DNA of 64,000 nucleotides, taken from NCBI GenBank assembly GCA_035494615.1, contig DATJGU010000118.1, positions 7,044 to 71,043 on the forward strand, in the 5' to 3' direction. Each line of letters opens with the position of its first letter. The stretch's first letter is position 1. Below are positions 1-64,000 of this stretch, in pieces. A program made the translations under genes and the position numbers. The notes below the pieces were generated by a model. The model saw only the letters and a program-made list of their open reading frames with translations. It was not told the DNA's origin and searched no databases. Origin of the DNA: Gemmatimonadaceae bacterium (GTDB taxonomy: Bacteria; Gemmatimonadota; Gemmatimonadetes; Gemmatimonadales; Gemmatimonadaceae).

Positions 1-1
1 G

Positions 2-619
2 TACGACCGTTGGTCGCGCCAGTACGACATCGATCACAACACGACGCGCGATCTCGATGCGCAGGTCCTGCGGCGCGCGCCGCTCCGGGTCGCGGGAGCG
101 CGCGTGGTGGAGCTGGGGTGCGGCACGGGCAAGAACTCCGAGTGGCTCGCCGGCAGCGCGAGCGAGGTCGTCGCGCTCGACTTCTCGCCGGGGATGCTCG
201 ACGTCGCGCGGCGGCGCGTGCGCGCGACGAACGTGCGCTTCGTGGAGCACGACGTCACGCGCGCGTGGCCCGTGGAGAGCGCATCGGCGGACGTCGTCGT
301 GGGCGACCTCGTGCTCGAGCACGTGCGCGAGCTCGCGCCCGTGTATCGCGAGGCGGCACGCGTGCTTCGTCCCGGCGGACAGCTCTTCCTCTGCGAGCTG
401 CATCCCTACCGGCAGCTCCGCGGCGGCCAGGCGAAGTTCATCGATCCCCTGACGGCGGAGTCGGTGCCCGTGACGGCGTTCCGGCACTCGGTCGCCGAGT
501 ACGTGAACGGCGCGCTGTGCGCGGGGCTGGCGCTGCGCGCCGTCGGCGAGTGGCTCGAGGACGGGGCACCGCGCGAGGCCGTGCCGCGGCTGCTCTCGCT
601 CCTGTTCGAGCGGCCGTAG
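2..619 (+). CDS. class I SAM-dependent methyltransferase, 5' end outside window
   Basis: Frame is open from the window edge (YDRWSRQYD...). SAM motif I VVELGCGTGKN, acidic post-I ALDFSPGM and LRPGGQLF are present. TAG stop at 617-619. Confidence 0.85.
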   Translation, partial: YDRWSRQYDIDHNTTRDLDAQVLRRAPLRVAGARVVELGCGTGKNSEWLAGSASEVVALDFSPGMLDVARRRVRATNVRFVEHDVTRAWPVESASADVVVGDLVLEHVRELAPVYREAARVLRPGGQLFLCELHPYRQLRGGQAKFIDPLTAESVPVTAFRHSVAEYVNGALCAGLALRAVGEWLEDGAPREAVPRLLSLLFERP

Positions 620-640
620 CGTCGCGCGGGCCGCGGCGCG

Positions 641-1165
641 TCAGCCCGGCCGCTTCTCTCGCGTGGGCGAGGCGTCGTACGCCGCCGACTTCCCGCGCGG
701 GATGCTGAGCGACTGCCACGGCGACTCGGCGGACATGCGCGCGAGGAGCACGATCTGTCCCACGTGGTACGCGGTGTGAGCGACCGATCGCGCGAGCGCG
801 GCGTGCACGGTGAGGGGCTGGCCGCGGATCGTCACGGTGCGAGAGAGATCGGCGTCGGTGAGCGGCGCGAGGGCGTCGTCGACCACGGCGAAGCCGCGCC
901 GCCAGAGCCGCTCGAGCTCCGCGCGCTCGTAGGGTCGCTCCTCGAACTCGGACTCGCGGTCGCGGTCCGGCTTCTCGCCATCCTCGACGAGGAAGTTCGT
1001 GAACCGCGACACGAGGTTGCCGCTGACGTGGCGCACGATCATCGCCGCGGAATTTCCCTCGGGAGACGGCACGCGGTTGAGCTCAGCGTCGGGCATCTGG
1101 GCGAGTGCCTTGTCGGCGAGCTCGCGGTAGCGAGCGTACTCGCTGCGGAAATCTTCGATGAGCAT
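641..1165 (-). CDS. DinB / DUF1572-family protein
   Basis: Track ORF 641..1309 trimmed to the ATG at 1165 (MLIEDFRSEYARY...). Helical-bundle pattern with conserved His positions (IVRHVSGN, HTAYHVGQI). Confidence 0.8.
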   Translation of the reverse strand: MLIEDFRSEYARYRELADKALAQMPDAELNRVPSPEGNSAAMIVRHVSGNLVSRFTNFLVEDGEKPDRDRESEFEERPYERAELERLWRRGFAVVDDALAPLTDADLSRTVTIRGQPLTVHAALARSVAHTAYHVGQIVLLARMSAESPWQSLSIPRGKSAAYDASPTREKRPG

Positions 1166-1213
1166 CGGTATCCGGATCTCGTGAGGGATGGTTTTGGTGG
1201 AACTGCAACGCTC

Positions 1214-1250
1214 AGTAGTAGGTAGCGAGTAGCGAGCACGCCGTAGTGAG
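1214..1250. repeat. GTAG-rich dispersed intergenic motif, copy 1 (contains GGTAGCGAGTA at 1221-1231)
   Basis: AGTAGTAGGTAGCGAGTAGCGAGCACGCCGTAGTGAG, 56 bp upstream of the DinB-like start. The same 11-mer recurs at 20287-20297 and 55231-55242 (reverse), with a 10/11 match at 15437-15446. Confidence 0.6.
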
Positions 1251-1472
1251 ATGACGGCCTCGGGACGCGCGAGCTTCCGAGGGCGCGCTTCGCTCTCGCC
1301 GCTCTCCAAGGACTACTCCCCCGTGACAGGCCGCAGTTCCCCGCTCGCCCGCGCGAATCCCGTGCGGGCGCGTGGCGAGGAGGGAGCCGATTGGCCACCA
1401 TGGCGACAGCAGCACGACATGCTTGGGGAACATTTAAAGCGAGCACGGCAGTAAATCGATGGGCCGCAACAC

Positions 1473-1501
1473 TTTAAGTCGGCCTCCTTCCAGTTTATAT
1501 T
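1473..1501 (+). promoter_or_regulatory. candidate sigma70-type promoter for the 1590 gene
   Basis: TTTAAG (1473-1478), 17-nt spacer, TATATT (1496-1501). It lies in the only AT-rich patch of the 424-bp divergent intergenic region. Confidence 0.3.
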
Positions 1502-1589
1502 GAGGGGTCCCACCGAACCGCCGACGACGGGTGACCCGGTCCCGGTCCGCGGCAACGCCTTCGCTCGTTCGTTCCCTCCAGGGAGGCTC

Positions 1590-2402
1590 ATGCGCTCGGC
1601 AACGATCCTTCAGAACGCGCTGCTTGGCGCGAGCGCGCTCCTCGTCGCAGGCGCGCACTTCGCTTCCGATCGCGATCACACGGGCCCCGTGCTGACCGCC
1701 GCCATCGATTTCGTCGGCGGGCGGGCGGACTCGGCCGTGTCGACCTCGGCCGACGGCGACGCCTCGGCGATCGCCGCGGTGACGCAGGCCGCGCTTTCCG
1801 CGTTCGCCGGGGCGGTGCGTCCGCTGAGCAGGCCGGAAGCGCTCGAGTCCGCGTTCCGCGGCTATTTCGCCTACCGCGCCGCTCATCCGGACGAGGTTCG
1901 CAAGCCGCTCCTCTACTTCGTCGACTACGGCCTGCCGAGCACCGCGAAGCGCGGCTATGTGTTCGACATGAGCGCGCTGCGGATCGTCGACGGTCCGTTC
2001 ACCGTGGCCGCGGGCCGTGGCTCGGCCGCCAGAAACGGCGTACCGACCCGCTTCTCCAACGCCGAGGGGAGCAATGCCACCTCGCTCGGCCTCTACGTCG
2101 CACGCTCGCTCTACCCGTTCAGCGGAAAGTCGGCGGGGCAGCGATACAGCTCCGTGGGGCTGCGTCTGGACGGCGTGTCGACCGGGTTCAACGACAAGGC
2201 GCTCGAGCGCGGCGTCGTGGCGCACGGCGCGCCGTACGTGACCGCGACCAAGGCCGGCCGGAGCGAGGGGTGCCCGGCGATGGAGCCCGCCCGCGCGAAG
2301 CGCCTGCTCCCCAAGCTCGCCGACGGCGGCATGGTATTCCTCTTCGCGCCTGATCCGGTGTGGATGGCGGGGGACCCGTGGGCGAGCGGAAACTCGGGGT
2401 GA
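1590..2402 (+). CDS. L,D-transpeptidase catalytic-domain family protein (YkuD_2-like), secreted
   Basis: Track ORF trimmed to the ATG at 1590, preceded by GGGAGG. Hydrophobic N-terminus. C-terminal GVVAHGAPYV...GRSEGCPAM resembles the His/Cys catalytic motif of the family. Confidence 0.75.
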   Translation: MRSATILQNALLGASALLVAGAHFASDRDHTGPVLTAAIDFVGGRADSAVSTSADGDASAIAAVTQAALSAFAGAVRPLSRPEALESAFRGYFAYRAAHPDEVRKPLLYFVDYGLPSTAKRGYVFDMSALRIVDGPFTVAAGRGSAARNGVPTRFSNAEGSNATSLGLYVARSLYPFSGKSAGQRYSSVGLRLDGVSTGFNDKALERGVVAHGAPYVTATKAGRSEGCPAMEPARAKRLLPKLADGGMVFLFAPDPVWMAGDPWASGNSG

Positions 2403-2420
2403 GCACGGGCCTCGTGTGAC

Positions 2421-2472
2421 GAACACGCGAACGGGGGCGGAGCCGAGTGGCTCCGCCCCCGTTCGCGTGTTC
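2421..2472. terminator. perfect 24-bp stem / 4-nt loop hairpin between convergent genes
   Basis: GAACACGCGAACGGGGGCGGAGCC GAGT GGCTCCGCCCCCGTTCGCGTGTTC. It lies between the stops at 2402 (+) and 2483 (-). No U-tract on either side. Confidence 0.6.
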
Positions 2473-2482
2473 GAGCAAGCGG

Positions 2483-3127
2483 TTACTCGAGACCCGCCTT
2501 GATGCTCTGGGCCTTGGTCAGGTGCTCCTGAACCTTGGCCGTCGCCTTCGCGAGCGACGCGGACACCGTGCTGTCGGTCGTGCTCTTCGCCGCGTCCTGC
2601 AGCTTGTCGAGCACCTTCTGGTGGTCGTCGACCGCCTTGTCGATGTAGTCCTTGTCCCAGTCGGCGCCCTTCGCCTTGTCGGTGAGGTCCTTCAGCTCGT
2701 CGCGCCCGTGATCGGCGAGGTCCTTCGCGTCGTTCCAGGTCGAGTCGGCGGTGGCGTTGACCTTCCCCATGAGCGAGTGCATGTCGCCCATCATCTCGGT
2801 GTGGTCCTTCACCATCTCGCGGCCGAATTCCTTGACCTTCGGGTTGGTCGCCTTCGTCGAGGCGAGCTTGCCGAGCGCGATCTCGCCCGCGTTCGCGTTG
2901 TGCGCGAAGCCGAAGATGTGATCGTTCGTCCACGCGCCGGCGCTGGCCATGTTGTTCATGCCGGAGTCGGTACGGGCGGCGGCGGCGGAGTCGAGACGTC
3001 CGGCGGCGCTGTCGGTGCGCGCGGCGGCGGTATCCGCGGTGCGATCCGCCTTGCTGCAGGCGCCGAGGGCGCCGGCGCAGAGGAGCGCGAGTGAGATCTG
3101 CGTGAGTCGATGAGCGTGGCCTGTCAT
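2483..3127 (-). CDS. DUF4142-domain lipoprotein
   Basis: ATG at 3127 with GGAGA 8 nt upstream. Lipobox LGACS. Duplicated helical pattern (NANAGEIALGKLA, KEFGREMVKDHT, DKDYIDKAVDDHQKVLDKL). Confidence 0.8.
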   Translation of the reverse strand: MTGHAHRLTQISLALLCAGALGACSKADRTADTAAARTDSAAGRLDSAAAARTDSGMNNMASAGAWTNDHIFGFAHNANAGEIALGKLASTKATNPKVKEFGREMVKDHTEMMGDMHSLMGKVNATADSTWNDAKDLADHGRDELKDLTDKAKGADWDKDYIDKAVDDHQKVLDKLQDAAKSTTDSTVSASLAKATAKVQEHLTKAQSIKAGLE

Positions 3128-3371
3128 GGTCGGTCTCCGATTCGTGGGGAGCATTCCGGTCGCCGCGGTTCGCGCCGGCGGGACGCCGGGGTAGCGGCGG
3201 CCGCGACCCAGTCGGAGGAGGCAAGGGACAGACCATTGCGATCGCCGGAGTCCGGTTCGCCGCGCGCCGGAGGCTGTCGAATCGGGAGTGCGCGCGGCGC
3301 CGTTACCGTGGCGGTGACGGCGGTCACGAATTCGCTGCGCAACGACGTCGCGCGAGTCGGCCGAGCTCGCT

Positions 3372-4787
3372 CTATTTCCCTCGGCTCATCTCATATGCCT
3401 GCATGATCGTGTGGTATTTCACGATCATGTTCGGCACCTCCCACTCCGGCATCTCGCCCTGGCGGAGGAAGCGGAGGAAATCCGACGTGACCTGGGCGAA
3501 GTGCGCCTCGTGGCCGACGTCGTACTTCGGCGGGACGTCGACGACGAAGTGGTCGCCCTCGCGATGCACCGCGACGCCGGGCCAGCGCCCCTGCAGATGC
3601 TCCACCGCCGCGTCGAGCGCCGCTTCGTGTGCCTCGGGCGTCACGGACGGATTGCGCTCGACGTAGAGCACGGGCTTGTACTTCTGCTCCGCGCCCTGGC
3701 GGATCATGAGCGTCGCCTTCGTGCCGCGCATGATCGAGAAGTGCGTGTCGCCGCTTCCCGGCGGCCCCTCGAACTGCCACGAGTCGGACACGCGGGCGTG
3801 GATCCCCTTGAGCGTGTAGTTCATCTCGCCGTTCGCGTAGTCCTGCAGCACGCCGTTCTTCACGTCTCCCTTCAGATAATCCGGGAAGCTGTCGGCGCCG
3901 GTCACCTGCTCGAACTGCGCGAGCGAGATCGGCGTCACCCACCGCCGTGCGTTGATCATGTGCACGTCGCTCGGCGTCAGCGTCACGCCGGGGAATGCTT
4001 CCCACTGCACGAGGTCGACGAGGTGGGTGGTGACGTCGACGATCCCCTCGCCCTGCTGGCGCACGTCGAAGAACCATTCCGGACGCTTGAGCGGCTGGCC
4101 GGCGACGATCTTCTTGAAGAGGTGGACGCTGACCTTCGTGATGGCCGGGTTCTCCGTCGTCCCCTTCACGAGCGTCCCGAACAGCGCCGGATCCATGGAG
4201 AGCTGGCGCTGGAGCGCGGTGGTGACCTCGTTGCGCTCCGTCATGATGTCGTACAGGAGCACGTGCTTCTGCTCCGCCGTGGCGAAGGCCTGCTTCAGCC
4301 GCACGAGATCCGCCGGCGTGCGCACCATCGGCTTGTCGGCGAGCACGTTGAGCCCCGCGTCGATCGAGCGGACGATGTACTCGGTCTTGCGTGCGTTGTT
4401 GCCGGAGATGACGACGATGTTCCCCTTGCGATCGGCGATCATCCGGTCGAGGAAGTCGGGACCGGTGTACACCTTCTCGACCCAGTGGGTCGGGTTCTCC
4501 TTCCGCGTGTTGAACAGCTCGATGCGCGCGAGGTGCTGCGCGAGGTCGTCGCCACCGGCGGAGTAGACCCACACGACGCTGTCGACGTCCGGGTACATGA
4601 ACTTCTGGACGAGCGACGCGTGGAAGTGTCCGGGATCCAGCGTGAGCAGCCGGAAGCGAACCGAGTCGGCGCGCGCGGTACCCTGCTGCGCCGGCTGCTG
4701 CGCGGAAGCGGGTGCGGAGGCCATGAGGAGAAGGGCGGCGGCGCCAGCGGGCGCGAGCCGTCGGATGGTCGTCGTGATGCGGTGCAT
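3372..4787 (-). CDS. secreted protein with putative oxidoreductase C-terminal domain (Gfo/Idh/MocA-associated)
   Basis: Track ORF 3372..5693 trimmed to the ATG at 4787 (MHRITTTIRRLAPAGAAALLLMASAPASA signal). LLTLDPGHFHA and NIVVISGNNARK motifs. Sits directly downstream of a Gfo/Idh/MocA gene. Confidence 0.8.
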   Translation of the reverse strand: MHRITTTIRRLAPAGAAALLLMASAPASAQQPAQQGTARADSVRFRLLTLDPGHFHASLVQKFMYPDVDSVVWVYSAGGDDLAQHLARIELFNTRKENPTHWVEKVYTGPDFLDRMIADRKGNIVVISGNNARKTEYIVRSIDAGLNVLADKPMVRTPADLVRLKQAFATAEQKHVLLYDIMTERNEVTTALQRQLSMDPALFGTLVKGTTENPAITKVSVHLFKKIVAGQPLKRPEWFFDVRQQGEGIVDVTTHLVDLVQWEAFPGVTLTPSDVHMINARRWVTPISLAQFEQVTGADSFPDYLKGDVKNGVLQDYANGEMNYTLKGIHARVSDSWQFEGPPGSGDTHFSIMRGTKATLMIRQGAEQKYKPVLYVERNPSVTPEAHEAALDAAVEHLQGRWPGVAVHREGDHFVVDVPPKYDVGHEAHFAQVTSDFLRFLRQGEMPEWEVPNMIVKYHTIMQAYEMSRGK

Positions 4788-4798
4788 GCGCTCGGGAA

Positions 4799-6247
4799 TC
4801 AGGTCTTTGAGTGTGAGGCGGCGAGACGGGTCGCGCCGTACGGACCGCGCTCGGGGCGCGAGAGCATCGCCGTCGCCTCGGCGTCGTTGACGAACCGCTC
4901 GTGCTCGGCGTCCCACTCGATCGGCCGGCCGAGCTTCATCGCGATCCAGCTCAGGATGCACGCGGCGTTGGCGCGGTGCGCGATCGGCGCCGGCGCGAGC
5001 GGCGTCGCACGCGACTTCACGCACTCGAGCCAGTTCTTGTGGTGCGACAGGCTGTGCGGCATGTGCACCGTGACGCCGTTCGGGTCGAGCAGCTTCGGGT
5101 CGCTCGCGTCGAGCGACTTGAGCGACGTCGCGCGGCCGGTCGGATCGCTCGCCGTCTGCGTGGCGTCGCGGGAGACGAAGATCCAGCCGTCGTCGCCGAT
5201 CCACTTGATGCCGTTCGGCAGCTCGTCCGACACGGTCATGATGACGTTGCCCGGATACGTGAGCTCGATGTGGTACTTGCCGTGCACGTTCCAGATCCGG
5301 TCGTGCGGCGGGAACTCGCCCTTCCCCTCGATCCTCGACGGGCCGGTGAGCTCCATGTTCATCCCCCAGTGCGCCGTGTCGAAGTGGTGCGCGCCCCACC
5401 CGGTGATCATGCCGAGCGAGTAGTTCTCGTTGCGCAGCCAGCCGGGCCGCGACTGCACGTCGGGTCCGCCGTCGCGGCCGGTGCCCTGCGGGTGCACGCG
5501 CTGCTCGGTGTAGTACTCCTCCGGCGTCGGCCCGAGCCACATGTCGTAGTTCAGATTCGACGGCACCGGCTGCGGCGGATCGTTCGGCTTGGTCGGATCG
5601 ATCGGCAATCCGATCTCGACGCGGCGCAGCGTGCCGACGCGGCCGCTGCGCACGAACTCCACCGCCTTGCGGAACTGCTCGTTCGGTCCCCACGAGCGCT
5701 GCTGGCTCCCCACCTGGAGCACGCGCCCGGTGCGCGCGACGGCGTCGCGGAGGATGAGCCCCTCGGCGTGCGTCATGGTGAACGGCTTCTGGAGGTAGAC
5801 GTCCTTCCCCGCGTAGAGGGCGCGGAGCGCGACCTCGGCGTGCTGATGGTCCGGAAGGCTGATCGTGACCGCCTCGATGTCGGGGCGGGCGAGCAGCTCC
5901 TTGTAGTCCGTGAAGACGGAGATCGTCGGCTTCGGCGCATTGCGCGCGGCGAACAGCCGCTCCACGCGCGCCTTCCCGCTCGCGGCGCGGCGCGAGTCCA
6001 GATCGGCGACGGCGAGGACGTCGGCGAGATCGGCGCTCGCCACGCCGACCATGTCGTGTCCCTGCGCGATCCGGCCGCAGCCGATGTGCCCGACGCGGAC
6101 GCGGTTACTCGGCGCGTCGGGACCGAGCAGGCGAGCCGGGATGACGAGGGGCGCGGCGACGGCCGCCGCGGTCGCGCCGCCGCGCTGGAGGAAGGCGCGG
6201 CGCGAGATGGCGTCGCTGGTCTCGGTCGGTTTCCTGGTCACGGGCAA
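4799..6247 (-). CDS. Gfo/Idh/MocA-family oxidoreductase with Tat signal
   Basis: Twin-arginine SRRAFLQRGG, Rossmann VGHIGCGRIA, and EKP-type motif DVYLQKPFT. Start is TTG at 6247 or GTG at 6241. Confidence 0.9.
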   Translation of the reverse strand: MPVTRKPTETSDAISRRAFLQRGGATAAAVAAPLVIPARLLGPDAPSNRVRVGHIGCGRIAQGHDMVGVASADLADVLAVADLDSRRAASGKARVERLFAARNAPKPTISVFTDYKELLARPDIEAVTISLPDHQHAEVALRALYAGKDVYLQKPFTMTHAEGLILRDAVARTGRVLQVGSQQRSWGPNEQFRKAVEFVRSGRVGTLRRVEIGLPIDPTKPNDPPQPVPSNLNYDMWLGPTPEEYYTEQRVHPQGTGRDGGPDVQSRPGWLRNENYSLGMITGWGAHHFDTAHWGMNMELTGPSRIEGKGEFPPHDRIWNVHGKYHIELTYPGNVIMTVSDELPNGIKWIGDDGWIFVSRDATQTASDPTGRATSLKSLDASDPKLLDPNGVTVHMPHSLSHHKNWLECVKSRATPLAPAPIAHRANAACILSWIAMKLGRPIEWDAEHERFVNDAEATAMLSRPERGPYGATRLAASHSKT

Positions 6248-6425
6248 GTCCGGGCGAGGGTGGGTTTCTCAGTATGCAGCACGGTGCGACGGCCGAACAA
6301 CGACGAAATGGATGGACCTGATGACGACCTTCCGCGCAATGCTGTTCACTCCGACCGCCACCGTGCGCTCTCGATCGGGTAGTGGTGATCCTGCCGTTCC
6401 CGCGCCGATCAGGCCGTCGATCCGC

Positions 6426-6466
6426 GTTCCGTCGTTCGCAGGTCCGTCGTTCCGTCGTTCCGTCCC
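6426..6466. repeat. short tandem octamer repeat (TCCGTCGT-like, about 4 copies, interrupted)
   Basis: GTTCCGTCGTTCGCAGGTCCGTCGTTCCGTCGTTCCGTCCC, in the intergenic region between 6247 and 6508. Confidence 0.6.
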
Positions 6467-6507
6467 ACGGCGATGATCCGCCACTGGATCGGCTACGCCC
6501 CGGACCT

Positions 6508-7707
6508 CTACGGCGTTGCGGCTCGGCGCGGTACGGGGGCGAGGACGCCGGCGATGAGGAGGCCGGCGACGAGGGCGAAGGCGGTGAAGATCATCGTGAA
6601 GGCCGTATCGATCCCCGCCACGGTGTTCCGCTCCATGAGCGACGCCATGCTCCGATAGCCGATGCTTCCCGGCACGAGCAGGAGGATGCCCGGCACGAGC
6701 ACGACCGGCGCGGGGCGGCGGCGCCAGTGCTCGTAGCCGCTGCTTGCCAGCGCGACGAGGAAGGCGGCGACGAACATCCCGAGCTCGGGGCCGAGCCACA
6801 CGGCGCCGATCCGTCCCGACAGCACGCCGAGCACCCCCGCGGCCACGATCCAGGGTCCATCGCGCGGGTCGGCGCGGAGGATCACCACCGAGCTCGCCGA
6901 GGCGACGAGGATCGCCGCGATCGGCGCCCACGCGGGCAATGGCGAGAAGTCGCCCCCCGGGACGGAGCCGAAGAGCGAGGTCCCGATCCGTCCGCCGAGC
7001 GCGACGCCGAAGATGATGCCGAGCAGGGTCATGAAGACGCTGCTCATCCGGATCGTGCCGGACGCGAGGTGGCGCGTCGCGAGCTCCGTGATCGCCGTGG
7101 TGAGCAGCAGCCCGGGGAGGAGCACGATCAGTCCCGACAGCGTCGCCACGAACACGGAGATCGGTCCGGCGAGCCGCGCGAGGCCGAAGGCGGCGAGACT
7201 GACGAGAAAGGCGGCGATCGGCTCGAACAGCCGCCCGATGCGCGCGTGTCGCGCGGCGACGAGGGCGAACAGTCCGAGCACGAGGCCGAGCACGCCGGCG
7301 ACGAGGACGTCGCGCGGTCCGCCGCCGATGAACTGGCACACGGCGCTGGAGAGCAGGCCGTACGCGACGGTCACGAGCGCGTTGCCGTAGGGCGATGGCG
7401 CGGCGACGATGCGCTCGATCTCCGCCATGCCGTCGGCCGGCGAGGTGCGTCCCTGCGCGACGTCGAGCGACACCTGCTCGAGCGCCGCGAGCTTGCCGAG
7501 GTTCACCTCGCCCGGCTCGACGCGCAGCAGATGCGTGCGCTGGCGCGACTCCGGGCCGAACGCCGCCATGATCTGCGTCGGCATCGAGAAGAAGCGATGG
7601 CCGTGCAGGCCGAGCCGGTCGGCGGTGGCGCCGAGGATGTCCTCGAGCCGCGGCGCGGAGTAGCCGTAGGCGTGGAGCGCGCGCGCGAGCCGGAGCACGA
7701 ACCCCAC
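6508..7707 (-). CDS. threonine/serine exporter family protein (ThrE-like, DUF1212+DUF3815 architecture)
   Basis: LRLARALHAYGYSAPRLEDIL N-terminal domain followed by about 10 hydrophobic segments. The first plausible in-frame start downstream of the neighbouring gene's stop is GTG at 7707. Start is uncertain. Confidence 0.8.
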   Translation of the reverse strand: MGFVLRLARALHAYGYSAPRLEDILGATADRLGLHGHRFFSMPTQIMAAFGPESRQRTHLLRVEPGEVNLGKLAALEQVSLDVAQGRTSPADGMAEIERIVAAPSPYGNALVTVAYGLLSSAVCQFIGGGPRDVLVAGVLGLVLGLFALVAARHARIGRLFEPIAAFLVSLAAFGLARLAGPISVFVATLSGLIVLLPGLLLTTAITELATRHLASGTIRMSSVFMTLLGIIFGVALGGRIGTSLFGSVPGGDFSPLPAWAPIAAILVASASSVVILRADPRDGPWIVAAGVLGVLSGRIGAVWLGPELGMFVAAFLVALASSGYEHWRRRPAPVVLVPGILLLVPGSIGYRSMASLMERNTVAGIDTAFTMIFTAFALVAGLLIAGVLAPVPRRAATP

Positions 7708-7835
7708 CGCGGCGGGGTCGGGATCGGGGGCGAACTTCGCGGCGAGCGGGAGGTCGTCGGACAGGGAAGCGCGGGTCGGAGTGATCGCGCAAACTGCGCG
7801 GCGTGCCCCACCGGGTGCAACGCCGTTGGCGGAGG

Positions 7836-8261
7836 TCAGCGGTCCGCCGCGGCCTCCGACCAGCCGGTCAGCACCGAATTGAGCGCGATGGCGTAGAGCA
7901 CGAGGACGAGCACCGCGACGCCGCCGATCACGCCGAGCGTCGTGCGTTCGGCGCTGACCTGCCGGGTCTCGATGCGCGCGACGTCGCTCCGTGCGATCGC
8001 GCGCCGCGCGCGCTCCGCGCCGAGGAACCCCACGACGCTGTCCGCGCGCACCTGCACGTCGGCCATCGTGAGCCGGGCGCCGTCGCGCGTCACGAGCCGA
8101 GCGTGCGCGAAATGCGCTGCGTTCGCGGTATCGGGCGCGGGAGGCGCGGGCCGCCAGCTGTGACACGCACCGAGGGCGACCAGGAGCAGTGCGGAGACGG
8201 CGCAGCGCGCGCGCCGGCGGCTGGACCGAGGGACGCCGGCGAGCACGCCGCGATTACTCAT
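7836..8261 (-). CDS. hypothetical lipoprotein with C-terminal TM helix
   Basis: Signal plus lipobox LVALGAC. C-terminal hydrophobic stretch GVIGGVAVLVLVLYAIAL. Its start overlaps the upstream gene's end by 8 nt. Confidence 0.6.
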   Translation of the reverse strand: MSNRGVLAGVPRSSRRRARCAVSALLLVALGACHSWRPAPPAPDTANAAHFAHARLVTRDGARLTMADVQVRADSVVGFLGAERARRAIARSDVARIETRQVSAERTTLGVIGGVAVLVLVLYAIALNSVLTGWSEAAADR

Positions 8262-8874
8262 CCATGCGCGCGAAGCCGCCCGAGTCGCGCCGGATCACCA
8301 CCTCGGCGGAGCTCAGCGTCACCTTGCCCGTGAAGCGCACGACGCTGTCGACGCGGCTCGCCTCGATCCAGCTCGTGGCGCGCGGGTGGCGGCGGTACTC
8401 GAACGATCCGAGCACGGCGCTCACGTGGTCCTCGACGCCGACGTTCGCCGGAAGCTGGATCTCGATGTTCCCCATCACGGCGTGCAGCGCGATCTCGGTC
8501 ACGCCCGGGGCGAACCGGGCGCGCGTGAGGTCGAGCTCGACGTTGCCGAGCAGGGTGCGCACGTCGAGCTGGCGCGGGACCTCGTCCATCTCGCGTACGA
8601 CGCTGCCGAGCATGACGCCGACCCGCATCGAGGGTATGCTCGTCCGCGCCGGCGCGACGCCGTCGCCGTCCGTGCCGAGATCGGCGGTGAGGGCCGCGAG
8701 CGCGGCCGGCGTCGTGACGGCGTACGCGGCCTCGGCGCGCCGCTCGAACTCCTCGAGCGAGAGATGGTCCTGCGCGTACCGCTCGGTGAGCCGCGCGATC
8801 ACCTGTTCGCGCGCCGCGGGGGAGACCGCGCCGCTCACGCTGCCGCGCGGAGGCTGAATCGGCGGGAGCGTCAT
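8254..8874 (-). CDS. DUF1707 domain protein with LiaF-like C-terminal domain
   Basis: Track ORF trimmed to the ATG at 8874. N-terminal SPAAREQVIARLTERYAQDHLSLEEFERR (DUF1707-like). C-terminal repeated beta pattern GNVELDL...MGNIEIQLP. Confidence 0.75.
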   Translation of the reverse strand: MTLPPIQPPRGSVSGAVSPAAREQVIARLTERYAQDHLSLEEFERRAEAAYAVTTPAALAALTADLGTDGDGVAPARTSIPSMRVGVMLGSVVREMDEVPRQLDVRTLLGNVELDLTRARFAPGVTEIALHAVMGNIEIQLPANVGVEDHVSAVLGSFEYRRHPRATSWIEASRVDSVVRFTGKVTLSSAEVVIRRDSGGFARMDE

Positions 8875-9509
8875 CGGCCGGGGGGTTGGAGGTCGTCCGG
8901 CCGGGACGCCGTGGACGTCTGCGCGAGGTCCACGGCCGCCATGCGCCGTGCCGCCTCGCCCCACTCGATGGTCGGCGCGACGTCCTCGTCGGCGAGCTGC
9001 ATCGACTCGAGCGCGCGGCGGACGACGGGCTCCCCGTCGGGCACGGCGAGGCCCCAGTCCAGCTCCGCGCGCCGGCAGATGCGCTCGTGCCGCGCGCGCG
9101 CCGAGGCGAAGGGGGTGACACCGTATCTCGCCGAGAGCCGGTCGAGGCGTGCGTGCATCCCTTCGTGCACGAGCGACGCGGCGACCTGCGAGTCGGAGAA
9201 CTGCTCGTTCGCCATGAAGGTGAGCTCGAGCAGGCAGAGCCGGCGGTCGGGCAGGTAGGCCGCGCGACAGGGGTAGCGCTCGACGAGGATGCCGGCCACG
9301 TCGCGCCGGAGATGCGCCAGCCGCCACGGCTGGTACTCGGCGATGCGGCGGATCACCGACTCCGCGCGCCGGAAGACGCGCGCCGTGTCGACGTCCTCCC
9401 GCGTGTTGATCACACCGACCGGGATACCGTCGACGACTCGCGTCACGACCGCCGGCTCGGACGGGGTGCGCGCGCCGGCGAGCGCGCGCTCGATCCATTC
9501 TCGAAGCAT
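8871..9509 (-). CDS. hypothetical protein with HExxH motif (putative metallopeptidase-like)
   Basis: 212-aa ORF containing SLVHEGMHARL. Its stop overlaps the downstream start (ATGA at 8871-8874). Confidence 0.55.
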   Translation of the reverse strand: MLREWIERALAGARTPSEPAVVTRVVDGIPVGVINTREDVDTARVFRRAESVIRRIAEYQPWRLAHLRRDVAGILVERYPCRAAYLPDRRLCLLELTFMANEQFSDSQVAASLVHEGMHARLDRLSARYGVTPFASARARHERICRRAELDWGLAVPDGEPVVRRALESMQLADEDVAPTIEWGEAARRMAAVDLAQTSTASRPDDLQPPGR

Positions 9510-9537
9510 GGTCCCTCACCTCCACCCGCGGCGCACG

Positions 9538-10713
9538 TCATCGCGCGACGCCGAGTCGGAACACCGTCCGTGTGTCGTACACCTCGCCCGGCCGAAGGAT
9601 CACCGATGGGAAGTTGGCGTGATTGGGCGAATCGGGGTAGTGCTGCGTCTCGAGGGCGAAGCCGTAGCGGTGGCGGTAGACGTGTCCGTGCTTTCCCGTG
9701 AGGGTGCCGTCGAGGAAGTTGCCGCTGTAGAACTGCACGCCCGGCTCGGTGGTATAGACGTCGAGCGTACGTCCCGTCGTGGGCTCGGTGACGTGGGCGG
9801 CGTGCGCCAGCCCGGCGCCGCCGCTCCGCCGCAGCACGAAGTTGTGGTCGTAGCCCCGGCCGAACCGGAGCTGCTCGTCGTTCGCCCCGATGCGCGCGCC
9901 GATCGCCGTCGCCGTGCGGAAGTCGAACGGCGTGCCGGCGACGGAGCGGATCTCGCCCGTGGGGATGAGCGTCGAGTCCACCGGCGTCATCGAGTCGGCC
10001 TCGAGCTGGAGCTGGTGCTCGAGGATGTCGCGCGTGCCGCCGCCGGCGAGGTTCCAGTAGGTGTGATTGGTGAGGTTGACCGGGGTGGCCTTGTCGGTCG
10101 TGGCGTGATAGTCGATCGCGAGCTCGTTGGCATTGGTGAGCGCGTAGGTGACGCGGACCTGGAGCGTGCCCGGGTAGCCCTCCTCCATGTCGGGGCTCGT
10201 GTAGCCGAGCACGACGCCGGCCGAGCTGTCGGTGTGGAACGGCTCTCCCGTCCAGACGACCTTGTCGAACCCCTTGATGCCGCCGTGCAGGGCGTTTGGC
10301 CCGTCGTTCGTGGCGAGCCGGTACTCCTTGCCGTCGAGGGTGAACTTCCCGCGCGCGATCCGGTTGCCGTAGCGACCGACGACGGCGCCGAAATACGGGG
10401 AGTTCCCCTCGTAGCCCTTCATGTCGTCGAAGCCGAGCACGACGTCGTCGAGGTGGCCGTTGCGGTCGGGTGCCTCGAGCGACTGGACGATGGCGCCGTA
10501 CGTGATGATCCGGGCGCGGAGGCCGTTCGAGTTGGTGAGCGTGTAGACGTCGACCGCCTTGCCCCCGGGCGCGGTGCCGAACGGCGCCTTCGTGACGGTG
10601 GGCGCCGATGTGGCCGGGGTGTCCGTGGAGTCGGCGGACCGCGTGCAGGCCAGCGGCAGCAGCGCGGACGCGAGCAGAACGAGCCCGGCGCGCGGGCGTC
10701 GTGCGAGGAGCAT
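9538..10713 (-). CDS. galM: aldose 1-epimerase (galactose mutarotase), secreted/lipoprotein
   Basis: Family-typical GNRIARGKFTLDGKEY, NALHGG, TNHTYWNL, GFALETQHYPDSPN. N-terminal signal with LPLAC. Confidence 0.9.
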   Translation of the reverse strand: MLLARRPRAGLVLLASALLPLACTRSADSTDTPATSAPTVTKAPFGTAPGGKAVDVYTLTNSNGLRARIITYGAIVQSLEAPDRNGHLDDVVLGFDDMKGYEGNSPYFGAVVGRYGNRIARGKFTLDGKEYRLATNDGPNALHGGIKGFDKVVWTGEPFHTDSSAGVVLGYTSPDMEEGYPGTLQVRVTYALTNANELAIDYHATTDKATPVNLTNHTYWNLAGGGTRDILEHQLQLEADSMTPVDSTLIPTGEIRSVAGTPFDFRTATAIGARIGANDEQLRFGRGYDHNFVLRRSGGAGLAHAAHVTEPTTGRTLDVYTTEPGVQFYSGNFLDGTLTGKHGHVYRHRYGFALETQHYPDSPNHANFPSVILRPGEVYDTRTVFRLGVAR

Positions 10714-10883
10714 GCGGAGTCACCTCGTGTGGGTGCGAGCGGCGGCGAGCGCCGCGGCTACGTGTTCGTCGGGCGGTGAAGATGACGCGGCGGCGGCGCG
10801 GGCGCGAGATGACCGGAAGGGCTGGCGGCGTGCGGGGACGGGGCGTACCCGTTACTCCGTCGCGTCCACCGGTCTCCCCCGCC

Positions 10884-12350
10884 ATGCATCTCCGTCGCCT
10901 CGCGCTCGTCGCCGCGCTCGCCGCGGCCTCCGTCGCCGACGCGCAGCCCATCCGGCTGCACCCGGCGAATCCGCACTACTATCTCTTCCGCGGCAAGCCG
11001 ACGGTGCTCGTCACCTCGGGGGAGCATTACGGCTCGGTGCTCAACCCCGACTTCGACTACGGGACGTATCTGGCGACGCTCGCGCGCGACGGGTTGAACT
11101 ACACGCGCATGTTCACCGGCTCGTACGTCGAGCCGCCGGGCGCATTCGGCATCGCGCACAACACGCTCGCGCCCGACGGTGCACGCGCGATGATCCCGTG
11201 GGCGCGGAGCACGACGCCGGGCTACGCGGGCGGGGGCAACAAGTTCGATCTCGACCGGTGGGACGACGCCTACTTCCGCCGGCTCCACGACTTCGTGCGC
11301 CGCGCGGGCGAGCACGGGATCGTGGTCGAGGTGACGCTCTTCTCCTCGATCTACGGCGATGCCCAGTGGCGGGTGAATCCCTTCCATCCGGCGAACAACG
11401 TGAACGGCACCGACTCGATGCCGCTGCAGCGCGTGCACACGCTGCAGAACGGCGGGCTGTTCGCGCGGCAGGAGCGGATGGTCCGGAAGATCGTGCGCGA
11501 GCTGAACGCGTACGACAACGTGATCTACGAGATCCAGAACGAGCCTTGGGCGGACAACCACCTGCTCGCCGGCGCGATCAACGCGTACCTCCCCGATTGG
11601 CGCTCCGAGTGGCGCAACAGCGTACAGCTCGCGAACGAGGCGTCGCTGGCCTGGCAGGCGCGGATCGCGGCGATCATCCGTGACGAGGAGCACGGGCTCC
11701 CCAACCACCATCTCATCGCGCAGAACTTCGGGAACTTCGGCTACCCGCTGCCGGCGATCGACTCCGCCGTCTCGATCATCAACTTTCACTACGCGTACCC
11801 CGAGGCGGTGGGGATCAACTACGGGTGGCAACGTCCGGTGACGGTCGACGAGACGGGGTTCGCCGGCTCGGCGGACTCCACGTACCGCAGGCAGGCCTGG
11901 CACTTCCTGCTCGCGGGGGGCGGTCTGTTCGACAACCTCGATTACTCGTTCACCACGCGCCGCCCCGACGGCACCGACGTGAACGCGGCGCCCGGCGGCG
12001 GAAGCGCGGCGCTTCGCCGCCAGCTCGCCGTGCTGAAGCGATTCATCGAGCAGTTCGACTTCGTGCGGATGCGCCCCGACCGCAGCGTCGTCGCGCTGGC
12101 GCCCGGCACGTTCCGGGAGGCGCTGGCCGAACCGGGACGGGCATACGCGATCTATCTCGACGCGCCGCTCAGCGGTGATCTCGAGCTCGACGTTCCGGCG
12201 GGCGACTACGACGCGACGTGGATCGACGCGGTCACCGGCGACACGCTCCGGACGGGAACGGTGCGGCACGGCGGGACGCGGCTCCGGCTACCGCCGCCGC
12301 GGTACGCGCACGAGGCGGCCCTGCGGCTGGTGCGCCGCACGTCGCCGTAG
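10884..12350 (+). CDS. secreted TIM-barrel glycoside hydrolase-like protein (GH5/cellulase-like)
   Basis: Track ORF 10608 trimmed to the ATG at 10884 (MHLRRLALVAALAAASVADA signal). VIYEIQNEPW acid/base-type motif. VDETGF candidate nucleophile region. Confidence 0.75.
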   Translation: MHLRRLALVAALAAASVADAQPIRLHPANPHYYLFRGKPTVLVTSGEHYGSVLNPDFDYGTYLATLARDGLNYTRMFTGSYVEPPGAFGIAHNTLAPDGARAMIPWARSTTPGYAGGGNKFDLDRWDDAYFRRLHDFVRRAGEHGIVVEVTLFSSIYGDAQWRVNPFHPANNVNGTDSMPLQRVHTLQNGGLFARQERMVRKIVRELNAYDNVIYEIQNEPWADNHLLAGAINAYLPDWRSEWRNSVQLANEASLAWQARIAAIIRDEEHGLPNHHLIAQNFGNFGYPLPAIDSAVSIINFHYAYPEAVGINYGWQRPVTVDETGFAGSADSTYRRQAWHFLLAGGGLFDNLDYSFTTRRPDGTDVNAAPGGGSAALRRQLAVLKRFIEQFDFVRMRPDRSVVALAPGTFREALAEPGRAYAIYLDAPLSGDLELDVPAGDYDATWIDAVTGDTLRTGTVRHGGTRLRLPPPRYAHEAALRLVRRTSP

Positions 12351-12543
12351 CGCGCCGGACCGCCCGTCCGACGGGCGAAGGTCGCTCGCTCGCGCCGCCG
12401 CCGGCAGGGTGTGACCGTCGCCCTTGACACCCCGTGGCCGCACGCCAGCGTAGACCGGGAGCGGGCGGTCGGTCTACCTGGAGGCGGCGGATCATGCGGA
12501 TGTGTGGGCCGGACGTCACCGCGACGCAGGGCGAGGGGCGGCC

Positions 12544-14229
12544 ATGACTCGTCCGTCGAGGGCCGAGGCCGCGCGCCTCACGCTCGCGTGCGCGTGCGTC
12601 ACGATGGCCGTCGGGCTCACGGTCCTCACCGGGTGGGCCACGGGCATCGACGCGCTGCGCCGGGTGTTCGTGAGCCGGGTGCACATGCTGCCGATCACCG
12701 CGCTCGCCTTCATCGTGGCGGCGGTGTCGCTCTGGATGCAGCGCCGTTCGATCCGCGACATGGGGGCGCGCTGGATCGTCGCGCGCGGCCTGGCCCTGCT
12801 GGTCTTCGCCGTGGGGGCGGTCGCGCTCGCCGAGCGGTTGTTCGGCTGGGACACGGGGCTTTTCGGGCGGATGTTCCCCGACGCGCTGCGCGCGCTGCCG
12901 TACCGGCCGGTCGGCCTCATGGCGACGAACTCCGCGATCTGCTGCACGCTCGCGGGGGGCGCGCTCTTCCTCCTCGACGGTCACACGCGCCGCGTGCGGC
13001 AGACGGCGCACTGGTTCTCGACGCTCGGCATCGGGCTCTCCGCGCTGGCGCTGATCGGGTACCTGTACGGCGCGCGCCGGCTGTACCAGCTCGACGGCGC
13101 GGCGGAGATGTCGCTCGCCACGGCGCTCGGCTTCTTCGTGCTGAACGTCGGCATCATCGGCGCGCGGCCGGGTGCGTCGTGGGCGGGGCGGCTCGTCTCG
13201 CGCACGGGCACCGGGATGCTCGCGCGCCGGCTGCTGCTCGCGCTGACGATCGTCCCGGTGGTGCTCGGGTGGCTGTTCATCCAGGCGCGCGCGGAGCTGA
13301 TCGTGAGCCGCGAGGTGGGGACGGCGATCCTCGTGCTCGTGATGATGGGGATCCAGCTCACCGTGCTGCTGCGCGCGGCGGCGATCGTGCAGCGCGGCGA
13401 GCGCGCCCAGGCGACGGCGCTCGAGCACGCGGCGGCGGCGCGCGACGAGGCGGAGCGGGCCAACCGCGCGAAGAACGACTTCCTCGCCGTGATGAGCCAC
13501 GAGCTCCGGACGCCGCTCAACGCAGTCATCGGCTATGCGAGCCTGCTGCGCGACGGCATTCCCGAGCCGGCGACGGCGGGGCAGCGGCGCCACCTCGAGC
13601 GGATCGGGGCGAGCGCGAAGCATCTGCTCGCGCTGATCGACGAGGTGCTCACCCTCTCGCGGCTCGATCTCGGGCGCGAGCGGGTGACGCCGACGCCGAT
13701 CGCCGTGGCGGTGCTCGTGGAGGAAGCGGCGGCGATGACCGAGCCCGAGGCGAAGCGGAAGGGGCTCGTGCTCGCGCTCGAGGTGCCGTCGTCGAACGTC
13801 ACGATGACCACCGATGCGGGAAAGCTGCGTCAGGCGCTCGTGAACCTCATCGGCAACGCGGTGAAGTTCACCGACCACGGGAGCGTGCGCGTGCGCGCGT
13901 GGGCGGAGCGCGAGGGGGAGGAACTCGTGTTCGAGGTGGAGGACACGGGGATCGGCATTGCGCCCGAGCATCTGCCGCGCGTGTTCGACGCGTTCTGGCA
14001 GGTGGACCAGGCGCCGACGCGCCGCGTGGGGGGCACCGGGCTCGGGCTCCACGTGACGCGACGGCTGGTGCGTCTGCTCGGCGGCGACGTGCTGGCGCGC
14101 AGCACCGTCGGCGCGGGGAGCTGCTTCACGATCCGGATGCCGCGTGCATGGTGGGGGACGACGGACGCGTCGCGCGTAGCGGCGCCGGAGCCGGCGGGCG
14201 AGGAGGAACTGGCGGCGCCGCCGGCGTGA
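12544..14229 (+). CDS. membrane sensor histidine kinase
   Basis: Multiple N-terminal TM segments. H-box FLAVMSHELRTPLNAVIGY. N/G boxes NLIGNAVKFT, DTGIGI, GTGLGLHV. Confidence 0.9.
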   Translation: MTRPSRAEAARLTLACACVTMAVGLTVLTGWATGIDALRRVFVSRVHMLPITALAFIVAAVSLWMQRRSIRDMGARWIVARGLALLVFAVGAVALAERLFGWDTGLFGRMFPDALRALPYRPVGLMATNSAICCTLAGGALFLLDGHTRRVRQTAHWFSTLGIGLSALALIGYLYGARRLYQLDGAAEMSLATALGFFVLNVGIIGARPGASWAGRLVSRTGTGMLARRLLLALTIVPVVLGWLFIQARAELIVSREVGTAILVLVMMGIQLTVLLRAAAIVQRGERAQATALEHAAAARDEAERANRAKNDFLAVMSHELRTPLNAVIGYASLLRDGIPEPATAGQRRHLERIGASAKHLLALIDEVLTLSRLDLGRERVTPTPIAVAVLVEEAAAMTEPEAKRKGLVLALEVPSSNVTMTTDAGKLRQALVNLIGNAVKFTDHGSVRVRAWAEREGEELVFEVEDTGIGIAPEHLPRVFDAFWQVDQAPTRRVGGTGLGLHVTRRLVRLLGGDVLARSTVGAGSCFTIRMPRAWWGTTDASRVAAPEPAGEEELAAPPA

Positions 14230-14309
14230 CGCGGGCAGCGTGACGCGGGCCGCGTGACGCAAGCAGTGTGACGCGGGCAGCGTGACGCGGGCAGTGTGAC
14301 GCCGCCGGC
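14226..14309. repeat. 14-nt tandem repeat, 5 good copies plus 1 degenerate (GTGACGCGGGCAGC)
   Basis: Units start at 14226, 14240, 14254, 14268, 14282 and 14296. The first unit contains the HK stop TGA (14227-14229). The repeat fills the convergent intergenic gap up to the stop at 14322. Confidence 0.9.
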
Positions 14310-14321
14310 TCGGCGCCCGCG

Positions 14322-15368
14322 CTAGGGCCGGCCCGCCCGCGGATCGGCCTCGCGCACGAGCCACGCGCGCACGTTCGCCGGCCGGTAGGAGCGATCCGCG
14401 TCCCAACGCGCGAGCACGCTCTCGTGCACGCGCTGCGTGCCGCTCGTGTCGATCGGTCGGTCGGTGCCGGGCGCCAGCTTGTAGAGTCCCGTGCGCGAAT
14501 CGTGCTGCTTGCCGAGCGGATCGGGGGCGAGCGGATGCGTCCGCTCCGCCTCGAGGTCCATCGCGAGTCCTGCCGCTTCGGCCTTGCCGAGCATCCACGC
14601 GAGCGAGATGTCCGAGAGCGCGGACTCGGGGTAGCCGCCGCCGACGTCGCTGTGGACGCCGGGGAACCAGGTCTGCTCGACGATCTGATTCGGCTTCGGC
14701 TTCTCGAGAAAGAGCGACGGGATGAACGGCTTGCGGCGCTCGTCGACGGCGAGCGCGTGATACGCCAGCTCCACGGTGCCGCTCAGCTCCGTGTCGTGGA
14801 AGTCGACGTCGCGGAGGGTGAGCCCGCGCAGGCCGGCAAGTGGGATACCGAGTGCGCCGACGGTGTCCCAGACGCCGACGAAGCGGATGCGGATCGGGTC
14901 CGTGCCGCAGCAGGAGTGATCGGCGCGGAAGCGCACCGCGCGCTCGTCGTCGGGGTGCACCTCGGCTGCGTGGTAGAGCTGCTTCGCGGCGACGTACTGG
15001 CCAACCGAGGTGCGGGACAGGATGCCGCACTTGCGGATCATGCCGGCGATGCTGCGCGCCGTGAACGCGCCGCGGCTGAAGCCGAACAGCCAGAGCTCGT
15101 CGCCCGGCTCGTAGTTGGCGATGAGGAAGCGATAGGCGTCGTGGATGTTGTCCTCGAGCCCATCGCCGAACGCGCCGCCGGTGAGGCGGTCGGCGTAGTT
15201 ACCCGTGCCGACGCCCTGGTCGTAGAAGATCACCTGCGGCACGCCGGCCGCGTCGTGCTTGGCGACGCGGAAGGCGAGCTTGACGACGTTGGTGGGACAG
15301 GGCGAGCCGTTGTGCTGCTGATCGGCGGTATTCCAGGTGCCGTCGCAGCAGAGGACGAGGCGTTTCAT
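14322..15368 (-). CDS. DUF2235-domain alpha/beta hydrolase (Tle1-like fold)
   Basis: Track ORF trimmed to the ATG at 15368 (MKRLVLCCDGTWN...). GFSRGA nucleophile-elbow motif and VWDTVGALG. Confidence 0.85.
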   Translation of the reverse strand: MKRLVLCCDGTWNTADQQHNGSPCPTNVVKLAFRVAKHDAAGVPQVIFYDQGVGTGNYADRLTGGAFGDGLEDNIHDAYRFLIANYEPGDELWLFGFSRGAFTARSIAGMIRKCGILSRTSVGQYVAAKQLYHAAEVHPDDERAVRFRADHSCCGTDPIRIRFVGVWDTVGALGIPLAGLRGLTLRDVDFHDTELSGTVELAYHALAVDERRKPFIPSLFLEKPKPNQIVEQTWFPGVHSDVGGGYPESALSDISLAWMLGKAEAAGLAMDLEAERTHPLAPDPLGKQHDSRTGLYKLAPGTDRPIDTSGTQRVHESVLARWDADRSYRPANVRAWLVREADPRAGRP

Positions 15369-15426
15369 GGTCGGCGGGGAAATCTGGGCCGCGAGGAGGG
15401 AGGCACCAGTGGTGTGAACGACGACT

Positions 15427-15469
15427 GCGAGTAGGTGGTAGCGAGTCGCGGGTACTCGGTAGCAGGTGG
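15427..15469. repeat. GTAG-rich dispersed intergenic motif, copy 2
   Basis: GCGAGTAGGTGGTAGCGAGTCGCGGGTACTCGGTAGCAGGTGG. The 15-mer GCGAGTAGGTGGTAG is identical to the reverse complement of 55224-55238. Confidence 0.6.
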
Positions 15470-15520
15470 CTCGCGTGGGGAGGTGTTGTACGCCGGTGCC
15501 GAGACTGCACCGACTGAAAC

Positions 15521-15821
15521 GCGGATCGGGCGGATGACTGCGCGGATCGGGCGGATCGCCACTACTGGGCTGGATGCTCCTCGCGCCGGCCCGAATTGAG
15601 CGCGCTCGTTCGCGCACCGATCTCGGCGCCGAGGCCAGAAAGGCAAAGACTTTCGGGGTGTTGGGGCAGAGGGGTCGTGCGCCGATGCATTGGATCTCGA
15701 CTCCGCAGGCAAAGAAGAGCGTGAGGTCGTGCATGGAGAGAGGAGCGGTGCGCCGGTGCATGGAGCGCAACTCCGAGAGGAGCGGATCCGCTCGATCCGC
15801 GCAGTCATCCGCCCGATCCGC
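15521..15821. repeat. 301-bp element bounded by 40-nt imperfect inverted repeats (MITE-like or large hairpin)
   Basis: The left arm (15521-15560) pairs with the right arm (15782-15821) at 37/40 positions, the first 29 of them perfect. The spacer is 221 nt. Each arm itself contains the direct repeat GCGGATCGGGCGGAT. Confidence 0.55.
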
Positions 15822-16013
15822 TTGGAGGCAGTCGAGCCCCGCCACGTGAAGCGCGGTGGGGACGGGCGCTCCTGATGCAAGGCACCGGGCCGTGACAACC
15901 GTTCGTCGGGTGGTTTCGGCGGTTCGTCGAGTCGTCCTATCGGCCGGGGCGCGCCCGGGGACTTCGTGGATCGGCAGGCTGTGTCGAACCGCCGATCACG
16001 GAGACTCCACGCG

Positions 16014-18251
16014 ATGTCGTTCCATTCCCCCCGCTCGTTCGCCACGTGCTCGCTGGCCGCCGTGCTGGCGCTGGCCCTCGCTTCCCCCCTGGCGCTGTGC
16101 GCGCAGGCCGCGGCGCCGATGGAGCTCGCGCGGCTCACGCACGCCGTCCGTCTGGACGGCGTGCCGACCGCCGACGAGTGGGCGGGGGTGCCGCCCCTCC
16201 CGCTCACCGAGTACGCGCCGACCTTTCGCGGCACGCCGACTCAGCGCACGGAGATCCGCGTCGCCTACGACGACGAGTATCTCTACGCGGCCGGCTGGTT
16301 CTGGGACGACGACCGCGCCGGCGTGCGCGTGAATTCGCTCTATCGCGACCGGTGGAACGGCGACGACGCGTTCAACGTCTTCGTCGACGCCTTCAACGAC
16401 CATCAGACCACGAAGTGGTTCGGCACGACGCCGGGCGGCATGCGGTTCGACGTCCTGCTCTCCGACGACGCCAAGACGAGCAACGATGCGTGGGACACCT
16501 TCTGGGACGCCGCGACGACGGTGACGGACTCGGGGTGGTTCGCCGAGATGCGCATCCCGTTCTCCAGCCTCGGCTTCCACGCCGACGCCGACGGGAAGGT
16601 GGTGATGGGGCTCACCGTGACGCGCCTCGTCGCGCGGCGGAACGAGCGCGTCACCTTTCCGGCGATCGATCCCAAGTTCTACTTCGCGCAGCCGTCCGTG
16701 GCACAGAGCGTCGTGCTGCGCGACGTGCACACGCGAACGCCGCTCTACGTCACGCCGTACGTGCTGAGCGGCGCGTCGCGCAACGCCGTGGCACCGGCGA
16801 CCGGGACGGCGCAATACGGCACGCTCTCGCGCACGTCGCGCGAGGCCGGCGTCGACGTCCGCTATCCGCTCTCCGGCGATCTCACGCTCGACCTCACCTA
16901 CAACACGGACTTCGCCCAGGTGGAGGCGGACGAGCAGCAGGTGAACCTCGACCGCTTCCCCCTGTTCTACCCCGAGCAGCGGCGGTTCTTCCAGGAGAAC
17001 AGCGGCGTGTTCGACTTCGACTTCGGCGGCTTCGGCGCGACGGGACGGCTCTTCCACTCGCGGCGCATCGGCCTCGCGCCCGACTTCACGCCGATCCCGG
17101 TGCTCGGCGGCGCGCGCCTCGGCGGACGCGCCGCCGGATGGGACGTCGGGCTGCTCGAGATGCAGACGCAGCGGCAGGGCGCCTTCCCGAGCGAGCACTT
17201 CGGCGTGCTTCGCCTGCGGCATTCCGTGCTCAACGAGAACTCGACCGCCGGCTTCATGGCGACGTCGTTCGCCGGCGGCGGCCGGCGCAACCTGGCGCTC
17301 GGCACCGATGCGTCGCTCCGGGTGCGCCCGAACGAATATCTCGTGCTGAAGTGGGCGGGTACGGACGATGGCGCCGACTCCACGTCGCCCTCGCTGCTCG
17401 ACCGCAGCGTGATCGACGCGCGCTACGAGCGCCGCGTCGGGCGCGGGCTCCAGTACTCGCTCTCCGCCACGCGTGCCGGACGCGACTTCCACCCCGAGCT
17501 CGGCTTCACCCAGCGCACCGACTTCACCACGCTCAACGCGTCGGGGAACTATTTCATCTTCACGGACATGCACCCCACGCTGCAGCGCGTGTATCCCGGC
17601 GCGCTGGCGTTCAACACCTTCCGGAACGCCGACCACGCGCTCGAGTCGGGACAGTACGCGGTCTGGATCCAGTGGGACACGAAAGCGGGCGGCGGCGGCT
17701 GGATCGAGCCGAAGCTGTTCCACGAGAGCGTGCTCGCGCCGTTCGCCATCGGCCGCTCGACGTCCGTTCCCGCCGGCACGTACGATTTCGCCGATCTGCA
17801 GGCGGTGTACGCGATGCCGTTCGGCGCGCGGACGCGCACGAGCGTCGACCTGCGCGCCGGTCGCTACTTCGACGGCACGCGCGCGCAGGCGATCCTCACG
17901 CCGACGTGGAACGTGTCGCCGCACCTGGAGCTCGGCGGCGACTACCAGCTCACCGCGCTGCGGTTCGCCGACCGAGGCCAGTCGGAGAACATCCAGCTCG
18001 CGCGCCTGCGCGTGCGCGCCGCCCTCGACGTCCGTATGTCGGGAAACGCCTTCGTGCAGTACAATTCCACGAGCCACACGCTCGACGCGAACGTCCGCCT
18101 GCGGTACGCCTTCGCCGAAGGCACCGATCTCTGGCTCGTGTACAATGAGGGACTCGACACGCAGCAGGTGCGCGACCCGCTCGGCGAGCGTTCGCCGCTC
18201 TCCCTCTCGCGCTCGGTGATCGTGAAGTACACGCACACCTTCGACTTCTGA
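16014..18251 (+). CDS. DUF5916 / CBM9-like domain outer-membrane-type protein
   Basis: Trimmed to the ATG at 16014 (signal ...ALCAQA). N-terminal CBM9-like LDGVPTADEW...YLYAAGWFWD. Long beta-rich C-terminal region ending in an aromatic residue (HTFDF). Confidence 0.8.
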   Translation: MSFHSPRSFATCSLAAVLALALASPLALCAQAAAPMELARLTHAVRLDGVPTADEWAGVPPLPLTEYAPTFRGTPTQRTEIRVAYDDEYLYAAGWFWDDDRAGVRVNSLYRDRWNGDDAFNVFVDAFNDHQTTKWFGTTPGGMRFDVLLSDDAKTSNDAWDTFWDAATTVTDSGWFAEMRIPFSSLGFHADADGKVVMGLTVTRLVARRNERVTFPAIDPKFYFAQPSVAQSVVLRDVHTRTPLYVTPYVLSGASRNAVAPATGTAQYGTLSRTSREAGVDVRYPLSGDLTLDLTYNTDFAQVEADEQQVNLDRFPLFYPEQRRFFQENSGVFDFDFGGFGATGRLFHSRRIGLAPDFTPIPVLGGARLGGRAAGWDVGLLEMQTQRQGAFPSEHFGVLRLRHSVLNENSTAGFMATSFAGGGRRNLALGTDASLRVRPNEYLVLKWAGTDDGADSTSPSLLDRSVIDARYERRVGRGLQYSLSATRAGRDFHPELGFTQRTDFTTLNASGNYFIFTDMHPTLQRVYPGALAFNTFRNADHALESGQYAVWIQWDTKAGGGGWIEPKLFHESVLAPFAIGRSTSVPAGTYDFADLQAVYAMPFGARTRTSVDLRAGRYFDGTRAQAILTPTWNVSPHLELGGDYQLTALRFADRGQSENIQLARLRVRAALDVRMSGNAFVQYNSTSHTLDANVRLRYAFAEGTDLWLVYNEGLDTQQVRDPLGERSPLSLSRSVIVKYTHTFDF

Positions 18252-18255
18252 GCCG

Positions 18256-19380
18256 GTGGCGGCGGCGCGGTTCCGCGTGAGCTGGCGGCTCGTGCTGTTC
18301 GTGTGCGCCGGCTGGACGATCGCCGGCGCGCTGCTCGGCGCGCAGAGCGCGCTCGGCTCGGCGATGACGGGCGGTACCGTCGTCCCGCTCGGGAGGTCGG
18401 TGGCCGGCGCGATGGGGCAGACGCTGCCGTGGATCCCGGTCACGCTCGCCGTCGTCGCCCTCACGAGCCGGTTCCCGCTCGGCCGGGGGCTGTGGCGGCG
18501 ACATCTTCCGGTCCATCTCGTCGCGGCGCCGGTGCTCTCCTTCGTCGCCAACCTGCTCGTCGTGCTCGGCTTCTGGGCGCGTCTGGGCCGGTGGCGCGGC
18601 GTCGGGATGCTCGTGCAGCAGGGCGCGCTGTGGGGGACGGTGAACCTGCACGTCGCGCTGATGATCGACGCCGCGGTCGTCGGGATCACGTCGTGGGTGC
18701 TGCACTCGCGCGCGGCGCGGGCGCGGGAGCTCCACCTCGCGCAGCTCGAGGGACAGCTCGCCCGGGCGCAGGTCCAGGCGCTCAACGCGCAGATCCGGCC
18801 GCACTTCCTCTTCAACACGCTGCACAGCATCGGACAGATGTGGCGCTCCGGGCGAAGCGACGAGGCCGACGCCGTGCTCGACCGGCTCGGCGCGCTCTTC
18901 CACCGCGTGCAGCGGTGCACGGCGCGGTTCGAGGTGCCGCTCGCCGAGGAGCTCGATCTCGTGCGCGAGTATCTCGCGATCGAGCAGGCGCGGTTCCGCG
19001 ACCGCCTGCGCGTCGGCGTGCGCGCGGACGACGACGCGCTGGACTCGCTCGTGCCCCCGCTCATCCTGCAGCCGATCGTCGAGAACGCGATCCGGCACGG
19101 CGTGGCCGCCGTGTCGTCGGCGGGACGGGTGGACGTGAGCGCGGCGGTGCGCGGCGACCGCCTCGAGCTCGCCGTGCGCGACGACGGGCCGGGCATGGAC
19201 GCGCCGAGCGCGCAGCGGGGCTCGGGCACCGGGCTGCGCAACACGCGCGACCGGCTCACCCAGCTTCACGGCGACCGCGCCACGCTCCGCGTCTCGAGCG
19301 ACGCGCGCGGAACGACGGTGACGATCGAGCTGCCGCGGCGCGCGGCCGAGCGCCTCGAGGCGGATGCCGCGGCCGACTGA
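18256..19380 (+). CDS. LytS/YehU-type sensor histidine kinase
   Basis: TM-rich N-terminus. His_kinase motif QIRPHFLFNTLHSI. ATPase motifs IVENAIRHG and GTGLRNTRDRL. GTG start 4 nt after the upstream stop. Confidence 0.9.
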   Translation: MAAARFRVSWRLVLFVCAGWTIAGALLGAQSALGSAMTGGTVVPLGRSVAGAMGQTLPWIPVTLAVVALTSRFPLGRGLWRRHLPVHLVAAPVLSFVANLLVVLGFWARLGRWRGVGMLVQQGALWGTVNLHVALMIDAAVVGITSWVLHSRAARARELHLAQLEGQLARAQVQALNAQIRPHFLFNTLHSIGQMWRSGRSDEADAVLDRLGALFHRVQRCTARFEVPLAEELDLVREYLAIEQARFRDRLRVGVRADDDALDSLVPPLILQPIVENAIRHGVAAVSSAGRVDVSAAVRGDRLELAVRDDGPGMDAPSAQRGSGTGLRNTRDRLTQLHGDRATLRVSSDARGTTVTIELPRRAAERLEADAAAD

Positions 19381-20215
19381 AGCCGTGCCGCTGCGTGCCG
19401 TCGTGGTGGACGACGAGCCCGACGCGCGTGACGTCGTGCGGACGCTGCTGACCGCGCACGCGGGCGTGCGCGTGGTGGGGGAGGCGACGAACGGGCGGGA
19501 CGCCGTCGCCGTCGTCCGGCGCGAGCGGCCCGATCTGCTCTTTCTCGACGTCCAGATGCCCGACCTCGACGGATTCGGCGTGCTGGACGCGCTCGGCGCC
19601 GACGTGCCGCGCGGCGTCGTGTTCGTCACCGCGCACGACGAGCACGCGATCCGCGCCTTCGAGCTCCACGCGCTCGACTACGTGCTCAAGCCGTTCGGGC
19701 GGCCGCGCTTCGACGCGGCGGTCGCGCGCGCGGTCGAGCGCCTGGATGCGCTCGACGCGCTCACGCTCCAGCGCACGCTGGCGAGCATGGCCGACGATCG
19801 GCGCGCGCGCGACGAGCCGCCGGGCGAGCTCTCGCTCCCGCACGCCGACGCCGGCAAGCCCGCGGCGCGCGCGGCGCCGTTGCGGCGCATCGGGGTGCGG
19901 AACGGAAGTCGTGTCACGGTGGTGGACGTCGACGGCATCGACTGGCTCGAGGCCGACGGCGACTACGTGCGCATCCACGCCGGCAAGGCGAGCCACCTCG
20001 TGCTGCAGCGCATGCACGCGCTGGAGGAGGCACTCGATCCCGCCGCGTTCGTGCGCGTCCACCGATCGGTGATCGTGAACGTCGCGCGCGTCCGGGAGCT
20101 GCAGCGCGACGCGGACGGCGGCGGGAGCGTCGTGCTGAGGGACGGCGTTCGGCTGCGCGTGTCGCGATCGAGGTGGGCGGAGCTCGAGGGGGCGCTGGGG
20201 ATGGAGGCGCTGTGA
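19364..20215 (+). CDS. LytR/AlgR-family response regulator (receiver + LytTR DNA-binding domain)
   Basis: Receiver VVVDDEP...DLLFLDVQMPDLDG...KP. LytTR region IDWLEADGDYVRIH...FVRVHRSVIVN. The alternative start GTG at 19385 would avoid the 17-nt overlap. Confidence 0.9.
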   Translation: MPRPTEAVPLRAVVVDDEPDARDVVRTLLTAHAGVRVVGEATNGRDAVAVVRRERPDLLFLDVQMPDLDGFGVLDALGADVPRGVVFVTAHDEHAIRAFELHALDYVLKPFGRPRFDAAVARAVERLDALDALTLQRTLASMADDRRARDEPPGELSLPHADAGKPAARAAPLRRIGVRNGSRVTVVDVDGIDWLEADGDYVRIHAGKASHLVLQRMHALEEALDPAAFVRVHRSVIVNVARVRELQRDADGGGSVVLRDGVRLRVSRSRWAELEGALGMEAL

Positions 20216-20267
20216 GCGCTCCCGTGGCGGGACGGATCCTCGTCGGACGGCAACGGCACGTATCGAG

Positions 20268-20300
20268 GAGCGAGTAGTCGGTCGTCGGTAGCGAGTACAC
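20268..20300. repeat. GTAG-rich dispersed intergenic motif, copy 3 (GGTAGCGAGTA at 20287-20297)
   Basis: GAGCGAGTAGTCGGTCGTCGGTAGCGAGTACAC, about 80 nt upstream of the 20369 gene. Confidence 0.6.
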
Positions 20301-20368
20301 CGCGTGAGTGCCGTCAACGGTTTGGGCGTTCACGGTGTCCGGAGGGGAGCGTCGATCACTTCCCTCCC

Positions 20369-21469
20369 GTGCGCGATCCCATGCTTCGACTCGCCCTCGC
20401 GTTCCTGCTCGTGACACTCGCCGGCGCGGGACGCTCTCTGCGCGCGCAACCGGCGCAGCACACCGTGCCGTCCGCCCGCGACATCGTGCACCGCTACATC
20501 GCCGCCCGCGGCGGGATCGAGAAGATGCACGCCATCCGCACGCTCCTCTTCCGCGGGCCGCCGCGTCCGAACGGCAAGCCGGGCCGGCAGATCCTCCGTG
20601 CGCGGCCGTACTACTTCACCATCGGCGCCGAGGGAAACGACGGGTCGCCGTGGGAAACGTACGACGAGTACGGGCTCCAACCGCGCGTCACGGACGCGCC
20701 CGGCGCGGCGCTGCGGCACGCGGCGTACTTCGACGATCCGCTCGTCATGTCGCTCGAGCCGGGATGGGCCGTCGAGCTCACCGGCTCGGAGACGGTCGCC
20801 GGGCACGACGCGTGGCGTCTCCGCGTCACCTACCCGGACGGCTTCGTCAGCGAGTCGTTCGTGGACAAGGAGAGCTGGCTCCTCGTCGCGCGGCGGTTCA
20901 CCGCGCCGGTGCACGCCTTCGGCGAACCGGCCACGAGCCAGGCGGTCTTCGGCGACTGGCGCGCCGTCGCCGGCGTGCTCTTTCCCTTCTCCCTGCGCGA
21001 GGTCGATCTCGCCACCGGCGAGCCGATGGACGAGTCGACGTGGCAGTCGATCGAGGCGAACGTGCCGCTCGCGCCCTCGGCGTTCGCTCCACCGCCGCGC
21101 AGGGACACGCCGGTCGCGCGGCTCGTGAACGCGATCTTCGCCGCGCGACACGTCCCCGCCGACGCGCTCGGCTGGTACCACGACTTCCTCCGCGATCCAG
21201 CGACGTCGGGCGTCGACGTCGAGGGCGCGATCGAGTCGGTCGCGTACGAGTGCCTCAAGAACGGCGCGATCCCGACGGGCACCGCGCTCCTCGAAGACAA
21301 CCTGCGCGCGCATCCCTCGTCGGCGCGCGCGCACTTCGGGCTCGGCCGTGCGTTCCGCGCCGCCGGTCGGGAAGCGGACGCGCTCGAGCGATTCCGGGAA
21401 GCGATGCGGCTCGACTCGACGCTCGTCGCGGCGAAGGATGCGCTCGCGAGCGCGCGGTTGCGCTATTGA
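20369..21469 (+). CDS. hypothetical secreted protein with C-terminal TPR-like helices
   Basis: Signal MLRLALAFLLVTLAGAG. Non-repetitive composition with high GC3. C-terminal helical ARAHFGLGRAFRAAGREADALERFREAMRLD. Start is 20369 (GTG) or 20381 (ATG). Confidence 0.6.
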   Translation: MRDPMLRLALAFLLVTLAGAGRSLRAQPAQHTVPSARDIVHRYIAARGGIEKMHAIRTLLFRGPPRPNGKPGRQILRARPYYFTIGAEGNDGSPWETYDEYGLQPRVTDAPGAALRHAAYFDDPLVMSLEPGWAVELTGSETVAGHDAWRLRVTYPDGFVSESFVDKESWLLVARRFTAPVHAFGEPATSQAVFGDWRAVAGVLFPFSLREVDLATGEPMDESTWQSIEANVPLAPSAFAPPPRRDTPVARLVNAIFAARHVPADALGWYHDFLRDPATSGVDVEGAIESVAYECLKNGAIPTGTALLEDNLRAHPSSARAHFGLGRAFRAAGREADALERFREAMRLDSTLVAAKDALASARLRY

Positions 21470-21490
21470 GCCGGCGTCGCCCTCATCGGG

Positions 21491-21823
21491 TCACGTCCAC
21501 TCGGTGATCCTGTTTCCTTCCCCGTCGGTGAACTCGCCGGTCACGAGCATGATCAGGTCGTACAGCATCCAGATCCCCAGGCCCCCGAGCGTGAAGAGCT
21601 GGAGGAGCGCGGTGCCCGTCTTCCCGACGTAGAACCGATGCGCGCCGAACACGCCCAGAAAGACGCACAGCAGGCCGGCCGGGAGAATGTGCTTGTCCGT
21701 CGCCAGCTCCGGCGGCAGCGGCTGCATCACGCCGCACGACGTGCACACCACCGCTTCGTGGTCGATCAGGCGCCCGCAGGCGTGACACGGCCTGACCGGG
21801 CGAGCGGGGAGATAGGAACCCAT
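21491..21823 (-). CDS. TM2-domain protein with N-terminal zinc-ribbon
   Basis: Trimmed to the ATG at 21823. CHACG...CTSCG ribbon followed by GVFGAHRFYVGKTGTALLQL...GIWMLYDLI (TM2 signature). Confidence 0.8.
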   Translation of the reverse strand: MGSYLPARPVRPCHACGRLIDHEAVVCTSCGVMQPLPPELATDKHILPAGLLCVFLGVFGAHRFYVGKTGTALLQLFTLGGLGIWMLYDLIMLVTGEFTDGEGNRITEWT

Positions 21824-21945
21824 CCGATTTCGAACCGAAGAAGGTGCGCGCGACGATCGCCCGATGACCGGCAGCGAGTCGAGCGGGGTCGGCTCGCTGC
21901 TGCCCGGAATCTGGCGCCGGACGACGCGAGGGGGATAGGGGCTCC

Positions 21946-22875
21946 CTAGCCCGTCCTGACGCTTCGCTCCTCCTCCACGTACGCGACCGCGCCCTTCACC
22001 GGCGCGATTCCCTTCCCGTATCGCTGCGCCCAGAGCTTCGTGAACTCGGCGCCGAAGAGCAGGATCATCGACGTGTAGTAGACCCAGATCAGCACGAGCG
22101 CGAGCGAGCCGGCGGCGCCGTACACGCTTCCCGGGTCCGAGCTGCCGAGATAGACGCCGATCAGCGTGCGGCCCAGCACGAACAGCAGTGCCGTCCCGAT
22201 CGCACCGATGCCCACGTCGCGCCAGCCGATGCGCGCGTCGGGGAGATAGCGGAACATCGCCGCGAACAGCAGCGCGACGACGAGAAAGCTTCCGAGCGCG
22301 GTCGCCACCTGGAGCATCGACGCCGGAATGCCGTACCGCGTCGTCAGCGCCGAGCTGATCGCCTCGATGACGGTGCTCAGCGCCAGCGAGACGAGCAGGA
22401 GGAACGCGATGGTGATCAGGATCCCGAACGAGAAGACACGCTTGACGAGGAAGACGCGGATCTGGTTCCGTCGAGGATCCGGCTTCACCCCCCACGCCTT
22501 GTTGAGCGCGGACTGCAGCTGCGCGAAGGCGGTCGTCGCGCCGAACACCAGCGCGAAGAGCGAGACGATCGTCGCCACGGACGCGGCGTCCTGCGAACGC
22601 CCTGCGTTGCTGATGATCGACTCCACCTGCGCCGCGCTCGCCGGCCCGATGAGCTTCGTCACCTGATCGGTGATCGCGTGCTCGACCTGCGCGGGCTCGG
22701 TGAAGCGGCCGACGAGCGCGAGCAGCAGCGTGAGCAGCGCGGGCAGGGAGAAGAAGGTGTAGAACGACAGCGACGCCGCCATGCTGGAGCATCCGTCGCC
22801 GAAGAAGGCGTAGATCGCGGCCCAGAGGAGCCGAAGGAAGCCGCGCAGCGTGGCGACGACGCCCGGCCGGTGCAT
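21946..22875 (-). CDS. YihY/BrkB-family membrane protein
   Basis: AASLSFYTFFSLPALL, six hydrophobic segments and LLFGAEFT. Core called from the ATG at 22875. A longer N-terminus from GTG at 22968 or 23043 cannot be excluded. Confidence 0.85.
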   Translation of the reverse strand: MHRPGVVATLRGFLRLLWAAIYAFFGDGCSSMAASLSFYTFFSLPALLTLLLALVGRFTEPAQVEHAITDQVTKLIGPASAAQVESIISNAGRSQDAASVATIVSLFALVFGATTAFAQLQSALNKAWGVKPDPRRNQIRVFLVKRVFSFGILITIAFLLLVSLALSTVIEAISSALTTRYGIPASMLQVATALGSFLVVALLFAAMFRYLPDARIGWRDVGIGAIGTALLFVLGRTLIGVYLGSSDPGSVYGAAGSLALVLIWVYYTSMILLFGAEFTKLWAQRYGKGIAPVKGAVAYVEEERSVRTG

Positions 22876-23196
22876 CTCGCGGGCGGCGTCGCGCGCGCGC
22901 GCCGTCTCGTCGGTGGAGCGGCGGAGCACCTCGTGCGGCTCGTCGGCGGTGCCGTGGTCGGCGGTCACGATTCGATCATCATGGTCGAGTGCTCGGGTAA
23001 CGCCTCGCGGCGGGCCTGCACCATGTCCGCTTGCATGCCGCACGCCCGAATGACGGACTCGGCGCGATCGGCCGGCCCGTCCGGTTCCGCACTCCAGCGG
23101 CGTCTCCTCCGGGCCGATACTTCAGAGAGGCGGAGTGACCTTCGTCGCCCTGGTTCGTTGTCCCTTCGGGCCCGCCCTCTCCAGGAGACCACCCGT

Positions 23197-23370
23197 ATGT
23201 CCAGGTCCACGGCAACCGATGCGACGACGCATGCGGCGCACGACCCGAAGCGGCCCTACGTGCGTCCGCTGCTGAAGCGCTACGGCGACCTCGCGCAGCT
23301 CACGCAGCAGAAGGGCCGGTTCGGAACGGACTCCGACGGCGCGCTCGCCAACAACAACAAGACCATCTGA
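23197..23370 (+). CDS. candidate RiPP (lasso-like) precursor peptide, 57 aa
   Basis: AGGAGA sits 8 nt upstream of the ATG. The peptide is MSRSTATDATTHAAHDPKRPYVRPLLKRYGDLAQLTQQKGRFGTDSDGALANNNKTI. Its leader fits YxxPxLx3Gx5Tx (Y21, P24, L26, G30, T36). It lies 27 nt upstream of the kinase gene. Confidence 0.6.
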   Translation: MSRSTATDATTHAAHDPKRPYVRPLLKRYGDLAQLTQQKGRFGTDSDGALANNNKTI

Positions 23371-23386
23371 CCGGCCTCACGGCCGG
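23371..23386 (+). promoter_or_regulatory. GC hairpin immediately after the precursor stop codon (possible attenuator or stabiliser)
   Basis: CCGGCC TCAC GGCCGG, a perfect 6-bp stem. It starts 1 nt after the TGA at 23368-23370, and the kinase GTG is at 23398. Confidence 0.35.
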
Positions 23387-23397
23387 CATGCGCGCCC

Positions 23398-24354
23398 GTG
23401 CGACGGATCCACGGTCTCGCCATCGAGGCGAACGTCGCGCTGCCCGGCCTGCCCCGGTGCGACGCGGGGGCGCCCGACGTGGTGCTCGAGCTGGTCGGCG
23501 AGCTCGCGCCGCCCGCGCCTCGACGCATCCGCTATCGCGCCGGCGCGCCTGACGCGCCCTCCGCGCGCGTCGAAGTCGCCGACGACGCGAACGGCGTCAC
23601 CACCTTCCGCTACGGCGACGGCTCGGCGATCGACGTCGACCTGCGCGGTCGGGCGGCACGCATCCGCGCGGCGATCGCGCCCGGCCAGACGCTCGAGGAT
23701 CTCTGCGCCTACCTCTACGGCCCGGTGCTCGGCTTCGTGCTCCGCGCGCGCGGCACGCTCGCGCTGCACGCGAGCTGCGTCCGGCTCGGCGACGGCGCGG
23801 TGCTCATCGCCGGGCCCGCGGGCGCAGGCAAGTCGACCACCGCCGCCGCGCTCGCCGCCCGCGGTGCCGCGGTGCTCTGCGACGACCTCACCGCGCTCGA
23901 ATTCCGGAACGGCCGGGTGCTCGCCTGGCCGGCGTTCGATCACCTGCGTCTCTGGCCCGACGGCGGCCGCGTCGTGCTCGGCGACGCCCCCCTCGAGCGC
24001 ATCACGCCGGGCTGGGACAAGCGCCGCTTTCCGCTCGCCGGCGAGTCGTTCGCCGCGGAGCCGACGCCGGTGCGGACCATCGTCGTGCTCCACGGCCGCC
24101 GAGCGCGGGCGCGCGCCACGATGCGTACCGTCGCACCGGCACGCGCCGTGCTCACGCTCGCGTCGCTCAGCTACGCGAACTACCTGCTCGACGCATCGAT
24201 GCGCGCGCACGAGCTCATGCAGCTCGGCGCGCTGCTCCGCGCGGTGCCCGTGCGCGCGCTGACCGTCCCCGCGGGGCACGAGGCGCTCGATGCGCTGTGC
24301 GAGGCGATCGCCCGCACGGCCCGCGAGTCGCGCACCGCATTCACCCGCGCATGA
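23398..24354 (+). CDS. HPr-kinase-related P-loop kinase (HprK-related kinase A-like)
   Basis: LHASCV...AVLIAGPAGAGKSTTAAAL Walker A in an HprK C-terminal-domain-like context. GTG start. Confidence 0.8.
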   Translation: MRRIHGLAIEANVALPGLPRCDAGAPDVVLELVGELAPPAPRRIRYRAGAPDAPSARVEVADDANGVTTFRYGDGSAIDVDLRGRAARIRAAIAPGQTLEDLCAYLYGPVLGFVLRARGTLALHASCVRLGDGAVLIAGPAGAGKSTTAAALAARGAAVLCDDLTALEFRNGRVLAWPAFDHLRLWPDGGRVVLGDAPLERITPGWDKRRFPLAGESFAAEPTPVRTIVVLHGRRARARATMRTVAPARAVLTLASLSYANYLLDASMRAHELMQLGALLRAVPVRALTVPAGHEALDALCEAIARTARESRTAFTRA

Positions 24355-25478
24355 GCTACTCGCTCGAGGAGTACGCGCGGATGCTCGTGGAACCGATCCG
24401 CGCATCGGCTTACTTCGCCGCGCTGCGCGAGACGGTACGCCCGGGGATGGTCGTCGCCGACGTCGGTGCCGGCCCCGGCGTATTGGGGGTCTACGCCGCG
24501 ACGCTCGGCGCGCGGCGCGTGTTTCTCGTCGAGCCGGACGCGTCGGTGTACGCGGCGCGTGCGCTCGCGGTGGAGAACGGCGTGACCGACCGCGTCGAGG
24601 TGATCCGCGCACGGTCCACCGACGTCGAGCTCCCCGAGCGCGCCGACGTGATCGTCTCCGACCTGCGCGGCGTCACGCCGTTTCACGGGCAGCACCTCGC
24701 CGCCGCCGCCGACATGCGCCGGCGTCTCCTCGCGCCCGGCGGCACGTGCATCCCGAAGCGGGATCGGGTGTGCGTCGCGCTGGTCGAGGACGAGGCACTG
24801 TACGCCCGCACGGTGCGCGGATGGTCGGAGCTTCCCGTGCCACTCGCGACCGGATCGCTCGAGCGGCTGCTCGCCAATCGCTGGTATCGCGCCCGCGCCA
24901 CGCCGGCACAGCAGCTCTCGGCGCCCGCCCCGTTCGTCACGCTCGACTACGATTGCCCTGCGCCGCCGCTCCACGCGCGCTTCGACGCCGAAGCGACGCG
25001 CGATGGAACCGCGCACGGGCTGCTGCTCTGGTTCGACACGGAGCTCGTGCGCGGCATCGGCTTCTCGAACGCGCCCGAGGCGCCGAGCGCGCTGTACGGT
25101 CAGGCGTTCTTCCCCTTCGCGCCGGCGATCCCCGTGCGGCAGGGCGAGCGGCTCGCGCTCGAGCTGCGCACCGTGCTCTCCGGCGACGACCATGCGTGGA
25201 GCTGGTCTGCGGTCGACGAGCACGGCCGGGGCGCGCGCCATGCGTCGCTGCTCGGGATCCCGCTCGACGCCGACGCGCTCGCGCGTCGAGCGGGCAGGGC
25301 GGTGCCGCGCCGCTCGCTCGAGGGGGAGATCGCGCTCGCGATCCTCCAGGCGGCCGACGGCGGCGCCACGATGGACGACATCGCGCACGCGCTGAGCGCG
25401 CGCTTCGGCGAACGGTTTCCCTCGCCGCAGCAGGCGCTCGACTACGTCACGAGTCTGGAGACATTGTGGGAGCGGTGA
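24351..25478 (+). CDS. PRMT-fold class I SAM methyltransferase with C-terminal PqqD-like (RRE-like) tail
   Basis: ATGA overlap with the kinase stop. N-terminus YSLEEYARMLVEPIRASAYFAALRE..VVADVGAGPGVLGVYAATLGARRVFLVEPD parallels the PRMT motif I / post-I layout. A beta-barrel-like middle region follows. The tail is GEIALAILQAADGGATMDDIAHALSARFGERFPSPQQALDYVTSLETLWER. Confidence 0.75.
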   Translation: MSYSLEEYARMLVEPIRASAYFAALRETVRPGMVVADVGAGPGVLGVYAATLGARRVFLVEPDASVYAARALAVENGVTDRVEVIRARSTDVELPERADVIVSDLRGVTPFHGQHLAAAADMRRRLLAPGGTCIPKRDRVCVALVEDEALYARTVRGWSELPVPLATGSLERLLANRWYRARATPAQQLSAPAPFVTLDYDCPAPPLHARFDAEATRDGTAHGLLLWFDTELVRGIGFSNAPEAPSALYGQAFFPFAPAIPVRQGERLALELRTVLSGDDHAWSWSAVDEHGRGARHASLLGIPLDADALARRAGRAVPRRSLEGEIALAILQAADGGATMDDIAHALSARFGERFPSPQQALDYVTSLETLWER

Positions 25479-26662
25479 CCTCGTCCGTCGCCGCCACGCG
25501 CGACACGCGTGCACGCACGTGGACGCTGCTCCTCGCCTGCGCGCGCCGCGCCGCGGGGATCGGGGACGTCGGCGAGGTCGTGGCCGCGGCGCAGGCGATC
25601 GACGACTGGGACCTCGTGCACCGGCGCGCGGACGCGCACGGTCTGCTTCCGTGGCTCGCCCGCGCACTCGCCGAGGGCGCCATCGCCGAGGGCGCCCGCG
25701 CGCCGATCACCGCCGCCGCGAGCGTCGTCGCGGCCCGCACGCTCGGGCAGGCGCGCCGGCTCGGCGAGCTGGTCGCGGCACTCGGCGACGCGGGTATCCG
25801 CGCGATGCCCTACAAGGGGCCGGCGCTCTCGCTCCAGCTGTACGGCGATCTCGCGCTTCGCCAATCGGTGGACCTCGACCTCGTCGTGCCGCGCGCCGCC
25901 TACGCGCGTGCGCGCGACGTGCTCTCGCGGCTCGGCCTCACGCCGCGCGGCGGCCACTCGCCGCGCCAGGAGCGCGCGCTCTTCGCCTGGCTCGGCCACG
26001 CGCCGTTCGGCCGCGGCGACGACTTCGTCGAGCTGCACTGGCGCTTCGCCGACCGGCGGTTTCCCTTCGTGCTCGACGCCGATCGCGCGCTCGACCGCGC
26101 GCACCCCACGAGCGTGGCGGGCCGCACGCTGCCGCTCATGGCGCCCGACGACCTGCTCGTCACGCTCGCGATGCACGGCACGCGACATCTCTACGAGCGC
26201 CTCGAGTGGCTCGCCGGCGTCGCGCGACTGCTCGCGTCGGCCCCCGACGACGCCTCGCGCCTCGCCGAGCACGCGGCGTCGCTCCGTGCGGGGCGGATGC
26301 TGGCCGTGAGCGTCCACCTCGCCGGCCGAGTGCTCGCGTGGCCGGTCGGCGACCCATGGCGGCGCGAGCTCGCGCGCGATCCGGCCGCGGCCGCGATCGC
26401 CGCACGCATGGCCGCCGAGCTCGAGGCGCACGAGCTGGACGACCGTCCGTGGCCCGCCGGCGCCGCCCTGCTCCACCGCTACGCCGAGCTGCTCGACGCA
26501 CCGCTCGACCGTGCGCGGCTCTTCGTCCGCGCGGCGCTCGCGCCCACCGCGCGCGATCACGAGGCCCTCGCGCTCCCGGACGCGCTCCTGCCCCTCCACC
26601 GCGTGCTGCGCCCCTTCCGGCTCGCGGGCAGGTACCTGGCCCGCGCGCTGAGCACCGGCTAG
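25475..26662 (+). CDS. uncharacterised nucleotidyltransferase family protein (NTP_transf_5-like)
   Basis: GTGA overlap with the MTase stop. AMPYKGPALSLQLYGDLALRQSVDLDLVVP...FVELHWRF matches the family signature as I recall it. Confidence 0.75.
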   Translation: MTSSVAATRDTRARTWTLLLACARRAAGIGDVGEVVAAAQAIDDWDLVHRRADAHGLLPWLARALAEGAIAEGARAPITAAASVVAARTLGQARRLGELVAALGDAGIRAMPYKGPALSLQLYGDLALRQSVDLDLVVPRAAYARARDVLSRLGLTPRGGHSPRQERALFAWLGHAPFGRGDDFVELHWRFADRRFPFVLDADRALDRAHPTSVAGRTLPLMAPDDLLVTLAMHGTRHLYERLEWLAGVARLLASAPDDASRLAEHAASLRAGRMLAVSVHLAGRVLAWPVGDPWRRELARDPAAAAIAARMAAELEAHELDDRPWPAGAALLHRYAELLDAPLDRARLFVRAALAPTARDHEALALPDALLPLHRVLRPFRLAGRYLARALSTG

Positions 26663-28443
26663 CCGTTCGTTCGGAGCCAGCGATCGAGCAGCCGGAGGCG
26701 CAGGTGCGCGAGTGCGTCGTCGGTGCTCGACCGCACGCTGATCTTCTTCAGCGCGCCGACGTCGACGTAGCGCGCGAGGGCGTCCGAGGGCCTGAACTCG
26801 ATCGGCCCGCGCGCCCACCACTGCGTCAGCCGCGCCTCGTGCAGGCCGGCCAACCCGCGCTTCGGCGCGGTGCGCACCGCGTCGGGGATGAGCCCGCGCG
26901 CCGCCTCGCGGAGGAGCCGCTTGTGCTGCATCCACGGGATCGGCGGCGTCGCGAGCGCGTAGTCGATCAGGCGCAGATCGAGATAGGGCAGCCGCACGTC
27001 GATCGGAATGCCGTGGAATCCGGCGTCGAGCGATTCGAGAAACGGCTGCCAGTGATACTGCTCGAGGCGCCGCGCCACCTCCGATCGCGTCGGATGGCTC
27101 GGCTCGGCGCGCGTGCGCAGTCGCTCGGCGCGGCGCGCGCGAAGATCGGCCCGCAGCCACGCCGGCCCGGGATCGATCACTCCTCGGCGACGGCGCCGGA
27201 ACAGGAGCTCGCGCAGCCGGAGGTGGGGTCGCGCGCCCTCGCGCCACGCGTACGCGAGCACGTCGGTCGCCACGCGCGGCGCCGAGCTCCCGCGCAGCAG
27301 ATCGAGCAGGTGCGGTGGCGCGAGATAGGCGTCGGGATCTTCGCCCCAGAACGCCACCGGCGAGTGCTCGCAGGCGCGGCGCAGCTCGTCCTGAAGGGCG
27401 AGCAGATCCAGATCGCCATGCGGCTCCGGCGTGGCCGGCACGCGGTACCGGGTCCCTTCCCGAAACCCATACTCGTCCACGTCGGTGAGCACTTGCGGGA
27501 TGCCGATGAACCGCGCGGCGAGCTGCGCACGCCCGGTGTCCTCGCTCGGCAGCAGCGTCGGCAGGTAGGCCGTGCGTGCCACCACCTGCGAGCGGTCGCC
27601 GAGCTCGCGCGCGGCGATCGCGGCGAGCGTCGTGGAGTCGATTCCGCCGCTCATGAACACGGACACCGACGAGACGCGGAGCCGATCGCGCACGCTCGCC
27701 TCGAGGCGCGCCCGGAATCCGCCGACGATCTGCTCGGGGCGCCGCGAGCGATCGACGGGCGGCGTGGGAAGCGTCCAGTAGCAGCGCGACGCCACGCCGC
27801 CGTCGCGTCCGACGCGCACCACGTGCGCCGCCGGCACGCGACGCACGGCGCGGAACGTCGTCGTGGCCGGATTCTCGTTGAATCCCTCCGCCACGAAGTC
27901 CGCGATCGCGTCCTCGTCGAGCTCGCGGCTCACGCCGGCGTCGAGCACGGCGCCGAGCGTGTTCGACGCGACGAGCCGCGTCTCGTCGAGATGATAGAAG
28001 AGCATCCGCACGCCGAACGGATCGCGGACGAGCGCCGTCGTCCGCGCCTCGACGTCGTGGATCACCGCACTGAAATCGCCGAGCAGCCGCGCCGGCGCCT
28101 CGTCACCCCACGCGCACCACGCGCAGGCGAACAGCCGCACGTCGGGATCGGTGTCGTTCACCGGTACGTTCGCGCGATGCAGCGCCTCGGTGAGCTCCGC
28201 GCGCGCGTCGAGCCGTATCTGGCCGGCCACGACGTAGCGCCCTTCGGTGGACCACGCGGGGGCGAGCCGCAGATCGCCGACGTCGAGCAGCGCCGACGCC
28301 GCGCCGAACACCCCGTCCATGACGACGCTCTCGCCGTGCGGACCGCGATGGCGCATCGCCGGCAGGAGCGCGCGCAGCTCCGACTCGGCGACGTCCGCAT
28401 CGTCGCGCCGGACGACGGCGGCGTAGCCGGTCATCGGATGGCG
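26659..28443 (-). CDS. asparagine synthetase-family protein lacking the Cys2 nucleophile (lasso cyclase-like)
   Basis: Trimmed to the ATG at 28443. The N-terminus is MTGYAAV, not MCG. PP-loop VFMSGGIDSTTLAA. 594 aa. Its stop codon overlaps the NTase stop (CTAG at 26659-26662). Confidence 0.85.
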   Translation of the reverse strand, partial: RHPMTGYAAVVRRDDADVAESELRALLPAMRHRGPHGESVVMDGVFGAASALLDVGDLRLAPAWSTEGRYVVAGQIRLDARAELTEALHRANVPVNDTDPDVRLFACAWCAWGDEAPARLLGDFSAVIHDVEARTTALVRDPFGVRMLFYHLDETRLVASNTLGAVLDAGVSRELDEDAIADFVAEGFNENPATTTFRAVRRVPAAHVVRVGRDGGVASRCYWTLPTPPVDRSRRPEQIVGGFRARLEASVRDRLRVSSVSVFMSGGIDSTTLAAIAARELGDRSQVVARTAYLPTLLPSEDTGRAQLAARFIGIPQVLTDVDEYGFREGTRYRVPATPEPHGDLDLLALQDELRRACEHSPVAFWGEDPDAYLAPPHLLDLLRGSSAPRVATDVLAYAWREGARPHLRLRELLFRRRRRGVIDPGPAWLRADLRARRAERLRTRAEPSHPTRSEVARRLEQYHWQPFLESLDAGFHGIPIDVRLPYLDLRLIDYALATPPIPWMQHKRLLREAARGLIPDAVRTAPKRGLAGLHEARLTQWWARGPIEFRPSDALARYVDVGALKKISVRSSTDDALAHLRLRLLDRWLRTNG

Positions 28444-28569
28444 ATCCTCGGCGCGCGGTGGCTCACGATGTGGCGAGGGAACGGGAGATGCGACGCTCTG
28501 AATAGACGCGCTTCGGAAGGCCGCCGCCATTCCATGTTGCCCGCCGCCAGCGCGCGCCGTCGATTGCGG

Positions 28570-29235
28570 ATGCCCATGTCGCACCCGACCTCGCGCCCCG
28601 AACCGGCGGCCCTGCGCCGGCAGCTCGCCGCCCTGCTCCGCCCGTACGTCGACGGCACCGGCGCCGGAATCGAGTCCTCCCTGCTGACCCGCGCGCGGGT
28701 CGCCGCCACCGCGCGCGACGCCGCGGCCGCCGTGCTGCCGCTGCTCGGCACTCCGGCACCGTCGGCACATCGGGTGCGCGGCGCGATCATGCCGGCGCTC
28801 GTGTGCTCGTGGGCCGAACTGGACACGGTTTTTGCGCAGACCCTCGACCGGCTGCTCGCGCTCCCGCCGGCGCTCCCCGACGTGCCCGACCCCGCGTGGG
28901 ACGCCGGCCTCGAGGAGACGCGGGCGTCGCGTCCGCGGGCGCGCGCCGAGCACCCCGACTGGACGCCGACGACCCCCGAGGCGGAGACGGTGACCGGTCC
29001 CGCCGGCAGCGTCGGCGTGGTGGTGCGCGCCGACCGCCGCCACGTGCTCATCGTCGAGGACGGCCGCTCGCTGCGCACGCATGCGCGTTGCCGCTGCGAC
29101 CCGCTGCGTCGTCGCGAGCGGGGCGAGGTCGCGTTCGAGCTGATCGCCCTCGGGCGCCGCCGCGCCGTGCTCGACGTGCGCGCCGGATCCGCCTGCGCGC
29201 TGTGCCGCGCGCCGATCGAGCCGGCCCGTCCGTGA
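28570..29235 (+). CDS. hypothetical protein, C-terminal CxC...CxxC
   Basis: 221-aa frame with consistently high GC3, whereas the opposite-strand ORFs are Ser/Arg-rich junk. RCRCD...CALCR near the C-terminus. Its stop overlaps the next start (GTGA). Confidence 0.5.
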   Translation: MPMSHPTSRPEPAALRRQLAALLRPYVDGTGAGIESSLLTRARVAATARDAAAAVLPLLGTPAPSAHRVRGAIMPALVCSWAELDTVFAQTLDRLLALPPALPDVPDPAWDAGLEETRASRPRARAEHPDWTPTTPEAETVTGPAGSVGVVVRADRRHVLIVEDGRSLRTHARCRCDPLRRRERGEVAFELIALGRRRAVLDVRAGSACALCRAPIEPARP

Positions 29236-30302
29236 TACGGACGCTCGTGCTCACCTTCGCCCTCCTCGCGAGCTGCGCATCGACGACGTCGGCGCCGGAG
29301 CGCGCGGCCACGCGCACCTTCCGCATGGGCTTCTCGGCCACGCCACCGCGATTGACGATCCCGGAGGTGCTGCGCACGATCGACTCGGCGAGCCGGCACG
29401 CCGACGCCGCGCTCATGGTGATCGACGTGCCGTGGGCCGCGCTCCTCGCCGACAGCGCGCCGTCGCTGCTCGTGCGCCGCGATCTGCTGCCGATCGCGCA
29501 GCTCTGGCGGCAGCACGGGATGCCGATCGTCGCCACGGTGGAGATCGCGAACGGGCTCGATCGCTCGGCGGAGTCGCCGGCGCTCGTCGCGCTCGGCCGA
29601 TCGATCGCCGAGCCGGCGGTCCAAGGCGCGTATCGCGAGTTCGTCCTCGCCGCCGACAGCATCGTGCAGCCCGACTGGCTCGCGCTCGCGATGGAGACCA
29701 ACCTGCTTCGCGTCGCGGCACCGCCGGCGACGTACGCCGGCGTCGTCGCGGCCGCGAACGACGCCGCGCAGCAGCTCCGCGCCGCCGGTTCCCCGACGAC
29801 GCTGATGGTGACCGTGCAGGTCGACGTCGCGTGGGGACGGCTCGGCGGCGCCGCAGGCGGCGTCTTCGTCGGCGTGCAACGGGACCGCGCCGATTTCCCG
29901 TTCGTGCAGGCGCTCGGGCTGTCGTCGTATCCATATCTCGCCGGCTTCGCCGCGCCGGAGGAGATCCCGCTCGACTACTATGCGCGCCTCGCAGGCAGTC
30001 CGGCGCTCCCGATGATCGTCACCGAGGGCGGGTGGACGTCGGGGGCCGTGCCCGGACTCGCTTCCACCCCGGATCTCCAGGCGCGCTACGTCCGCCGACA
30101 GATGCAGCTCGCCGACGCCGCGCGGCTGCTCGGCGTCTTCCAGATCACGTTCACCGATCTGGACCTCGCGTCGTATCCCGTGCCGTCCGGCTCGATCCTG
30201 CCGTTGTTCGCTCAGCTCGGCGTCGTCGACGCGAGCTATGCCGCGAAGCCCGCGCTCGCGGTGTGGGATTCCGTCCGCGCGGTGCCGTTAGGCGCGCGGT
30301 GA
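29232..30302 (+). CDS. TIM-barrel glycosidase-like lipoprotein (hypothetical)
   Basis: GTG start at 29232. Lipobox LLASCAS. PMIVTEGGWTS resembles a retaining-glycosidase nucleophile motif. Confidence 0.6.
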   Translation: MIRTLVLTFALLASCASTTSAPERAATRTFRMGFSATPPRLTIPEVLRTIDSASRHADAALMVIDVPWAALLADSAPSLLVRRDLLPIAQLWRQHGMPIVATVEIANGLDRSAESPALVALGRSIAEPAVQGAYREFVLAADSIVQPDWLALAMETNLLRVAAPPATYAGVVAAANDAAQQLRAAGSPTTLMVTVQVDVAWGRLGGAAGGVFVGVQRDRADFPFVQALGLSSYPYLAGFAAPEEIPLDYYARLAGSPALPMIVTEGGWTSGAVPGLASTPDLQARYVRRQMQLADAARLLGVFQITFTDLDLASYPVPSGSILPLFAQLGVVDASYAAKPALAVWDSVRAVPLGAR

Positions 30303-30367
30303 GCTGGCGACCGAAACGGCATCACGGCGCAGCACAGGAGGAATCTTCTCGCGGAGCCACGGAGCAC

Positions 30368-30697
30368 TCAGGGAACCCGTCCGATCACCGGGTTCGGCGG
30401 ATCGCCGAGATTCGCGCCGACGCTGTCGGCGTGGAGGCAGGAGTCGTACGCATTCGGCGACACCGCCGTCCCCTCGCTGCCGGACGGGCAGTAGAGAAGC
30501 GCGCTCCACCACGGCGCCGTTCGATTCGCCGGCAGCGAGATGTCCGATCCCGCGCGGCGCGTGCCCGGCCGATCAGTGATCTGCGGCCGCGCCGAGATCA
30601 CGCGCGGCACGGACGACGGAGCGCGGCCGCCGAGCAGACCGCCGCACCCTGCCACCGTGAGGCCGAGTGCGAGGGGAAGGCAGCGGAGCGCGGTCAT
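30368..30697 (-). CDS. small hypothetical lipoprotein
   Basis: Trimmed to the ATG at 30697, preceded by GGAGG. Signal plus lipobox LTVAGCGG. 109 aa. Confidence 0.55.
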   Translation of the reverse strand: MTALRCLPLALGLTVAGCGGLLGGRAPSSVPRVISARPQITDRPGTRRAGSDISLPANRTAPWWSALLYCPSGSEGTAVSPNAYDSCLHADSVGANLGDPPNPVIGRVP

Positions 30698-30865
30698 GAA
30701 GCCTCCAGGCAGGACTGGTTGCGGTCGGCTACGCCGATCGTGCCGATCGGTGTTCTCGCACTCGCTGGCGATGTTCGTGCTCGGGGCGCAGGGAGCCGAC
30801 GACGCGCAAACGTAACACCGGTTCGCCATTGACGCAGCGTGCAGCGGCGCGCAGCGTCAGCCTTC

Positions 30866-33800
30866 ATGTACGGGACGTATGGCGTGGTGTGTCCGACGCT
30901 CGTCGGCCGCGACGGGGAGGTCGGCGCGGGCCGGTCCCTCCTCGAGCGTGTGCAGGCGGGCGCGGGCGAAGTGGCCCTCATCGTCGGCGAGGCGGGGGTG
31001 GGGAAATCGCGCCTTCTCCGCGCGCTGCTGGACGACGCGCGCAGCCGCGGCTTCTTCGTGCTCCGCGGCTCGAGCTTCGAGGCCGACACGCCGATCCCGT
31101 ACGCCCCGCTGCTCGATCTGGTACGGCTGTTCGCCGAGTCGGCGTCGCCGGCGCTCATCGCACACGTGCTCGAGCCGGCCGCTCCGGAGCTCGTGGCGGT
31201 CTTCCCCGAGCTGCGCTCGATCTTCCCCGACACCGCCCCGGGCACGACCGCGGATCCGGACCTCGCGAGGCGCCGGCTCTTCCATGCGCTGGCGCACACC
31301 GTCGACCGGGTCGCGCAGACGCAGCCCGTGGTGCTCGCGTTCGAGGACGTGCACTGGAGCGACGACGCGACGCTCGATCTGATCTTCCATCTCGTCCGCA
31401 GCGAAGCGTCGCATCCGGTGGCGGTCGTCCTCAGCCGGCGGCCCGATGAGGGCAGCGCGCGACTCGCGCAGCTCGTCGCGGAGCTCGAACGCGCCAGAGT
31501 CCTCACGGAGATCCCGGTGCGTGCGCTCGCACGCGACGGCATCGAGGAGATGCTCCGCGCCATCTTCGGCGCGCAGGCCGGGCTCGGCGCCGACTTCGTC
31601 GACATGCTGCACGGGCTCACGGAAGGCAATCCGTTCTTCGTCGAGGAGACGCTCAAGGCGCTGATCGTCGCCGGCGACCTCACGCAGCGCGACGGCGGCT
31701 GGCGCGCGCAATCGCTCGAGCGTGTTCGCGTCCCGCGCACGGCCGTGGAGGCGGTCCGTCGCCGCCTCGCCACGCTCACCGTGCCGGCGCGCCTGCTCGC
31801 CTCGACCGCGTCCGTCGCGGGACGCCGGTTCGACTTCGAGCTGCTCCGGACGGTCACGCGCGCGGAGGAGCGGGAGCTCCTCGTGCTGATCAAGGAGCTG
31901 ATCGGCGCGCAGCTCGTCGTCGAGGAATCCGCCGATCGATTCGCCTTCCGCCACGCGCTCACTCGCGAGGCCATCTACGTCGATCTCCTGGCACGCGAAC
32001 GGATCACGCTGCACCGCGAGATCGCCGCCGCCCTCGAGCGGTCGAGCACCGAGGCGGTCGATCCGGTCGTCGAGTCGCTCGCCTACCATACGTGGGAGGC
32101 CGGAGATTGGGTCGCCGCGGCGCGCTATTCCGTCCGTGCGGCGGAGCACGCGATGGCGCTCTCGGCGCCGCGGGAGGCCGTCGGACACCTCGATCGCGCC
32201 TTCGACGCCTCCGAGCGCGGAGGGGTGCAGGTGGGAATCGGCCTCCATCTCGCGCGCGGACGCGCCAACGAGACCCTCGCCGAATTCGACGGCGCGCTCG
32301 CGGACTTCACCGCTGCGCTCGAGCTGGCGCGCGCCGCAGCCGACGAGCGCGCCGCGTGGGAAGCGCTTCATGCACTCGGCAAGCTGTGGGCGGCGCGCGA
32401 CTACGTTCGGGCCGGCGAATACCGGCGCGACGCGCTCGACATGGCCCGCACGATCGGCGACGACTCCCTGGTGGCACGGAGCCTCAATCGCGTCGGCAAC
32501 TGGCACGTGAACGTCGAGGAGCCGCGGGCGGGGCTGCCGCACCACGAGGAGGCGCTCGCGATCTTCGAGCGCCTCGGTGATCCCGACGGTGTCGCGGAAA
32601 CGGTGGACCTGCTCGCCATGGCGCACCACATCGCCGGCGACCAGCGCGCCGCCGCGCTGCACTACGAGCGCTCGGTCGCGCTGTTCACCGAGAGGGACGA
32701 CCGGCGCGGCCTCGGTAACGCGCTGGCACTCCTGGCGCTCTGCGGACCGTCGTATCACGCCTCGTCCACCACGCCGTTCGCCGCCAGCGCGGTGCCCGCC
32801 GAGCTCGCGTCGCCGCGCTCGATTCAGCTCGCGCGAGAGATCGGTTGGCGGGCCGGCGAGGCGTTCGTCCGGTTCCTCATCGCCGACTGCCTCGCGTGGC
32901 GAGGGGAGTACGACCGCGCCATTCCGTTGGCGCGCGAGGCGCTGGAGCAGGCAGAGCAGATCGGACACCTCGAGTGGGCGGCCGGCGCGCACCGTCTGTT
33001 GGGCATGATCGCGCTCGACCTCACCGCGCCTCTCGCCGCGCGGACGCACCTCGAGGCGGCACACGCCGCCGCGTGTGCGCTCCGCTCCCTCGTCTGGGTG
33101 CGGTGGACGGCCGCGCCCCTGGCCGTGGCGCGCCATCTCACGGGGGACCCGGCCGCCGCGAGGGACGCTCTCGATCACGCAGCGCGATCGCGACCGGAAA
33201 GCGAAGATCGCTCCGCCGCGGCGCCTGGCGACGCACTCCTCACCCTCGGCGAGCGGCAGCTCTGGATGTCGTGCGCCGAGCTCGCCCTGCTCGACCGTCG
33301 TCCCGGCGAAGCGCTGGCGATCGTGGATGCACGACTGGCGCGGGAGCGCGCCGCCAATGCGGAATCGAGATTCGGCGTGCCGCGACTCTCGCTGATACGC
33401 GCTCGTGCGCTGCACGCGCTCGGCGACATCGACGACGCCCTCGCCGCGCTCGATGTCGCGCGATCGCACGCCCAGGCCCAGGGCGCGCGGCCGATGCTGT
33501 GGATGATCGAGTCCGCCGCAGGCCAGGCGCATCGTGCGCTCCGTCGACGGCTCGCCGCACGGCAGGCGTTCGACCGCGCAGAGGCGATCGGCGCCGAGCT
33601 CGCGGCGACCATTCCGGACGACTCGCTCCGCGCCACCTTCCTCGATGGGCTGGCCTCGATCGTTCCCGCCGCCCCCGCTCCCTCGCCGGCTCGCCGCGCC
33701 AGGGACGCCGCCGGCGGGCTGACGCGACGCGAGCGCGACGTCGTGCGGCTCGTCGCCCATGGCAAGGCGAACAAGAGGATCGCGCACGACCTCGGGATCG

Positions 33801-33937
33801 GCGAGCGCACCGTGGAAGGCTACGTCGCGAGCGCGCTCGCCAAGCTCGGATTCAACTCCCGGACTCAACTGGCCACGTGGGCCGTGGCAAAGGGAATCGT
33901 CCCGGACGCGCCGGCACGCGCGCCCCTCCGCGACTGA
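30866..33937 (+). CDS. LAL-type regulator: AAA ATPase + TPR-like region + LuxR-family HTH
   Basis: Walker A GEAGVGKSRLL. Long helical repeat region. C-terminal LTRRERDVVRLVAHGKANKRIAHDLGIGERTVEGYV. Start is ATG at 30866 or GTG at 30839. Confidence 0.9.
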   Translation: MYGTYGVVCPTLVGRDGEVGAGRSLLERVQAGAGEVALIVGEAGVGKSRLLRALLDDARSRGFFVLRGSSFEADTPIPYAPLLDLVRLFAESASPALIAHVLEPAAPELVAVFPELRSIFPDTAPGTTADPDLARRRLFHALAHTVDRVAQTQPVVLAFEDVHWSDDATLDLIFHLVRSEASHPVAVVLSRRPDEGSARLAQLVAELERARVLTEIPVRALARDGIEEMLRAIFGAQAGLGADFVDMLHGLTEGNPFFVEETLKALIVAGDLTQRDGGWRAQSLERVRVPRTAVEAVRRRLATLTVPARLLASTASVAGRRFDFELLRTVTRAEERELLVLIKELIGAQLVVEESADRFAFRHALTREAIYVDLLARERITLHREIAAALERSSTEAVDPVVESLAYHTWEAGDWVAAARYSVRAAEHAMALSAPREAVGHLDRAFDASERGGVQVGIGLHLARGRANETLAEFDGALADFTAALELARAAADERAAWEALHALGKLWAARDYVRAGEYRRDALDMARTIGDDSLVARSLNRVGNWHVNVEEPRAGLPHHEEALAIFERLGDPDGVAETVDLLAMAHHIAGDQRAAALHYERSVALFTERDDRRGLGNALALLALCGPSYHASSTTPFAASAVPAELASPRSIQLAREIGWRAGEAFVRFLIADCLAWRGEYDRAIPLAREALEQAEQIGHLEWAAGAHRLLGMIALDLTAPLAARTHLEAAHAAACALRSLVWVRWTAAPLAVARHLTGDPAAARDALDHAARSRPESEDRSAAAPGDALLTLGERQLWMSCAELALLDRRPGEALAIVDARLARERAANAESRFGVPRLSLIRARALHALGDIDDALAALDVARSHAQAQGARPMLWMIESAAGQAHRALRRRLAARQAFDRAEAIGAELAATIPDDSLRATFLDGLASIVPAAPAPSPARRARDAAGGLTRRERDVVRLVAHGKANKRIAHDLGIGERTVEGYVASALAKLGFNSRTQLATWAVAKGIVPDAPARAPLRD

Positions 33938-34072
33938 ATTTCCCCGTACCGCCGGCGAATACCCGCGTGGTTTCCACGATGTGACGCCGCACCGGCTCCG
34001 GTATCCTGCCATCGCGTCATCGCGCCGACACCGACGTCGAGCGCAAACGCGAACCGCAACCGGAGACGTCTC

Positions 34073-34579
34073 GTGCGTATCTCTCCTACCCTCGTGGTCC
34101 TTCTCATCGCCGCGGCCGCATGCTCCGGCGACATCGCCACCGCGCAAGGGCCGCAGTCCGCTTCTGCGCAGCGCTCGCCCACATCGAGCGCCGCGTCGCC
34201 CCAGCAATCCGTGCAGTGGAGCCCTGCACCGCCGATCTTCCCGGCCGGCGCCGAGATCGCCGTCATGCAGGGGGATCCGAGCAAAGCGGGCGAAGAGTTC
34301 ACCGTCCGGCTTCGCTTCCCCAACGGCTACCGGCTCGCGCCGCACACGCATCCCACCACGGAGAACGTCACCGTCCTCGGCGGAACGTTTCTCGTCGGCA
34401 TGGGGTCGACGTTCGAGGAGTCCGGCATGCTGAGGCTGGGCCGCGACGGGTTCGTCTCGGCGCCCGCGGAGCATCCCCACTACGCGATGGCTCGCGGAGA
34501 GACCGTCGTGCAGGTGCACGCCATCGGGCCCTTCGCCCTCACTTACGTCAACCCCGCCGACGATCCGACGAAGCGCTGA
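34073..34579 (+). CDS. cupin-domain lipoprotein
   Basis: Lipobox AAAACSG. Cupin pattern APHTHPTTENVTVLGGTF...PAEHPHYAM. Confidence 0.75.
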   Translation: MRISPTLVVLLIAAAACSGDIATAQGPQSASAQRSPTSSAASPQQSVQWSPAPPIFPAGAEIAVMQGDPSKAGEEFTVRLRFPNGYRLAPHTHPTTENVTVLGGTFLVGMGSTFEESGMLRLGRDGFVSAPAEHPHYAMARGETVVQVHAIGPFALTYVNPADDPTKR

Positions 34580-34649
34580 GCCGGACATGCTGCGCACGAC
34601 GCGAGCTCACTGCCGTCCCTGCGTCCCGTCACTCGCTCCCACGACGCAC

Positions 34650-35480
34650 ATGCCCCATGGACCCAGTCGTGCCGTCGTGGGAGATGCGGACCCGCGTAGC
34701 GCGCAGGCGCAGACGATGTGGACGTCGGGCGACTACGGGCGCATCGCGGCCGGGTACGAGCGGGGCGCGGCGGAGTTCGTCGTTCGGCTCGACATCCATC
34801 CGCGTGAGACCGTGCTCGACGTCGCGTGCGGAACGGGTAATCTCACGATCCCCGCGGCGCGGACGGGCGCCGCGGTGACCGGGGTCGACATCGCGCCCAA
34901 TCTGATCGCGCAGGCGAGGGCCCGCGCCGCGGCCGAAGGGCTGTCCGTCCGACTCGACACCGGCGACGCCGAGCGGTTGCGATACGGCGACGCGGCGTTC
35001 GACGTCGCCATGTCGATGTTCGGCGTGATGTTCGCGCCGCGGCCCGAGCGTGCCGCGGCGGAGCTGCTCCGAGTCGTTCGCCCCGGCGGCCGCATCGCGC
35101 TGGCGAACTGGACGCCGACCGGTTTCGTGGGCGAGTTGCAGGCTGCGGCGGCGCGCTACGTGCGGGCGGCGGTCGCACCAGCCCCGCTTCTCTGGGGCAC
35201 TGAGCAGACGGTCCGCGATCGGCTCGGCGCCGGCCTGTCGACGCTCACGACGAGCCGGCGCATCGTCAACATCGAGTACCCCCTCGGTCCGCGGGACGTG
35301 GTCGAGCAGTTCATCCGGCGCGACGGGCCGACGATGTGCGCATACGAATCCATCGGCGACGCCGCGCGGCGCGACTTCCGCCGGGCTCTCGAGGCGATCT
35401 GGCGGGATCACAATCGAGCGAGCGACGGGTGGACGTGCGTCGCAGCGGAGTATCTCGAAGTGATCGGAATCGTCGGGTAG
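34650..35480 (+). CDS. class I SAM-dependent methyltransferase
   Basis: VLDVACGTGNLTI, GVDIAPNLI and VRPGGRIAL. Start is ATG at 34650, with 34716 as an alternative. Confidence 0.85.
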   Translation: MPHGPSRAVVGDADPRSAQAQTMWTSGDYGRIAAGYERGAAEFVVRLDIHPRETVLDVACGTGNLTIPAARTGAAVTGVDIAPNLIAQARARAAAEGLSVRLDTGDAERLRYGDAAFDVAMSMFGVMFAPRPERAAAELLRVVRPGGRIALANWTPTGFVGELQAAAARYVRAAVAPAPLLWGTEQTVRDRLGAGLSTLTTSRRIVNIEYPLGPRDVVEQFIRRDGPTMCAYESIGDAARRDFRRALEAIWRDHNRASDGWTCVAAEYLEVIGIVG

Positions 35481-35527
35481 CCGCCCCGGGATGGCCCGCT
35501 CCGGTCTCCGCGGTGCATACTGCGGGC

Positions 35528-38245
35528 ATGCGCCTGCCCATCTCGTTCGTGTCAGTCCGCCGGTCGTCGCGGCTCGCCATTCGCGCGGCCGCGCCCGCGC
35601 TCGTGCTCCTCGGCTGCACGCCGTCCACGCCACCGGCGCCATCGCCGGGTCCGGCCACGACGTCGTCGGCTCCCGCGCCCGAGCCGTCGCGTTTCCAGCA
35701 GGACGTCCTGCTCGAGGGCGTGTTCGACGAGCCGACGGAGCTCTCCGTCGCGCACGACGGGCGCGTGTTCGTCGTCGAGCGCCATGGGACGGTCTCCGTC
35801 TACGACCCCGCGACGCACGCGCAGCGCGTGATCGCGCGGCTCGTCGTCAACGATACGGACGAGAATGGGCTCATCGGGCTCGCGCTCGATCCGGGGTTCG
35901 AGACGAACCACTGGCTCTATCTCAACCGCACCCTCGGCAATCATCACCGCCTCGCGCGGTTCACCCTCGAGGGCGATTCGCTGCGCGACGAGAAGCCGAT
36001 GATCGAGGTGCGCATCGACAAGGGATGTTGCCACACCGGCGGCTCGATCGCGTTCGACCGGCAGGGGCATCTCTTCGTCTCGTACGGCGACAACAGCAAT
36101 CCGTTCACCGCCGGCGACTACGCGCCGATCGATCCGACGCCGGGCAAGTCGCTCGCCGACGCGCTGCGCTCCGCGGGGAACACGCAGGACCTGCGCGGGA
36201 AGATCCTCCGCGTCACGCCGACGCCGGACGGCAAGTACACCATCCCGCCCGGGAATCTGTTCGCCGATCCGAAGGAAGGTCGCCCCGAGATCTACGTCAT
36301 GGGCGACCGCAACCCGTACCGCATCAGCGTCGACCAGCACACCGGATGGCTCTACTGGGGCGAGGTCGGGCCCGACGCGCGCCGGGATTCCGTGTACGGC
36401 CCCGAAGGGTTCGACGAGGTGAACCAGGCGAGACACGCCGGCAACTTCGGCTGGCCGATGTTCATCGCGAACAACCGCCCGTACCGCAATTACAACTTCA
36501 CGACGAAGCAGCTCTTCGACTTCTTCGATCCGAAGCACCCCGTCAACACCTCGCCGAACAACACGGGCGCGAAGGTGCTCCCGCCACCGCAGCCGGCGAT
36601 GATCTACTACCCGTACGAGCGGAGCACGATCTTCCCGCTCGTCGGCGAGGGCGGCCGCACGGCGATGGCGGGACCCGTCTACCACTACGACGACTTCGCC
36701 GGCTCCGCCGTTCGGCTCCCCGAGTATTACGACGGAAAGTTCATCCACTACGAGTGGATGCGCGGCTGGATGATGGCGACGACGCTGTCCCCCAGCGGCG
36801 ACTTCCTCCGCATGGAGCCCTTCCTGTCGCAGTTCACCTTCGATCATCCGGTCGACGTCGAGCTGGGGAGCGACGGCTCGCTCTACGTGCTCGAGTACGG
36901 CACCTACTGGAACGCGAAGAATCCGAACGCGCGACTGAGCCGGATCACGTATCATCCGGGCAATCGCCCGCCGGTGGCGAAGCTCGTCGCATCGCGCACG
37001 GTGGGCGCCGCGCCGCTCACGGTCGAGCTCTCCGCCGACTCGAGCTTCGATCGCGATCCGAACGACTCCGTGCAATTCACCTGGTCGATCGACGGCGTGC
37101 CCGACCGCGCTGGTGCGCGCATCACCCAGGCCTTTACGGCGCCGGGCCGGCATCACGTGCGGCTGCGCGTGCGCGACACGCGCGGTGCCGAAACCGAGGC
37201 GGCGACGGACATCCTCGTCGGCAACGCGCCTCCCACCGTGACCATCGGCATTGAAGGGAACCGTTCTTTCTACCGCGAGGGGGAGACGTTGACGTACGAC
37301 GTGAACGTCGCGGACCCGGAAGACGGCCGGCTCGGCGCCGGCATCGATCCCTCGAGGGTGCTCGTCACCATGTCGTTCGCGTCAGGCGGCGCGGCGGAGG
37401 CTCGAGCGGCGGCGAGCGGCGGCGGGCAGGCCGCCTCGGTGCCCGAAGGGCTCGCGCTCATCCGGAAGAGCGACTGCCTCGCCTGCCACGGCATCGACAA
37501 CACCTCGGTGGGCCCGTCGTACACCGCGGTCGCGCAGCGCTACGCCGGCCACCCGGAGGCGCTCGTGCAGCTCGTCTCCAAGGTCGCCACGGGCGGCACC
37601 GGCGTGTGGGGCGATCGCGTCATGCCGCCGCACCCGACGATCTCGGAAGACGATCGCCGCGCGATGGTCGCGTACATCCTGTCGCTGCGCTCGAACAAGC
37701 TCGCCCCCCGCGGACACGTTCCCCTCACCATGCACGCCGGCACGCGCGACGGTGCGTATCGCCTGCAAGCGATCTACGCCGATCAGCCGCGCAACGGCAT
37801 CGGCCCGCTCGCCGACACGGCGGTGGTCATCCTCCGCTCGCCACGCGTGCCGGCTTCGACGGCGACGGCGCTGCGCAACATCGGCATCACCTCGGGCCAG
37901 GGCGCGGACGGGACGACCCACATGCTCGTCACCGCGTACGCCGACACCTCGTCGTTCTCGCTCGGGCGGCTCGACCTCAGCGGGGTCGCGCGCGTGACGA
38001 TCGATTTCCACGGCACGGAGAACCGGCATCCGTTCACCGTCGAGCTTCGCGACGGCAGCCCGAGCGGCATGCTCCTCGGCGGCGCGAACGTCCGCCCCGC
38101 GAGCGACGCCTGGACGACGCAGTCGATCGACATCGCCTCGTCTGGCGAACACGCAGTGTACGTCGTGCTGCGCTCGCCGGATCGGGACGTCGGGCAGTTC
38201 GATCCGATGGTGACGGTCGACGCGATGACGTTCGAGCAGCGGTGA
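35528..38245 (+). CDS. PQQ-dependent sugar dehydrogenase (SGDH-like) fused to PKD, cytochrome c and carbohydrate-binding-like domains; lipoprotein
   Basis: Trimmed to the ATG at 35528 (lipobox LLGCT). Beta-propeller motifs ENGLIGLALDP and GDRNPYR. PKD-like segment. Heme site CLACHG. C-terminal beta domain. Confidence 0.85.
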   Translation: MRLPISFVSVRRSSRLAIRAAAPALVLLGCTPSTPPAPSPGPATTSSAPAPEPSRFQQDVLLEGVFDEPTELSVAHDGRVFVVERHGTVSVYDPATHAQRVIARLVVNDTDENGLIGLALDPGFETNHWLYLNRTLGNHHRLARFTLEGDSLRDEKPMIEVRIDKGCCHTGGSIAFDRQGHLFVSYGDNSNPFTAGDYAPIDPTPGKSLADALRSAGNTQDLRGKILRVTPTPDGKYTIPPGNLFADPKEGRPEIYVMGDRNPYRISVDQHTGWLYWGEVGPDARRDSVYGPEGFDEVNQARHAGNFGWPMFIANNRPYRNYNFTTKQLFDFFDPKHPVNTSPNNTGAKVLPPPQPAMIYYPYERSTIFPLVGEGGRTAMAGPVYHYDDFAGSAVRLPEYYDGKFIHYEWMRGWMMATTLSPSGDFLRMEPFLSQFTFDHPVDVELGSDGSLYVLEYGTYWNAKNPNARLSRITYHPGNRPPVAKLVASRTVGAAPLTVELSADSSFDRDPNDSVQFTWSIDGVPDRAGARITQAFTAPGRHHVRLRVRDTRGAETEAATDILVGNAPPTVTIGIEGNRSFYREGETLTYDVNVADPEDGRLGAGIDPSRVLVTMSFASGGAAEARAAASGGGQAASVPEGLALIRKSDCLACHGIDNTSVGPSYTAVAQRYAGHPEALVQLVSKVATGGTGVWGDRVMPPHPTISEDDRRAMVAYILSLRSNKLAPRGHVPLTMHAGTRDGAYRLQAIYADQPRNGIGPLADTAVVILRSPRVPASTATALRNIGITSGQGADGTTHMLVTAYADTSSFSLGRLDLSGVARVTIDFHGTENRHPFTVELRDGSPSGMLLGGANVRPASDAWTTQSIDIASSGEHAVYVVLRSPDRDVGQFDPMVTVDAMTFEQR

Positions 38246-38290
38246 GTAGGTGATGTGAGGAGCTGGTGAGTTGGTGAGTTGGTGAGGTGG
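38241..38290. repeat. G/T-rich short tandem repeat (GGTGAGTT-like)
   Basis: GGTGAGTAGGTGATGTGAGGAGCTGGTGAGTTGGTGAGTTGGTGAGGTGG. It starts on the TGA stop at 38243-38245. Confidence 0.75.
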
Positions 38291-38331
38291 CCATGGCCTC
38301 GGGACGCTACGGTGTGCCGGGGCCGTTGCTC

Positions 38332-38377
38332 TTGACGGCGCCATACGGGTGGGCTTACTATATCGCCAGGCGATATA
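38332..38377 (+). promoter_or_regulatory. candidate promoter with a 19-bp perfect palindromic operator upstream of the PadR gene
   Basis: TTGACG (38332-38337), 18-nt spacer, TACTAT (38356-38361). Palindrome TATATCGCC A GGCGATATA at 38359-38377. This is a local AT-rich patch. Confidence 0.55.
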
Positions 38378-38412
38378 CCGTTGCTCGTCATAGCTCCCCG
38401 GGTGAGGAAATC

Positions 38413-38781
38413 ATGGCCGGCAGAGAGGAACGAGATCCGGACGCGGAGCTGCCGCTCACGCCGGCAACCTTTCAGATCCTTCTCGCGCTCGTCGGGGAGG
38501 ACCGGCACGGGTACGCGATCATGCGCGAGGTGGCCGAGCGGACCGCCGACGCGGTGCGGCTCGGGCCCGGCACCCTGTACGGGTCGCTGAAACGGCTGCT
38601 CGAGGGTGGGCTCGTGGAGGAGGCGGGCGAGCGGCCCGACGAGGCGCTCGACGACGAGCGGCGGCGCTACTACCGCATCACGAAGTTCGGCTATGCCGTC
38701 GCGCGCGCCGAGGCACGCCGGCTCGAGGCCATGGTGAGCGAGGCGCGGCGCAAGAAGCTGTTGCGACCGAGGCCCGCATGA
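38413..38781 (+). CDS. PadR-family transcriptional regulator
   Basis: Trimmed to the ATG at 38413 with GAGGA upstream. ILLALVGEDRHGYAIMREV...GTLYGSLKRLLEGGLV...RRYYRIT. Confidence 0.9.
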   Translation: MAGREERDPDAELPLTPATFQILLALVGEDRHGYAIMREVAERTADAVRLGPGTLYGSLKRLLEGGLVEEAGERPDEALDDERRRYYRITKFGYAVARAEARRLEAMVSEARRKKLLRPRPA

Positions 38782-39383
38782 ATCGCCCCGCCAGCGCCGA
38801 CGAGCGCGTCTACGAGCTGCTGCTCCACCTGTATCCGGATCGCTTCCGCGCTGAGTACGGTGCCGAGCTTTCGCTCGCCTTCCGCGATGCCCGGCGCGAC
38901 GCAGGCGGCGCCGACATCCGATTCTGGACGGGCATCGTGCTCGACCTCGCGCGCAGCGCGCCCGCAGAGCGGGTCAGCACGCTGTGCGCGTATCGGGACC
39001 ACCTCTCTCCTCCGACGGAGACACACATGAAGACGATGGGCATTCTCGCCGTGCTGATCGGCGCGCTGCAGGCGGTCAACGCGATCGTGGAGCTCTCGGC
39101 GGGGGGCGTGCGCGACGGCGCATTACCGCTCTCCGTCGTGCTCCTCGCGCTCGTGTTGGGAGCGCTTCTCCTCGCCGCGGGTGTGGCCATGCTCGGCCGC
39201 TCGCGTCGTGCCGCGCCGCTGGCGCAGCTCTCGGCCGTCGCGTGGCTCGGGCTCGTCGTGCTCGTGCGCACGGTCCATCCGTGGATGTCGATCGCCTCGA
39301 CGATCCTCGCCGTCGTCTTCCCGCTGGCGCTGCTGATCTTCTTCCAGCTCGGTCGCGGCCGGCGCGCGGCAGGAACGGCGTGA
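38778..39383 (+). CDS. PadR-associated membrane protein (permease-prefix-like N-terminus)
   Basis: ATGA overlap with the PadR stop. YELLLHLYPDRFRAEYGAEL motif, then 3-4 TM segments. Confidence 0.6.
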   Translation: MNRPASADERVYELLLHLYPDRFRAEYGAELSLAFRDARRDAGGADIRFWTGIVLDLARSAPAERVSTLCAYRDHLSPPTETHMKTMGILAVLIGALQAVNAIVELSAGGVRDGALPLSVVLLALVLGALLLAAGVAMLGRSRRAAPLAQLSAVAWLGLVVLVRTVHPWMSIASTILAVVFPLALLIFFQLGRGRRAAGTA

Positions 39384-39413
39384 GGCGTCGCGCGCGGCGC
39401 GCCCCGAGCCCAC

Positions 39414-39920
39414 TCAGTGCGGCAAGCGGTCGCGCACGCGCGCGTACGTCCAGGTGCCGAGCATCGCGCTCGCGATCGCGACGCTCATGACGCCGACGCC
39501 GCTGCCGAGCAGCGCGAACAGCGGCCCGGGGCACGCGCCGGTGAGCGCCCAGCCGAAGCCGAAGATCGTCCCGCCGACGGCGTAGCGAACGCCGCGGCCG
39601 AGCGTCTTCGGCGGAACGACGATGGCATCGCCCCCGAGCGTGCGTCCCCACCGCCGCTTGAGGAGCTGCACGCTGACGATCGCCGTCGGCAGCGCCGTGG
39701 CGAAGATGCCGAACATGTGGAACCCCTGGAAGCGGAACATCTCCTGGATCCGGAACCACGAGATCACCTCGGCCTTCGTGATCGTGATGCCGAAGAGGAT
39801 GCCGACGAGGAGATAGATCCAGAGTCCAGGCGCGTACGGCCCGCGCGACGGAGCGACGCCGAACGTCGACGACCGCGGACGTCGCTCGACGTCGCGCTCC
39901 ACACCGGCGGCCGGAGTCAC
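39414..39920 (-). CDS. YeeE/YedE-family (sulfur-transport-like) membrane protein, half-size
   Basis: GFGWALTGACPGP motif. The GTG start at 39920 forms a GTGA overlap with the upstream gene's stop. The alternative GTG is at 39902. Confidence 0.8.
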   Translation of the reverse strand: MTPAAGVERDVERRPRSSTFGVAPSRGPYAPGLWIYLLVGILFGITITKAEVISWFRIQEMFRFQGFHMFGIFATALPTAIVSVQLLKRRWGRTLGGDAIVVPPKTLGRGVRYAVGGTIFGFGWALTGACPGPLFALLGSGVGVMSVAIASAMLGTWTYARVRDRLPH

Positions 39921-40489
39921 CGGAACGCTCCGAGCACGAGCGGCAGCAGCACGAAGGTGCCGAGCAGCCCGCCCGCGAAGAATCCCGCGAGCGCGACGAA
40001 CGACGGCGTCTCGAGATTGGCGACGCCGGTGATGCCGTGGCCGGATGTGCACCCGCCGGCGTACGCCGTGCCGAAGCCGACGAGGAACCCGCCGCCGCCG
40101 ATCAGCAGCCATCCACGCAGCGTCGTGAGGCTCGACCACGCGAAGAGCTCGCGCGGCACGAGCCCCGTGAAGTCGTGGATCCCGAGCGCCGCGAGCGCCG
40201 AGCGCGTCGCGTCGGAGATCGCGATCGGCTCCGGATTCCGGAACACGAGGCCGGCGAGCACCCCGCCGACGAGGATTCCCGCGACGAATGCGAGGTTCCA
40301 CCCGCCCTCGCGCCGCCAGTCGTAGCTGAGATACGGCAAGCCACGCGGCCCGATCGCCGCGCACAGGTGCCGGAGATTGCTCGACACGCCGAACAGCCGA
40401 TTGCCGAGCCAGAGCAGCAGCGGCGCGAACAGCCCGATCACCGGACCGGCGACGTACCAGGGCCAGGGGTGGAGAAGCAGAGCAGACAT
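39917..40489 (-). CDS. YeeE/YedE-family membrane protein, half-size
   Basis: GFGTAYAGGCTSGHG motif and multiple TM segments. Confidence 0.85.
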   Translation of the reverse strand: MSALLLHPWPWYVAGPVIGLFAPLLLWLGNRLFGVSSNLRHLCAAIGPRGLPYLSYDWRREGGWNLAFVAGILVGGVLAGLVFRNPEPIAISDATRSALAALGIHDFTGLVPRELFAWSSLTTLRGWLLIGGGGFLVGFGTAYAGGCTSGHGITGVANLETPSFVALAGFFAGGLLGTFVLLPLVLGAFR

Positions 40490-40518
40490 GAGTCGTTTCG
40501 CGGCTACGCCGTGGAGGG

Positions 40519-40594
40519 CGGTGCGTTGGTGTGTTGGTGTGTTGGTGTGTTGGTGTGTTGGTGTGTTGGTGTGTTGGTGTGTTGGTGTGTTGGT
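40519..40594. repeat. perfect octamer tandem repeat (GTGTTGGT) x7 with degenerate flanks
   Basis: Seven exact units span 40531-40586. The repeat lies 30 nt upstream of the YeeE-like start and about 50 nt downstream of the beta-helix gene stop. Confidence 0.9.
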
Positions 40595-40645
40595 GTGTGG
40601 TTCGTTCCGCGTCGCCGCCCGAGACCTTCCGTGCCGCGCGAGCGC

Positions 40646-42076
40646 TCAGTAGGTCGTCACCCGGAGCGCGTTCCCGATGTGCAGGTTCCCGTTCCGACAC
40701 CCCGTCGCGTTGACCCCGTCGTCGTACAGATTCCCGCCGACGACGATCCCCGAGTTCGTGCCCCCCTGCGCGAGATCGATGCAGTACGACATCCGCTTGG
40801 TGTCGATGACCGGATCCCGATCGAAGATGTGCAGGTTCGTGAGGCTGATCGACGTGCTGTTGCCGGCGAGCGCATCGAGCGCGATGCCCGCCCAGTAGTA
40901 GCTCGAGCGTCCGGTGTCGGTGATCACCACGCCGTCGACGGCGACGTTGGCGCTCCTGGCGATGCCGATGCCGTACCCGCCCGTGGAATCGATCGTCCCG
41001 CCGACGATGCTCACGTTGCGGCTGTCCTTGACGAAGATCCCGTAGCTCTCGGCCGACGGGGCGATGCTCGTCAGCACGTTGCCGTTGAGCGACACCTGGT
41101 CCGCGTCGCTGACGAAGATGCCGTGTCCGTTGGCGACGTTGCGCACGACGTTCCCCTGGACGACGGTGCTCACGAGCGACGAGCCTCCCGTGCGGTAGAC
41201 CGAGATGATCCCCCACGTCGTGGTGGACCCCCCGGTGATCGTGTTGGAGGCGACCACGTTGCCCGGCGAGGTGAACCCGGCGATGCCGCTCCCGATGGCG
41301 ATGCCCGCCGGCGTACCGGAGATGTCGTTGCCTTCGATGACGCAGCCCGCGCAGGTCTCCCCGACGATCCCGAAATCGGTCGCGTTCCGGATGCGGTTGA
41401 AGAGGATCTTGTTCCCGGGCCCGGCGACGTAGATCCCATCGGCGTAGTCGGTCAGCGTCCCGATGTTCTCGACGCGATTGTACTCGATCGTGTTGTCCGA
41501 ATTGCCGTCGTCGAAGAACGCGATTCCGGGGTGGAAGTTGCCGACCGTGTTCCGCACCACCACGTGGTGCACCCAGCAGCGCGCCGCGGTGTGGAGGCCG
41601 ATGCCGCTTCCCGGCTGCGTGTTGGCCGCGCGGTTGCCGTCGATGGTGAGGTGCGCAATCTCGCAGTTCGACAGGCCGGTGCCGGTGACCAGCCATTCCA
41701 GGTTCGCGCCGCTGTCCTGCGTCACGAGCGTGAGATCGTTGCCGATGAGCTTCGCGTCGTCGTGAAGCTCGAACGGAACGACGGACGCCGAGATCGTCAC
41801 GTTGCCCAGTCGCAGCTCGACGGGCTTCGTGGCGGATCCGAGGGCGACGGTCTGATCGATCCGCTGCGCGCCGGCGAAATCGGTGGCGTCCACCACGCCC
41901 CCCGTCTCGGGCAGCGCGGCGATCGCGGCGCTGATCCGCTCGCCGAGCGTCGCGCCGCCGAACGAGTGCGCATACACGTACGTCGCCACCGGTTCGACGG
42001 GCGGCGCGGTGGCGGTCGTCGCGTCGCTGCAGGAGAGGACCGCCCCGAAGAGGGCGAAGGGAAGAAATCGGCGCAT
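40646..42076 (-). CDS. right-handed parallel beta-helix repeat lipoprotein (paralog 1)
   Basis: Lipobox VLSCS. Periodic GN-x-V/I repeats (NTIEYNRVEN, VIEGNDIS, VVQGNVVRN). 476 aa. Confidence 0.8.
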   Translation of the reverse strand: MRRFLPFALFGAVLSCSDATTATAPPVEPVATYVYAHSFGGATLGERISAAIAALPETGGVVDATDFAGAQRIDQTVALGSATKPVELRLGNVTISASVVPFELHDDAKLIGNDLTLVTQDSGANLEWLVTGTGLSNCEIAHLTIDGNRAANTQPGSGIGLHTAARCWVHHVVVRNTVGNFHPGIAFFDDGNSDNTIEYNRVENIGTLTDYADGIYVAGPGNKILFNRIRNATDFGIVGETCAGCVIEGNDISGTPAGIAIGSGIAGFTSPGNVVASNTITGGSTTTWGIISVYRTGGSSLVSTVVQGNVVRNVANGHGIFVSDADQVSLNGNVLTSIAPSAESYGIFVKDSRNVSIVGGTIDSTGGYGIGIARSANVAVDGVVITDTGRSSYYWAGIALDALAGNSTSISLTNLHIFDRDPVIDTKRMSYCIDLAQGGTNSGIVVGGNLYDDGVNATGCRNGNLHIGNALRVTTY

Positions 42077-42148
42077 GGGCTCGGGAGCGAAGCCTAGCGC
42101 CCGGCGCGGCGTCGTGGCAGTCCGCGCTCGCGCCCCGGCGAGCGGACG

Positions 42149-43579
42149 TCAGTCGGTCCGGACCCGAACGGCGCTCCCGATCCGGACGGTGCCGCTCCGG
42201 CAGCCGATCGCGTTCACGCCGTCGTCGAACAGGTTCCCGTCGAGCAGGACGCCGGCCGCCGTGCCTCCCTGCGCGAAGTCGATGCAGTAGGACATGCGCT
42301 TCGCGGCCCGCACCGTGTCGCGGTCGAACACGTGCAGCCCGCGGAGGCTGATCGACGTGCTGCGTCCACGCACGACGTCGAGGCCGACGCCGGCGCTGAT
42401 GGTGCTCGAGCGGCTCGCGTCGGTGATGAGCACGTTCGCGACGGCCACGTTGGCGCTCCCGCCGATGCCGATGCCGAAGCTGCCCGTCCGGTCGATCGAT
42501 CCGCCGACGATGTTCACGTCGCGGCTGTTGCGCACCAGAATCCCGTAGCTCGAGCCGGCGACGCCGATGTCGGCCAGCAGGTTTCCCTCGAGCGACACCT
42601 GCTCCGCCTCGGACACGAGGATCCCGTGTCCCTCGCGAACCTCGCGCACGACGTTGCCGCGCACGATCGTCGACACCGGCGCCGCGCCGTGGATCCGGTA
42701 GACGCTGATCATTCCCCACGCGCCGCTGTGGCCGCCGACGACGACGTTCCCCTCGACGACGTTCGCCGCCGCGCGACGATTGGCGACGCCGCTCCCGACG
42801 GCGATCCCGGCCGGTGCCTCGGTGACGTGGTTCCCCATGATCACGCATCCGGCGCACGATTCCCCGACGATGCCGAAGTCGGTCGTGCGCCGCACGTCGT
42901 TGAACAGCACGCGGTTTCCCGGCCCCGAGACGTAGATGCCGTCGCCGCTCCCGGTCGTGCCGATGTCCTCCACGAGGGTGTGCTCCACGGTGTTGTCCTC
43001 GTTGCCGTCGTCGTGGAACGCGATGCCGGGATGCTCCCGCCCGACCGTGTTGCGGACCACGAGACCGTGGAGCGAGCAGCGCTTCACCGAGTGCAGTGCG
43101 ATCGCGCTGCCCGCGCCGCGGTTGTGCGCGCGATTGCCGTCGACGGTGAGATTCGCGATCTCGCAATCGGCGATGCGCCGTCCGACGACGAGCGCCGCGA
43201 GATTTGCCCCGTCCGCCTGGATCAGCGTCGTGTGGCCGTTGCCGACGAGCTTCGCCCCGTCGAACAGCTCGAACAGGGTGTCGCTGCCGACGAACGTGAT
43301 GCTGCCGAGCCGCAGCTCCACGCGCTTCGTCGGCGAACCGAGCGCGATCGTTCGCGCGACACGCTCCGTTCCCGTATAGGCGCTCGCGTCGACGATGCCG
43401 CCGGCGGCGGGGAGCGCGGCGATCGCGGCCCGGATCCGGTCCGGCACCGATTCGCCGGGAAAGTCTTCCGCGCGCAGATAGCCCCCGCTCTCCCCGGCGT
43501 CCGCGACCCTCCCACGCGCCGTCAGCGGGACGAGGAGCGCGAGCGCGAGGGCCAGCGGCTTGCTCGAGCGCCGGATCAT
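42149..43579 (-). CDS. right-handed parallel beta-helix repeat protein (paralog 2)
   Basis: 476 aa. Collinear with the 40646-42076 product over its whole length and, by eye, more than half identical (for example HPGIAF.DDGN.DNT and KRMSYCID.AQGGT). Confidence 0.8.
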   Translation of the reverse strand: MIRRSSKPLALALALLVPLTARGRVADAGESGGYLRAEDFPGESVPDRIRAAIAALPAAGGIVDASAYTGTERVARTIALGSPTKRVELRLGSITFVGSDTLFELFDGAKLVGNGHTTLIQADGANLAALVVGRRIADCEIANLTVDGNRAHNRGAGSAIALHSVKRCSLHGLVVRNTVGREHPGIAFHDDGNEDNTVEHTLVEDIGTTGSGDGIYVSGPGNRVLFNDVRRTTDFGIVGESCAGCVIMGNHVTEAPAGIAVGSGVANRRAAANVVEGNVVVGGHSGAWGMISVYRIHGAAPVSTIVRGNVVREVREGHGILVSEAEQVSLEGNLLADIGVAGSSYGILVRNSRDVNIVGGSIDRTGSFGIGIGGSANVAVANVLITDASRSSTISAGVGLDVVRGRSTSISLRGLHVFDRDTVRAAKRMSYCIDFAQGGTAAGVLLDGNLFDDGVNAIGCRSGTVRIGSAVRVRTD

Positions 43580-43589
43580 CCGCGCGCGG

Positions 43590-45260
43590 TCATCCCGCCC
43601 CCGCGGCGAGGGGGAGCGCGCGCTCGATCAGCGCCTCGAGCGGCGCGGTCGTCGGCAGCGTCCCGAACGCGACGCCATGCCCGCGCCCGAGCCGGCTCTC
43701 GCAGTACGCGTCGGCGATCGCGACGTTGCCGCCGCGCACGAGGCACGACGCCTCGAGCGCCATCGCCATCCGCTCCACGAGCCGCCGCGACTGCGCCTCG
43801 AGGTCGTGGTCGTTCGCGAGCGCGGTGCGCAGCGCGCGCGTCTCGGTGTCGAGCAGGCGGTTCCCGCCCCGTACCGCATCCAGCTCGGCGAAGAAGGCCT
43901 CGCCGCTCTCCGGCTCGCGGCGCAGCGCGCGCAGCACGTCGAGGCACTGGATGTTGCCGCTGCCCTCCCAGATCGAGTTGAGCGGCGCCTGGCGGTAGAG
44001 TCGCGGCAGAATCGACTCCTCGACGTAGCCCGCGCCGCCGAGGCACTCCTGCGCCTCGTTCACGAAGGGCGGACACCGCTTGCAGACCCAGTACTTGCCG
44101 GCCGCGGTCGCCACGCGCGCGAGTGCGCGCTCCCGCTCGTCGCGCGCGCTCGCGTCCACCGCGCGCGCCACGCGCAGCGCGAGCGCCGTCGACCCTTCCG
44201 ACTCGAGGGCGAGGTCGGCCAGCACGTTGCGCATCAGCGGCTGCTCGGCCAGCACCGTGCCGAACGCGCGCCGGTGCCGCGCGTGATGCACGGCCTGCAC
44301 GAGCGCCTGCCGCATGATGCTCGCGGAACCGACGAGGCAGTCGAGCCGCGTCAGCATCACCATCTGGAGGATCGTCGCGATCCCGCGACCCGGCTCGCCG
44401 ACCATCCACGCCAGGGCACCCGTGAACTCCACCTCGGCGCTCGCGTTGCTCCAGTCGCCGAGCTTGTCCTTGAGCCGCATGATCCGCACGGCGTTGCGCG
44501 CACCGTCCGGCGCGAACCTCGGCAGGAGGAAGCACGAGAGTCCCTCGTCCGCCTGCGCGAGCACGAGATGCGCATCACACATCGGCGCGGAGAAGAACCA
44601 TTTGTGCCCCACCAGCTCGTAGAGCGCGCCGGCTCCCGGCGCACTCACCGGCGTCGCACGCGTCGTGTTCGCGCGCACGTCGGAGCCGCCCTGCTTCTCG
44701 GTCATCCCCATGCCGACGGTGTTCCCCGCCTTGTCCGGCGCGGGGATCGAGCGCCCGTCGTACGTGGTCGCAAGGACGCGCGGCAGCCACTCGCGCGCAA
44801 GCTCCGGTTGGGCCTCGAGCGCCGGCACGCAGGCGTACGTCATCGTGAGCGGGCAGCTCGTTCCCTGGTCGGCCTGATTGTGCAGGTACGTCAGCGCCGC
44901 GCGCGCGACGTGTGCTCCCTCGCGCCGTGCATGGCGCCAGGCGAAGCTCGTCACACCGTGCGCGACGGCGAGCTCCATCAGCCGGTGATAGGCGGGATGA
45001 AACTCGACGTCGTCGCGGCGGTGGCCGTAGCCGTCGAAGGCGCGGAGCTTCGGCCGGTTCTCGTTCGCCGCGACCCCGAGGGCCATCTCCTCGCCGCCGG
45101 TCACGAGGCCGTACGCGGCGACGTCGTCTTCGGCCCAAGCGCCTCCCTCGCGCGCGAGCGCCTCGCGGAGGGGGAGGTCGGTGGCGTAGGCGTCGTACGG
45201 CGCCAGTGGCGGCGGCTGGTTCTCGACGTCGTGCGTGCGGAAGCGGTCCGCCAGGGGCAT
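43590..45260 (-). CDS. aidB: AidB-like acyl-CoA dehydrogenase family protein
   Basis: 556 aa. CPLTMTYA, GMGMTEKQGGSDV, HKWFFSAPMCDA and LGGAGYVEE are characteristic of the AidB subgroup. Confidence 0.85.
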   Translation of the reverse strand: MPLADRFRTHDVENQPPPLAPYDAYATDLPLREALAREGGAWAEDDVAAYGLVTGGEEMALGVAANENRPKLRAFDGYGHRRDDVEFHPAYHRLMELAVAHGVTSFAWRHARREGAHVARAALTYLHNQADQGTSCPLTMTYACVPALEAQPELAREWLPRVLATTYDGRSIPAPDKAGNTVGMGMTEKQGGSDVRANTTRATPVSAPGAGALYELVGHKWFFSAPMCDAHLVLAQADEGLSCFLLPRFAPDGARNAVRIMRLKDKLGDWSNASAEVEFTGALAWMVGEPGRGIATILQMVMLTRLDCLVGSASIMRQALVQAVHHARHRRAFGTVLAEQPLMRNVLADLALESEGSTALALRVARAVDASARDERERALARVATAAGKYWVCKRCPPFVNEAQECLGGAGYVEESILPRLYRQAPLNSIWEGSGNIQCLDVLRALRREPESGEAFFAELDAVRGGNRLLDTETRALRTALANDHDLEAQSRRLVERMAMALEASCLVRGGNVAIADAYCESRLGRGHGVAFGTLPTTAPLEALIERALPLAAGAG

Positions 45261-45448
45261 CGGTTCACCTCGACCGCGATGTGTACCTCATAGTAGCCGA
45301 GAAACTGCCGGAGGAGGCAGGCGGAGAGTGCAGGCGAAGGAGGAGGCGTCCGGTCTGCCGTTCGACTCGCCAGGGTGCAGCGTGGCGGGCCCATCGGGGC
45401 AGTGCCGACGTGCTCTCCGTGGCTGCTCCTCCGAGGCAAAGGCCGAGC

Positions 45449-46555
45449 TCAGGACGCGTCGAACAGGTCGCGGTACTGCTTCGGCTGCGACCGCCAGTAT
45501 TGCGGCGGCGCCTTCACGCGCGCGCCGAGGTGGGCCGCGGCGTGCCACGGCCAGCGCGGATCGTACAGGATCGCCCGCGCGAGCGCGACGAGATCGGCGT
45601 CACCGGTCGCGACGATCGCCTCCGCCTGCTCGAAGCCCGTGATCAACCCGACGGCGACGACCACGAGTGACGTCGCCTGCTTCACGGCGCGCGCGAGCGG
45701 CACCTGATAGCTCGGGCCCACCGGGATCCGCTGCGCCGGCGAGAGCCCACCGCTCGACACGTGCACCACCGCGCACCCGCGCGTCTCCAGCGCCTGCGCG
45801 AACTCGATCGTCTGCTCGAGGTCCCACCCGCCCTGCACCCAGTCCGTGCCGGACACACGCACGCTCACCGTGCGCTCGGGAGGGAACGCCTGACGCACCG
45901 CGTCGAACACCTCGAGCGGAAACCGCATCCGGTTGTCGAGGCTCCCTCCGTACTCGTCGGTCCGTCGATTGGAGAGCGGCGAGAGGAACTCGTGGAGGAG
46001 GTAGCCGTGCGCATTGTGGAGCTGCACCGCGTCGATGCCGATGCGCGCCGCTCGGCGCGCCGCCGCGGCGAAGGCCTCGCGCACGCGCCGCAGCCCCGCG
46101 CGATCGAGCGCGCGAGGCGGATGCAGCCCCTCCGCGAACGGGATCGGCGAGGGCGCCTCGGTCTGCCACCCGTTCGGCGCGTCCGGCGGGATCTGCAACC
46201 CGCCCTTCCACGGCACCTCGCCCGAGGCCTTCCGCCCCGCGTGCGCCAGCTGGATCGCGATGGGCATGTCCGACCACCGCCGCACGCTCGCGAGCGTCCT
46301 CGCCATCGCGGCCTCCGTGTCGTCCGACCAGAGGCCGACGTCGGCGTAGGTGATCCGTCCCTCCGGTGCCACGGCGGTCGCCTCGATCGTGAGGAGCGCC
46401 GCACCGGACAGCGCGAGATGGCCGAGATGGATCAGGTGCCATTCGGTCATGCAGCCGTCGACCGCCGAGTACTGGCACATCGGCGCGATGACGATGCGGT
46501 TGGCGAGCTCCAGCTCGCCGCTGCGCAGGGGGGTGAAGAGGTGTGGCGTGGACAT
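45449..46555 (-). CDS. NADH:flavin oxidoreductase (Old Yellow Enzyme family)
   Basis: Trimmed to the ATG at 46555. LANRIVIAPMCQYS, AIQLAHAGRKAS, HNAHGYLLHEFLSPLSNRRTDEYGGS. Confidence 0.9.
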   Translation of the reverse strand: MSTPHLFTPLRSGELELANRIVIAPMCQYSAVDGCMTEWHLIHLGHLALSGAALLTIEATAVAPEGRITYADVGLWSDDTEAAMARTLASVRRWSDMPIAIQLAHAGRKASGEVPWKGGLQIPPDAPNGWQTEAPSPIPFAEGLHPPRALDRAGLRRVREAFAAAARRAARIGIDAVQLHNAHGYLLHEFLSPLSNRRTDEYGGSLDNRMRFPLEVFDAVRQAFPPERTVSVRVSGTDWVQGGWDLEQTIEFAQALETRGCAVVHVSSGGLSPAQRIPVGPSYQVPLARAVKQATSLVVVAVGLITGFEQAEAIVATGDADLVALARAILYDPRWPWHAAAHLGARVKAPPQYWRSQPKQYRDLFDAS

Positions 46556-46614
46556 GTCGCGCTCGCTGAGATTCGGAGACGTCCGAGAACTGCGCACGTT
46601 CGCGGCCGGCGCGC

Positions 46615-47337
46615 TCAGCCCGAGGCCGTGTCGCCTGACGGCTGCAGGTCGCAGAACGCGAATCGCTCATCGCGCAGCACCACCTCGCCGGCGCGCACGC
46701 GGATCGGCGCGGAGTACACCGGTCCCGCGGACACGAACGTGTGGAACTCGCCGCGTTCCCCGCACGGATCCACGCTGGCGGGTAGATCGGCGAGGAGCTG
46801 GCGATCGAACTCGCGGCCGGCGAACGATGGGGCGAGCTGCTGCGTGTCGACGCACACGAGCGTCGCACGAAACCCCGCCGCGATGAACTCCTGGGCCAGC
46901 GCCGCCGTGTCGCGTCCCCAGAGCGGGAAGAGCGGCTCGAACGCCGTCGGCTGGAGCAGCCGCTCGCGATACGCGCGGACGTCCGCGAGGAAGAGGTCGC
47001 CGAACGCGACTCGGCGCACGGCAGGATACGTCGCACGCACGCGTGCGAGTCCGTCGAGGAACGCGCGCTCGTAGGCGTCGTTGGACGACTGCGCCTCGAG
47101 CTCGACGTCGAACAACGGAAGACCGGCGCGCGACGCCTGCGCCGCGACGAGCGCGCGCCGCACGCCGTGCATGCTCACGCGCTCGTAGCCGCGCGTCACG
47201 CTCGTGAGCAGGGCGACGACCTCGTATGCCGGATCGGCCCGCAGCGCCGCGAGCGCGAGGCTGCTGTCCTTGCCACCGCTCCAGCTCAGCACGATCGGTT
47301 CGCGCGTCACATGCCCTCGCACCTGGACCGCACGCAT
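46615..47337 (-). CDS. Dph6-related ATP pyrophosphatase (adenine-nucleotide alpha-hydrolase fold)
   Basis: PP-loop LSWSGGKDSSLAL and CGERGEFHTFV. Start is ATG at 47337 or GTG at 47310. Confidence 0.8.
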   Translation of the reverse strand: MRAVQVRGHVTREPIVLSWSGGKDSSLALAALRADPAYEVVALLTSVTRGYERVSMHGVRRALVAAQASRAGLPLFDVELEAQSSNDAYERAFLDGLARVRATYPAVRRVAFGDLFLADVRAYRERLLQPTAFEPLFPLWGRDTAALAQEFIAAGFRATLVCVDTQQLAPSFAGREFDRQLLADLPASVDPCGERGEFHTFVSAGPVYSAPIRVRAGEVVLRDERFAFCDLQPSGDTASG

Positions 47338-47363
47338 GATACGCGGACGGCCGTGCCCTGTCC

Positions 47364-47399
47364 TTGACAGGTGACCATTTGGTCACGTATTATGTCGCC
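47364..47399 (+). promoter_or_regulatory. sigma70-type promoter with embedded palindromic operator; predicts a leaderless ArsR mRNA
   Basis: TTGACA (47364-47369), 18-nt spacer, TATTAT (47388-47393). GTGACC ATTT GGTCAC lies in the spacer (47371-47386). The ATG at 47400 is 7 nt after the -10 element and has no SD. Confidence 0.6.
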
Positions 47400-47726
47400 A
47401 TGACGGACGACGACGACCGCGTGTTCAAGGCGCTCGCGGATCCGACCCGACGGTTTCTCCTCGACCGGCTGTTCGCGCGCGATGGGCGCACGCTCACCGA
47501 GCTCGAGTCGGAGCTGGCGATGACCCGGTTCGGCGTCATGAAGCACCTCCGCGTGCTCGAGCAGGCGGGGCTGGTGGTGAGCCGCAAGGTCGGACGCGAG
47601 AAGCTGCACTTTCTCAACGTCGTGCCGATCCGGCTCATCCACGACCGATGGATCGACAAGTTCACCGAGCGCCGCGTGTCGGCGCTCACCGATCTCAAGA
47701 AACGATTGGAGGAGGAATCGGCATGA
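47400..47726 (+). CDS. ArsR/SmtB-family transcriptional regulator
   Basis: VFKALADPTRRFLLDRL...LTELESELAMTRFGVMKHLRVLEQAGLV. The track start at 47364 is the -35 hexamer and is rejected. Confidence 0.9.
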   Translation: MTDDDDRVFKALADPTRRFLLDRLFARDGRTLTELESELAMTRFGVMKHLRVLEQAGLVVSRKVGREKLHFLNVVPIRLIHDRWIDKFTERRVSALTDLKKRLEEESA

Positions 47727-48247
47727 CGGCAACGGCACCGGCCGACGCGGCCAGCACGACGCAGATCTACCGCATCTTCATCCGCGCCACGCCGCAGGCG
47801 ATCTGGACGGCGATCACCGATCCCGAGTGGACTCAGCGCTTCGGCTACGGGCTCCGCGACGAGTTCGAGCTGCGTCCGGGCGGCACGTATCGCGGGCACG
47901 CGAACGCCGGCATGCTCGCGATGGGCGCGCCGGAGGTCGTCGTCGACGGCGAAGTGATCGAGGCGGACCCGCCGCGCCGGCTGGTGATCACCTGGCGCAT
48001 GGCGATGGATCCCCGGCTCGCCGCGGAGGGGTTCACCCGCCTCACCTACGAGATCCTCGAGGGCAAGGGGGGCGTGAGCCGGCTCAGCGTCATCCATGAT
48101 CTCGCGCAGCGTCCAGGCCACGCGGCGATGGTCGCCGGCGACAAGCAGGGTCCGGGCGAAGGCGGCGGCTGGCTGTGGATCCTCAGCGACCTCAAGTCGG
48201 TGCTGGAGAACGGACGTCCGCTGACGACGGAGCAGGTCTGGGGCTGA
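47723..48247 (+). CDS. SRPBCC/AHSA1-domain protein
   Basis: ATGA overlap with the ArsR stop. IFIRATPQAIWTAITDPEWTQRF...RLSVIH pattern. This is the typical ArsR partner. Confidence 0.85.
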   Translation: MTATAPADAASTTQIYRIFIRATPQAIWTAITDPEWTQRFGYGLRDEFELRPGGTYRGHANAGMLAMGAPEVVVDGEVIEADPPRRLVITWRMAMDPRLAAEGFTRLTYEILEGKGGVSRLSVIHDLAQRPGHAAMVAGDKQGPGEGGGWLWILSDLKSVLENGRPLTTEQVWG

Positions 48248-48285
48248 GGGTGCGGTGAATCCAGCGTGGAGTAGCTTTCGCGATC

Positions 48286-49323
48286 ATGCGGAAGCTGCTC
48301 CTGCTGGTGGCCGTGCTGCTCGTCGTCCACGTGGCGCTGCTCTTCCGCCATCCCGCCGGCGCCGCGCGGCCCCCGGCGGGCGACGCGATCGACGTCGGCG
48401 TCGTGTTCGACCTCGGCGGACGCGGCGACAAGTCGTTCAACGACGGCGCGTACCTCGGCGCCGAGCGCGCCGAACGCGAGCTCGGTGTCCGCGCACGGTT
48501 CATCGAGCCTGGCGAGGGCTCGGATAGAGAGTCGGGCCTCCGGCTGCTCGCCGCCGAAGGGATGGACCTCGTCGTCGGCGTCGGCTTCATCTTCAGCGAC
48601 GATCTCACGCAGCTGGCGAAGGAGTATCCCGAGACGAAGTTCGCCGGCGTCGACTTCGCCCTGGCGACGAACCGCGCCGGCCGCATCGCCGAGCCGCCGC
48701 CGAACCTCGCCGCGCTCGTCTTCCGCGAGGAACAGGGCTCCTTTCTCGTGGGCGCGCTCGCCGCGCTCGTCGGCAAGTCGAAGCAGGTGGGCTTCGTCGG
48801 AGGGATGGATTCGCCGCAGATCCGCAAGTTCGAGGCGGGCTACGCGGCGGGTGTGCACCATGTCTGTCCCGATTGCACCGTGATCGCGCAGTACGCCGGC
48901 GTCACGCCGGAAGCGTTTCGCAATCCTGGCCGCGGCAAGGAGATCGCGCTGTCGCAGTATCAGCAGGGTGTCAACGTGATCTTCCACGCCTCCGGATCCA
49001 CCGGACTCGGCGTGCTCGAGGCGGCGCGTCAGGCGAACAAGCTCGCGATCGGCGTCGATGCGGACCAGTACAGCGAGGCCCCGGGCTACGTGCTCACGTC
49101 GATGGTGAAGGGCGTCGACAACGCGGTGTACGACATGATCCGCCGCGTGCAGGCGCACCGCTTCACCGGCGGCATCCATCGGTACGGCCTGGCCGAGCAG
49201 GGTGTGGGCTACGTGTACGACCGCAACAACGAGACGCTGGTCCCTCCGGACGTGCACGCGACCCTCGAGGCGCTCCGCCGCGACATCGTCGCCGGCCGCA
49301 TCGTCGTCCCCACCGAGCGCTAG
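48286..49323 (+). CDS. BMP-family ABC transporter substrate-binding protein
   Basis: GGRGDKSFNDGAY, GFIFSDD, FREEQGSFLVGALAA, IGVDADQ. Confidence 0.9.
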   Translation: MRKLLLLVAVLLVVHVALLFRHPAGAARPPAGDAIDVGVVFDLGGRGDKSFNDGAYLGAERAERELGVRARFIEPGEGSDRESGLRLLAAEGMDLVVGVGFIFSDDLTQLAKEYPETKFAGVDFALATNRAGRIAEPPPNLAALVFREEQGSFLVGALAALVGKSKQVGFVGGMDSPQIRKFEAGYAAGVHHVCPDCTVIAQYAGVTPEAFRNPGRGKEIALSQYQQGVNVIFHASGSTGLGVLEAARQANKLAIGVDADQYSEAPGYVLTSMVKGVDNAVYDMIRRVQAHRFTGGIHRYGLAEQGVGYVYDRNNETLVPPDVHATLEALRRDIVAGRIVVPTER

Positions 49324-49380
49324 CCGAGTGCTCCGCGCGCAACGGGCGGCGCGCCGCGCGCGTTGACCTTCGGCCTTCGC

Positions 49381-50933
49381 ATGCGAGACTCCCCTCCGGG
49401 CCTCCCCCCTTCTCCCCCCTCGCTCGTGCGAATGCGCGGCATCGTGAAGTCGTTCGGCACGGTGCAGGCGACCCGCGGCGCCGAGCTCGAGGTCGCACGC
49501 GGCGAGATCCATGCGCTCGTCGGCGAGAACGGCGCGGGGAAATCGACGCTCGTGCGCGTGCTCGCCGGCATGTACGCGCCGAACGCCGGCACGGTCGAGG
49601 TGGACGGCCGCGACGTCACCGGATGGACGACCGCCGGCGCGATCGCCGCCGGCGTGGGGATGGTGCATCAGCACTTCATGCTCGTGCCGACGCTCACCGT
49701 GGCGGAGAACGTCACGCTCGGCGCGGAGCCGCGCCGCGGGCTCGCGCTCGACCGCGCCGCCGCCGAGCGCGAGGTGCGGCGGCTGAGCGAGGAGACGGGG
49801 CTCGACGTGCCGGTCGGCACGCGCGTCGCGGAGCTCTCCGTCGGCCAGGCGCAGCGTGTCGAGATCCTCAAGACGCTGTATCGCGGCGCGCGGCTCGTCG
49901 TGCTCGACGAGCCCACGGCGGTGCTGTCGCCACCCGAGGTGCGCGAGCTCTGGCGCGTGCTCGAGCGGCTGCGCGACGCCGGCGGCACGATCGTGCTCAT
50001 CACGCACAAGCTCGACGAGGTGGTCGAGATCTCCGATGCCATCACGGTGATGCGTGCCGGTCGCACGGTCGCGCGCATGGCGACGCACGACGCGACGCCA
50101 CAGGCGATCGCCCGCGCGATGGTCGGGCGTGACGTCGTGCTCGCGGCCGACGCGGCCGAGACTCGACCGCCGGCGACGGACGCGCGGCCGCCGATGCTCG
50201 AGGTGCGCGATCTCGTCGTGGAGCGCGCGCCCGGTCTGCTCGCGGTGCGCGGGGTGTCGCTCGCCGTCGCCGCCGGTGAGATCCTCGGCGTGGCCGGCGT
50301 CGAGGGGAACGGGCAGCGCGAGCTCGTCGAAGCGATCGCCGGACTGCGGCCGGCGACGTCGGGAACGATCGCACTCGGCGGCCGCGATCTCCGCGCGCTC
50401 GACGTGCGCCGGCGCGGCGACGCGGGGATCTCGCACGTCCCCGAGGACCGGCACGAGCGCGCGCTGGTCCTCGACTATTCCGTCGCCGAGAACCTCGTCC
50501 TCGGCCAGCAGCACCGGTTCACGCGCGGCGCGATGCTCGACGGGCGGCGGATCCTCGCGCACGCGCGCGAGCTGATCGCGCGGTACGACATCCGGCCCGC
50601 CGACCCGTCGCTCGCCGTGCGCGCCCTGTCGGGTGGGAACCAGCAGAAGGTCGTCGTCACGCGTGAGCTCGCGCGCGACTTCCGCGTCCTGCTCGCCGCG
50701 CAGCCCACACGCGGGGTGGACGTCGGCGCGATCGAATTCATTCACGCGCGGCTGCGCGCGGCGCGCGACGAGGGAAAAGCGGTGCTGCTCGTTTCCGCCG
50801 ATCTGGCCGAGCTGCTCGCGCTCTCGGACCGCATCGCCGTGATGTACGGCGGCCGCTTCGTGGCGACGTTGCCGCGCGGCGAGGCGTCGGCGGAGGCGCT
50901 CGGCGAATACATGACGGGCGTGGAACACGCGGC

Positions 50934-50937
<4 letters not shown>
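49381..50937 (+). CDS. ABC transporter ATP-binding protein (duplicated ABC domains)
   Basis: GENGAGKSTL, LSVGQAQRVEILK, VLDEPT, second LSGGNQQKV. Start uncertain (ATG 49381, GTG 49426, ATG 49432). Confidence 0.9.
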
Positions 50938-52066
<1,129 letters not shown>

Positions 52067-52070
<4 letters not shown>

Positions 52071-52951
52071 GCGTGCTCGCCTATCTCGCGGCGACGCTGC
52101 GCATCGCGGTGCCGTACCTGCTCGCCGCCGCGGGCGGCGTGATCACGGAGCGCGCGGGGCTCATCGGGCTGACGCTCGAGGGGTACATGCTCGGCGGCGC
52201 ATTCTGCGCCGTGTGGGCGACCTTCGTCACCGGTTCCCCGTGGATCGGCGCGGGTGCCGCGGTCGTGGGCGGAGCGGCGCTCGCGCTGCTGTACGCGGTC
52301 AGCTCGATCCGCTTCCGTGCCGATCAGGTGGTCGTCGGCATCGCGATCAATCTGCTGGCGATCGGGCTCACGCGGTTTCTGCTCCGGCTCTTCTTCGATT
52401 CGTCGTCCAACTCGCCGCGCGTCGGCGGGTTCGTCGTGCAGGGGAGCGGCACCGGCTTCGGTGCCCTGATGACGAATCCCCTGGTGTGGGCCGGCGTGCT
52501 CGTCGTGCCCGGCGCGGCGTGGCTGCTCTACCGGACGCCGTTCGGGCTGCGCGTGCGCGCGGTGGGGGAGCATCCGGCAGCGGCCGCATCGGTCGGCGTG
52601 GCGGTGGCGCGCGTGCGCTACCTCGCCGTGGCGCTCAGCGGGGTGCTCGCGGGGCTCGGCGGCGCGTATCTCGCCCTCGACCAGCACCAGTTCACCGACG
52701 GGATGACCGCGGGCCGAGGCTTCATCGCGCTGGCTGCGACGATCTTCGGGCGTTGGGATCCGGCGCGGGTCGCGCTCGCCTGCCTGCTCTTCGCGGCGGC
52801 GGAAACCCTGCAGATCCGGCTGCAGGGAACGCAGGCGCTCCCGTCGCAGCTAGTCGAGATGCTACCGTACCTGCTCACGATCGTCGCCCTGGCGGGGCTC
52901 GTGGGTCGCGCCGTCGCCCCGGCGGCGCTCGGCAAGACGACGATCGAATGA
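52067..52951 (+). CDS. ABC transporter permease
   Basis: GTGA overlap with the upstream stop. ERAGLIGLTLEGYM and VVGIAINLLA motifs. Confidence 0.9.
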
Positions 52952-54264
52952 GGGTGGGAAACGGAATGGAAGCGAAGGGGAGCCGCGGCAAGCTGGTGAT
53001 CCTGATGATCACGGCCTTCATCGACATGGTGGGGCTGTTGATGGTCATCCCGCTGCTGCCCTTCTACGCCAAGACCCTCGGCGCGGGCGGCCTCGTCGTC
53101 GGGACGCTCATCAGCTCGTTCGCCATCGCGCAGCTCGTCAGCGCGCCGATGTGGGGACGCTTCTCCGACGCGTACGGGCGACGGCCCGCGCTGCTCGTCG
53201 GGCTCGGCGCGTCGGTGATCGCGTATGTCATCTTCGCCTATTCGCTCTCGCTGCCGCATCCGCTCTTCTTCCTCTTCCTCTCGCGGATCGTGCAGGGGGC
53301 GGGCGGCGGCACCGTGAGCGTGATCCAGGCATACGTCGCCGACGCGACGGCGCCCGAGGAACGCGCCAAGGCGCTGGGCTGGCTCTCCGCGGCGACGAAC
53401 GCCGGCGTGGCGATCGGGCCGCTCCTCGGCTCGGCGACGCACAGCTGGGGGGACCGTGGACCCGGCCTCGTGGCGGCGACGCTCTGCGGCCTCAACATCG
53501 TCTTCGCCTGGCGCTATCTCCGCGAGTCGCGCGACATGATCGAGGCCGCCGAGTCGAAAGCGGACGTGACGAAGCGTGCCCGCTCGCGCGAGGCGATCGT
53601 GCGCGTCGTCAGCCACTCGGGGCAACCGGCGTCGCGACTGATCTGGATCTACGCCATCGCGATCGGCGCGTTCCAGGGGGTGATGTCGATGCTCGCGCTG
53701 CTCCTGTCCGCGCGCTTCGGCATCACGGAGAACACGATCGGCTTCTTCTTCGCCTACATCGGCGCGTTGAGCGTGGTGACGCGCGCGCTGATTCTCGGCC
53801 GCATGGTCGACCGCTTCGGCGAGGCACGGCTGACTCGCATCGGTCAGGTCCTGCTGGCGACGGGGATCGCGCTGCTGGCGTTCATCCGTCCGCTCGCCGA
53901 TCCGGCGGCGGTCGCGGCGATGCTCGGCGGCGTGCTGCCGGCGCGTGCGGTCGAGCTGCTGCCGTACCTGCCGCTCGCGATCGCCGTGGCGTTCCTCCCG
54001 CTCGGCACGGCGTTCACCTTCCCCTGTGTGACGTCGCTCCTGTCGCGCGTGATCTCGAGCCGGGAGCGCGGACTGTACATGGGCGTGCAGCAGACGTTCG
54101 GCGGACTCGCGCGCGTGATCTTCCCGATCCTGTTCGGCTTCCTCTACGACCGCAGCCACGGGCTGCCCTTCCTCATCTCCGCCGCTCTCGTGCTCTGCAC
54201 CGTCTATCTCGGCCTCGGCATGGATGCGTACGCGCGCACCGACGCGAAAGCCGCGGCGGCGTAG
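52948..54264 (+). CDS. MFS transporter
   Basis: ATGA overlap with the upstream stop. MFS loop motif GRFSDAYGRRP. 12 predicted hydrophobic segments. Alternative start at 52966. Confidence 0.85.
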   Translation: MRVGNGMEAKGSRGKLVILMITAFIDMVGLLMVIPLLPFYAKTLGAGGLVVGTLISSFAIAQLVSAPMWGRFSDAYGRRPALLVGLGASVIAYVIFAYSLSLPHPLFFLFLSRIVQGAGGGTVSVIQAYVADATAPEERAKALGWLSAATNAGVAIGPLLGSATHSWGDRGPGLVAATLCGLNIVFAWRYLRESRDMIEAAESKADVTKRARSREAIVRVVSHSGQPASRLIWIYAIAIGAFQGVMSMLALLLSARFGITENTIGFFFAYIGALSVVTRALILGRMVDRFGEARLTRIGQVLLATGIALLAFIRPLADPAAVAAMLGGVLPARAVELLPYLPLAIAVAFLPLGTAFTFPCVTSLLSRVISSRERGLYMGVQQTFGGLARVIFPILFGFLYDRSHGLPFLISAALVLCTVYLGLGMDAYARTDAKAAAA

Positions 54265-54327
54265 GGAGGGCTCGAGCATCTCGCGGACAGGGCGGAGGTG
54301 GGGCGCGAGAGCGCGCAGCGCGGCTGA

Positions 54328-55125
54328 CTAACGATCGGCGCCGAGGAAGTCCTCGAGGAGATCGGCGAAGGCGCGCACGGTGCGGTCGGAGACGTGGGGG
54401 AATCCGATCTCGCCGAAGAACTCTCCGTGCCCGCCCGGAAGGACGCACAGGCGCGCGTTCGGGAGGAGGCGCGACAGCGCCAGCGCGTGCTCGACCGTCA
54501 CGACGTCGCGATCGCCCACCGTCACGAAGGCGGGCGCCTCGATCGCGCGGAGCGCGTCGTCGGGGATGTCCTCGAACGCGAGCATGCGCCGGCTGTCGCG
54601 CTCGAACAGCGCGTGCACGCCCCCGTCGTCGCCCGGGTTGATCTTCAGGTACTCGTCCTTGTAGAGCTGCGGCATGTCGGCGAAGGTGCCCTGGGCCATC
54701 ATCTCCCAGAACCCGTCCTGCATCCCGGCGCGCGAGTAGTTGGCCGACGCGACCACGAGCCGGCGTACCTTCGCCGGATGGCGAATCGCCACCTGGAGCG
54801 CCGTGGTACCGCCGTTGCTGAAGCCGAACACGTCGGCGCGATCGACGCGCAGCGACGCGAGCAGCGCGGCGACGTCGTCGGCATCCTGCGCGAAGGTGAA
54901 CGGACGGTCGACGTCGCGCGTGTGGCCGTGCGCCTGAACCTCCACGGCGATCACGCGGTGCGTGGCCGCGAGGAGCGGGAGCAGCCGGCCGAAGGTCGTC
55001 CCGATCGTCGAGCCGCCGCCATGGATGAGGACGAGCGGCAAGCCCGTCGCCCCATGGAGCTCGTAGTACAGGCGCAACCCGTTGACGATGCCGTAGCCGG
55101 AGAACGATGGAGTCGGATGCGGCAT
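54328..55125 (-). CDS. alpha/beta hydrolase
   Basis: HGGG oxyanion region LVLIHGGGS, nucleophile elbow GFSNGG, C-terminal His region PGGHGEF. Confidence 0.9.
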   Translation of the reverse strand: MPHPTPSFSGYGIVNGLRLYYELHGATGLPLVLIHGGGSTIGTTFGRLLPLLAATHRVIAVEVQAHGHTRDVDRPFTFAQDADDVAALLASLRVDRADVFGFSNGGTTALQVAIRHPAKVRRLVVASANYSRAGMQDGFWEMMAQGTFADMPQLYKDEYLKINPGDDGGVHALFERDSRRMLAFEDIPDDALRAIEAPAFVTVGDRDVVTVEHALALSRLLPNARLCVLPGGHGEFFGEIGFPHVSDRTVRAFADLLEDFLGADR

Positions 55126-55188
55126 CTGGCGTGGTGCGTGGCGCCTGGCGCGTGAGTCGACGGCTTGCTGCAGCGACGACGCTTCGCG

Positions 55189-55270
55189 CTACTACCTACT
55201 CCCTACTCCCTACTACCTACTCCCTACCACCTACTCGCTACCCCCTACCCCCTACCCGCTACCCCCTACT
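55189..55270. repeat. pyrimidine-only CTAC-rich repeat tract; the minus strand carries a canonical G-quadruplex motif and dispersed-motif copy 4
   Basis: The plus strand is almost G-free (CTACTACCTACTCCCTACTCCC...). The minus strand at 55241-55266 reads GGGGG TAGC GGG TA GGGGG TA GGGGG and starts at the TAG stop of the ANTAR gene. GGTAGCGAGTAG is the reverse complement of 55231-55242. Confidence 0.85.
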
Positions 55271-55880
55271 TCTCCTTCGCGTTCTCCTGCAGCCCCGGCT
55301 CGCTCGCCAGCACTGCCCGCGCGATCTCGACCATCGGCACCGAGCGGTCCTGGCTCGTGCGCTGCAGGATGCGATACGCCTCCTGCTCCGACGACCCGGT
55401 GCGGCGCATGAGGATTCCCTTCGCCCGCTCGATCGTCTTCCGGTTCTCGAGCGCGCCGCGCGCCGCGTCCGCGTCCTTCCGCGCGGAATTCAGCTCGCGC
55501 GCGCGGCTCACCGCGAGGCGCAGCGTGGAGTCGAGCACGCGCGGCGGCGTCGGCTTCGGGAGAAACGCGATCGCGGCGGTCGCCGCCACCTCGCGCTCGC
55601 TCAACGAGATCGTCTGATCGCCGCTGAACAGCACGACCGCCACGCCCGGCACCTGCGCGGCGATCTGCTCTGCCGCCTCGATGCCGGAGCCGTCGGGCAT
55701 GTGCACGTCGAGCAGCACGACGTCGGGGACGACGTCACGCGCCCGCTCGATCGCGTCGCGCCCACCCGTCACCTCCGCCACGACGACGTGCCCCATGGAG
55801 TTCAGCAGCTCCACGAGCAGGGTACGCGCGTTGTCGTCGTCTTCCGCGATGAGGATGCGGATGGAGCCCGTGTCGGCCAT
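55266..55880 (-). CDS. ANTAR-domain response regulator (AmiR/NasT-like)
   Basis: Receiver ILIAEDD...VLLDVHMPDGSG...KP. ANTAR region ENRKTIERAKGILM...EAYRILQRTSQDRSVPMVEIA. Confidence 0.9.
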   Translation of the reverse strand: MADTGSIRILIAEDDDNARTLLVELLNSMGHVVVAEVTGGRDAIERARDVVPDVVLLDVHMPDGSGIEAAEQIAAQVPGVAVVLFSGDQTISLSEREVAATAAIAFLPKPTPPRVLDSTLRLAVSRARELNSARKDADAARGALENRKTIERAKGILMRRTGSSEQEAYRILQRTSQDRSVPMVEIARAVLASEPGLQENAKEK

Positions 55881-55930
55881 TGCGAGGATCTATCGGTAGG
55901 AGGGGCGTGCGGCGGTGAAGTCTGAACGCT

Positions 55931-57865
55931 TCACCCGTCGCCCGCAATCTGCGCGAGCAAATCCGTCGCACCGACCGGCTTGCGGAGCGTGAAGTCGCAC
56001 GCCGGATCCTGCTCGTTGCGCGGCTCCCACCCGGTGACGACACCGATGCGCAACGTCGGCCGGCATTCACGCGCGTACACGACGAGATCCCATCCGCTGC
56101 CGTCGGGCAGTCCGATGTCGGTCACCAGCACGTCGAGCGCACCCGCCGCCGCGATGCGCGTGCGCGCTTCCTCCACGGACCGGACCGCTTCCACGACGTG
56201 TCCGTCGCTCTCGAGGAGCGACTGCATGAACTCCCGACTGTCCACGTGATCTTCCACGAGGAGCACTCGGCGGCCCTCGCGCGGTCCGCGCGGCGCGACG
56301 ATGGCGCGAGCGGTGGGCGACGCGGGCGGAAACATCAGGCGCACCGTCGTCCCTTCGCCCGGCGCCGACTCGATCTCCGCGCGCCCGCGATGTCGTCGTG
56401 CGATGCCATAGACCTCCGCCAACCCGAGACCGGTGCCGTTCACTCCCTTCGTCGTGAAGAACGGCTCGAACGCGCGCTCGCGCACTTCGGCGGACATTCC
56501 CGTGCCCGTGTCAGATACCGCCACGCTCGCTTCCGAGGCCGTGACGAGGGTCACGATCCCCAGCGTGCCACCGCCCGTCATCGCGTCCAGCGCGTTCTGG
56601 ACGAGGTTGAGCAGCGCCTCGCGCAGCTCGCCGGCGATCCCGCGCACCATCACCTCGGGCGCGAGCCGCTGATCCAGCTTGATCACGCCACCCTTCGCGC
56701 GCTCCTGCCAGAGCGGCCGCGTCATGGCGACGACCTCCTCCACCATCACCGAGAGATCGACGACGTCCTCGCGCGCGCCGAGGAGGGGCTCCTGCCGGAT
56801 GAACCGGCCCACCCGCGCCGCCGTCGCGGCTCCCGTCTCCGCCGCGCGCGCGATCCGCGCCGCATAGTCGCGCACCGCCGCCGGATTGTCGGCGTTCATC
56901 TCGAGCAGGTACGCGGCCGCCATGATCGGGTTGAGCGCGTTGTTGACGTCGTGCATCACGCCGGCGGCGAGCTGGCCCACCGCGGCGAGCCGCCGGTCGC
57001 GCGCCGCCGCCTCCTGCAGCGCGAGCAGCTCGCGCGTGCGCTCCTGCACCATCCGCTCGAGCCGCTCGGCTTCCGTCTGCACGCGCTGCTGGAGCCGCGT
57101 GCGCTCGGTGACGTCGCGCTCCACGGTGACCGCGCCGCGCACGCGCTTGTGCGGATCGTAGAGAGGATTCGAGTTCACCTCGATGACCGCCGGCTCGCCG
57201 CCGCGACGCACCTCGAGCGTCTCGCCGCGCACCCGCTCGCCGCGCAGCGCGCGCGCCGTCGGGTGCTCGTGCACGAACAGCGTCACGCCGCCGAGGGTGC
57301 GCGGGCGATCGAGCTGCCAGAGCTCGCGCAGCGTGTGCGGGTCGGCGGGGGCGTGCTCCTGCTGCGCCTGCGCGTTGGAGCGGACCGTGCCTCCCTCCGC
57401 GTCGACGACGCGCACCGAGTCGGGAAGCACGTCGAAGATCGACTCGAGCTGCGCGACGCTGCGCGCGAGGTCTTCGCGAAGCCCCTCGCGCTCGGTGATG
57501 TCGCTGCCGGCGAAGAGGAGGCCGCGTCCGCCGCGCACGTCGAGCAGCGGGGAGAAGGTGGCCTCGACGAGTCGGCGCCCGCCGCGGTACTGGAAGGGCA
57601 CGCGCACGGCGACGACCGGCACGCCCCCCGCCGCGATGTCGACCTGCTCCGTCAGATCGGCGAGTGCGTTGGGGAACGCGTCGTACACCGAGCGCCCGAT
57701 CGTCTGCCCGACGTCGACGCCCGTGAGATCCCGGTACCGCGCATTGGTGGCCGCGAGCGAGAGCGTCCCGTCGAACACCGCGACGGCGAGCGGCACCGCC
57801 TCGAGCAAGGCGTCGAGCCGGGCGTACTCCTGCTCCTGATTGGTGAGAAGGCCGGTGAGCGGCAT
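55931..57865 (-). CDS. PAS-containing hybrid sensor histidine kinase/response regulator
   Basis: Trimmed to the ATG at 57865. H-box GVMHDVNNALNPI. G-boxes DTGTGM and GTGLGLAEV. C-terminal receiver VLLVEDH...VTDIGLPDGSG...KP. Confidence 0.9.
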   Translation of the reverse strand: MPLTGLLTNQEQEYARLDALLEAVPLAVAVFDGTLSLAATNARYRDLTGVDVGQTIGRSVYDAFPNALADLTEQVDIAAGGVPVVAVRVPFQYRGGRRLVEATFSPLLDVRGGRGLLFAGSDITEREGLREDLARSVAQLESIFDVLPDSVRVVDAEGGTVRSNAQAQQEHAPADPHTLRELWQLDRPRTLGGVTLFVHEHPTARALRGERVRGETLEVRRGGEPAVIEVNSNPLYDPHKRVRGAVTVERDVTERTRLQQRVQTEAERLERMVQERTRELLALQEAAARDRRLAAVGQLAAGVMHDVNNALNPIMAAAYLLEMNADNPAAVRDYAARIARAAETGAATAARVGRFIRQEPLLGAREDVVDLSVMVEEVVAMTRPLWQERAKGGVIKLDQRLAPEVMVRGIAGELREALLNLVQNALDAMTGGGTLGIVTLVTASEASVAVSDTGTGMSAEVRERAFEPFFTTKGVNGTGLGLAEVYGIARRHRGRAEIESAPGEGTTVRLMFPPASPTARAIVAPRGPREGRRVLLVEDHVDSREFMQSLLESDGHVVEAVRSVEEARTRIAAAGALDVLVTDIGLPDGSGWDLVVYARECRPTLRIGVVTGWEPRNEQDPACDFTLRKPVGATDLLAQIAGDG

Positions 57866-57962
57866 CGAACCGTGCACGGCAAGGCGGGATCCGGCCGGCG
57901 GCGGCCGTGGAGGTAAGGTTGTACCGGGGAGGGAGGGGGTCAATACACCGGCCGATGGTAGG

Positions 57963-58727
57963 TCATGGCTTCGCCGCACACCCCCGCTCATGCGCCGCGA
58001 GCGCTGGCACGGCGGTCGTCATCGCGTCGAGCGCGAGGCCGGCCATGGCGCGCGCGCCCTCCGGATCGAAGTGCGTGTCGTCGTGCACGCCGGCGGGATA
58101 GTTCGGACTCACGCCCGGCTCGAGATGGAGCCAGAGGGCGCGCGACGCATCGGGGCCGAGCCGCTGCACCAGCCCGGCGCTCGCCCGGGTCATGTCGATC
58201 AGCGGTACGCGTTGTTCGCGGGCGACTCGGCGGGCCGCGTCGGGATAGGCGCCGTGCGTGTCTCGCAGCGTGCTCCCGTCGAAGGCGCGCCGCACCACGG
58301 GGGTGAGCAGCACGGGATGCGCGCCGCGTGCGCGCACGTCCGCGGCGAAGCGCGCGAGGTTCCGCGCGTAATCCTCGGGCGAGGCGTACCGGTCCGTGCC
58401 GACCTTCTCGTCGTTGTGGCCGAACTGGACCAGCACGTAATCGCCGGCGTGCAGGCTGTCGACGATCGCCGCCCAGCGTCCTTCGTCGATGAACGAGCGC
58501 GTGCTTCGCCCATTCACGGCTCGATTCGCGATCCGCACCTCGGTCGAATCGAAGCACGGTTGCAGCGCCTCGCCCCAGCCGGTCTCCGGGCGCTTGTCCG
58601 GCTGCTTCTGCGCCATCGTCGAGTCGCCGGCGAGCCAGACGGTGATCGGCGGCGCGACGAACCCGGTGAGGGCGAGCGCCGCGACTGGCGCGAGGCGCGC
58701 GCCGGGGAAGCGGAGTGGAGGACGCAT
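57963..58727 (-). CDS. SGNH/GDSL hydrolase (rhamnogalacturonan acetylesterase-like)
   Basis: Block I LAGDSTM. Block III GHND. C-terminal DDTHF. Confidence 0.85.
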   Translation of the reverse strand: MRPPLRFPGARLAPVAALALTGFVAPPITVWLAGDSTMAQKQPDKRPETGWGEALQPCFDSTEVRIANRAVNGRSTRSFIDEGRWAAIVDSLHAGDYVLVQFGHNDEKVGTDRYASPEDYARNLARFAADVRARGAHPVLLTPVVRRAFDGSTLRDTHGAYPDAARRVAREQRVPLIDMTRASAGLVQRLGPDASRALWLHLEPGVSPNYPAGVHDDTHFDPEGARAMAGLALDAMTTAVPALAAHERGCAAKP

Positions 58728-58763
58728 TCCCCAATGTACGCCGGCGTCGTCGCTCGCGACCGC

Positions 58764-60467
58764 TCACCGCCCTGCGTTCACCATTCCCTCACCGGCGATG
58801 AACCGCCCCTCCAGCCAGCGCGCTCCCACCGTGATCACGAGCACGAGCGCGATCAGCAGCACGCTGTACCCCGCCGCGGTGCCGAACGCCGTGTTGCGGA
58901 TCTGCGAGAGGATCTCCACCGAGATCGGCCGGCTCGCGTGCGTGTACAGCACCACGCTCGCCACGAACTCGCCCACCGCCGCGACGCCCGCCAGCATCGT
59001 GCCGGCGATCAGCCCGGGGCGCGCCGCCGGAATCACGACGCGCCGGAGCGTGAGCCACTTCGACGCACCCAGGCCCCGCGCGGCGTCCTCGAGCGTCGGG
59101 TCCATCTGCCGCAGCGAGCCCTCCACCGCGCTCGTCACGAGCGGAATGTTGCGCACGAAGTACGCGAGCGGGAGAATCCAGAAGGTGCCGACGAGGAGCA
59201 CGCGCAGCTGCGCCGGATCGTTTCGGTCGAACGTCGCCGCGAGGCCGAGCGCGATCGCGGTCGCCGGGATCGCCCATGGGAGCGCCGAGAGCAGCGCGAG
59301 CGCGCGCCGGCCCGGCGCACGCGACAGGACGACGACGTACGCGATGGCGAAGCAGACGATCGCGTTCGCGACGGTGCTGATCGTCCCCATCGCCACGCTG
59401 TTCGTGATCGGACGCCAGAGGGCGCTCTCGCTCGCCAGCCGCCGGTAGTTGTCGAGCGTGTACTCGGGCGGCAGGACCTGCGTCGTCCACGCGCCGTCGC
59501 GCGCGAAGCTCACGAGCACGACCATCGCGTGCGGCAGGATGAGGAGCACGACGATCAGCACCGCCACGGGCGGAAGCAGCAGCCGCGCGAGCGGCGAGCG
59601 GAGCGCCTGGCGCGTCGCGCGCCCCTTTCCGGCGACGCTGTACTGTCGCCTTCCCTCCAGCCGCCTGAGCACGAGGAGCGCGATCACCGCCGTCACCGCG
59701 AGCACGGTGGTCTCCACGTAGGCGAGCCCCATCGCGCCGTTCAGCTTCGAGACGAGGATCTGCGTGGCCAGCACGCGCGCCCCGCCGCCGAAGATGTACG
59801 GCGCCGAGAAGGAGCCGAGCGCGCTCATGAAGACGAGCAGCATCGCGCCGGCGATCGAGGGCGTGAGCAGGGGGAGCGTGACGCGCCGGAGCGCGAATGC
59901 CTTCGACGCGCCCAGCCCCGCCGCGGCCTCGTCGAGCGTCGTGTCGTAGCGCTCCAGCCCCGCGCTCACGAACAGGAAGACGTAGACGTACATCGTGTAC
60001 GCGTGGACGAACACGACGGCGGAGAGCCCGGTGAACGTCCACGGCGCCGACGAGAGCCCGAGCACGTGCTGCACCGCGCGCGTCACCACGCCGCTCTCGC
60101 CGTAGAGGAAGAGGAAGGCGATGACGCCGACGAGCGGCGGCAGCGCGGCGGGCAGCGTCGCCACGCCGCTCAGCACGCGTCGTCCGCGGAACTCGGTGCG
60201 CGTGAGCAGGAACGCGAGCGGCACGCCGACGAGGAGCGCGCCGATCACCGAGCCGATCGAGACGAGGATCGTTCCCCAGAGCGCGTCGCGGTCGGCGGGG
60301 CTCGCGGCGAAGTCGCGCCAGTCGCCGAGCCCGCGCTCGAAGCTCCCGACGACGATCGCCGCGTTGGGGTAGACCACGCTCCAGAGGAGGAGCGCGAGCA
60401 GGAGCGCGGCGATCCACGCCGCCCCCCAGCCGCCAGGCGGGCGCCGGAGCCGCGCCGCGCGCATCAT
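58764..60467 (-). CDS. ABC transporter permease, duplicated (iron(III)/thiamine-type)
   Basis: Two EAA-type loops (LDEAAAGLGASKAFALRRVTLP and LEDAARGLGASKWLTLRRVVIP). 12 TM segments. Confidence 0.9.
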   Translation of the reverse strand: MMRAARLRRPPGGWGAAWIAALLLALLLWSVVYPNAAIVVGSFERGLGDWRDFAASPADRDALWGTILVSIGSVIGALLVGVPLAFLLTRTEFRGRRVLSGVATLPAALPPLVGVIAFLFLYGESGVVTRAVQHVLGLSSAPWTFTGLSAVVFVHAYTMYVYVFLFVSAGLERYDTTLDEAAAGLGASKAFALRRVTLPLLTPSIAGAMLLVFMSALGSFSAPYIFGGGARVLATQILVSKLNGAMGLAYVETTVLAVTAVIALLVLRRLEGRRQYSVAGKGRATRQALRSPLARLLLPPVAVLIVVLLILPHAMVVLVSFARDGAWTTQVLPPEYTLDNYRRLASESALWRPITNSVAMGTISTVANAIVCFAIAYVVVLSRAPGRRALALLSALPWAIPATAIALGLAATFDRNDPAQLRVLLVGTFWILPLAYFVRNIPLVTSAVEGSLRQMDPTLEDAARGLGASKWLTLRRVVIPAARPGLIAGTMLAGVAAVGEFVASVVLYTHASRPISVEILSQIRNTAFGTAAGYSVLLIALVLVITVGARWLEGRFIAGEGMVNAGR

Positions 60468-60477
60468 CGCGCGGTCC

Positions 60478-61584
60478 TCATGCCGGCACCACCGCGAGCG
60501 GTTGTCCCGAGAGCCGCACGCGCACCGTCGCCCCTTCCGGCGCCCCGACGCCGTCGCCCATCACCTCGACGACGGCGCCGCTCTCGAGCCGAACCTGATA
60601 CACGGTGTGTCCTCCCGCGAACCGCCGCCCCGCCACGATCCCCTCCCACGCCGGCTGCGCGTCGTCGTCCACGAGCACGAGCGACTCGGGACGCAGGACA
60701 GCCAACGCATCGGTCCCGCTCACGCTCGGCGAGTCGGCGCGCGCCGGCGCGGCGAGGGCGACGCGTCCCACCGTGACCCACACGCCCTCGCCCCGCCGCT
60801 CGGCGGGCAGCAGCGCGGCGCGACCGACGAATTCGGCGACCTCGCGCGTCGCGGGCGCGTGGTAGAGGTCCTCCGGCGAACCGACCTGGAGCAACCGGCC
60901 GCGCGAGAGCATCGCGATCCGGTCGGCGACGGCGAACGCGTCTTCCTGGTCGTGCGTGACGAACAGCGCCGTGACCCCCGAGCGCCGCAGTGTGGCGCGC
61001 AGCTCGTCGCGCATCGTCTGGCGCAGCGTGGGATCCAGGTTCGACAGCGGCTCGTCGAGCAGCAGGACGCGCGGCGAGATCACGAGCGCGCGGGCGAGGG
61101 CCACCCGCTGCTGCTCCCCGCCAGAAAGCGCCTGCACCTGGCGCGCCGCCTTGTCGTCGAGCCCGACGCCGGCGAGCGCCTCGCGGGCGCGCGCGAGCCG
61201 TTCCGTCTTGCGCACTCCGCGCGCCTCCAGCCCGAAGGCGACGTTCTGCTCGACCGTCATGTGCGGGAAGAGCGCATAGTGCTGGAACACCATGCCGAAC
61301 CCGCGCCGCTGCGGCGGCTCGTGCGTGATGTCGCGCGTCGCGCCGCCGTCGGCGAGGAGCACGGCTCCGGTATCCGGAGTCTCGTAGCCCGCGGCGATCC
61401 GCAGCGTCGTCGTCTTGCCCGATCCCGACGCGCCGACGAGCGCCACCAGCTCGCCCGCGGCGATGGAGAGGGAGACGTCGTCGACCGCCGGCTCCGCGTT
61501 CCCCGGATACCGGCGCGTCACGCGCTCGAGCGAGAGCGCGCTCGCCCGTCGCTCGCCAGGGTCGCGCGCGGCGGGAGCGCTCAC
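60478..61584 (-). CDS. ABC transporter ATP-binding protein (FbpC/PotA-like)
   Basis: The GTG start at 61584 forms a GTGA overlap with the SBP stop. GASGSGKTT, LSGGEQQRVALARAL and LLDEPLSNLD. Confidence 0.9.
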   Translation of the reverse strand: MSAPAARDPGERRASALSLERVTRRYPGNAEPAVDDVSLSIAAGELVALVGASGSGKTTTLRIAAGYETPDTGAVLLADGGATRDITHEPPQRRGFGMVFQHYALFPHMTVEQNVAFGLEARGVRKTERLARAREALAGVGLDDKAARQVQALSGGEQQRVALARALVISPRVLLLDEPLSNLDPTLRQTMRDELRATLRRSGVTALFVTHDQEDAFAVADRIAMLSRGRLLQVGSPEDLYHAPATREVAEFVGRAALLPAERRGEGVWVTVGRVALAAPARADSPSVSGTDALAVLRPESLVLVDDDAQPAWEGIVAGRRFAGGHTVYQVRLESGAVVEVMGDGVGAPEGATVRVRLSGQPLAVVPA

Positions 61585-62624
61585 TTGCCTCGCTGGCTGT
61601 TCCTGATGCTGCTGTCCCAGGTCTGCATCCAGCTGTCGAGACTGTCGGCGAGCAGCTTCGGGTCGAGCGGCATCGCCTTGAGCTCCGTCTTCGCACGACG
61701 CACGACGTCGGGAAGCGAGTCCACCGGCAGATCGGTGCGCGCCGGAATTCGGATGAAGCGGATCGCGGCCTCGCGCAACGCGTCTGGCGTCGTCACGTAC
61801 TCGTAGAACTGCTTCGCGATCTCGGGATGCTTGCCCCCACGCACGAGCGCGATCGCGTCGACGAGCAGTGGCGTCCCGCTCGCGGGAAACACGAACCCGA
61901 CCGGCGTCTTCGTTCGCGCCTGCAGCACCGCGATGTCCGGCATGTCGTACAGCGTGATCGTCCCCTCCTGCCGCCCGAGCTTCTGATAGAGCAGCGCGGG
62001 GTTGAGGACGTACTCCTTGGTGTTCCCATCCAGCCTGCGCAACCAGTCCCACCCCTGCGCCGTCGAGCCGGTACGCGCGATCGAGCGCGCGAGGATCGCG
62101 CCGAAGATGGCGCGCATCGTTCCCGACTCGACGGGGTTCCGGATGAGCACTTTTCCCTTCCACTTCGGATCGAGCACGTCGTCCCAGTCCTTCGGCGCTT
62201 CGGCGGCGGACACCGCGTCGGTGTTGTACGCGATGACTTCCGGCGTCATGTACGTCCCGAACCAGCGCCCCTGCGGATCGCGCGCTTCCGGCGGCACCGC
62301 GCCGGCCCACGTCGGCGTGTACGCGTCCAGCAGCCCTTCGCTGCCGGCGCGCTCGAAGATCTCCGACGGCGCGCCGAACCAGAGATCGGCCTGCGGGTTG
62401 GCTTTCTCGGCGCGCAGCCGGTCGAGCACCTCCTGCGAGCCCATGTCGACCCACTGCACGTCGACGCCGGGATGCGCCGCCTCGAATCCCTTCTCGTAGT
62501 ACTCGAGCAGCTCCTTGCCGTGCGGCGAATAGACCGTGAGCACGGTCCGCCCGTCGCCGCGCCCGCACGCGCCGAGCACGAAAAGGCCGAGCGATGCCGC
62601 CGCCCCCCGCAGCGCGCGCCTCAT
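61581..62624 (-). CDS. ABC transporter substrate-binding lipoprotein (iron/thiamine-type)
   Basis: Trimmed to the ATG at 62624. Lipobox VLGACG. Extracellular solute-binding pattern LTVYSPHG...ADLWFGAP. Confidence 0.85.
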   Translation of the reverse strand: MRRALRGAAASLGLFVLGACGRGDGRTVLTVYSPHGKELLEYYEKGFEAAHPGVDVQWVDMGSQEVLDRLRAEKANPQADLWFGAPSEIFERAGSEGLLDAYTPTWAGAVPPEARDPQGRWFGTYMTPEVIAYNTDAVSAAEAPKDWDDVLDPKWKGKVLIRNPVESGTMRAIFGAILARSIARTGSTAQGWDWLRRLDGNTKEYVLNPALLYQKLGRQEGTITLYDMPDIAVLQARTKTPVGFVFPASGTPLLVDAIALVRGGKHPEIAKQFYEYVTTPDALREAAIRFIRIPARTDLPVDSLPDVVRRAKTELKAMPLDPKLLADSLDSWMQTWDSSIRNSQRGK

Positions 62625-63427
62625 CGCCGATCCCACGCGAGCCGTGCGCCGAGCAGCACGAGCGCGCCGCCGGTCACGCGCTCGAGCCATGCCTTCACCA
62701 CCGGACGCGTGAGGGCGACGCGCAGCCGGTCGACGAACCGCGCGTACACCGACAGCCAGGCGAAGCCGAGCAGGTTGTGAATCATCGCGAGCAGGAGCGA
62801 GGTCCGCAGCACCGGCGCGCCCGCCGGAATGAACTGCGGCAGGAACGTCAGATAGAACAGGGCGACCTTCGGATTGAGAATGTTGGTCAGGAAGCCCTGC
62901 GTGAAGGGGTGCCCGCCACGTACCGGCACACGTGCCGATTCCTCGACTCGCTGCGCTCGCTCGGAACGCCCCCCGGACGATGTCGTTCCGAGCGGAAAGC
63001 GCAGCGTCTCTTCCTTCGTCATTCCGAGCCGAGCGCGCAGCACCTCTTCCTTCGTCATTCCGAGCCGAGCGCGCAGCACCTCTTCCTTCGTCATTCCGAG
63101 CGGAGCGCGCAGCGCGGAGTCGAGGAATCGGCCCGGCCCGCCGGCATTCGCCTGGCGGATCGACTGCACCCCGATCCATACCAGGTACACGGCACCCACG
63201 AGCTTCACCGTCTCGTACGCCCGCGCGGACGTCGCGAGGATCGCCGACAGCCCGAGCGCCGACATCGTCGCATGCGTCAGGCAGCCGAGCGCGATCCCGA
63301 GGATCGTCCACCGCGCGCCGCGCATCCCCAGCGCGAGCGCGTTGCGCGTCACGAGCGCCGTGTCCGCGCCCGGTATGAGGGTCAGCAGCAGCGCGACGGG
63401 AACGAACGCGAGCAGCGACGCGGTCAT
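62621..63427 (-). CDS. LysE/RhtB-family translocator carrying an in-frame repeat insertion in the central loop
   Basis: Trimmed to the ATG at 63427. N-terminal LIPGADTALV and C-terminal half NPKVALFYLTFLPQFI. The product is 268 aa, against roughly 200 aa that I recall as typical for the family. The extra segment is LGMTKEEVLRAR x3. Confidence 0.8.
   Translation of the reverse strand: MTASLLAFVPVALLLTLIPGADTALVTRNALALGMRGARWTILGIALGCLTHATMSALGLSAILATSARAYETVKLVGAVYLVWIGVQSIRQANAGGPGRFLDSALRAPLGMTKEEVLRARLGMTKEEVLRARLGMTKEETLRFPLGTTSSGGRSERAQRVEESARVPVRGGHPFTQGFLTNILNPKVALFYLTFLPQFIPAGAPVLRTSLLLAMIHNLLGFAWLSVYARFVDRLRVALTRPVVKAWLERVTGGALVLLGARLAWDRR
62980..63115. repeat. 36-nt tandem repeat, 3 full copies plus 1 degenerate, inside the LysE-family CDS
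   Basis: Units at 63008-63043, 63044-63079 (identical) and 63080-63115. Unit sequence CTCTTCCTTCGTCATTCCGAGCCGAGCGCGCAGCAC. A degenerate copy lies at about 62980-63007. Confidence 0.9.
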
Positions 63428-63999
63428 GGCTGCGGCGGTGCGCTCGCCGGCGAGCGTCCGTCCGCCGCGAGCAGGTTGAGGAAGATGCGCGCGCCGCCCG
63501 GCACTCCCGCCGGAAGCTGCCGGAACAGCGCTAGCGTCGTGTAGACGAACGCGCCCTTGCCGAGCGGCGCCACGAGCACCGCGTTCTCGTTCGGCGGCTC
63601 GCCCGGGTCGTGCATCTCGAGCAGCCGGTGATAGTGCGGGTCCGCCGTCGTCGGCATGTACGTCGCGCGCTCCTGCACCCACTGGTCGAAATCGGCCGGC
63701 ACGATCCGGTTCGGGTACGTCAGCAGGCGAGAGCCGGGGTCGATGATCCGCACCGGCGCCGTCTCGTCGGTGACGCGCTGCGCGACGCGCGCGAGCGTCA
63801 CCGGATACGGCAGGTAGCCCGGCGTCTGCATCTCCTGCTGGCCGTACTGCACGACGACGGTGCCGCCATCGCGCGCGTAGTCCTGCAGCCGTCGCGCGCT
63901 CGCGGCTACGAGCGGGCTCGCCGCGAAGGCGCGCGGCCCGACGACCACGGCGCCGTAGCGCGAGAGATCGGCCGTGGCGAGCAGCTCGGGAGGCAGCAC
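63424..63999 (-). CDS. C-terminal part of a larger protein (GATase1-like domain as found in long LmbE/PIG-L-family proteins), 5' end outside window
   Basis: Frame is open to the window edge. YGAVVVGPRAF...DGGTVVVQYGQQ...FRQLPAGVPGGARIFLNLL. Its stop overlaps the LysE start (ATGA). The family assignment is from memory of similar proteins. Confidence 0.55.
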   Translation of the reverse strand: MLPPELLATADLSRYGAVVVGPRAFAASPLVAASARRLQDYARDGGTVVVQYGQQEMQTPGYLPYPVTLARVAQRVTDETAPVRIIDPGSRLLTYPNRIVPADFDQWVQERATYMPTTADPHYHRLLEMHDPGEPPNENAVLVAPLGKGAFVYTTLALFRQLPAGVPGGARIFLNLLAADGRSPASAPPQP

Positions 64000-64000
64000 G

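Follow-up and report, generated by a model that had tools for sequence, protein, structure and literature searches.

The locus described here lies in a stretch of 64,000 nucleotides from a Gemmatimonadaceae bacterium, the whole of which is referred to below as the window. It comprises five ORFs, all intact, together with the following features:

23183..23188, plus strand: Shine-Dalgarno sequence AGGAGA, with an 8-nt spacer to the precursor ATG, read from the sequence
23197..23370, plus strand: precursor gene A, 57 aa, indicated by its leader motif, its conservation and the excess of synonymous codon changes in that motif
23398..24354, plus strand: K, HPr-kinase-like P-loop kinase, 318 aa, with GPAGAGKST, weak Hpr_kinase_C and HprK matches and invariant H124, K145, D162 and D163
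24351..25478, plus strand: M, PRMT-fold SAM methyltransferase, 375 aa, from PRMT_C and PrmA profiles and an AF2 model
~25248-25475, plus strand: C-terminal helical module of M, residues ~300-375, conserved, from the predicted structure
25475..26662, plus strand: N, NTP_transf_5 nucleotidyltransferase-fold protein, 395 aa, from a Pfam match and synteny
26659..28443, minus strand: C, candidate AsnB-like ATP-dependent macrolactam (isopeptide) cyclase, 594 aa, with NF033535 as its best NCBIfam model

The K gene starts with a GTG at 23398, 27 nt past the precursor ORF, an ATGA overlap joins K and M at 24351-24354, a GTGA overlap joins M and N at 25475-25478, and the convergent N and C genes share a stop-codon overlap at 26659-26662. 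The original prediction had described this arrangement (the 57-aa ORF with its AGGAGA and 8-nt spacer, the 27-nt gap and the two coupling overlaps), and the sequence bears it out.

The leader of the 57-aa product corresponds to residues 1-37 (23197-23307) and ends in YVRPLLKRYGDLAQLTQ, which matches the lasso leader motif YxxPxLx3Gx5Tx exactly, with Thr at –2, and is kept in all relatives. The predicted core covers residues 38-57 (23308-23367), a 20-aa segment, QKGRFGTDSDGALANNNKTI, that ends in K-T-I and thus has Thr as its penultimate residue. Matches to the NF033528 lasso_cyano and NF033521 lasso leader models were weak and below the cut-offs. The precursor recurs in about 20 loci from Gemmatimonadota and more than 40 others, and its core measures 19-21 aa in 19 of the 20 Gemmatimonadota precursors. 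The conserved core motifs are Asp10-Gly and the C-terminal Lys-Thr-x, which take the forms D(9-11)-G and [KR][TS]x across relatives. Moreover, comparison of six orthologous copies revealed 66 synonymous versus 9 non-synonymous codon changes in the leader motif, which is under purifying selection beyond chance. The small ORF was found conserved beside homologous operons in four gene orders, as the original prediction required, and sequence comparison identifies it as a conserved precursor.

Some features of the core fit a lasso peptide less well. Known lasso rings comprise 7-9 residues, and the conserved Asp10 lies outside the acceptor positions 7-9, which counts against a lasso reading, as does the first core residue, Gln in the window and Ala, Ser, Leu, Ile, Thr or Arg in relatives, which is atypical for a lasso peptide. 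A 2026 review (PMC13352647) mentions lasso rings of 8 and 9 aa. The window core also has Asp8, a residue missing from a 90%-identical relative (L030), and the acidic residue ranges from position 8 to 11 across the family. In the Gly-initial cores of the family it occupies position 8, the classical lasso geometry, which supports the cleavage register.

The product of K carries the P-loop GPAGAGKST, and its H-K-D-D set (H124, K145, D162, D163), a motif described for HprK-like lasso kinases (PMC9266682), was invariant in 12 orthologues. Its assignment to the HPr-kinase C-terminal type agrees with these residues, but the profile scores were weak, reaching 24.5 bits against Hpr_kinase_C (cut-off 33.3) and E 0.006 against the HprK structure 3tqf; this weakness counts against the overall explanation of the locus as a lasso-type cluster. 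The kinase had also been connected with the HPr-rel-A system, a link that failed: TIGR04352 scored 36.0 bits against a cut-off of 200, in the P-loop region only (residues 116-176), and 30.3 bits with a cyanobacterial K orthologue. In fact, paeninodin and pseudomycoidin are lasso peptides for which tailoring by a kinase and nucleotidyltransferase pair is already known (PMC9266682), so that no orphan cassette is newly linked by this locus; the pair also occurs in linear polyphosphorylated peptides (PMC13381572). The partner protein, N, matched NTP_transf_5 in Pfam (E 1.1e-44); its gene is accessory and missing from L001, L005, L015 and L016.

The M protein exceeded the Pfam cut-offs for both PRMT_C and PrmA, and a profile comparison with PRMT1 in the PDB gave E 1.6e-34. 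Its AF2 model (pLDDT 92.6) aligned with PRMT1 and PRMT8 (TM 0.73/0.86), and Foldseek matched the model to PRMT1/6/8 at E 1e-24 to 1e-26; the predicted structure thus indicates a true PRMT fold, with a Rossmann domain and a beta-barrel. M shares the SAM-binding motifs and this fold (TM up to 0.86) with the type I PRMTs, PRMT1/6/8, whereas its active site differs from theirs. In place of the double-E loop SEWMGYCLFYES, M has S-D-L-R-G-V-x-P-x-x-G-x-H (D104-L-R106-G), with PRMT E144 corresponding to D104 and E153 to G113, and in place of the THW loop it has A-L-Y249-G. These substitutions were invariant in 26 diverse family members. A guanidinium-binding type I protein arginine methyltransferase was rejected on the replacement of both double-E glutamates and the THW loop, and PrmA, the L11 methyltransferase, on a TIGR00406 score of 35 bits versus a cut-off of 183. 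Public annotations of M homologues, which form more than 100 clusters of full-length sequences at 52-100% identity, read '50S ribosomal protein L11 methyltransferase' or 'protein arginine N-methyltransferase 1'.

M further differs from type I PRMTs by its RiPP-cluster context and by an extra C-terminal module, which in the AF2 model forms four conserved helices (residues ~300-375) and contains no beta-sheet. The original prediction had called M a PRMT-fold methyltransferase with a PqqD-like tail; the fold stood, but the tail is weakly indicated, with a profile-profile probability of 0.6% against the stand-alone PqqD of related loci, a best structural match to PqqD 3g2b at E 1.3 (TM 0.49), and E 0.09 against TIGR03859. 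Among the other domain calls made at that stage, profile searches upheld NTP_transf_5 and Asn_synthase.

The cyclase candidate had been described as a 594-aa protein with an MTG start and a retained SGGIDS, and the sequence confirms this: C begins MTGYA, keeps the PP-loop and has lost the glutaminase residues. Asn_synthase and GATase_7 were both above the Pfam cut-offs, and the GATase_7-like N-domain is kept. The best NCBIfam score was obtained with the lasso cyclase model NF033535 (169.5 bits), versus 122.6 bits for AsnB TIGR01536, whose cut-off is 267. A glutamine-hydrolysing asparagine synthetase was therefore rejected on that score and on the M-T-G start, which is devoid of the Cys nucleophile. 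Among C and its 150 nearest representatives, NF033535 was best for all and the AsnB cut-off was reached by none, which sets C among lasso-cyclase-like proteins rather than primary-metabolism AsnB, as the original prediction required. C has a conserved N-terminus, M-[ST]-G-[YF], and relatives starting MSG sit in PqqD-B2-C clusters; C thus falls in a Cys1-to-Ser/Thr lasso-cyclase-like ('MSG') clade, apart from AsnB.

The set of A, K, M, optional N and C co-occurs in about 20 Gemmatimonadota loci in four gene orders, with K adjoining M in every case, and was also found in cyanobacteria, a GC-51% genome and numerous contigs from metagenomes; annotated M homologues exist in Blastocatellia too. In the wider family the gene set usually adjoins a canonical PqqD (B1) and a Transglut_core3 leader peptidase (B2). 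For example, the layout is PqqD-B2-C-A-K-M-ABC-N in the cyanobacteria Argonema and Phormidium and PqqD-B2-C-A-C-A-A-K-M-N in L031, and the Gemmatimonadota loci L012 and L020-L022 carry both genes.

In the 64-kb window, tblastn (noise alone at E up to 10) and a custom HMM detected no B2 (Transglut_core3 / NF033537), and tblastn and custom HMMs detected no stand-alone PqqD (B1/RRE). The same B2 queries succeeded in L012, L020-L022, L031, L034, L035 and 16 metagenome loci. Seven related loci likewise showed neither gene within about 10 kb, and therefore no catalyst for leader removal and recognition could be assigned in the window or in these relatives. A census of loci with K and M counted 23 with B2 and 11 that lack it although their flanks measure at least 3 kb on either side; 8 of these 11, the window included, are from Gemmatimonadota; B1 and B2 were both absent in cis from the window and 10 other well-flanked loci. 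These comparisons suggest that the Gemmatimonadaceae lineage has lost the usual leader-cutting protease and RRE relative to the wider family. No signal-peptidase-family match was observed among the called genes around the related loci or among 10 scanned window ORFs. The absence of a B2 leader peptidase and a discrete RRE, the truly non-canonical feature of the locus, had been missed by the original prediction.

Inside the B2-less clade, K, M, N and C showed dN/dS values of 0.14-0.40 (0.22-0.37 for K and 0.21-0.40 for N), which indicates that all cluster genes of the window and its close relatives are under purifying selection despite the absence of B1 and B2 in cis.

The locus is thus probably a functional lasso-type RiPP cluster, a reduced derivative of the B1(PqqD)-B2(peptidase)-C-A-K-M-(ABC)-N family devoid of protease and RRE. 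This retains the core of the original lasso-like reading (precursor, kinase, PRMT-fold methyltransferase, nucleotidyltransferase and Cys-less cyclase), but not its HPr-rel-A link and PqqD-like tail; the lack of an ABC exporter in the window cluster counts against this explanation. In the proposed pathway, the 57-aa precursor is made, as the conservation of its gene shows, and K would phosphorylate the linear precursor at the conserved Thr that is penultimate in the C-terminal [KR]-[TS]-x, by analogy with PadeK, ThcoK and PsmK. By analogy with PsmN, N may decorate the phosphate further, for example with a hexose, a step that would be optional, given that some relatives lack N; the roles given to K and N come from PMC9266682 and PMC13381572. 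M would then methylate an acceptor, such as the phosphate, a carboxylate near the C-terminus or a neighbouring Lys/Arg, which is probably not an arginine guanidinium, since the two Glu and the His of PRMTs are replaced by an invariant Asp-x-Arg-Gly and Tyr. The leader would be cut after Thr-x by a putative B2-type peptidase whose gene lies elsewhere, or by some other protease. Finally, C would adenylate Asp10 and join it to the new N-terminal amine, closing a macrolactam whose ring is predicted to have 10 residues and through which the tail, also of 10 residues, may be threaded.

A bolder version of this pathway, which we consider rather unlikely, is that RRE- and B2-independent maturation, evolved in the Gemmatimonadaceae clade, yields a lasso or lariat with an unprecedented 10-residue macrolactam, in which the phospho-Thr is capped by a new PRMT-fold RiPP methylation (through the Asp-x-Arg pocket, e.g. 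phosphate or carboxylate O-methylation) and the bulky C-terminus possibly plugs the larger ring.

Similarly improbable is that the B2-less clusters no longer make a lasso and instead produce a linear or leader-attached phospho-methyl peptide resembling the linear polyphosphorylated peptides, the AsnB-like enzyme performing another ATP-dependent amidation of Asp, for instance conversion of Asp to Asn or a different amide, closure of a branched-cyclic lariat that is not threaded, or formation of an Asp-Lys side-chain isopeptide to the conserved C-terminal Lys. This would account for the absence of B1 and B2 in cis from the window and 10 other loci and for an acceptor position beyond the known 7-9 range. 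The position of the conserved Lys, 8 residues past Asp, also favours this reading, but L014 and one of the L031 precursors have Arg there, and this speaks against a Lys nucleophile. In lasso systems, Thr(–2) and the YxxPxL leader features serve B2/RRE recognition, and their invariance in the B2-less clade speaks against the loss of lasso formation, as do the collinearity of these precursors with those of B2-bearing loci, Asp10 included, and the orthology of C with the cyclases of canonical clusters. Cassettes of K, N and RRE devoid of a cyclase do have precedent (PMC13381572).

A decaying remnant, in which the cluster is heading to pseudogenes after B1/B2 loss and makes no product, is very unlikely. 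Essential genes were lost relative to the ancestral layout, N was lost as well in some relatives, and unrelated genes lie between N and C in L007 and L009. However, the five intact ORFs, the preserved translational coupling, the dN/dS values of K, M, N and C (0.14-0.40), the 66 synonymous versus 9 non-synonymous differences in the leader motif and the more than 100 full-length clusters of M alone (52-100% identity) all oppose decay. Unrelated housekeeping genes (an L11 or arginine methyltransferase, an asparagine synthetase and a spurious small ORF), as the public annotations of M would suggest, can practically be dismissed, since TIGR01536 (122.6 bits vs 267) and TIGR00406 (35 bits vs 183) fell far below their cut-offs, Cys1 and the PRMT catalytic residues are missing, and synteny refutes it, the genes co-occurring with a lasso-leader peptide across lineages and gene orders.

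The preferred reading, a reduced lasso-type cluster, can be set beside known systems. The paeninodin and pseudomycoidin clusters (A, B1, B2, C, D plus K, N) share with the window an AsnB-like cyclase, the [Y/W]xxPxL...T-x leader type, an HprK-like kinase with H-K-D-D, an NTP_transf_5-type protein and, where the core ends at its C-terminus, a conserved hydroxyl residue that is likely to be phosphorylated. In contrast, the window is devoid of the B2 peptidase, discrete RRE and exporter, has the candidate acceptor Asp at position 10, and contains the extra PRMT-fold methyltransferase, always beside K. The candidate phospho-acceptor is the penultimate Thr instead of the C-terminal Ser of paeninodin-like precursors (PMC9266682), and the leader has YxxP where theirs have WxxP (PMC13381572). 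The absence of a PRMT-type methyltransferase from described lasso pathways, noted in the original prediction, agrees with the literature searchable here, in which no characterised product was found for any member of the K-M lasso-like subfamily.

The linear polyphosphorylated peptide (LPP) clusters of Bacillota (PMC13381572) resemble the window in their YxxP leader, HprK-like kinase, NTP transferase and lack of B2, but their leader peptidase is of the SpI type, they have a discrete RRE and an MsbA-like exporter, and they contain neither a methyltransferase nor the cyclase present in the window. Triculamin-type B-less lasso clusters (bioRxiv 10.64898/2026.07.03.736388) also combine a cyclase with no in-cluster B1/B2; however, their precursors have no leader and instead end in a C-terminal follower, the N-terminal domain is missing from their cyclase and their tailoring enzyme is an acetyltransferase, whereas the window has a 37-aa canonical leader, no follower and a full-length cyclase.

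The locus points to a large subfamily, with thousands of methyltransferase homologues whose named sources include cyanobacteria and Blastocatellia, besides Gemmatimonadota here, and which brings a PRMT-fold tailoring enzyme to lasso-type clusters. Lasso peptides, prized as antibiotics and as ultra-stable scaffolds, are believed to follow well-defined rules of biosynthesis, with RRE, B2 and C and rings of 7-9 residues. Natural lineages appear to have repeatedly lost the protease and RRE and yet hold the remaining pathway under selection, and their precursors, with the acceptor Asp at position 10, raise a question of ring size. Genome-mining tools that require B genes would skip the window cluster, and any one of these points, if true, would extend their rules.

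The closest canonical counterparts are the B1-B2-C-A-K-M-(ABC)-N clusters of Argonema galeatum (JAIQZM010000012), Phormidium sp. (CP143273) and L020-L022, in which K, M, N, C and the precursor family are orthologous to those of the window at 30-40% identity and M has the same altered active site and helical tail. They keep PqqD and a B2 passing NF033537 (81.5 bits), both missing from the window clade. The K-M-N module is not peculiar to this locus, a point that the original prediction had overlooked, and occurs widely among the canonical lasso clusters of other lineages.

All five ORFs placed in this window by the original prediction (G+C ~72%; Gemmatimonadaceae placement taken from the public names of the nearest homologues) were present when read from the sequence, and were arranged as follows:

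23183-23188 (+), Shine-Dalgarno sequence AGGAGA, 8 nt 5′ of the precursor
23197-23370 (+), gene of the 57-aa precursor A, ORF read from the sequence
23398 (+), GTG start of the HPr-kinase-like kinase K, 27 nt 3′ of the precursor stop
24351-24354 (+), ATGA overlap of K and the PRMT-fold methyltransferase M
25475-25478 (+), GTGA overlap of M and the nucleotidyltransferase N
26659-28443 (-), AsnB-like cyclase C (594 aa), convergent to N, the stop codons of N and C overlapping

At 22900-23500, no sigma-70-like promoter was detected. Directly 3′ of the precursor stop, at 23372-23387, lies a perfect 6-bp GC hairpin (CCGGCC-TCAC-GGCCGG); its reading as an attenuator was rejected, since its folding energy was at the level of shuffled sequence (z –0.5).

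Residues 21-37 of the precursor, YVRPLLKRYGDLAQLTQ, matched exactly the lasso leader motif YxxPxLx3Gx5Tx and preceded the predicted core QKGRFGTDSDGALANNNKTI, and the only NCBIfam matches were two lasso-precursor models, both under cut-off. A homologous small ORF was present in nearly all related loci compared by tblastn synteny, with two copies in some. Moreover, the leader-motif codons of six 57-codon orthologues presented 66 synonymous versus 9 non-synonymous changes and, therefore, the precursor gene is real and under selection. The segment after T-x spanned 19-21 aa in all precursor copies except one. One acidic residue of this core was conserved, at position 10 with a few exceptions at 9 or 11, with Gly immediately after it, and the core ended in [KR]-[TS]-x. 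Cleavage after Thr-x was supported by the Gly-first cores of L072, L080, L085 and L111, which carried the acid at position 8; in the same register it fell at 9 or 10 in most family members, including those encoding B2, the Transglut_core3 leader peptidase. Given this register, the window product would carry a 10-residue ring; Asp8 was also present in its core and absent from the 90%-identical relative L030.

The cyclase C comprised Asn_synthase and GATase_7 domains, began with MTGYA and retained SGGIDS. Its top NCBIfam model was the lasso cyclase NF033535 (169.5 bits), and it reached 122.6 bits against the AsnB model, whose cut-off is 267. The orthologues all began M-[ST]-G-[YF], and most of the 150 representatives recovered by a full-library search had an MSG start; among ten sampled representatives, NF033535 was the top model in 10/10 (167-419 bits) and the AsnB cut-off was reached by 0/10. 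The PDB sequence search with C returned hydroxyamidotransferase 7ylz alone (E 2e-7) and no solved lasso cyclase structure. The genomic location of two of these representatives, P0144 among them, was decisive. In the contigs L015 (7843-8031, -) and L016 (8274-8648, -), a further lasso precursor of canonical appearance, MYSRPQVQRFGSLRELTQ|GGSSANYDF..., with Gly1-Asp8 and two Cys, was divergent from the A-K-M-C operon; no separate B or C genes accompanied it, and a single cyclase may therefore serve two precursor types there.

A one-genome-per-species scan with the M alignment gave 19 relatives at E ≤1e-40, of which 18 were Gemmatimonadota MAGs and the remaining one was labelled just 'bacterium'; a metagenome scan added 80 loci. 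The tblastn synteny set and the P0144 locus presented these arrangements, in which PqqD is the RRE protein B1:

Arrangement 1: A-K-M-(N), C convergent
Arrangement 2: PqqD-A-K-M-N-ABC, C convergent
Arrangement 3: A-K-M-C, single strand
Arrangement 4: PqqD-(B2)-C-A-M-K-N-(ABC)
L031, with cyclase P0144: PqqD - Transglut_core3 (B2) - C - A - C - A - A - K - PRMT-like M - N

The K-M pair was always adjacent and N was an accessory. The L031 proteins shared 37% (K), 37% (M) and 29% (N) identity with those of the window, and all three L031 precursors fell in the window precursor family. With the L031 M as query, 3764 matches at E <1e-10 were obtained, including Blastocatellia- and cyanobacteria-annotated proteins, and an Argonema galeatum and a Phormidium genome presented the layout PqqD-B2-C-A-K-M-ABC-N, whose B2 passed model NF033537 (81.5 bits). 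The cut-offs of the closest NCBIfam models, 'lasso_cyano' and 'lass_lactam_cya', were reached by neither the window nor the cyanobacterial K-M-N cluster proteins, which indicates that this subfamily differs from the one behind those models.

It was established that the locus combines a lasso-leader precursor, an adjacent K-M pair, an accessory N and an AsnB-like enzyme of the lasso clade, and that it descended from, or is sister to, canonical B1-B2-C clusters. The original prediction of a lasso-like locus was right and the finding is real; the locus is less singular than had been held, because the K-M-N module is widespread, mostly within canonical clusters. Three points go beyond that prediction and are of greater interest: that B1 and B2 were lost while selection continued, that the PRMT active site of M is altered, and that the acceptor sits at core position 10.

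Neither B2 nor PqqD was found anywhere in the 64-kb window. In Gemmatimonadota, B2 queries and custom HMMs also located B2 in L012 and in L020-L022, where it lies between PqqD and the following gene. In the census of K+M loci, B2 was present in 23 and absent in eleven that were flanked by 3 kb or more on both sides, namely the window, seven other Gemmatimonadota loci, L058, L072 and L085. The B2-less clade is not decaying, its K, M, N and C genes presenting dN/dS values of 0.14-0.40. For leader binding and cutting, a putative B2/RRE pair at another, unlinked site of the genome is favoured, because Thr(-2) and YxxPxL remain invariant. A substitute protease in the flanks was also considered, the candidates being a Peptidase_M3 (L001), a trypsin-like gene (L015/16), an esterase (L029) and a 219-aa orphan of the window; these were rejected since none was conserved between loci, and the regions flanking the B2-less loci shared no other conserved gene. 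The idea that the N-terminal Thr/Ser of C is an Ntn-type nucleophile replacing B2 was rejected as a special feature, as MSG/VSG/LSG starts occurred in ~115 of the 150 nearest C representatives, including cyclases adjoining B2.

M exceeded the cut-offs of PRMT_C and PrmA (Pfam/NCBIfam), its family profile matched the PDB sequence of PRMT1 (E 1.6e-34), and its AF2 model (pLDDT 92.6) reached TM values up to 0.73/0.86 against PRMT1, PRMT6 and PRMT8. The PRMT double-E loop SEWMGYCLFYES was replaced by S-D104-L-R106-G-V-x-P-x-x-G113-x-H115, and the THW loop by A-L-Y249. D104, R106, G107 and Y249 were invariant among 26 members, cyanobacterial and Blastocatellia-annotated ones included, and H115 was kept in at least 90% of them. 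Whereas PRMTs hold the arginine guanidinium by the double-E/THW residues, these are replaced in M, and classical arginine methylation is therefore not expected; the catalytic-loop Arg points to a possible anionic acceptor. No PRMT-fold or PRMT-like enzyme of lasso or other RiPP pathways was found in the literature, which counts as absence of evidence only, given the poor coverage of subscription journals. Residues ~300-375 of M formed a conserved four-helix module, kept with or without a stand-alone PqqD encoded nearby. The PqqD-like tail proposed for this region survives as a weak lead, its similarity to PqqD not being significant (hhalign probability of 0.6% against the PqqDs of related loci; Foldseek best match of an AF2 model of the tail, PqqD 3g2b, E 1.3; NCBIfam PqqD TIGR03859 versus M, E 0.09).

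N was assigned to NTP_transf_5 (E 1e-44, Pfam). K matched Hpr_kinase_C weakly (24.5 bits; cut-off 33.3), with the P-loop GPAGAGKST, and its residues H124, K145, D162 and D163, invariant in 12 orthologues, correspond to the His-Lys-Asp-Asp set described for lasso kinases (PMC9266682). The assignment to the HPr-rel-A system was not sustained, as the curated cut-off was not reached. PadeK, ThcoK and PsmK are kinases that act on the linear precursor, phosphorylating its C-terminal Ser, and the phosphate receives a hexose from PsmN (PMC9266682). By analogy, K would phosphorylate the conserved penultimate Thr, which N might decorate; cleavage after Thr-x would free the core N-terminus, onto which C, judging from characterised homologues, would close the macrolactam after adenylating the conserved Asp.

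The closest described clusters are of the paeninodin/pseudomycoidin type, which share K, N, C and the leader logic; unlike the window, they lack M, have B1, B2 and D, and present a C-terminal Ser and WxxP leaders (PMC13381572). LPP clusters resemble the window in K, N, a YxxP leader and the lack of B2, but differ in having an SpI peptidase and in lacking a cyclase (PMC13381572). Triculamin clusters are similarly B-less, but use a follower peptide and a truncated cyclase (bioRxiv 10.64898/2026.07.03.736388).

L031:5122-13751 (GCA_964570175.1, GC 51%) contained two cyclases and three precursors, with a truncated B2 remnant (8175-8414) before the second cyclase, and appears to capture B2 loss following duplication. 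In L058 (10298-11751), K- and M-matching fragments in several frames, directly 3′ of an intact K-M pair, are probably a decayed duplicate.

Elsewhere in the window, the 219-aa gene (28576-29232, +), with high GC3 and divergent from C, had a counterpart, among related loci, in the 90%-related contig L030 alone (94% identity), where the precomputed annotation gave its homologue no Pfam match. The 1032-aa protein encoded at 30839-33937 (+), ~2.4 kb past the C gene start, resembles, from its translation read by eye, LuxR-type regulators that carry an AAA/STAND ATPase at the N-terminus; its adjacency to the cluster was not conserved elsewhere. The product of the gene at 14322-15995 (-) contained a phospholipase catalytic domain of the T6SS Tle1-like type (Pfam E 3e-84), and the same domain adjoined RHS/YD-repeat genes in L030. 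A second class I methyltransferase (34434-35480) preceded the gene of a 1013-aa fusion of glucose/sorbosone dehydrogenase, PKD and cytochrome c domains (35204-38245, +).

Follow-up and report, generated by a model that had tools for sequence, protein, structure and literature searches.

What does a methyltransferase built like a protein arginine methyltransferase (PRMT) modify when its gene lies among those for a bacterial RiPP, and what is the role of the extra domain that it carries at its C-terminus? These questions are raised by a gene, here called M, in the 64-kb stretch of Gemmatimonadaceae DNA analyzed in this work (hereafter the window). An initial annotation had proposed that the M protein is a PRMT-fold enzyme whose PqqD-like tail, akin to the RiPP recognition elements (RREs), recruits a small peptide in place of a stand-alone B1 protein, with an arginine of that peptide as the implied target.

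The cluster around gene M

The genes that concern us here are the following:
23197..23370, + strand: lasso-type precursor peptide A, 57 aa (AGGAG sequence, weak NCBIfam matches, conservation)
23398..24354, + strand: HprK-like peptide kinase K, 318 aa, P-loop GPAGAGKST (Pfam Hpr_kinase_C, TIGR04352)
24351..25478, + strand: PRMT-fold methyltransferase M, 375 aa, ATG start (MSYSLEEY...LWER)
25475..26662, + strand: NTP_transf_5 protein N, 395 aa, PsmN type (Pfam PF14907, E 1e-44)
26659..28434, - strand: full-length lasso cyclase C, 591 aa, Asn-synthetase-like, convergent with N (Asn_synthase, GATase_7, NF033535)

The gene order is A-K-M-N-C. The reading frame of M is exactly the one given initially, and we take it to be a real gene because its GC3 is 0.88–0.94 and it has hundreds of full-length homologues. 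The K stop and M start codons share four nucleotides (ATGA), as do the M stop and the GTG start of N (GTGA); the initial annotation passed over this tight coupling of M to the kinase gene, as well as the absence of B2 from the window (below).

The 57-aa peptide noted initially, with its R41, is indeed present as the product of gene A, which has a Shine-Dalgarno-like AGGAG 9 nt 5' of it and weak matches to the NCBIfam models lasso_cyano and lasso_leader_L3. Its leader contains a YxxPxL motif (PYVRPLL) and ...GDLAQLT, and its predicted core, GRFGTDSDGALANNNKTI, has a G1–D8 ring and a conserved NNNKT close to the C-terminus. The peptide is conserved at 65–75% identity in at least 10 loci, all of which keep the YxxP leader and the G1...D8 arrangement of the core. 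The kinase has sub-cutoff matches to TIGR04352 HprK_rel_A (E 4e-9) and Pfam Hpr_kinase_C (E 2e-5); the cyclase is recognized by Asn_synthase (E 7e-21) and the lasso cyclase model NF033535 (E 1e-49, below the family cutoff). True B2 proteins (NF033537 above cutoff) and lasso-type PqqDs are found beside relatives of M in distant loci and other clades, so the M loci are genuine lasso clusters, and the RiPP context suggested for this gene can be specified as a lasso-peptide cluster.

As had been stated for B1, our HMM searches of the 64-kb window found neither a stand-alone B1 (PqqD) nor a B2 gene (best E 6 and 0.36, respectively); the two genes may lie in a part of the genome beyond the window. 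An ABC exporter is also missing from the window, and no conserved alternative leader protease was found in the window's clade (Peptidase_M3 occurs in locus L001 only). A 225-aa open reading frame at 28560-29235 shows no conservation elsewhere, and a second methyltransferase-like match in the window, at 34434-35477, proved to be an unrelated Methyltransf_11/25 enzyme.

The M family comprises at least 150 clusters at 50% identity, whose matches extend to about profile position 370 at >310 bits, so that the tail is an integral part of the family. Partner genes were mapped by HMM and jackhmmer searches, all-versus-all clustering of open reading frames having been swamped by antisense frames in the high-GC genomes of these loci. 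Kinase K adjoins M almost throughout a set of about 30 loci (in essentially every adequately covered one), from Gemmatimonadota, Acidobacteriota, Pseudomonadales, Bryobacterales and one cyanobacterial MAG. Because the family adjoins the kinase in lasso clusters, M is probably a lasso tailoring enzyme, and it probably installs a lasso-peptide modification that is so far undescribed; our literature searches returned nothing relevant on the family and no publication that links lasso peptides to a PRMT-type enzyme.

The catalytic domain and its substrate pocket

Residues 1–298 of M form a PRMT-type Rossmann domain and β-barrel, in which the following elements can be located:
24450..24488, + strand: motif I / SAM-binding loop V34-VADVGAGPGVLG-46, invariant or nearly so in alignments A1 and A5; counterpart of motif I in PRMT6 by alignment
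24657..24695, + strand: equivalent of the PRMT double-E loop, S103-D-L-R-G-V-T-P-F-H-G-Q-H115 (PRMT6 alignment, family invariance)
24765..25169, + strand: PRMT-type β-barrel / oligomerisation subdomain, residues 139–273 (Pfam PF22528, AF2 strands, Foldseek)
25089..25106, + strand: equivalent of the THW loop, A247-L-Y-G-Q-A252; aligns to PRMT6 T-H-W-K-Q-A and is invariant in A1

The PRMT layout and barrel proposed for the N-terminal part are well supported. Pfam PRMT_C (PF22528) matches with 42.9 bits (cutoff 27), and in phmmer searches residues 7–272 match PRMT6, CARM1 and PRMT1 with E 1e-22 to 1e-17. The AF2 model of M (pLDDT 89.8) gave, when compared with known PRMT structures as the initial annotation had recommended, Foldseek matches to PRMT6, PRMT1 and CARM1 with E~1e-26 and target-normalised TM values of 0.75–0.84. 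Conservation reaches 90% or more, both in the close family and in 116 diverse members, for motif I and for the M11-x-x-D14-x-x-R17...Y21 motif of the N-terminal helix; motif I (VVADVGAGPGVLG), M11/D14/R17/Y21 and the acidic post-I residue E61, downstream of motif I, are all kept in A1 and A5. The alignments and the predicted structure thus show M to have a PRMT fold and an intact SAM site. Type I PRMTs (PRMT1, PRMT6, CARM1/PRMT4 and yeast Hmt1) share with it the Rossmann SAM domain, the barrel with its arm, the M-x-x-D-x-x-R...Y helix motif, motif I, the acidic post-I residue and a VELP sequence (E ~1e-21).

The likeness ends at the substrate pocket. Relative to PRMT6, the first glutamate of the double-E loop is replaced by D104 and the second by G113, and THW is replaced by A247-L-Y, replacements that are all invariant in the close family (alignment A1). 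The family consensus of the double-E loop is S-D-L-R-G-V-x-P...H115, with R106, P110 and H115 invariant; a distant subfamily (L018, L022) retains the THW loop and the second glutamate. By the alignments, then, the arginine-binding double-E and THW elements of M have been swapped for strictly conserved D104, R106, P110, H115, Y249 and Q251. The initial annotation was correct in doubting that the double-E loop is conserved and in regarding the substrate chemistry of M as therefore open. Other differences from type I PRMTs are that M is bacterial and encoded in a RiPP cluster, that its presumed substrate peptides often have no arginine, and that it has an extra 57-residue helical domain at its C-terminus.

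The C-terminal tail

The remaining feature is this domain:
25305..25475, + strand: C-terminal domain of M, residues 319–375, an extended VPRRS segment followed by three helices

In the AF2 models the helices span residues 323–334, 341–351 and 359–368, with pLDDT values of 88–95 in the full chain and 83–97 when the tail is modelled alone. Five tail positions (P319, L332, A345, P353 and A362) show a conservation of 90% or higher across 116 diverse members. Neither AF2 model has any β-strand in or before the tail, so it does not have the three-stranded sheet of an RRE.

The proposed resemblance to PqqD finds a recurrent but never significant echo in our searches. Pfam PqqD (PF05402) gives the tail 13–16 bits, below its curated cutoff of 23.4 (E 0.016 for the tail alone); it matches 21 of the 116 family members (best E 0.0015) and is the only non-methyltransferase Pfam family in the top 25, while TIGR03859 gives E 0.09. 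A tail profile searched against PDB sequences places PqqD 3g2b first or second (E 0.017–0.022). The same protein is the top Foldseek match of the tail-only model, with E 0.56, probability 0.69, TM 0.43–0.48 and an rmsd of 10.8 Å; that search returned 45 matches, none of them a lasso B1 structure and none significant. Broad tail profiles compared by hhalign with co-occurring PqqDs give P ~0.001 (probability 19–21%) in a collinear β3-α1-α2-α3 alignment, in which a conserved leucine and a conserved glycine of the tail align to the conserved PqqD L-x-x-x-G, that is, to L38 and G42, the only two invariant columns of the PqqD alignment A3. With a narrow profile built from 17 tail sequences, hhalign gives a probability below 1% against 21 co-occurring PqqDs; six stand-alone PqqDs compared with the window at BLAST level match neither the tail nor any other part of it; and there are no cross-matches when a PqqD HMM is searched against the tails or a tail HMM against the PqqDs.

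Side by side, the tail and the PqqD / lasso B1 RREs (3g2b; NF033530, NF033536) share a β3-α3 pattern, ...P-x-L-x-x-x-G...L..(M)DG..(S/T)...IA..L...F...AL..V..L, and the leader encoded in the tail's own cluster has the YxxP motif that PqqD and lasso B1 domains bind. On the other hand the tail has no β1-β2 hairpin, its β3 equivalent is modelled as coil, and it forms the C-terminal end of an enzyme, while lasso B proteins carry their RRE at the N-terminus. The helical domain is therefore as first described, and four methods rank PqqD as its best match, but the winged part of the fold is absent. We regard the RRE idea as plausible but unproven, and the tail may possibly be a wing-less derivative of a PqqD/RRE domain.

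The suggestion that the tail exists to replace B1 fares less well. The tail is ancestral to the M family, and most relatives that have it are accompanied by one or two genuine stand-alone PqqDs, with B2 also present in most clades, so a simple replacement of B1 does not account for the tail. The tail-less L017 and L020, which do have a PqqD, fit the substitution idea, but the tail-less L013, which has none, does not, and as a general rule strict substitution was rejected. In P0141 a PhyH dioxygenase domain stands in place of the tail.

Acceptor, partners and significance

R41, the arginine implied as the target, is position 2 of the core. Arginine methylation is unlikely because this position varies among R, M and K in close relatives and arginine is entirely absent from 6 of 16 related cores; nor do the aligned precursors have a universally conserved arginine in their leaders. 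Lysine, on the other hand, occurs in 15 of the 16 cores, and PrmA, which the Rossmann domain of M also matches, methylates Lys and α-amine groups. A K-[ST] dipeptide is present in 7 of 10 core lineages where 2.45 are expected (P ~0.0005, in a post hoc count over lineages that are not fully independent). From these sequence comparisons we infer that the methyl acceptor is a group other than arginine, more likely the lysine of the K-(S/T) motif or a product of the kinase, and that the most likely single candidate is the ε-amine of the conserved lysine (in K16-T17 here). The basic residue beside the serine or threonine could instead be just a determinant for the kinase.

We give slightly better than even odds to the joint reading that M is a SAM-dependent, PRMT-superfamily tailoring methyltransferase of lasso precursors, with a non-arginine, likely lysine, acceptor and a tail descended from an RRE. 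M would act on either the 57-aa precursor itself or a phosphorylated form of it, alongside the translationally coupled HprK-like kinase and the NTP_transf_5 enzyme; it would methylate the ε-amine of K16, T17 being the putative kinase target, or alternatively an oxygen of the phosphate or sugar-phosphate installed by K and N. The tail, conserved and wing-less, would descend from a PqqD-type RRE of which it has kept the β3/α3 elements, and it may help to bind the YxxPxL leader during modification of the core by the catalytic domain. In the window's clade, where neither B1 nor B2 lies close by, this tail would be the cluster's sole RRE-like module.

Several other accounts of the acceptor deserve consideration. 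The public names of such proteins ("50S ribosomal protein L11 methyltransferase", "16S rRNA G966 N2-methylase RsmD") and the match of Pfam PrmA, a Lys/α-amine methyltransferase family, to the Rossmann domain would suggest a housekeeping PrmA or RsmD that lies near a lasso cluster by chance. NCBIfam prmA (TIGR00406), however, gives 35 bits where its cutoff is 183, and covers the Rossmann part only, PrmA has no PRMT barrel, and the synteny with K, N, C and A, including overlapping genes, is conserved in about 30 loci of several phyla; because of this synteny the housekeeping reading is effectively refuted. That M is a genuine PRMT acting on R41 is very improbable: its nearest solved relatives are all PRMTs, the first double-E position still has an acidic residue (D104) and the window's own core has its one arginine at position 2, but the loss of the second glutamate and of THW is family-invariant, and the variation of core position 2, the arginine-free cores and the leaders speak against it as well. 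Less improbable, though still unlikely, is O-methylation of an anionic group, either the (sugar-)phosphate made on serine or threonine by K and N or the C-terminal carboxylate, with no N-methylation of a side chain. M is found only with the kinase and overlaps both K and N; the loop that replaces the double-E pair, with its invariant R106 and H115, would suit an anionic substrate; kinase and NTP_transf_5 enzymes yield a phospho-hexosyl serine in pseudomycoidin (PMC9266682); and C-terminal O-methylation is known for lassomycin-type peptides (PMC9266682). Against this, the characterised enzymes of the PRMT fold are all N-methyltransferases, the known lasso O-methyltransferases have other folds (PMC9266682), D104 is retained, and the distant subfamily with the second glutamate and THW points to a cationic acceptor.

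For the tail, the main competing idea, which we consider possible but clearly the less probable one, accepts the methyltransferase and makes the tail a docking or oligomerisation module (for the kinase, the NTP_transf_5 protein, the cyclase or M itself), the leader being read by a B1 acting in trans or by the kinase. The missing β-wing, the sub-threshold PqqD scores and the stand-alone PqqDs beside the tail in most clusters are all in keeping with docking, as are L013 and the domain swap in P0141, and the translational coupling of K, M and N suggests a complex. Yet PqqD is repeatedly the best known domain by four independent methods, in a collinear alignment that matches the conserved leucine and glycine; RiPP tailoring enzymes commonly bear an RRE of their own (PMC12710340); and the window's clade has kept the YxxP leader motif with no other RRE-like module.

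The reading of M as a lasso tailoring enzyme with an RRE-derived tail sets it apart from the systems described previously. Two types of lasso methyltransferase are known, those for C-terminal O-methylation and those for PIMT-type aspartimide formation (PMC9266682). StspM and LasF (carboxyl O-methylation) and TceM and LihM (PIMT-type) are, like M, SAM-dependent tailoring enzymes encoded in lasso clusters, and StspM works on the linear precursor ahead of B1, B2 and C (PMC9266682, PMC8498205). Their folds are mitomycin-7-O-methyltransferase-like and PIMT, with neither PRMT barrel nor PqqD-like tail; the M family is, in addition, kinase-linked. The kinase-type clusters (paeninodin PadeK, ThcoK and SyanK; pseudomycoidin PsmK and PsmN) resemble the window in having an HprK-like kinase, an NTP_transf_5 protein, A and C; in the characterised ones the C-terminal serine of the precursor is phosphorylated, and PsmN puts a hexose on the phosphate (PMC9266682, PMC8498205). 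They have no PRMT-like methyltransferase, their conserved hydroxyl residue is C-terminal and not penultimate (K-T-x) as in the window's core, and the window lacks B1, B2 and an ABC exporter. The triculamin cluster (triA, triC, triD, triT), the only precedent for a lasso scheme free of B1 and B2 (PMC12070363), differs in its N-terminally truncated cyclase, its follower sequence and its independence of a YxxP-type leader; the window has a full-length cyclase (GATase + Asn_synthase) and has kept the YxxPxL leader.

In its boldest form, which we think decidedly unlikely, the argument would hold that this Gemmatimonadaceae clade has dispensed with B1 and B2, and that a wing-less RRE remnant on a PRMT-fold enzyme is its sole means of leader recognition and guides N-methylation of a lysine beside a kinase-phosphorylated threonine (a "methyl-phospho" pair). 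If true, this would be the first PRMT-fold non-arginine peptide tailoring in a bacterial RiPP.

The layout of the window, with an intact YxxP leader and neither B1 nor B2, bears on leader removal outside the canonical scheme. Should the tail be a minimal RRE (β3 and three helices), it would mark a lower size limit for a leader-binding module, one that current RRE-finding tools would miss. M would be a natural case of a eukaryote-typical PRMT scaffold re-tooled for another acceptor. Lasso peptides are a heavily mined class of natural products whose known tailoring chemistry is limited; the M family would bring the types of lasso methyltransferase to three, the new one being structurally unrelated to the others, and its wide distribution among uncultured phyla of soil and sediment (Gemmatimonadota, Acidobacteriota) suggests that many lasso peptides may carry a modification that has not been described.

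The methyltransferase gene and its lasso neighbourhood

The methyltransferase studied here (M), whose 375-aa product begins at an ATG and is as quoted in the initial annotation, is tightly packed among its neighbours; the stop of the kinase gene overlaps its start (ATGA, 24351–24354), and at the other end its stop codon shares GTGA (25475–25478) with the GTG start codon of the NTP_transf_5 gene. Its third-codon-position GC is 0.88–0.94 (the window overall is 72% GC), it has full-length homologues in the hundreds, and by these measures it is a real, expressed-looking gene. The cluster and its surroundings are as follows.

Genes in and around the cluster (window coordinates)
18256–20215 (+), LytS-type histidine kinase and LytTR response regulator, upstream of the cluster
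20369–21469 (+), TPR protein
21494–21901 (−), TM2 protein
21946–23043 (−), BrkB/YihY membrane protein, divergent from the precursor gene
23197–23370, A, 57-aa precursor with the lasso leader motif YxxPxL (PYVRPLL) and weak lasso-leader and lasso_cyano NCBIfam matches
23398–24354, K, HprK-like P-loop kinase
24351–25478 (+), M, 375 aa
25475–26662, N, NTP_transf_5 protein (Pfam E 1e-44)
26659–28434 (−, convergent), C, full-length Asn-synthetase-like lasso cyclase (NF033535, E 1e-49)
28560–29235 (+), orphan high-GC3 ORF (about 225 aa), divergent from the cyclase gene, with no Pfam or NCBIfam match and absent beside the cluster in other loci
30839–33937 (+), AAA_16-TPR-LuxR (MalT-like) regulator, 1032 aa, downstream of the cluster
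34434–35477 (+), ordinary Methyltransf_11/25 class-I enzyme, matched by the catalytic HMM and unrelated to M beyond the Rossmann fold

The BrkB/YihY protein could serve in export or immunity in a clade without an ABC exporter, and the LytS/LytTR pair or the MalT-like protein could regulate the cluster.

Partners of M were mapped by HMM and jackhmmer over about 33 loci. K lies next to M in essentially all loci with adequate coverage, NTP_transf_5 proteins, the cyclase and an ABC exporter often accompany them, and M recurs as an accessory gene in the kinase-type lasso subclass. The Acidobacteriota, Pseudomonadales and Bryobacterales loci and L010, L017, L020 and L035 also encode a bona fide leader peptidase (B2; NF033537 scores of 59 and 77 bits, cutoff 33, with motifs GGNCLERG and GHAWV) and one or two stand-alone lasso-type PqqDs (the leader-binding B1), so the M-bearing clusters are genuine lasso clusters. 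Neither PqqD nor B2 was found in the window clade (the window, L001, L003–L008 and L034) or in L012 and L013, and the best matches in an HMM scan of the whole 64-kb window had E values of 6 (PqqD) and 0.36 (B2); the earlier statement that a stand-alone B1 is missing is thus borne out within these 64 kb, and the B1 and B2 of this organism may be encoded elsewhere in its genome. The one precedent for a lasso cluster without both is triculamin (PMC12070363), where, unlike here, the cyclase is truncated and there is a follower peptide. Locus L034 has the same TPR, TM2 and BrkB/YihY trio upstream of A-K-M-N as the window and no cyclase within 10 kb, so A-K-M-N is a conserved module.

Some loci carry additional genes. 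In L033 (the same locus as L007) seven genes lie between NTP_transf_5 and the cyclase (12894–16555), including two small unannotated ORFs, a GNAT acetyltransferase, a metallophosphatase, a second class-I methyltransferase and an ArsR-type regulator. Seven Acidobacteriota clusters (L021–L023, L025, L028, L031 and L032; e.g. L022 8758–9552, −) share a conserved protein of about 264 aa whose N-terminus (DLDGT) is HAD-like. Just upstream of the B1/B2-less K-M-C clusters of L012 (7843–8031, −) and L013 (8274–8648, −) is a second, canonical lasso precursor (RELTQ/GGSSANYD).

A PRMT fold with an altered acceptor pocket

The initial annotation had assigned M a PRMT fold, and this is confirmed. Pfam finds a PRMT_C β-barrel at residues 139–273 (42.9 bits, cutoff 27) and generic class-I methyltransferase and PrmA matches at residues 24–134; the top matches among PDB sequences are all PRMTs (PRMT6 7e-22, CARM1 1e-19, then PRMT7/8/1/3/2; residues 7–272); and an AlphaFold2 model built from a 20-sequence alignment (mean pLDDT 89.8, pTM 0.77) retrieves PRMT6, PRMT1, Hmt1 and CARM1 in Foldseek at E~1e-26 and target-normalised TM 0.75–0.84. 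The SAM-binding apparatus is intact: the family conserves M11-x-x-D14-x-x-R17...Y21 in the N-terminal helix, motif I (VVADVGAGPGVLG), E61 as the acidic residue after motif I, and the VELP motif.

The double-E loop had been described as not obviously conserved, with the chemistry open, and alignment with PRMT6 shows that M lacks both elements by which PRMTs recognise arginine: S-E-W-M-G...H-E-S of PRMT6 corresponds to S103-D-L-R-G...H112-G113-Q in M, and T-H-W of the THW loop to A247-L-Y. These replacements are not decay: S103-D-L-R-G-V-x-P110, H115, D121, R125 and A247-L-Y-G-Q-A252 are unchanged in 20 sequences with identity down to 52%, and in 116 representatives at 30–50% identity D104, G107, P110 and Y249 either stay invariant or reach at least 90% conservation. 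From its sequence M looks active, with a re-engineered acceptor pocket.

Searched exhaustively with the M-family profile, a set of 1.84 billion representatives gave 1,989 proteins at E < 1e-30. The species-representative genomes that carry the family belong to Gemmatimonadaceae, Gemmatimonadales, Acidobacteriota (Vicinamibacterales, Bryobacterales), Pseudomonadales, Planctomycetota and one cyanobacterial MAG. There are two subfamilies, the window type (SDLRGV...H plus (L/I)YG) and a more distant one (L018, L022 and others) with SVMTGNFLL(N/E)ED, in which only the second Glu is present and the THW loop is intact. No curated NCBIfam model covers the family, and the public names of its members ("PRMT1", "L11 methyltransferase", "RsmD") are guesses.

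The C-terminal tail and its possible role in leader recognition

The tail (residues 319–375) is present in both subfamilies. The best 150 of the 1,989 relatives (one per 50%-identity cluster) are nearly all 370–390 residues long and align to about profile position 370 at >310 bits, which makes the tail an integral and ancient part of the family. In the metagenomic relative P0141 (633 aa), M-family residues 1–316 are fused to a PhyH-type Fe/2OG dioxygenase domain that replaces the helical tail.

The tail had been read as resembling the helical half of a PqqD winged helix, the leader-binding module (RRE) of RiPP pathways. It is modelled as an extended V-P-R-R-S followed by helices 323–334, 341–351 and 359–368 (pLDDT 88–95 in the full model, 83–97 with residues 296–375 modelled alone), and neither model predicts a β-strand in or just before it. 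PqqD is its best or near-best match by several methods. Pfam PqqD matches the tail alone at E 0.016, and in individual scans of 116 members it is matched by 21 (best E 0.0015) and is the sole non-methyltransferase family among the 25 most frequent. In searches of PDB sequences with tail profiles, PqqD 3g2b ranks first (E 0.017) or second (E 0.022), with two further PqqD chains in the short match lists. Foldseek with the tail model also places 3g2b first (E 0.56, TM 0.43–0.48, rmsd 10.8 Å); the remaining matches are generic three-helix or winged-helix domains, with no lasso B1 structure among them. In hhalign, diverse tails are collinear with 21 stand-alone PqqDs of related loci over β3-α1-α2-α3 (P ~0.001, probability 19–21%), and the conserved L and G of the tail fall on a conserved L-x-x-x-G in the PqqD profile; the PqqD alignment has just two invariant columns, and these are its L38 and G42. 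A narrower tail alignment gave nothing against the PqqDs in hhalign, sequence-HMM searches between tails and PqqDs gave no cross-matches, and the tail fails both defining tests of an RRE, since it falls below the curated HMM threshold and has no three-stranded wing. The evidence for a relationship with PqqD is concordant but weak, and an RRE identity of the tail is suggested rather than proven. β3 and α3 are the leader-contacting elements of real RREs, and the tail is possibly a wing-less PqqD derivative that keeps both. We lean towards a PqqD origin for it, and give leader binding slightly less than an even chance.

The tail had also been proposed to substitute for a stand-alone B1.

Tail and stand-alone PqqDs across loci
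Tail, no PqqD or B2: window, L001, L003, L005–L007, L012, L034
Tail and one or two PqqDs: L002, L010, L011, L018, L019, L021–L025, L027, L028, L030, L031, L035
No tail, PqqD and B2 present: L017, L020
No tail, no PqqD: L013

As a general rule this fails, because most tail-bearing copies adjoin PqqDs and L013 has neither. Given this mixed distribution, the tail is ancestral and did not arise in the clusters without B1. L017 and L020 have lost it but have a PqqD, which is consistent with a leader-binding role that can be complemented; L013 is a counter-example. The L013 methyltransferase (10001–11005) has lost the tail through a deletion of about 190 bp, its stop overlaps the cyclase start, and no PqqD lies within 20 kb. 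Acidobacteriota clusters have two PqqDs plus the tail, which fits the common RiPP pattern of each enzyme with its own RRE (PMC12710340) and just as well some other function of the tail. In L021, L022, L023, L025, L027, L028, L030 and L031 (Acidobacteriota/Bryobacterales; e.g. L022 9682–9951 and 11148–11381) M is flanked by two distinct PqqD genes, up to three RRE-like modules per cluster if the tail is counted. In the window clade the YxxPxL leader is strongly conserved, so something still reads it, and the tail is the only candidate for this within the window.

The precursor, candidate methyl acceptors and known lasso systems

A kinase and an NTP_transf_5 protein are the accessory pair of paeninodin and pseudomycoidin, in which the kinase puts a phosphate on a C-terminal Ser in the linear precursor, and to this phosphate the NTP_transf_5 homologue adds hexose (PMC9266682, PMC8498205); K and N of the window are a pair of this type. 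The window-clade core aligns as G1-x-x-G4-x-x-x-D8-G-A-(L/I)-(A/V)-N-N-N-K-T-x. The arginine implied earlier as the target, R41, is core position 2, which is R, M or K in close orthologues; Arg is absent from 6 of 16 cores of the wider set, and precursor alignments show no universally conserved Arg in the leaders. With the double-E and THW elements also lost, arginine methylation is unlikely as the family function.

Lysine is present in 15 of the 16 cores and recurs directly before Ser or Thr: NNNK-T (window), SK-T/S (other Gemmatimonadota), GK-SG (Acidobacteriota) and GK-TRG (L035). Seven of 10 lineages have K-(S/T), where composition-preserving shuffles predict 2.45 (P ~0.0005, a post hoc test on lineages that are only roughly independent). 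On the simplest model for a kinase and a methyltransferase that are always side by side and co-translated, K and M would act on neighbouring core residues, T17 being phosphorylated and K16 N-methylated. The Rossmann domain of M is as close to PrmA, a Lys/α-amine methyltransferase, as to anything else. The main alternative is that M would O-methylate the phosphate or sugar-phosphate that K and N produce; for an anionic acceptor of this kind, the replacement of the acidic pair by R106 and H115, both invariant, would be favourable.

Canonical precursors beside M relatives (L035, and the second precursors of L012 and L013) have the ring acid at Thr+9, with Thr at −2. The precursors of the window clade and of other Gemmatimonadota have an invariant D-G at Thr+11, or at Thr+10 in L011–L013; a leader Thr 11 residues before the invariant ring Asp is seen in the window (23305–23318), L001, L003, L005–L007, L010, L015–L017, L020 and L034. 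With the Thr+11 spacing, Thr would sit at −4 or the ring would have 10 residues, which is without precedent; the spacing does not follow the presence of B2.

The lasso methyltransferases described so far are StspM/LasF, which O-methylate the C-terminal carboxyl, and PIMT homologues, which form aspartimide (PMC9266682, PMC8498205); their folds are unrelated to that of M. Full-text literature searches found no description of an M-type enzyme in lasso clusters, and the M-tail fusion is not among the new RRE fusions reported in a 2025 structure-based survey. M is probably a lasso tailoring methyltransferase of a new structural family. Its PRMT pocket is altered, its link to a kinase is obligate, and it may carry a minimal RRE.
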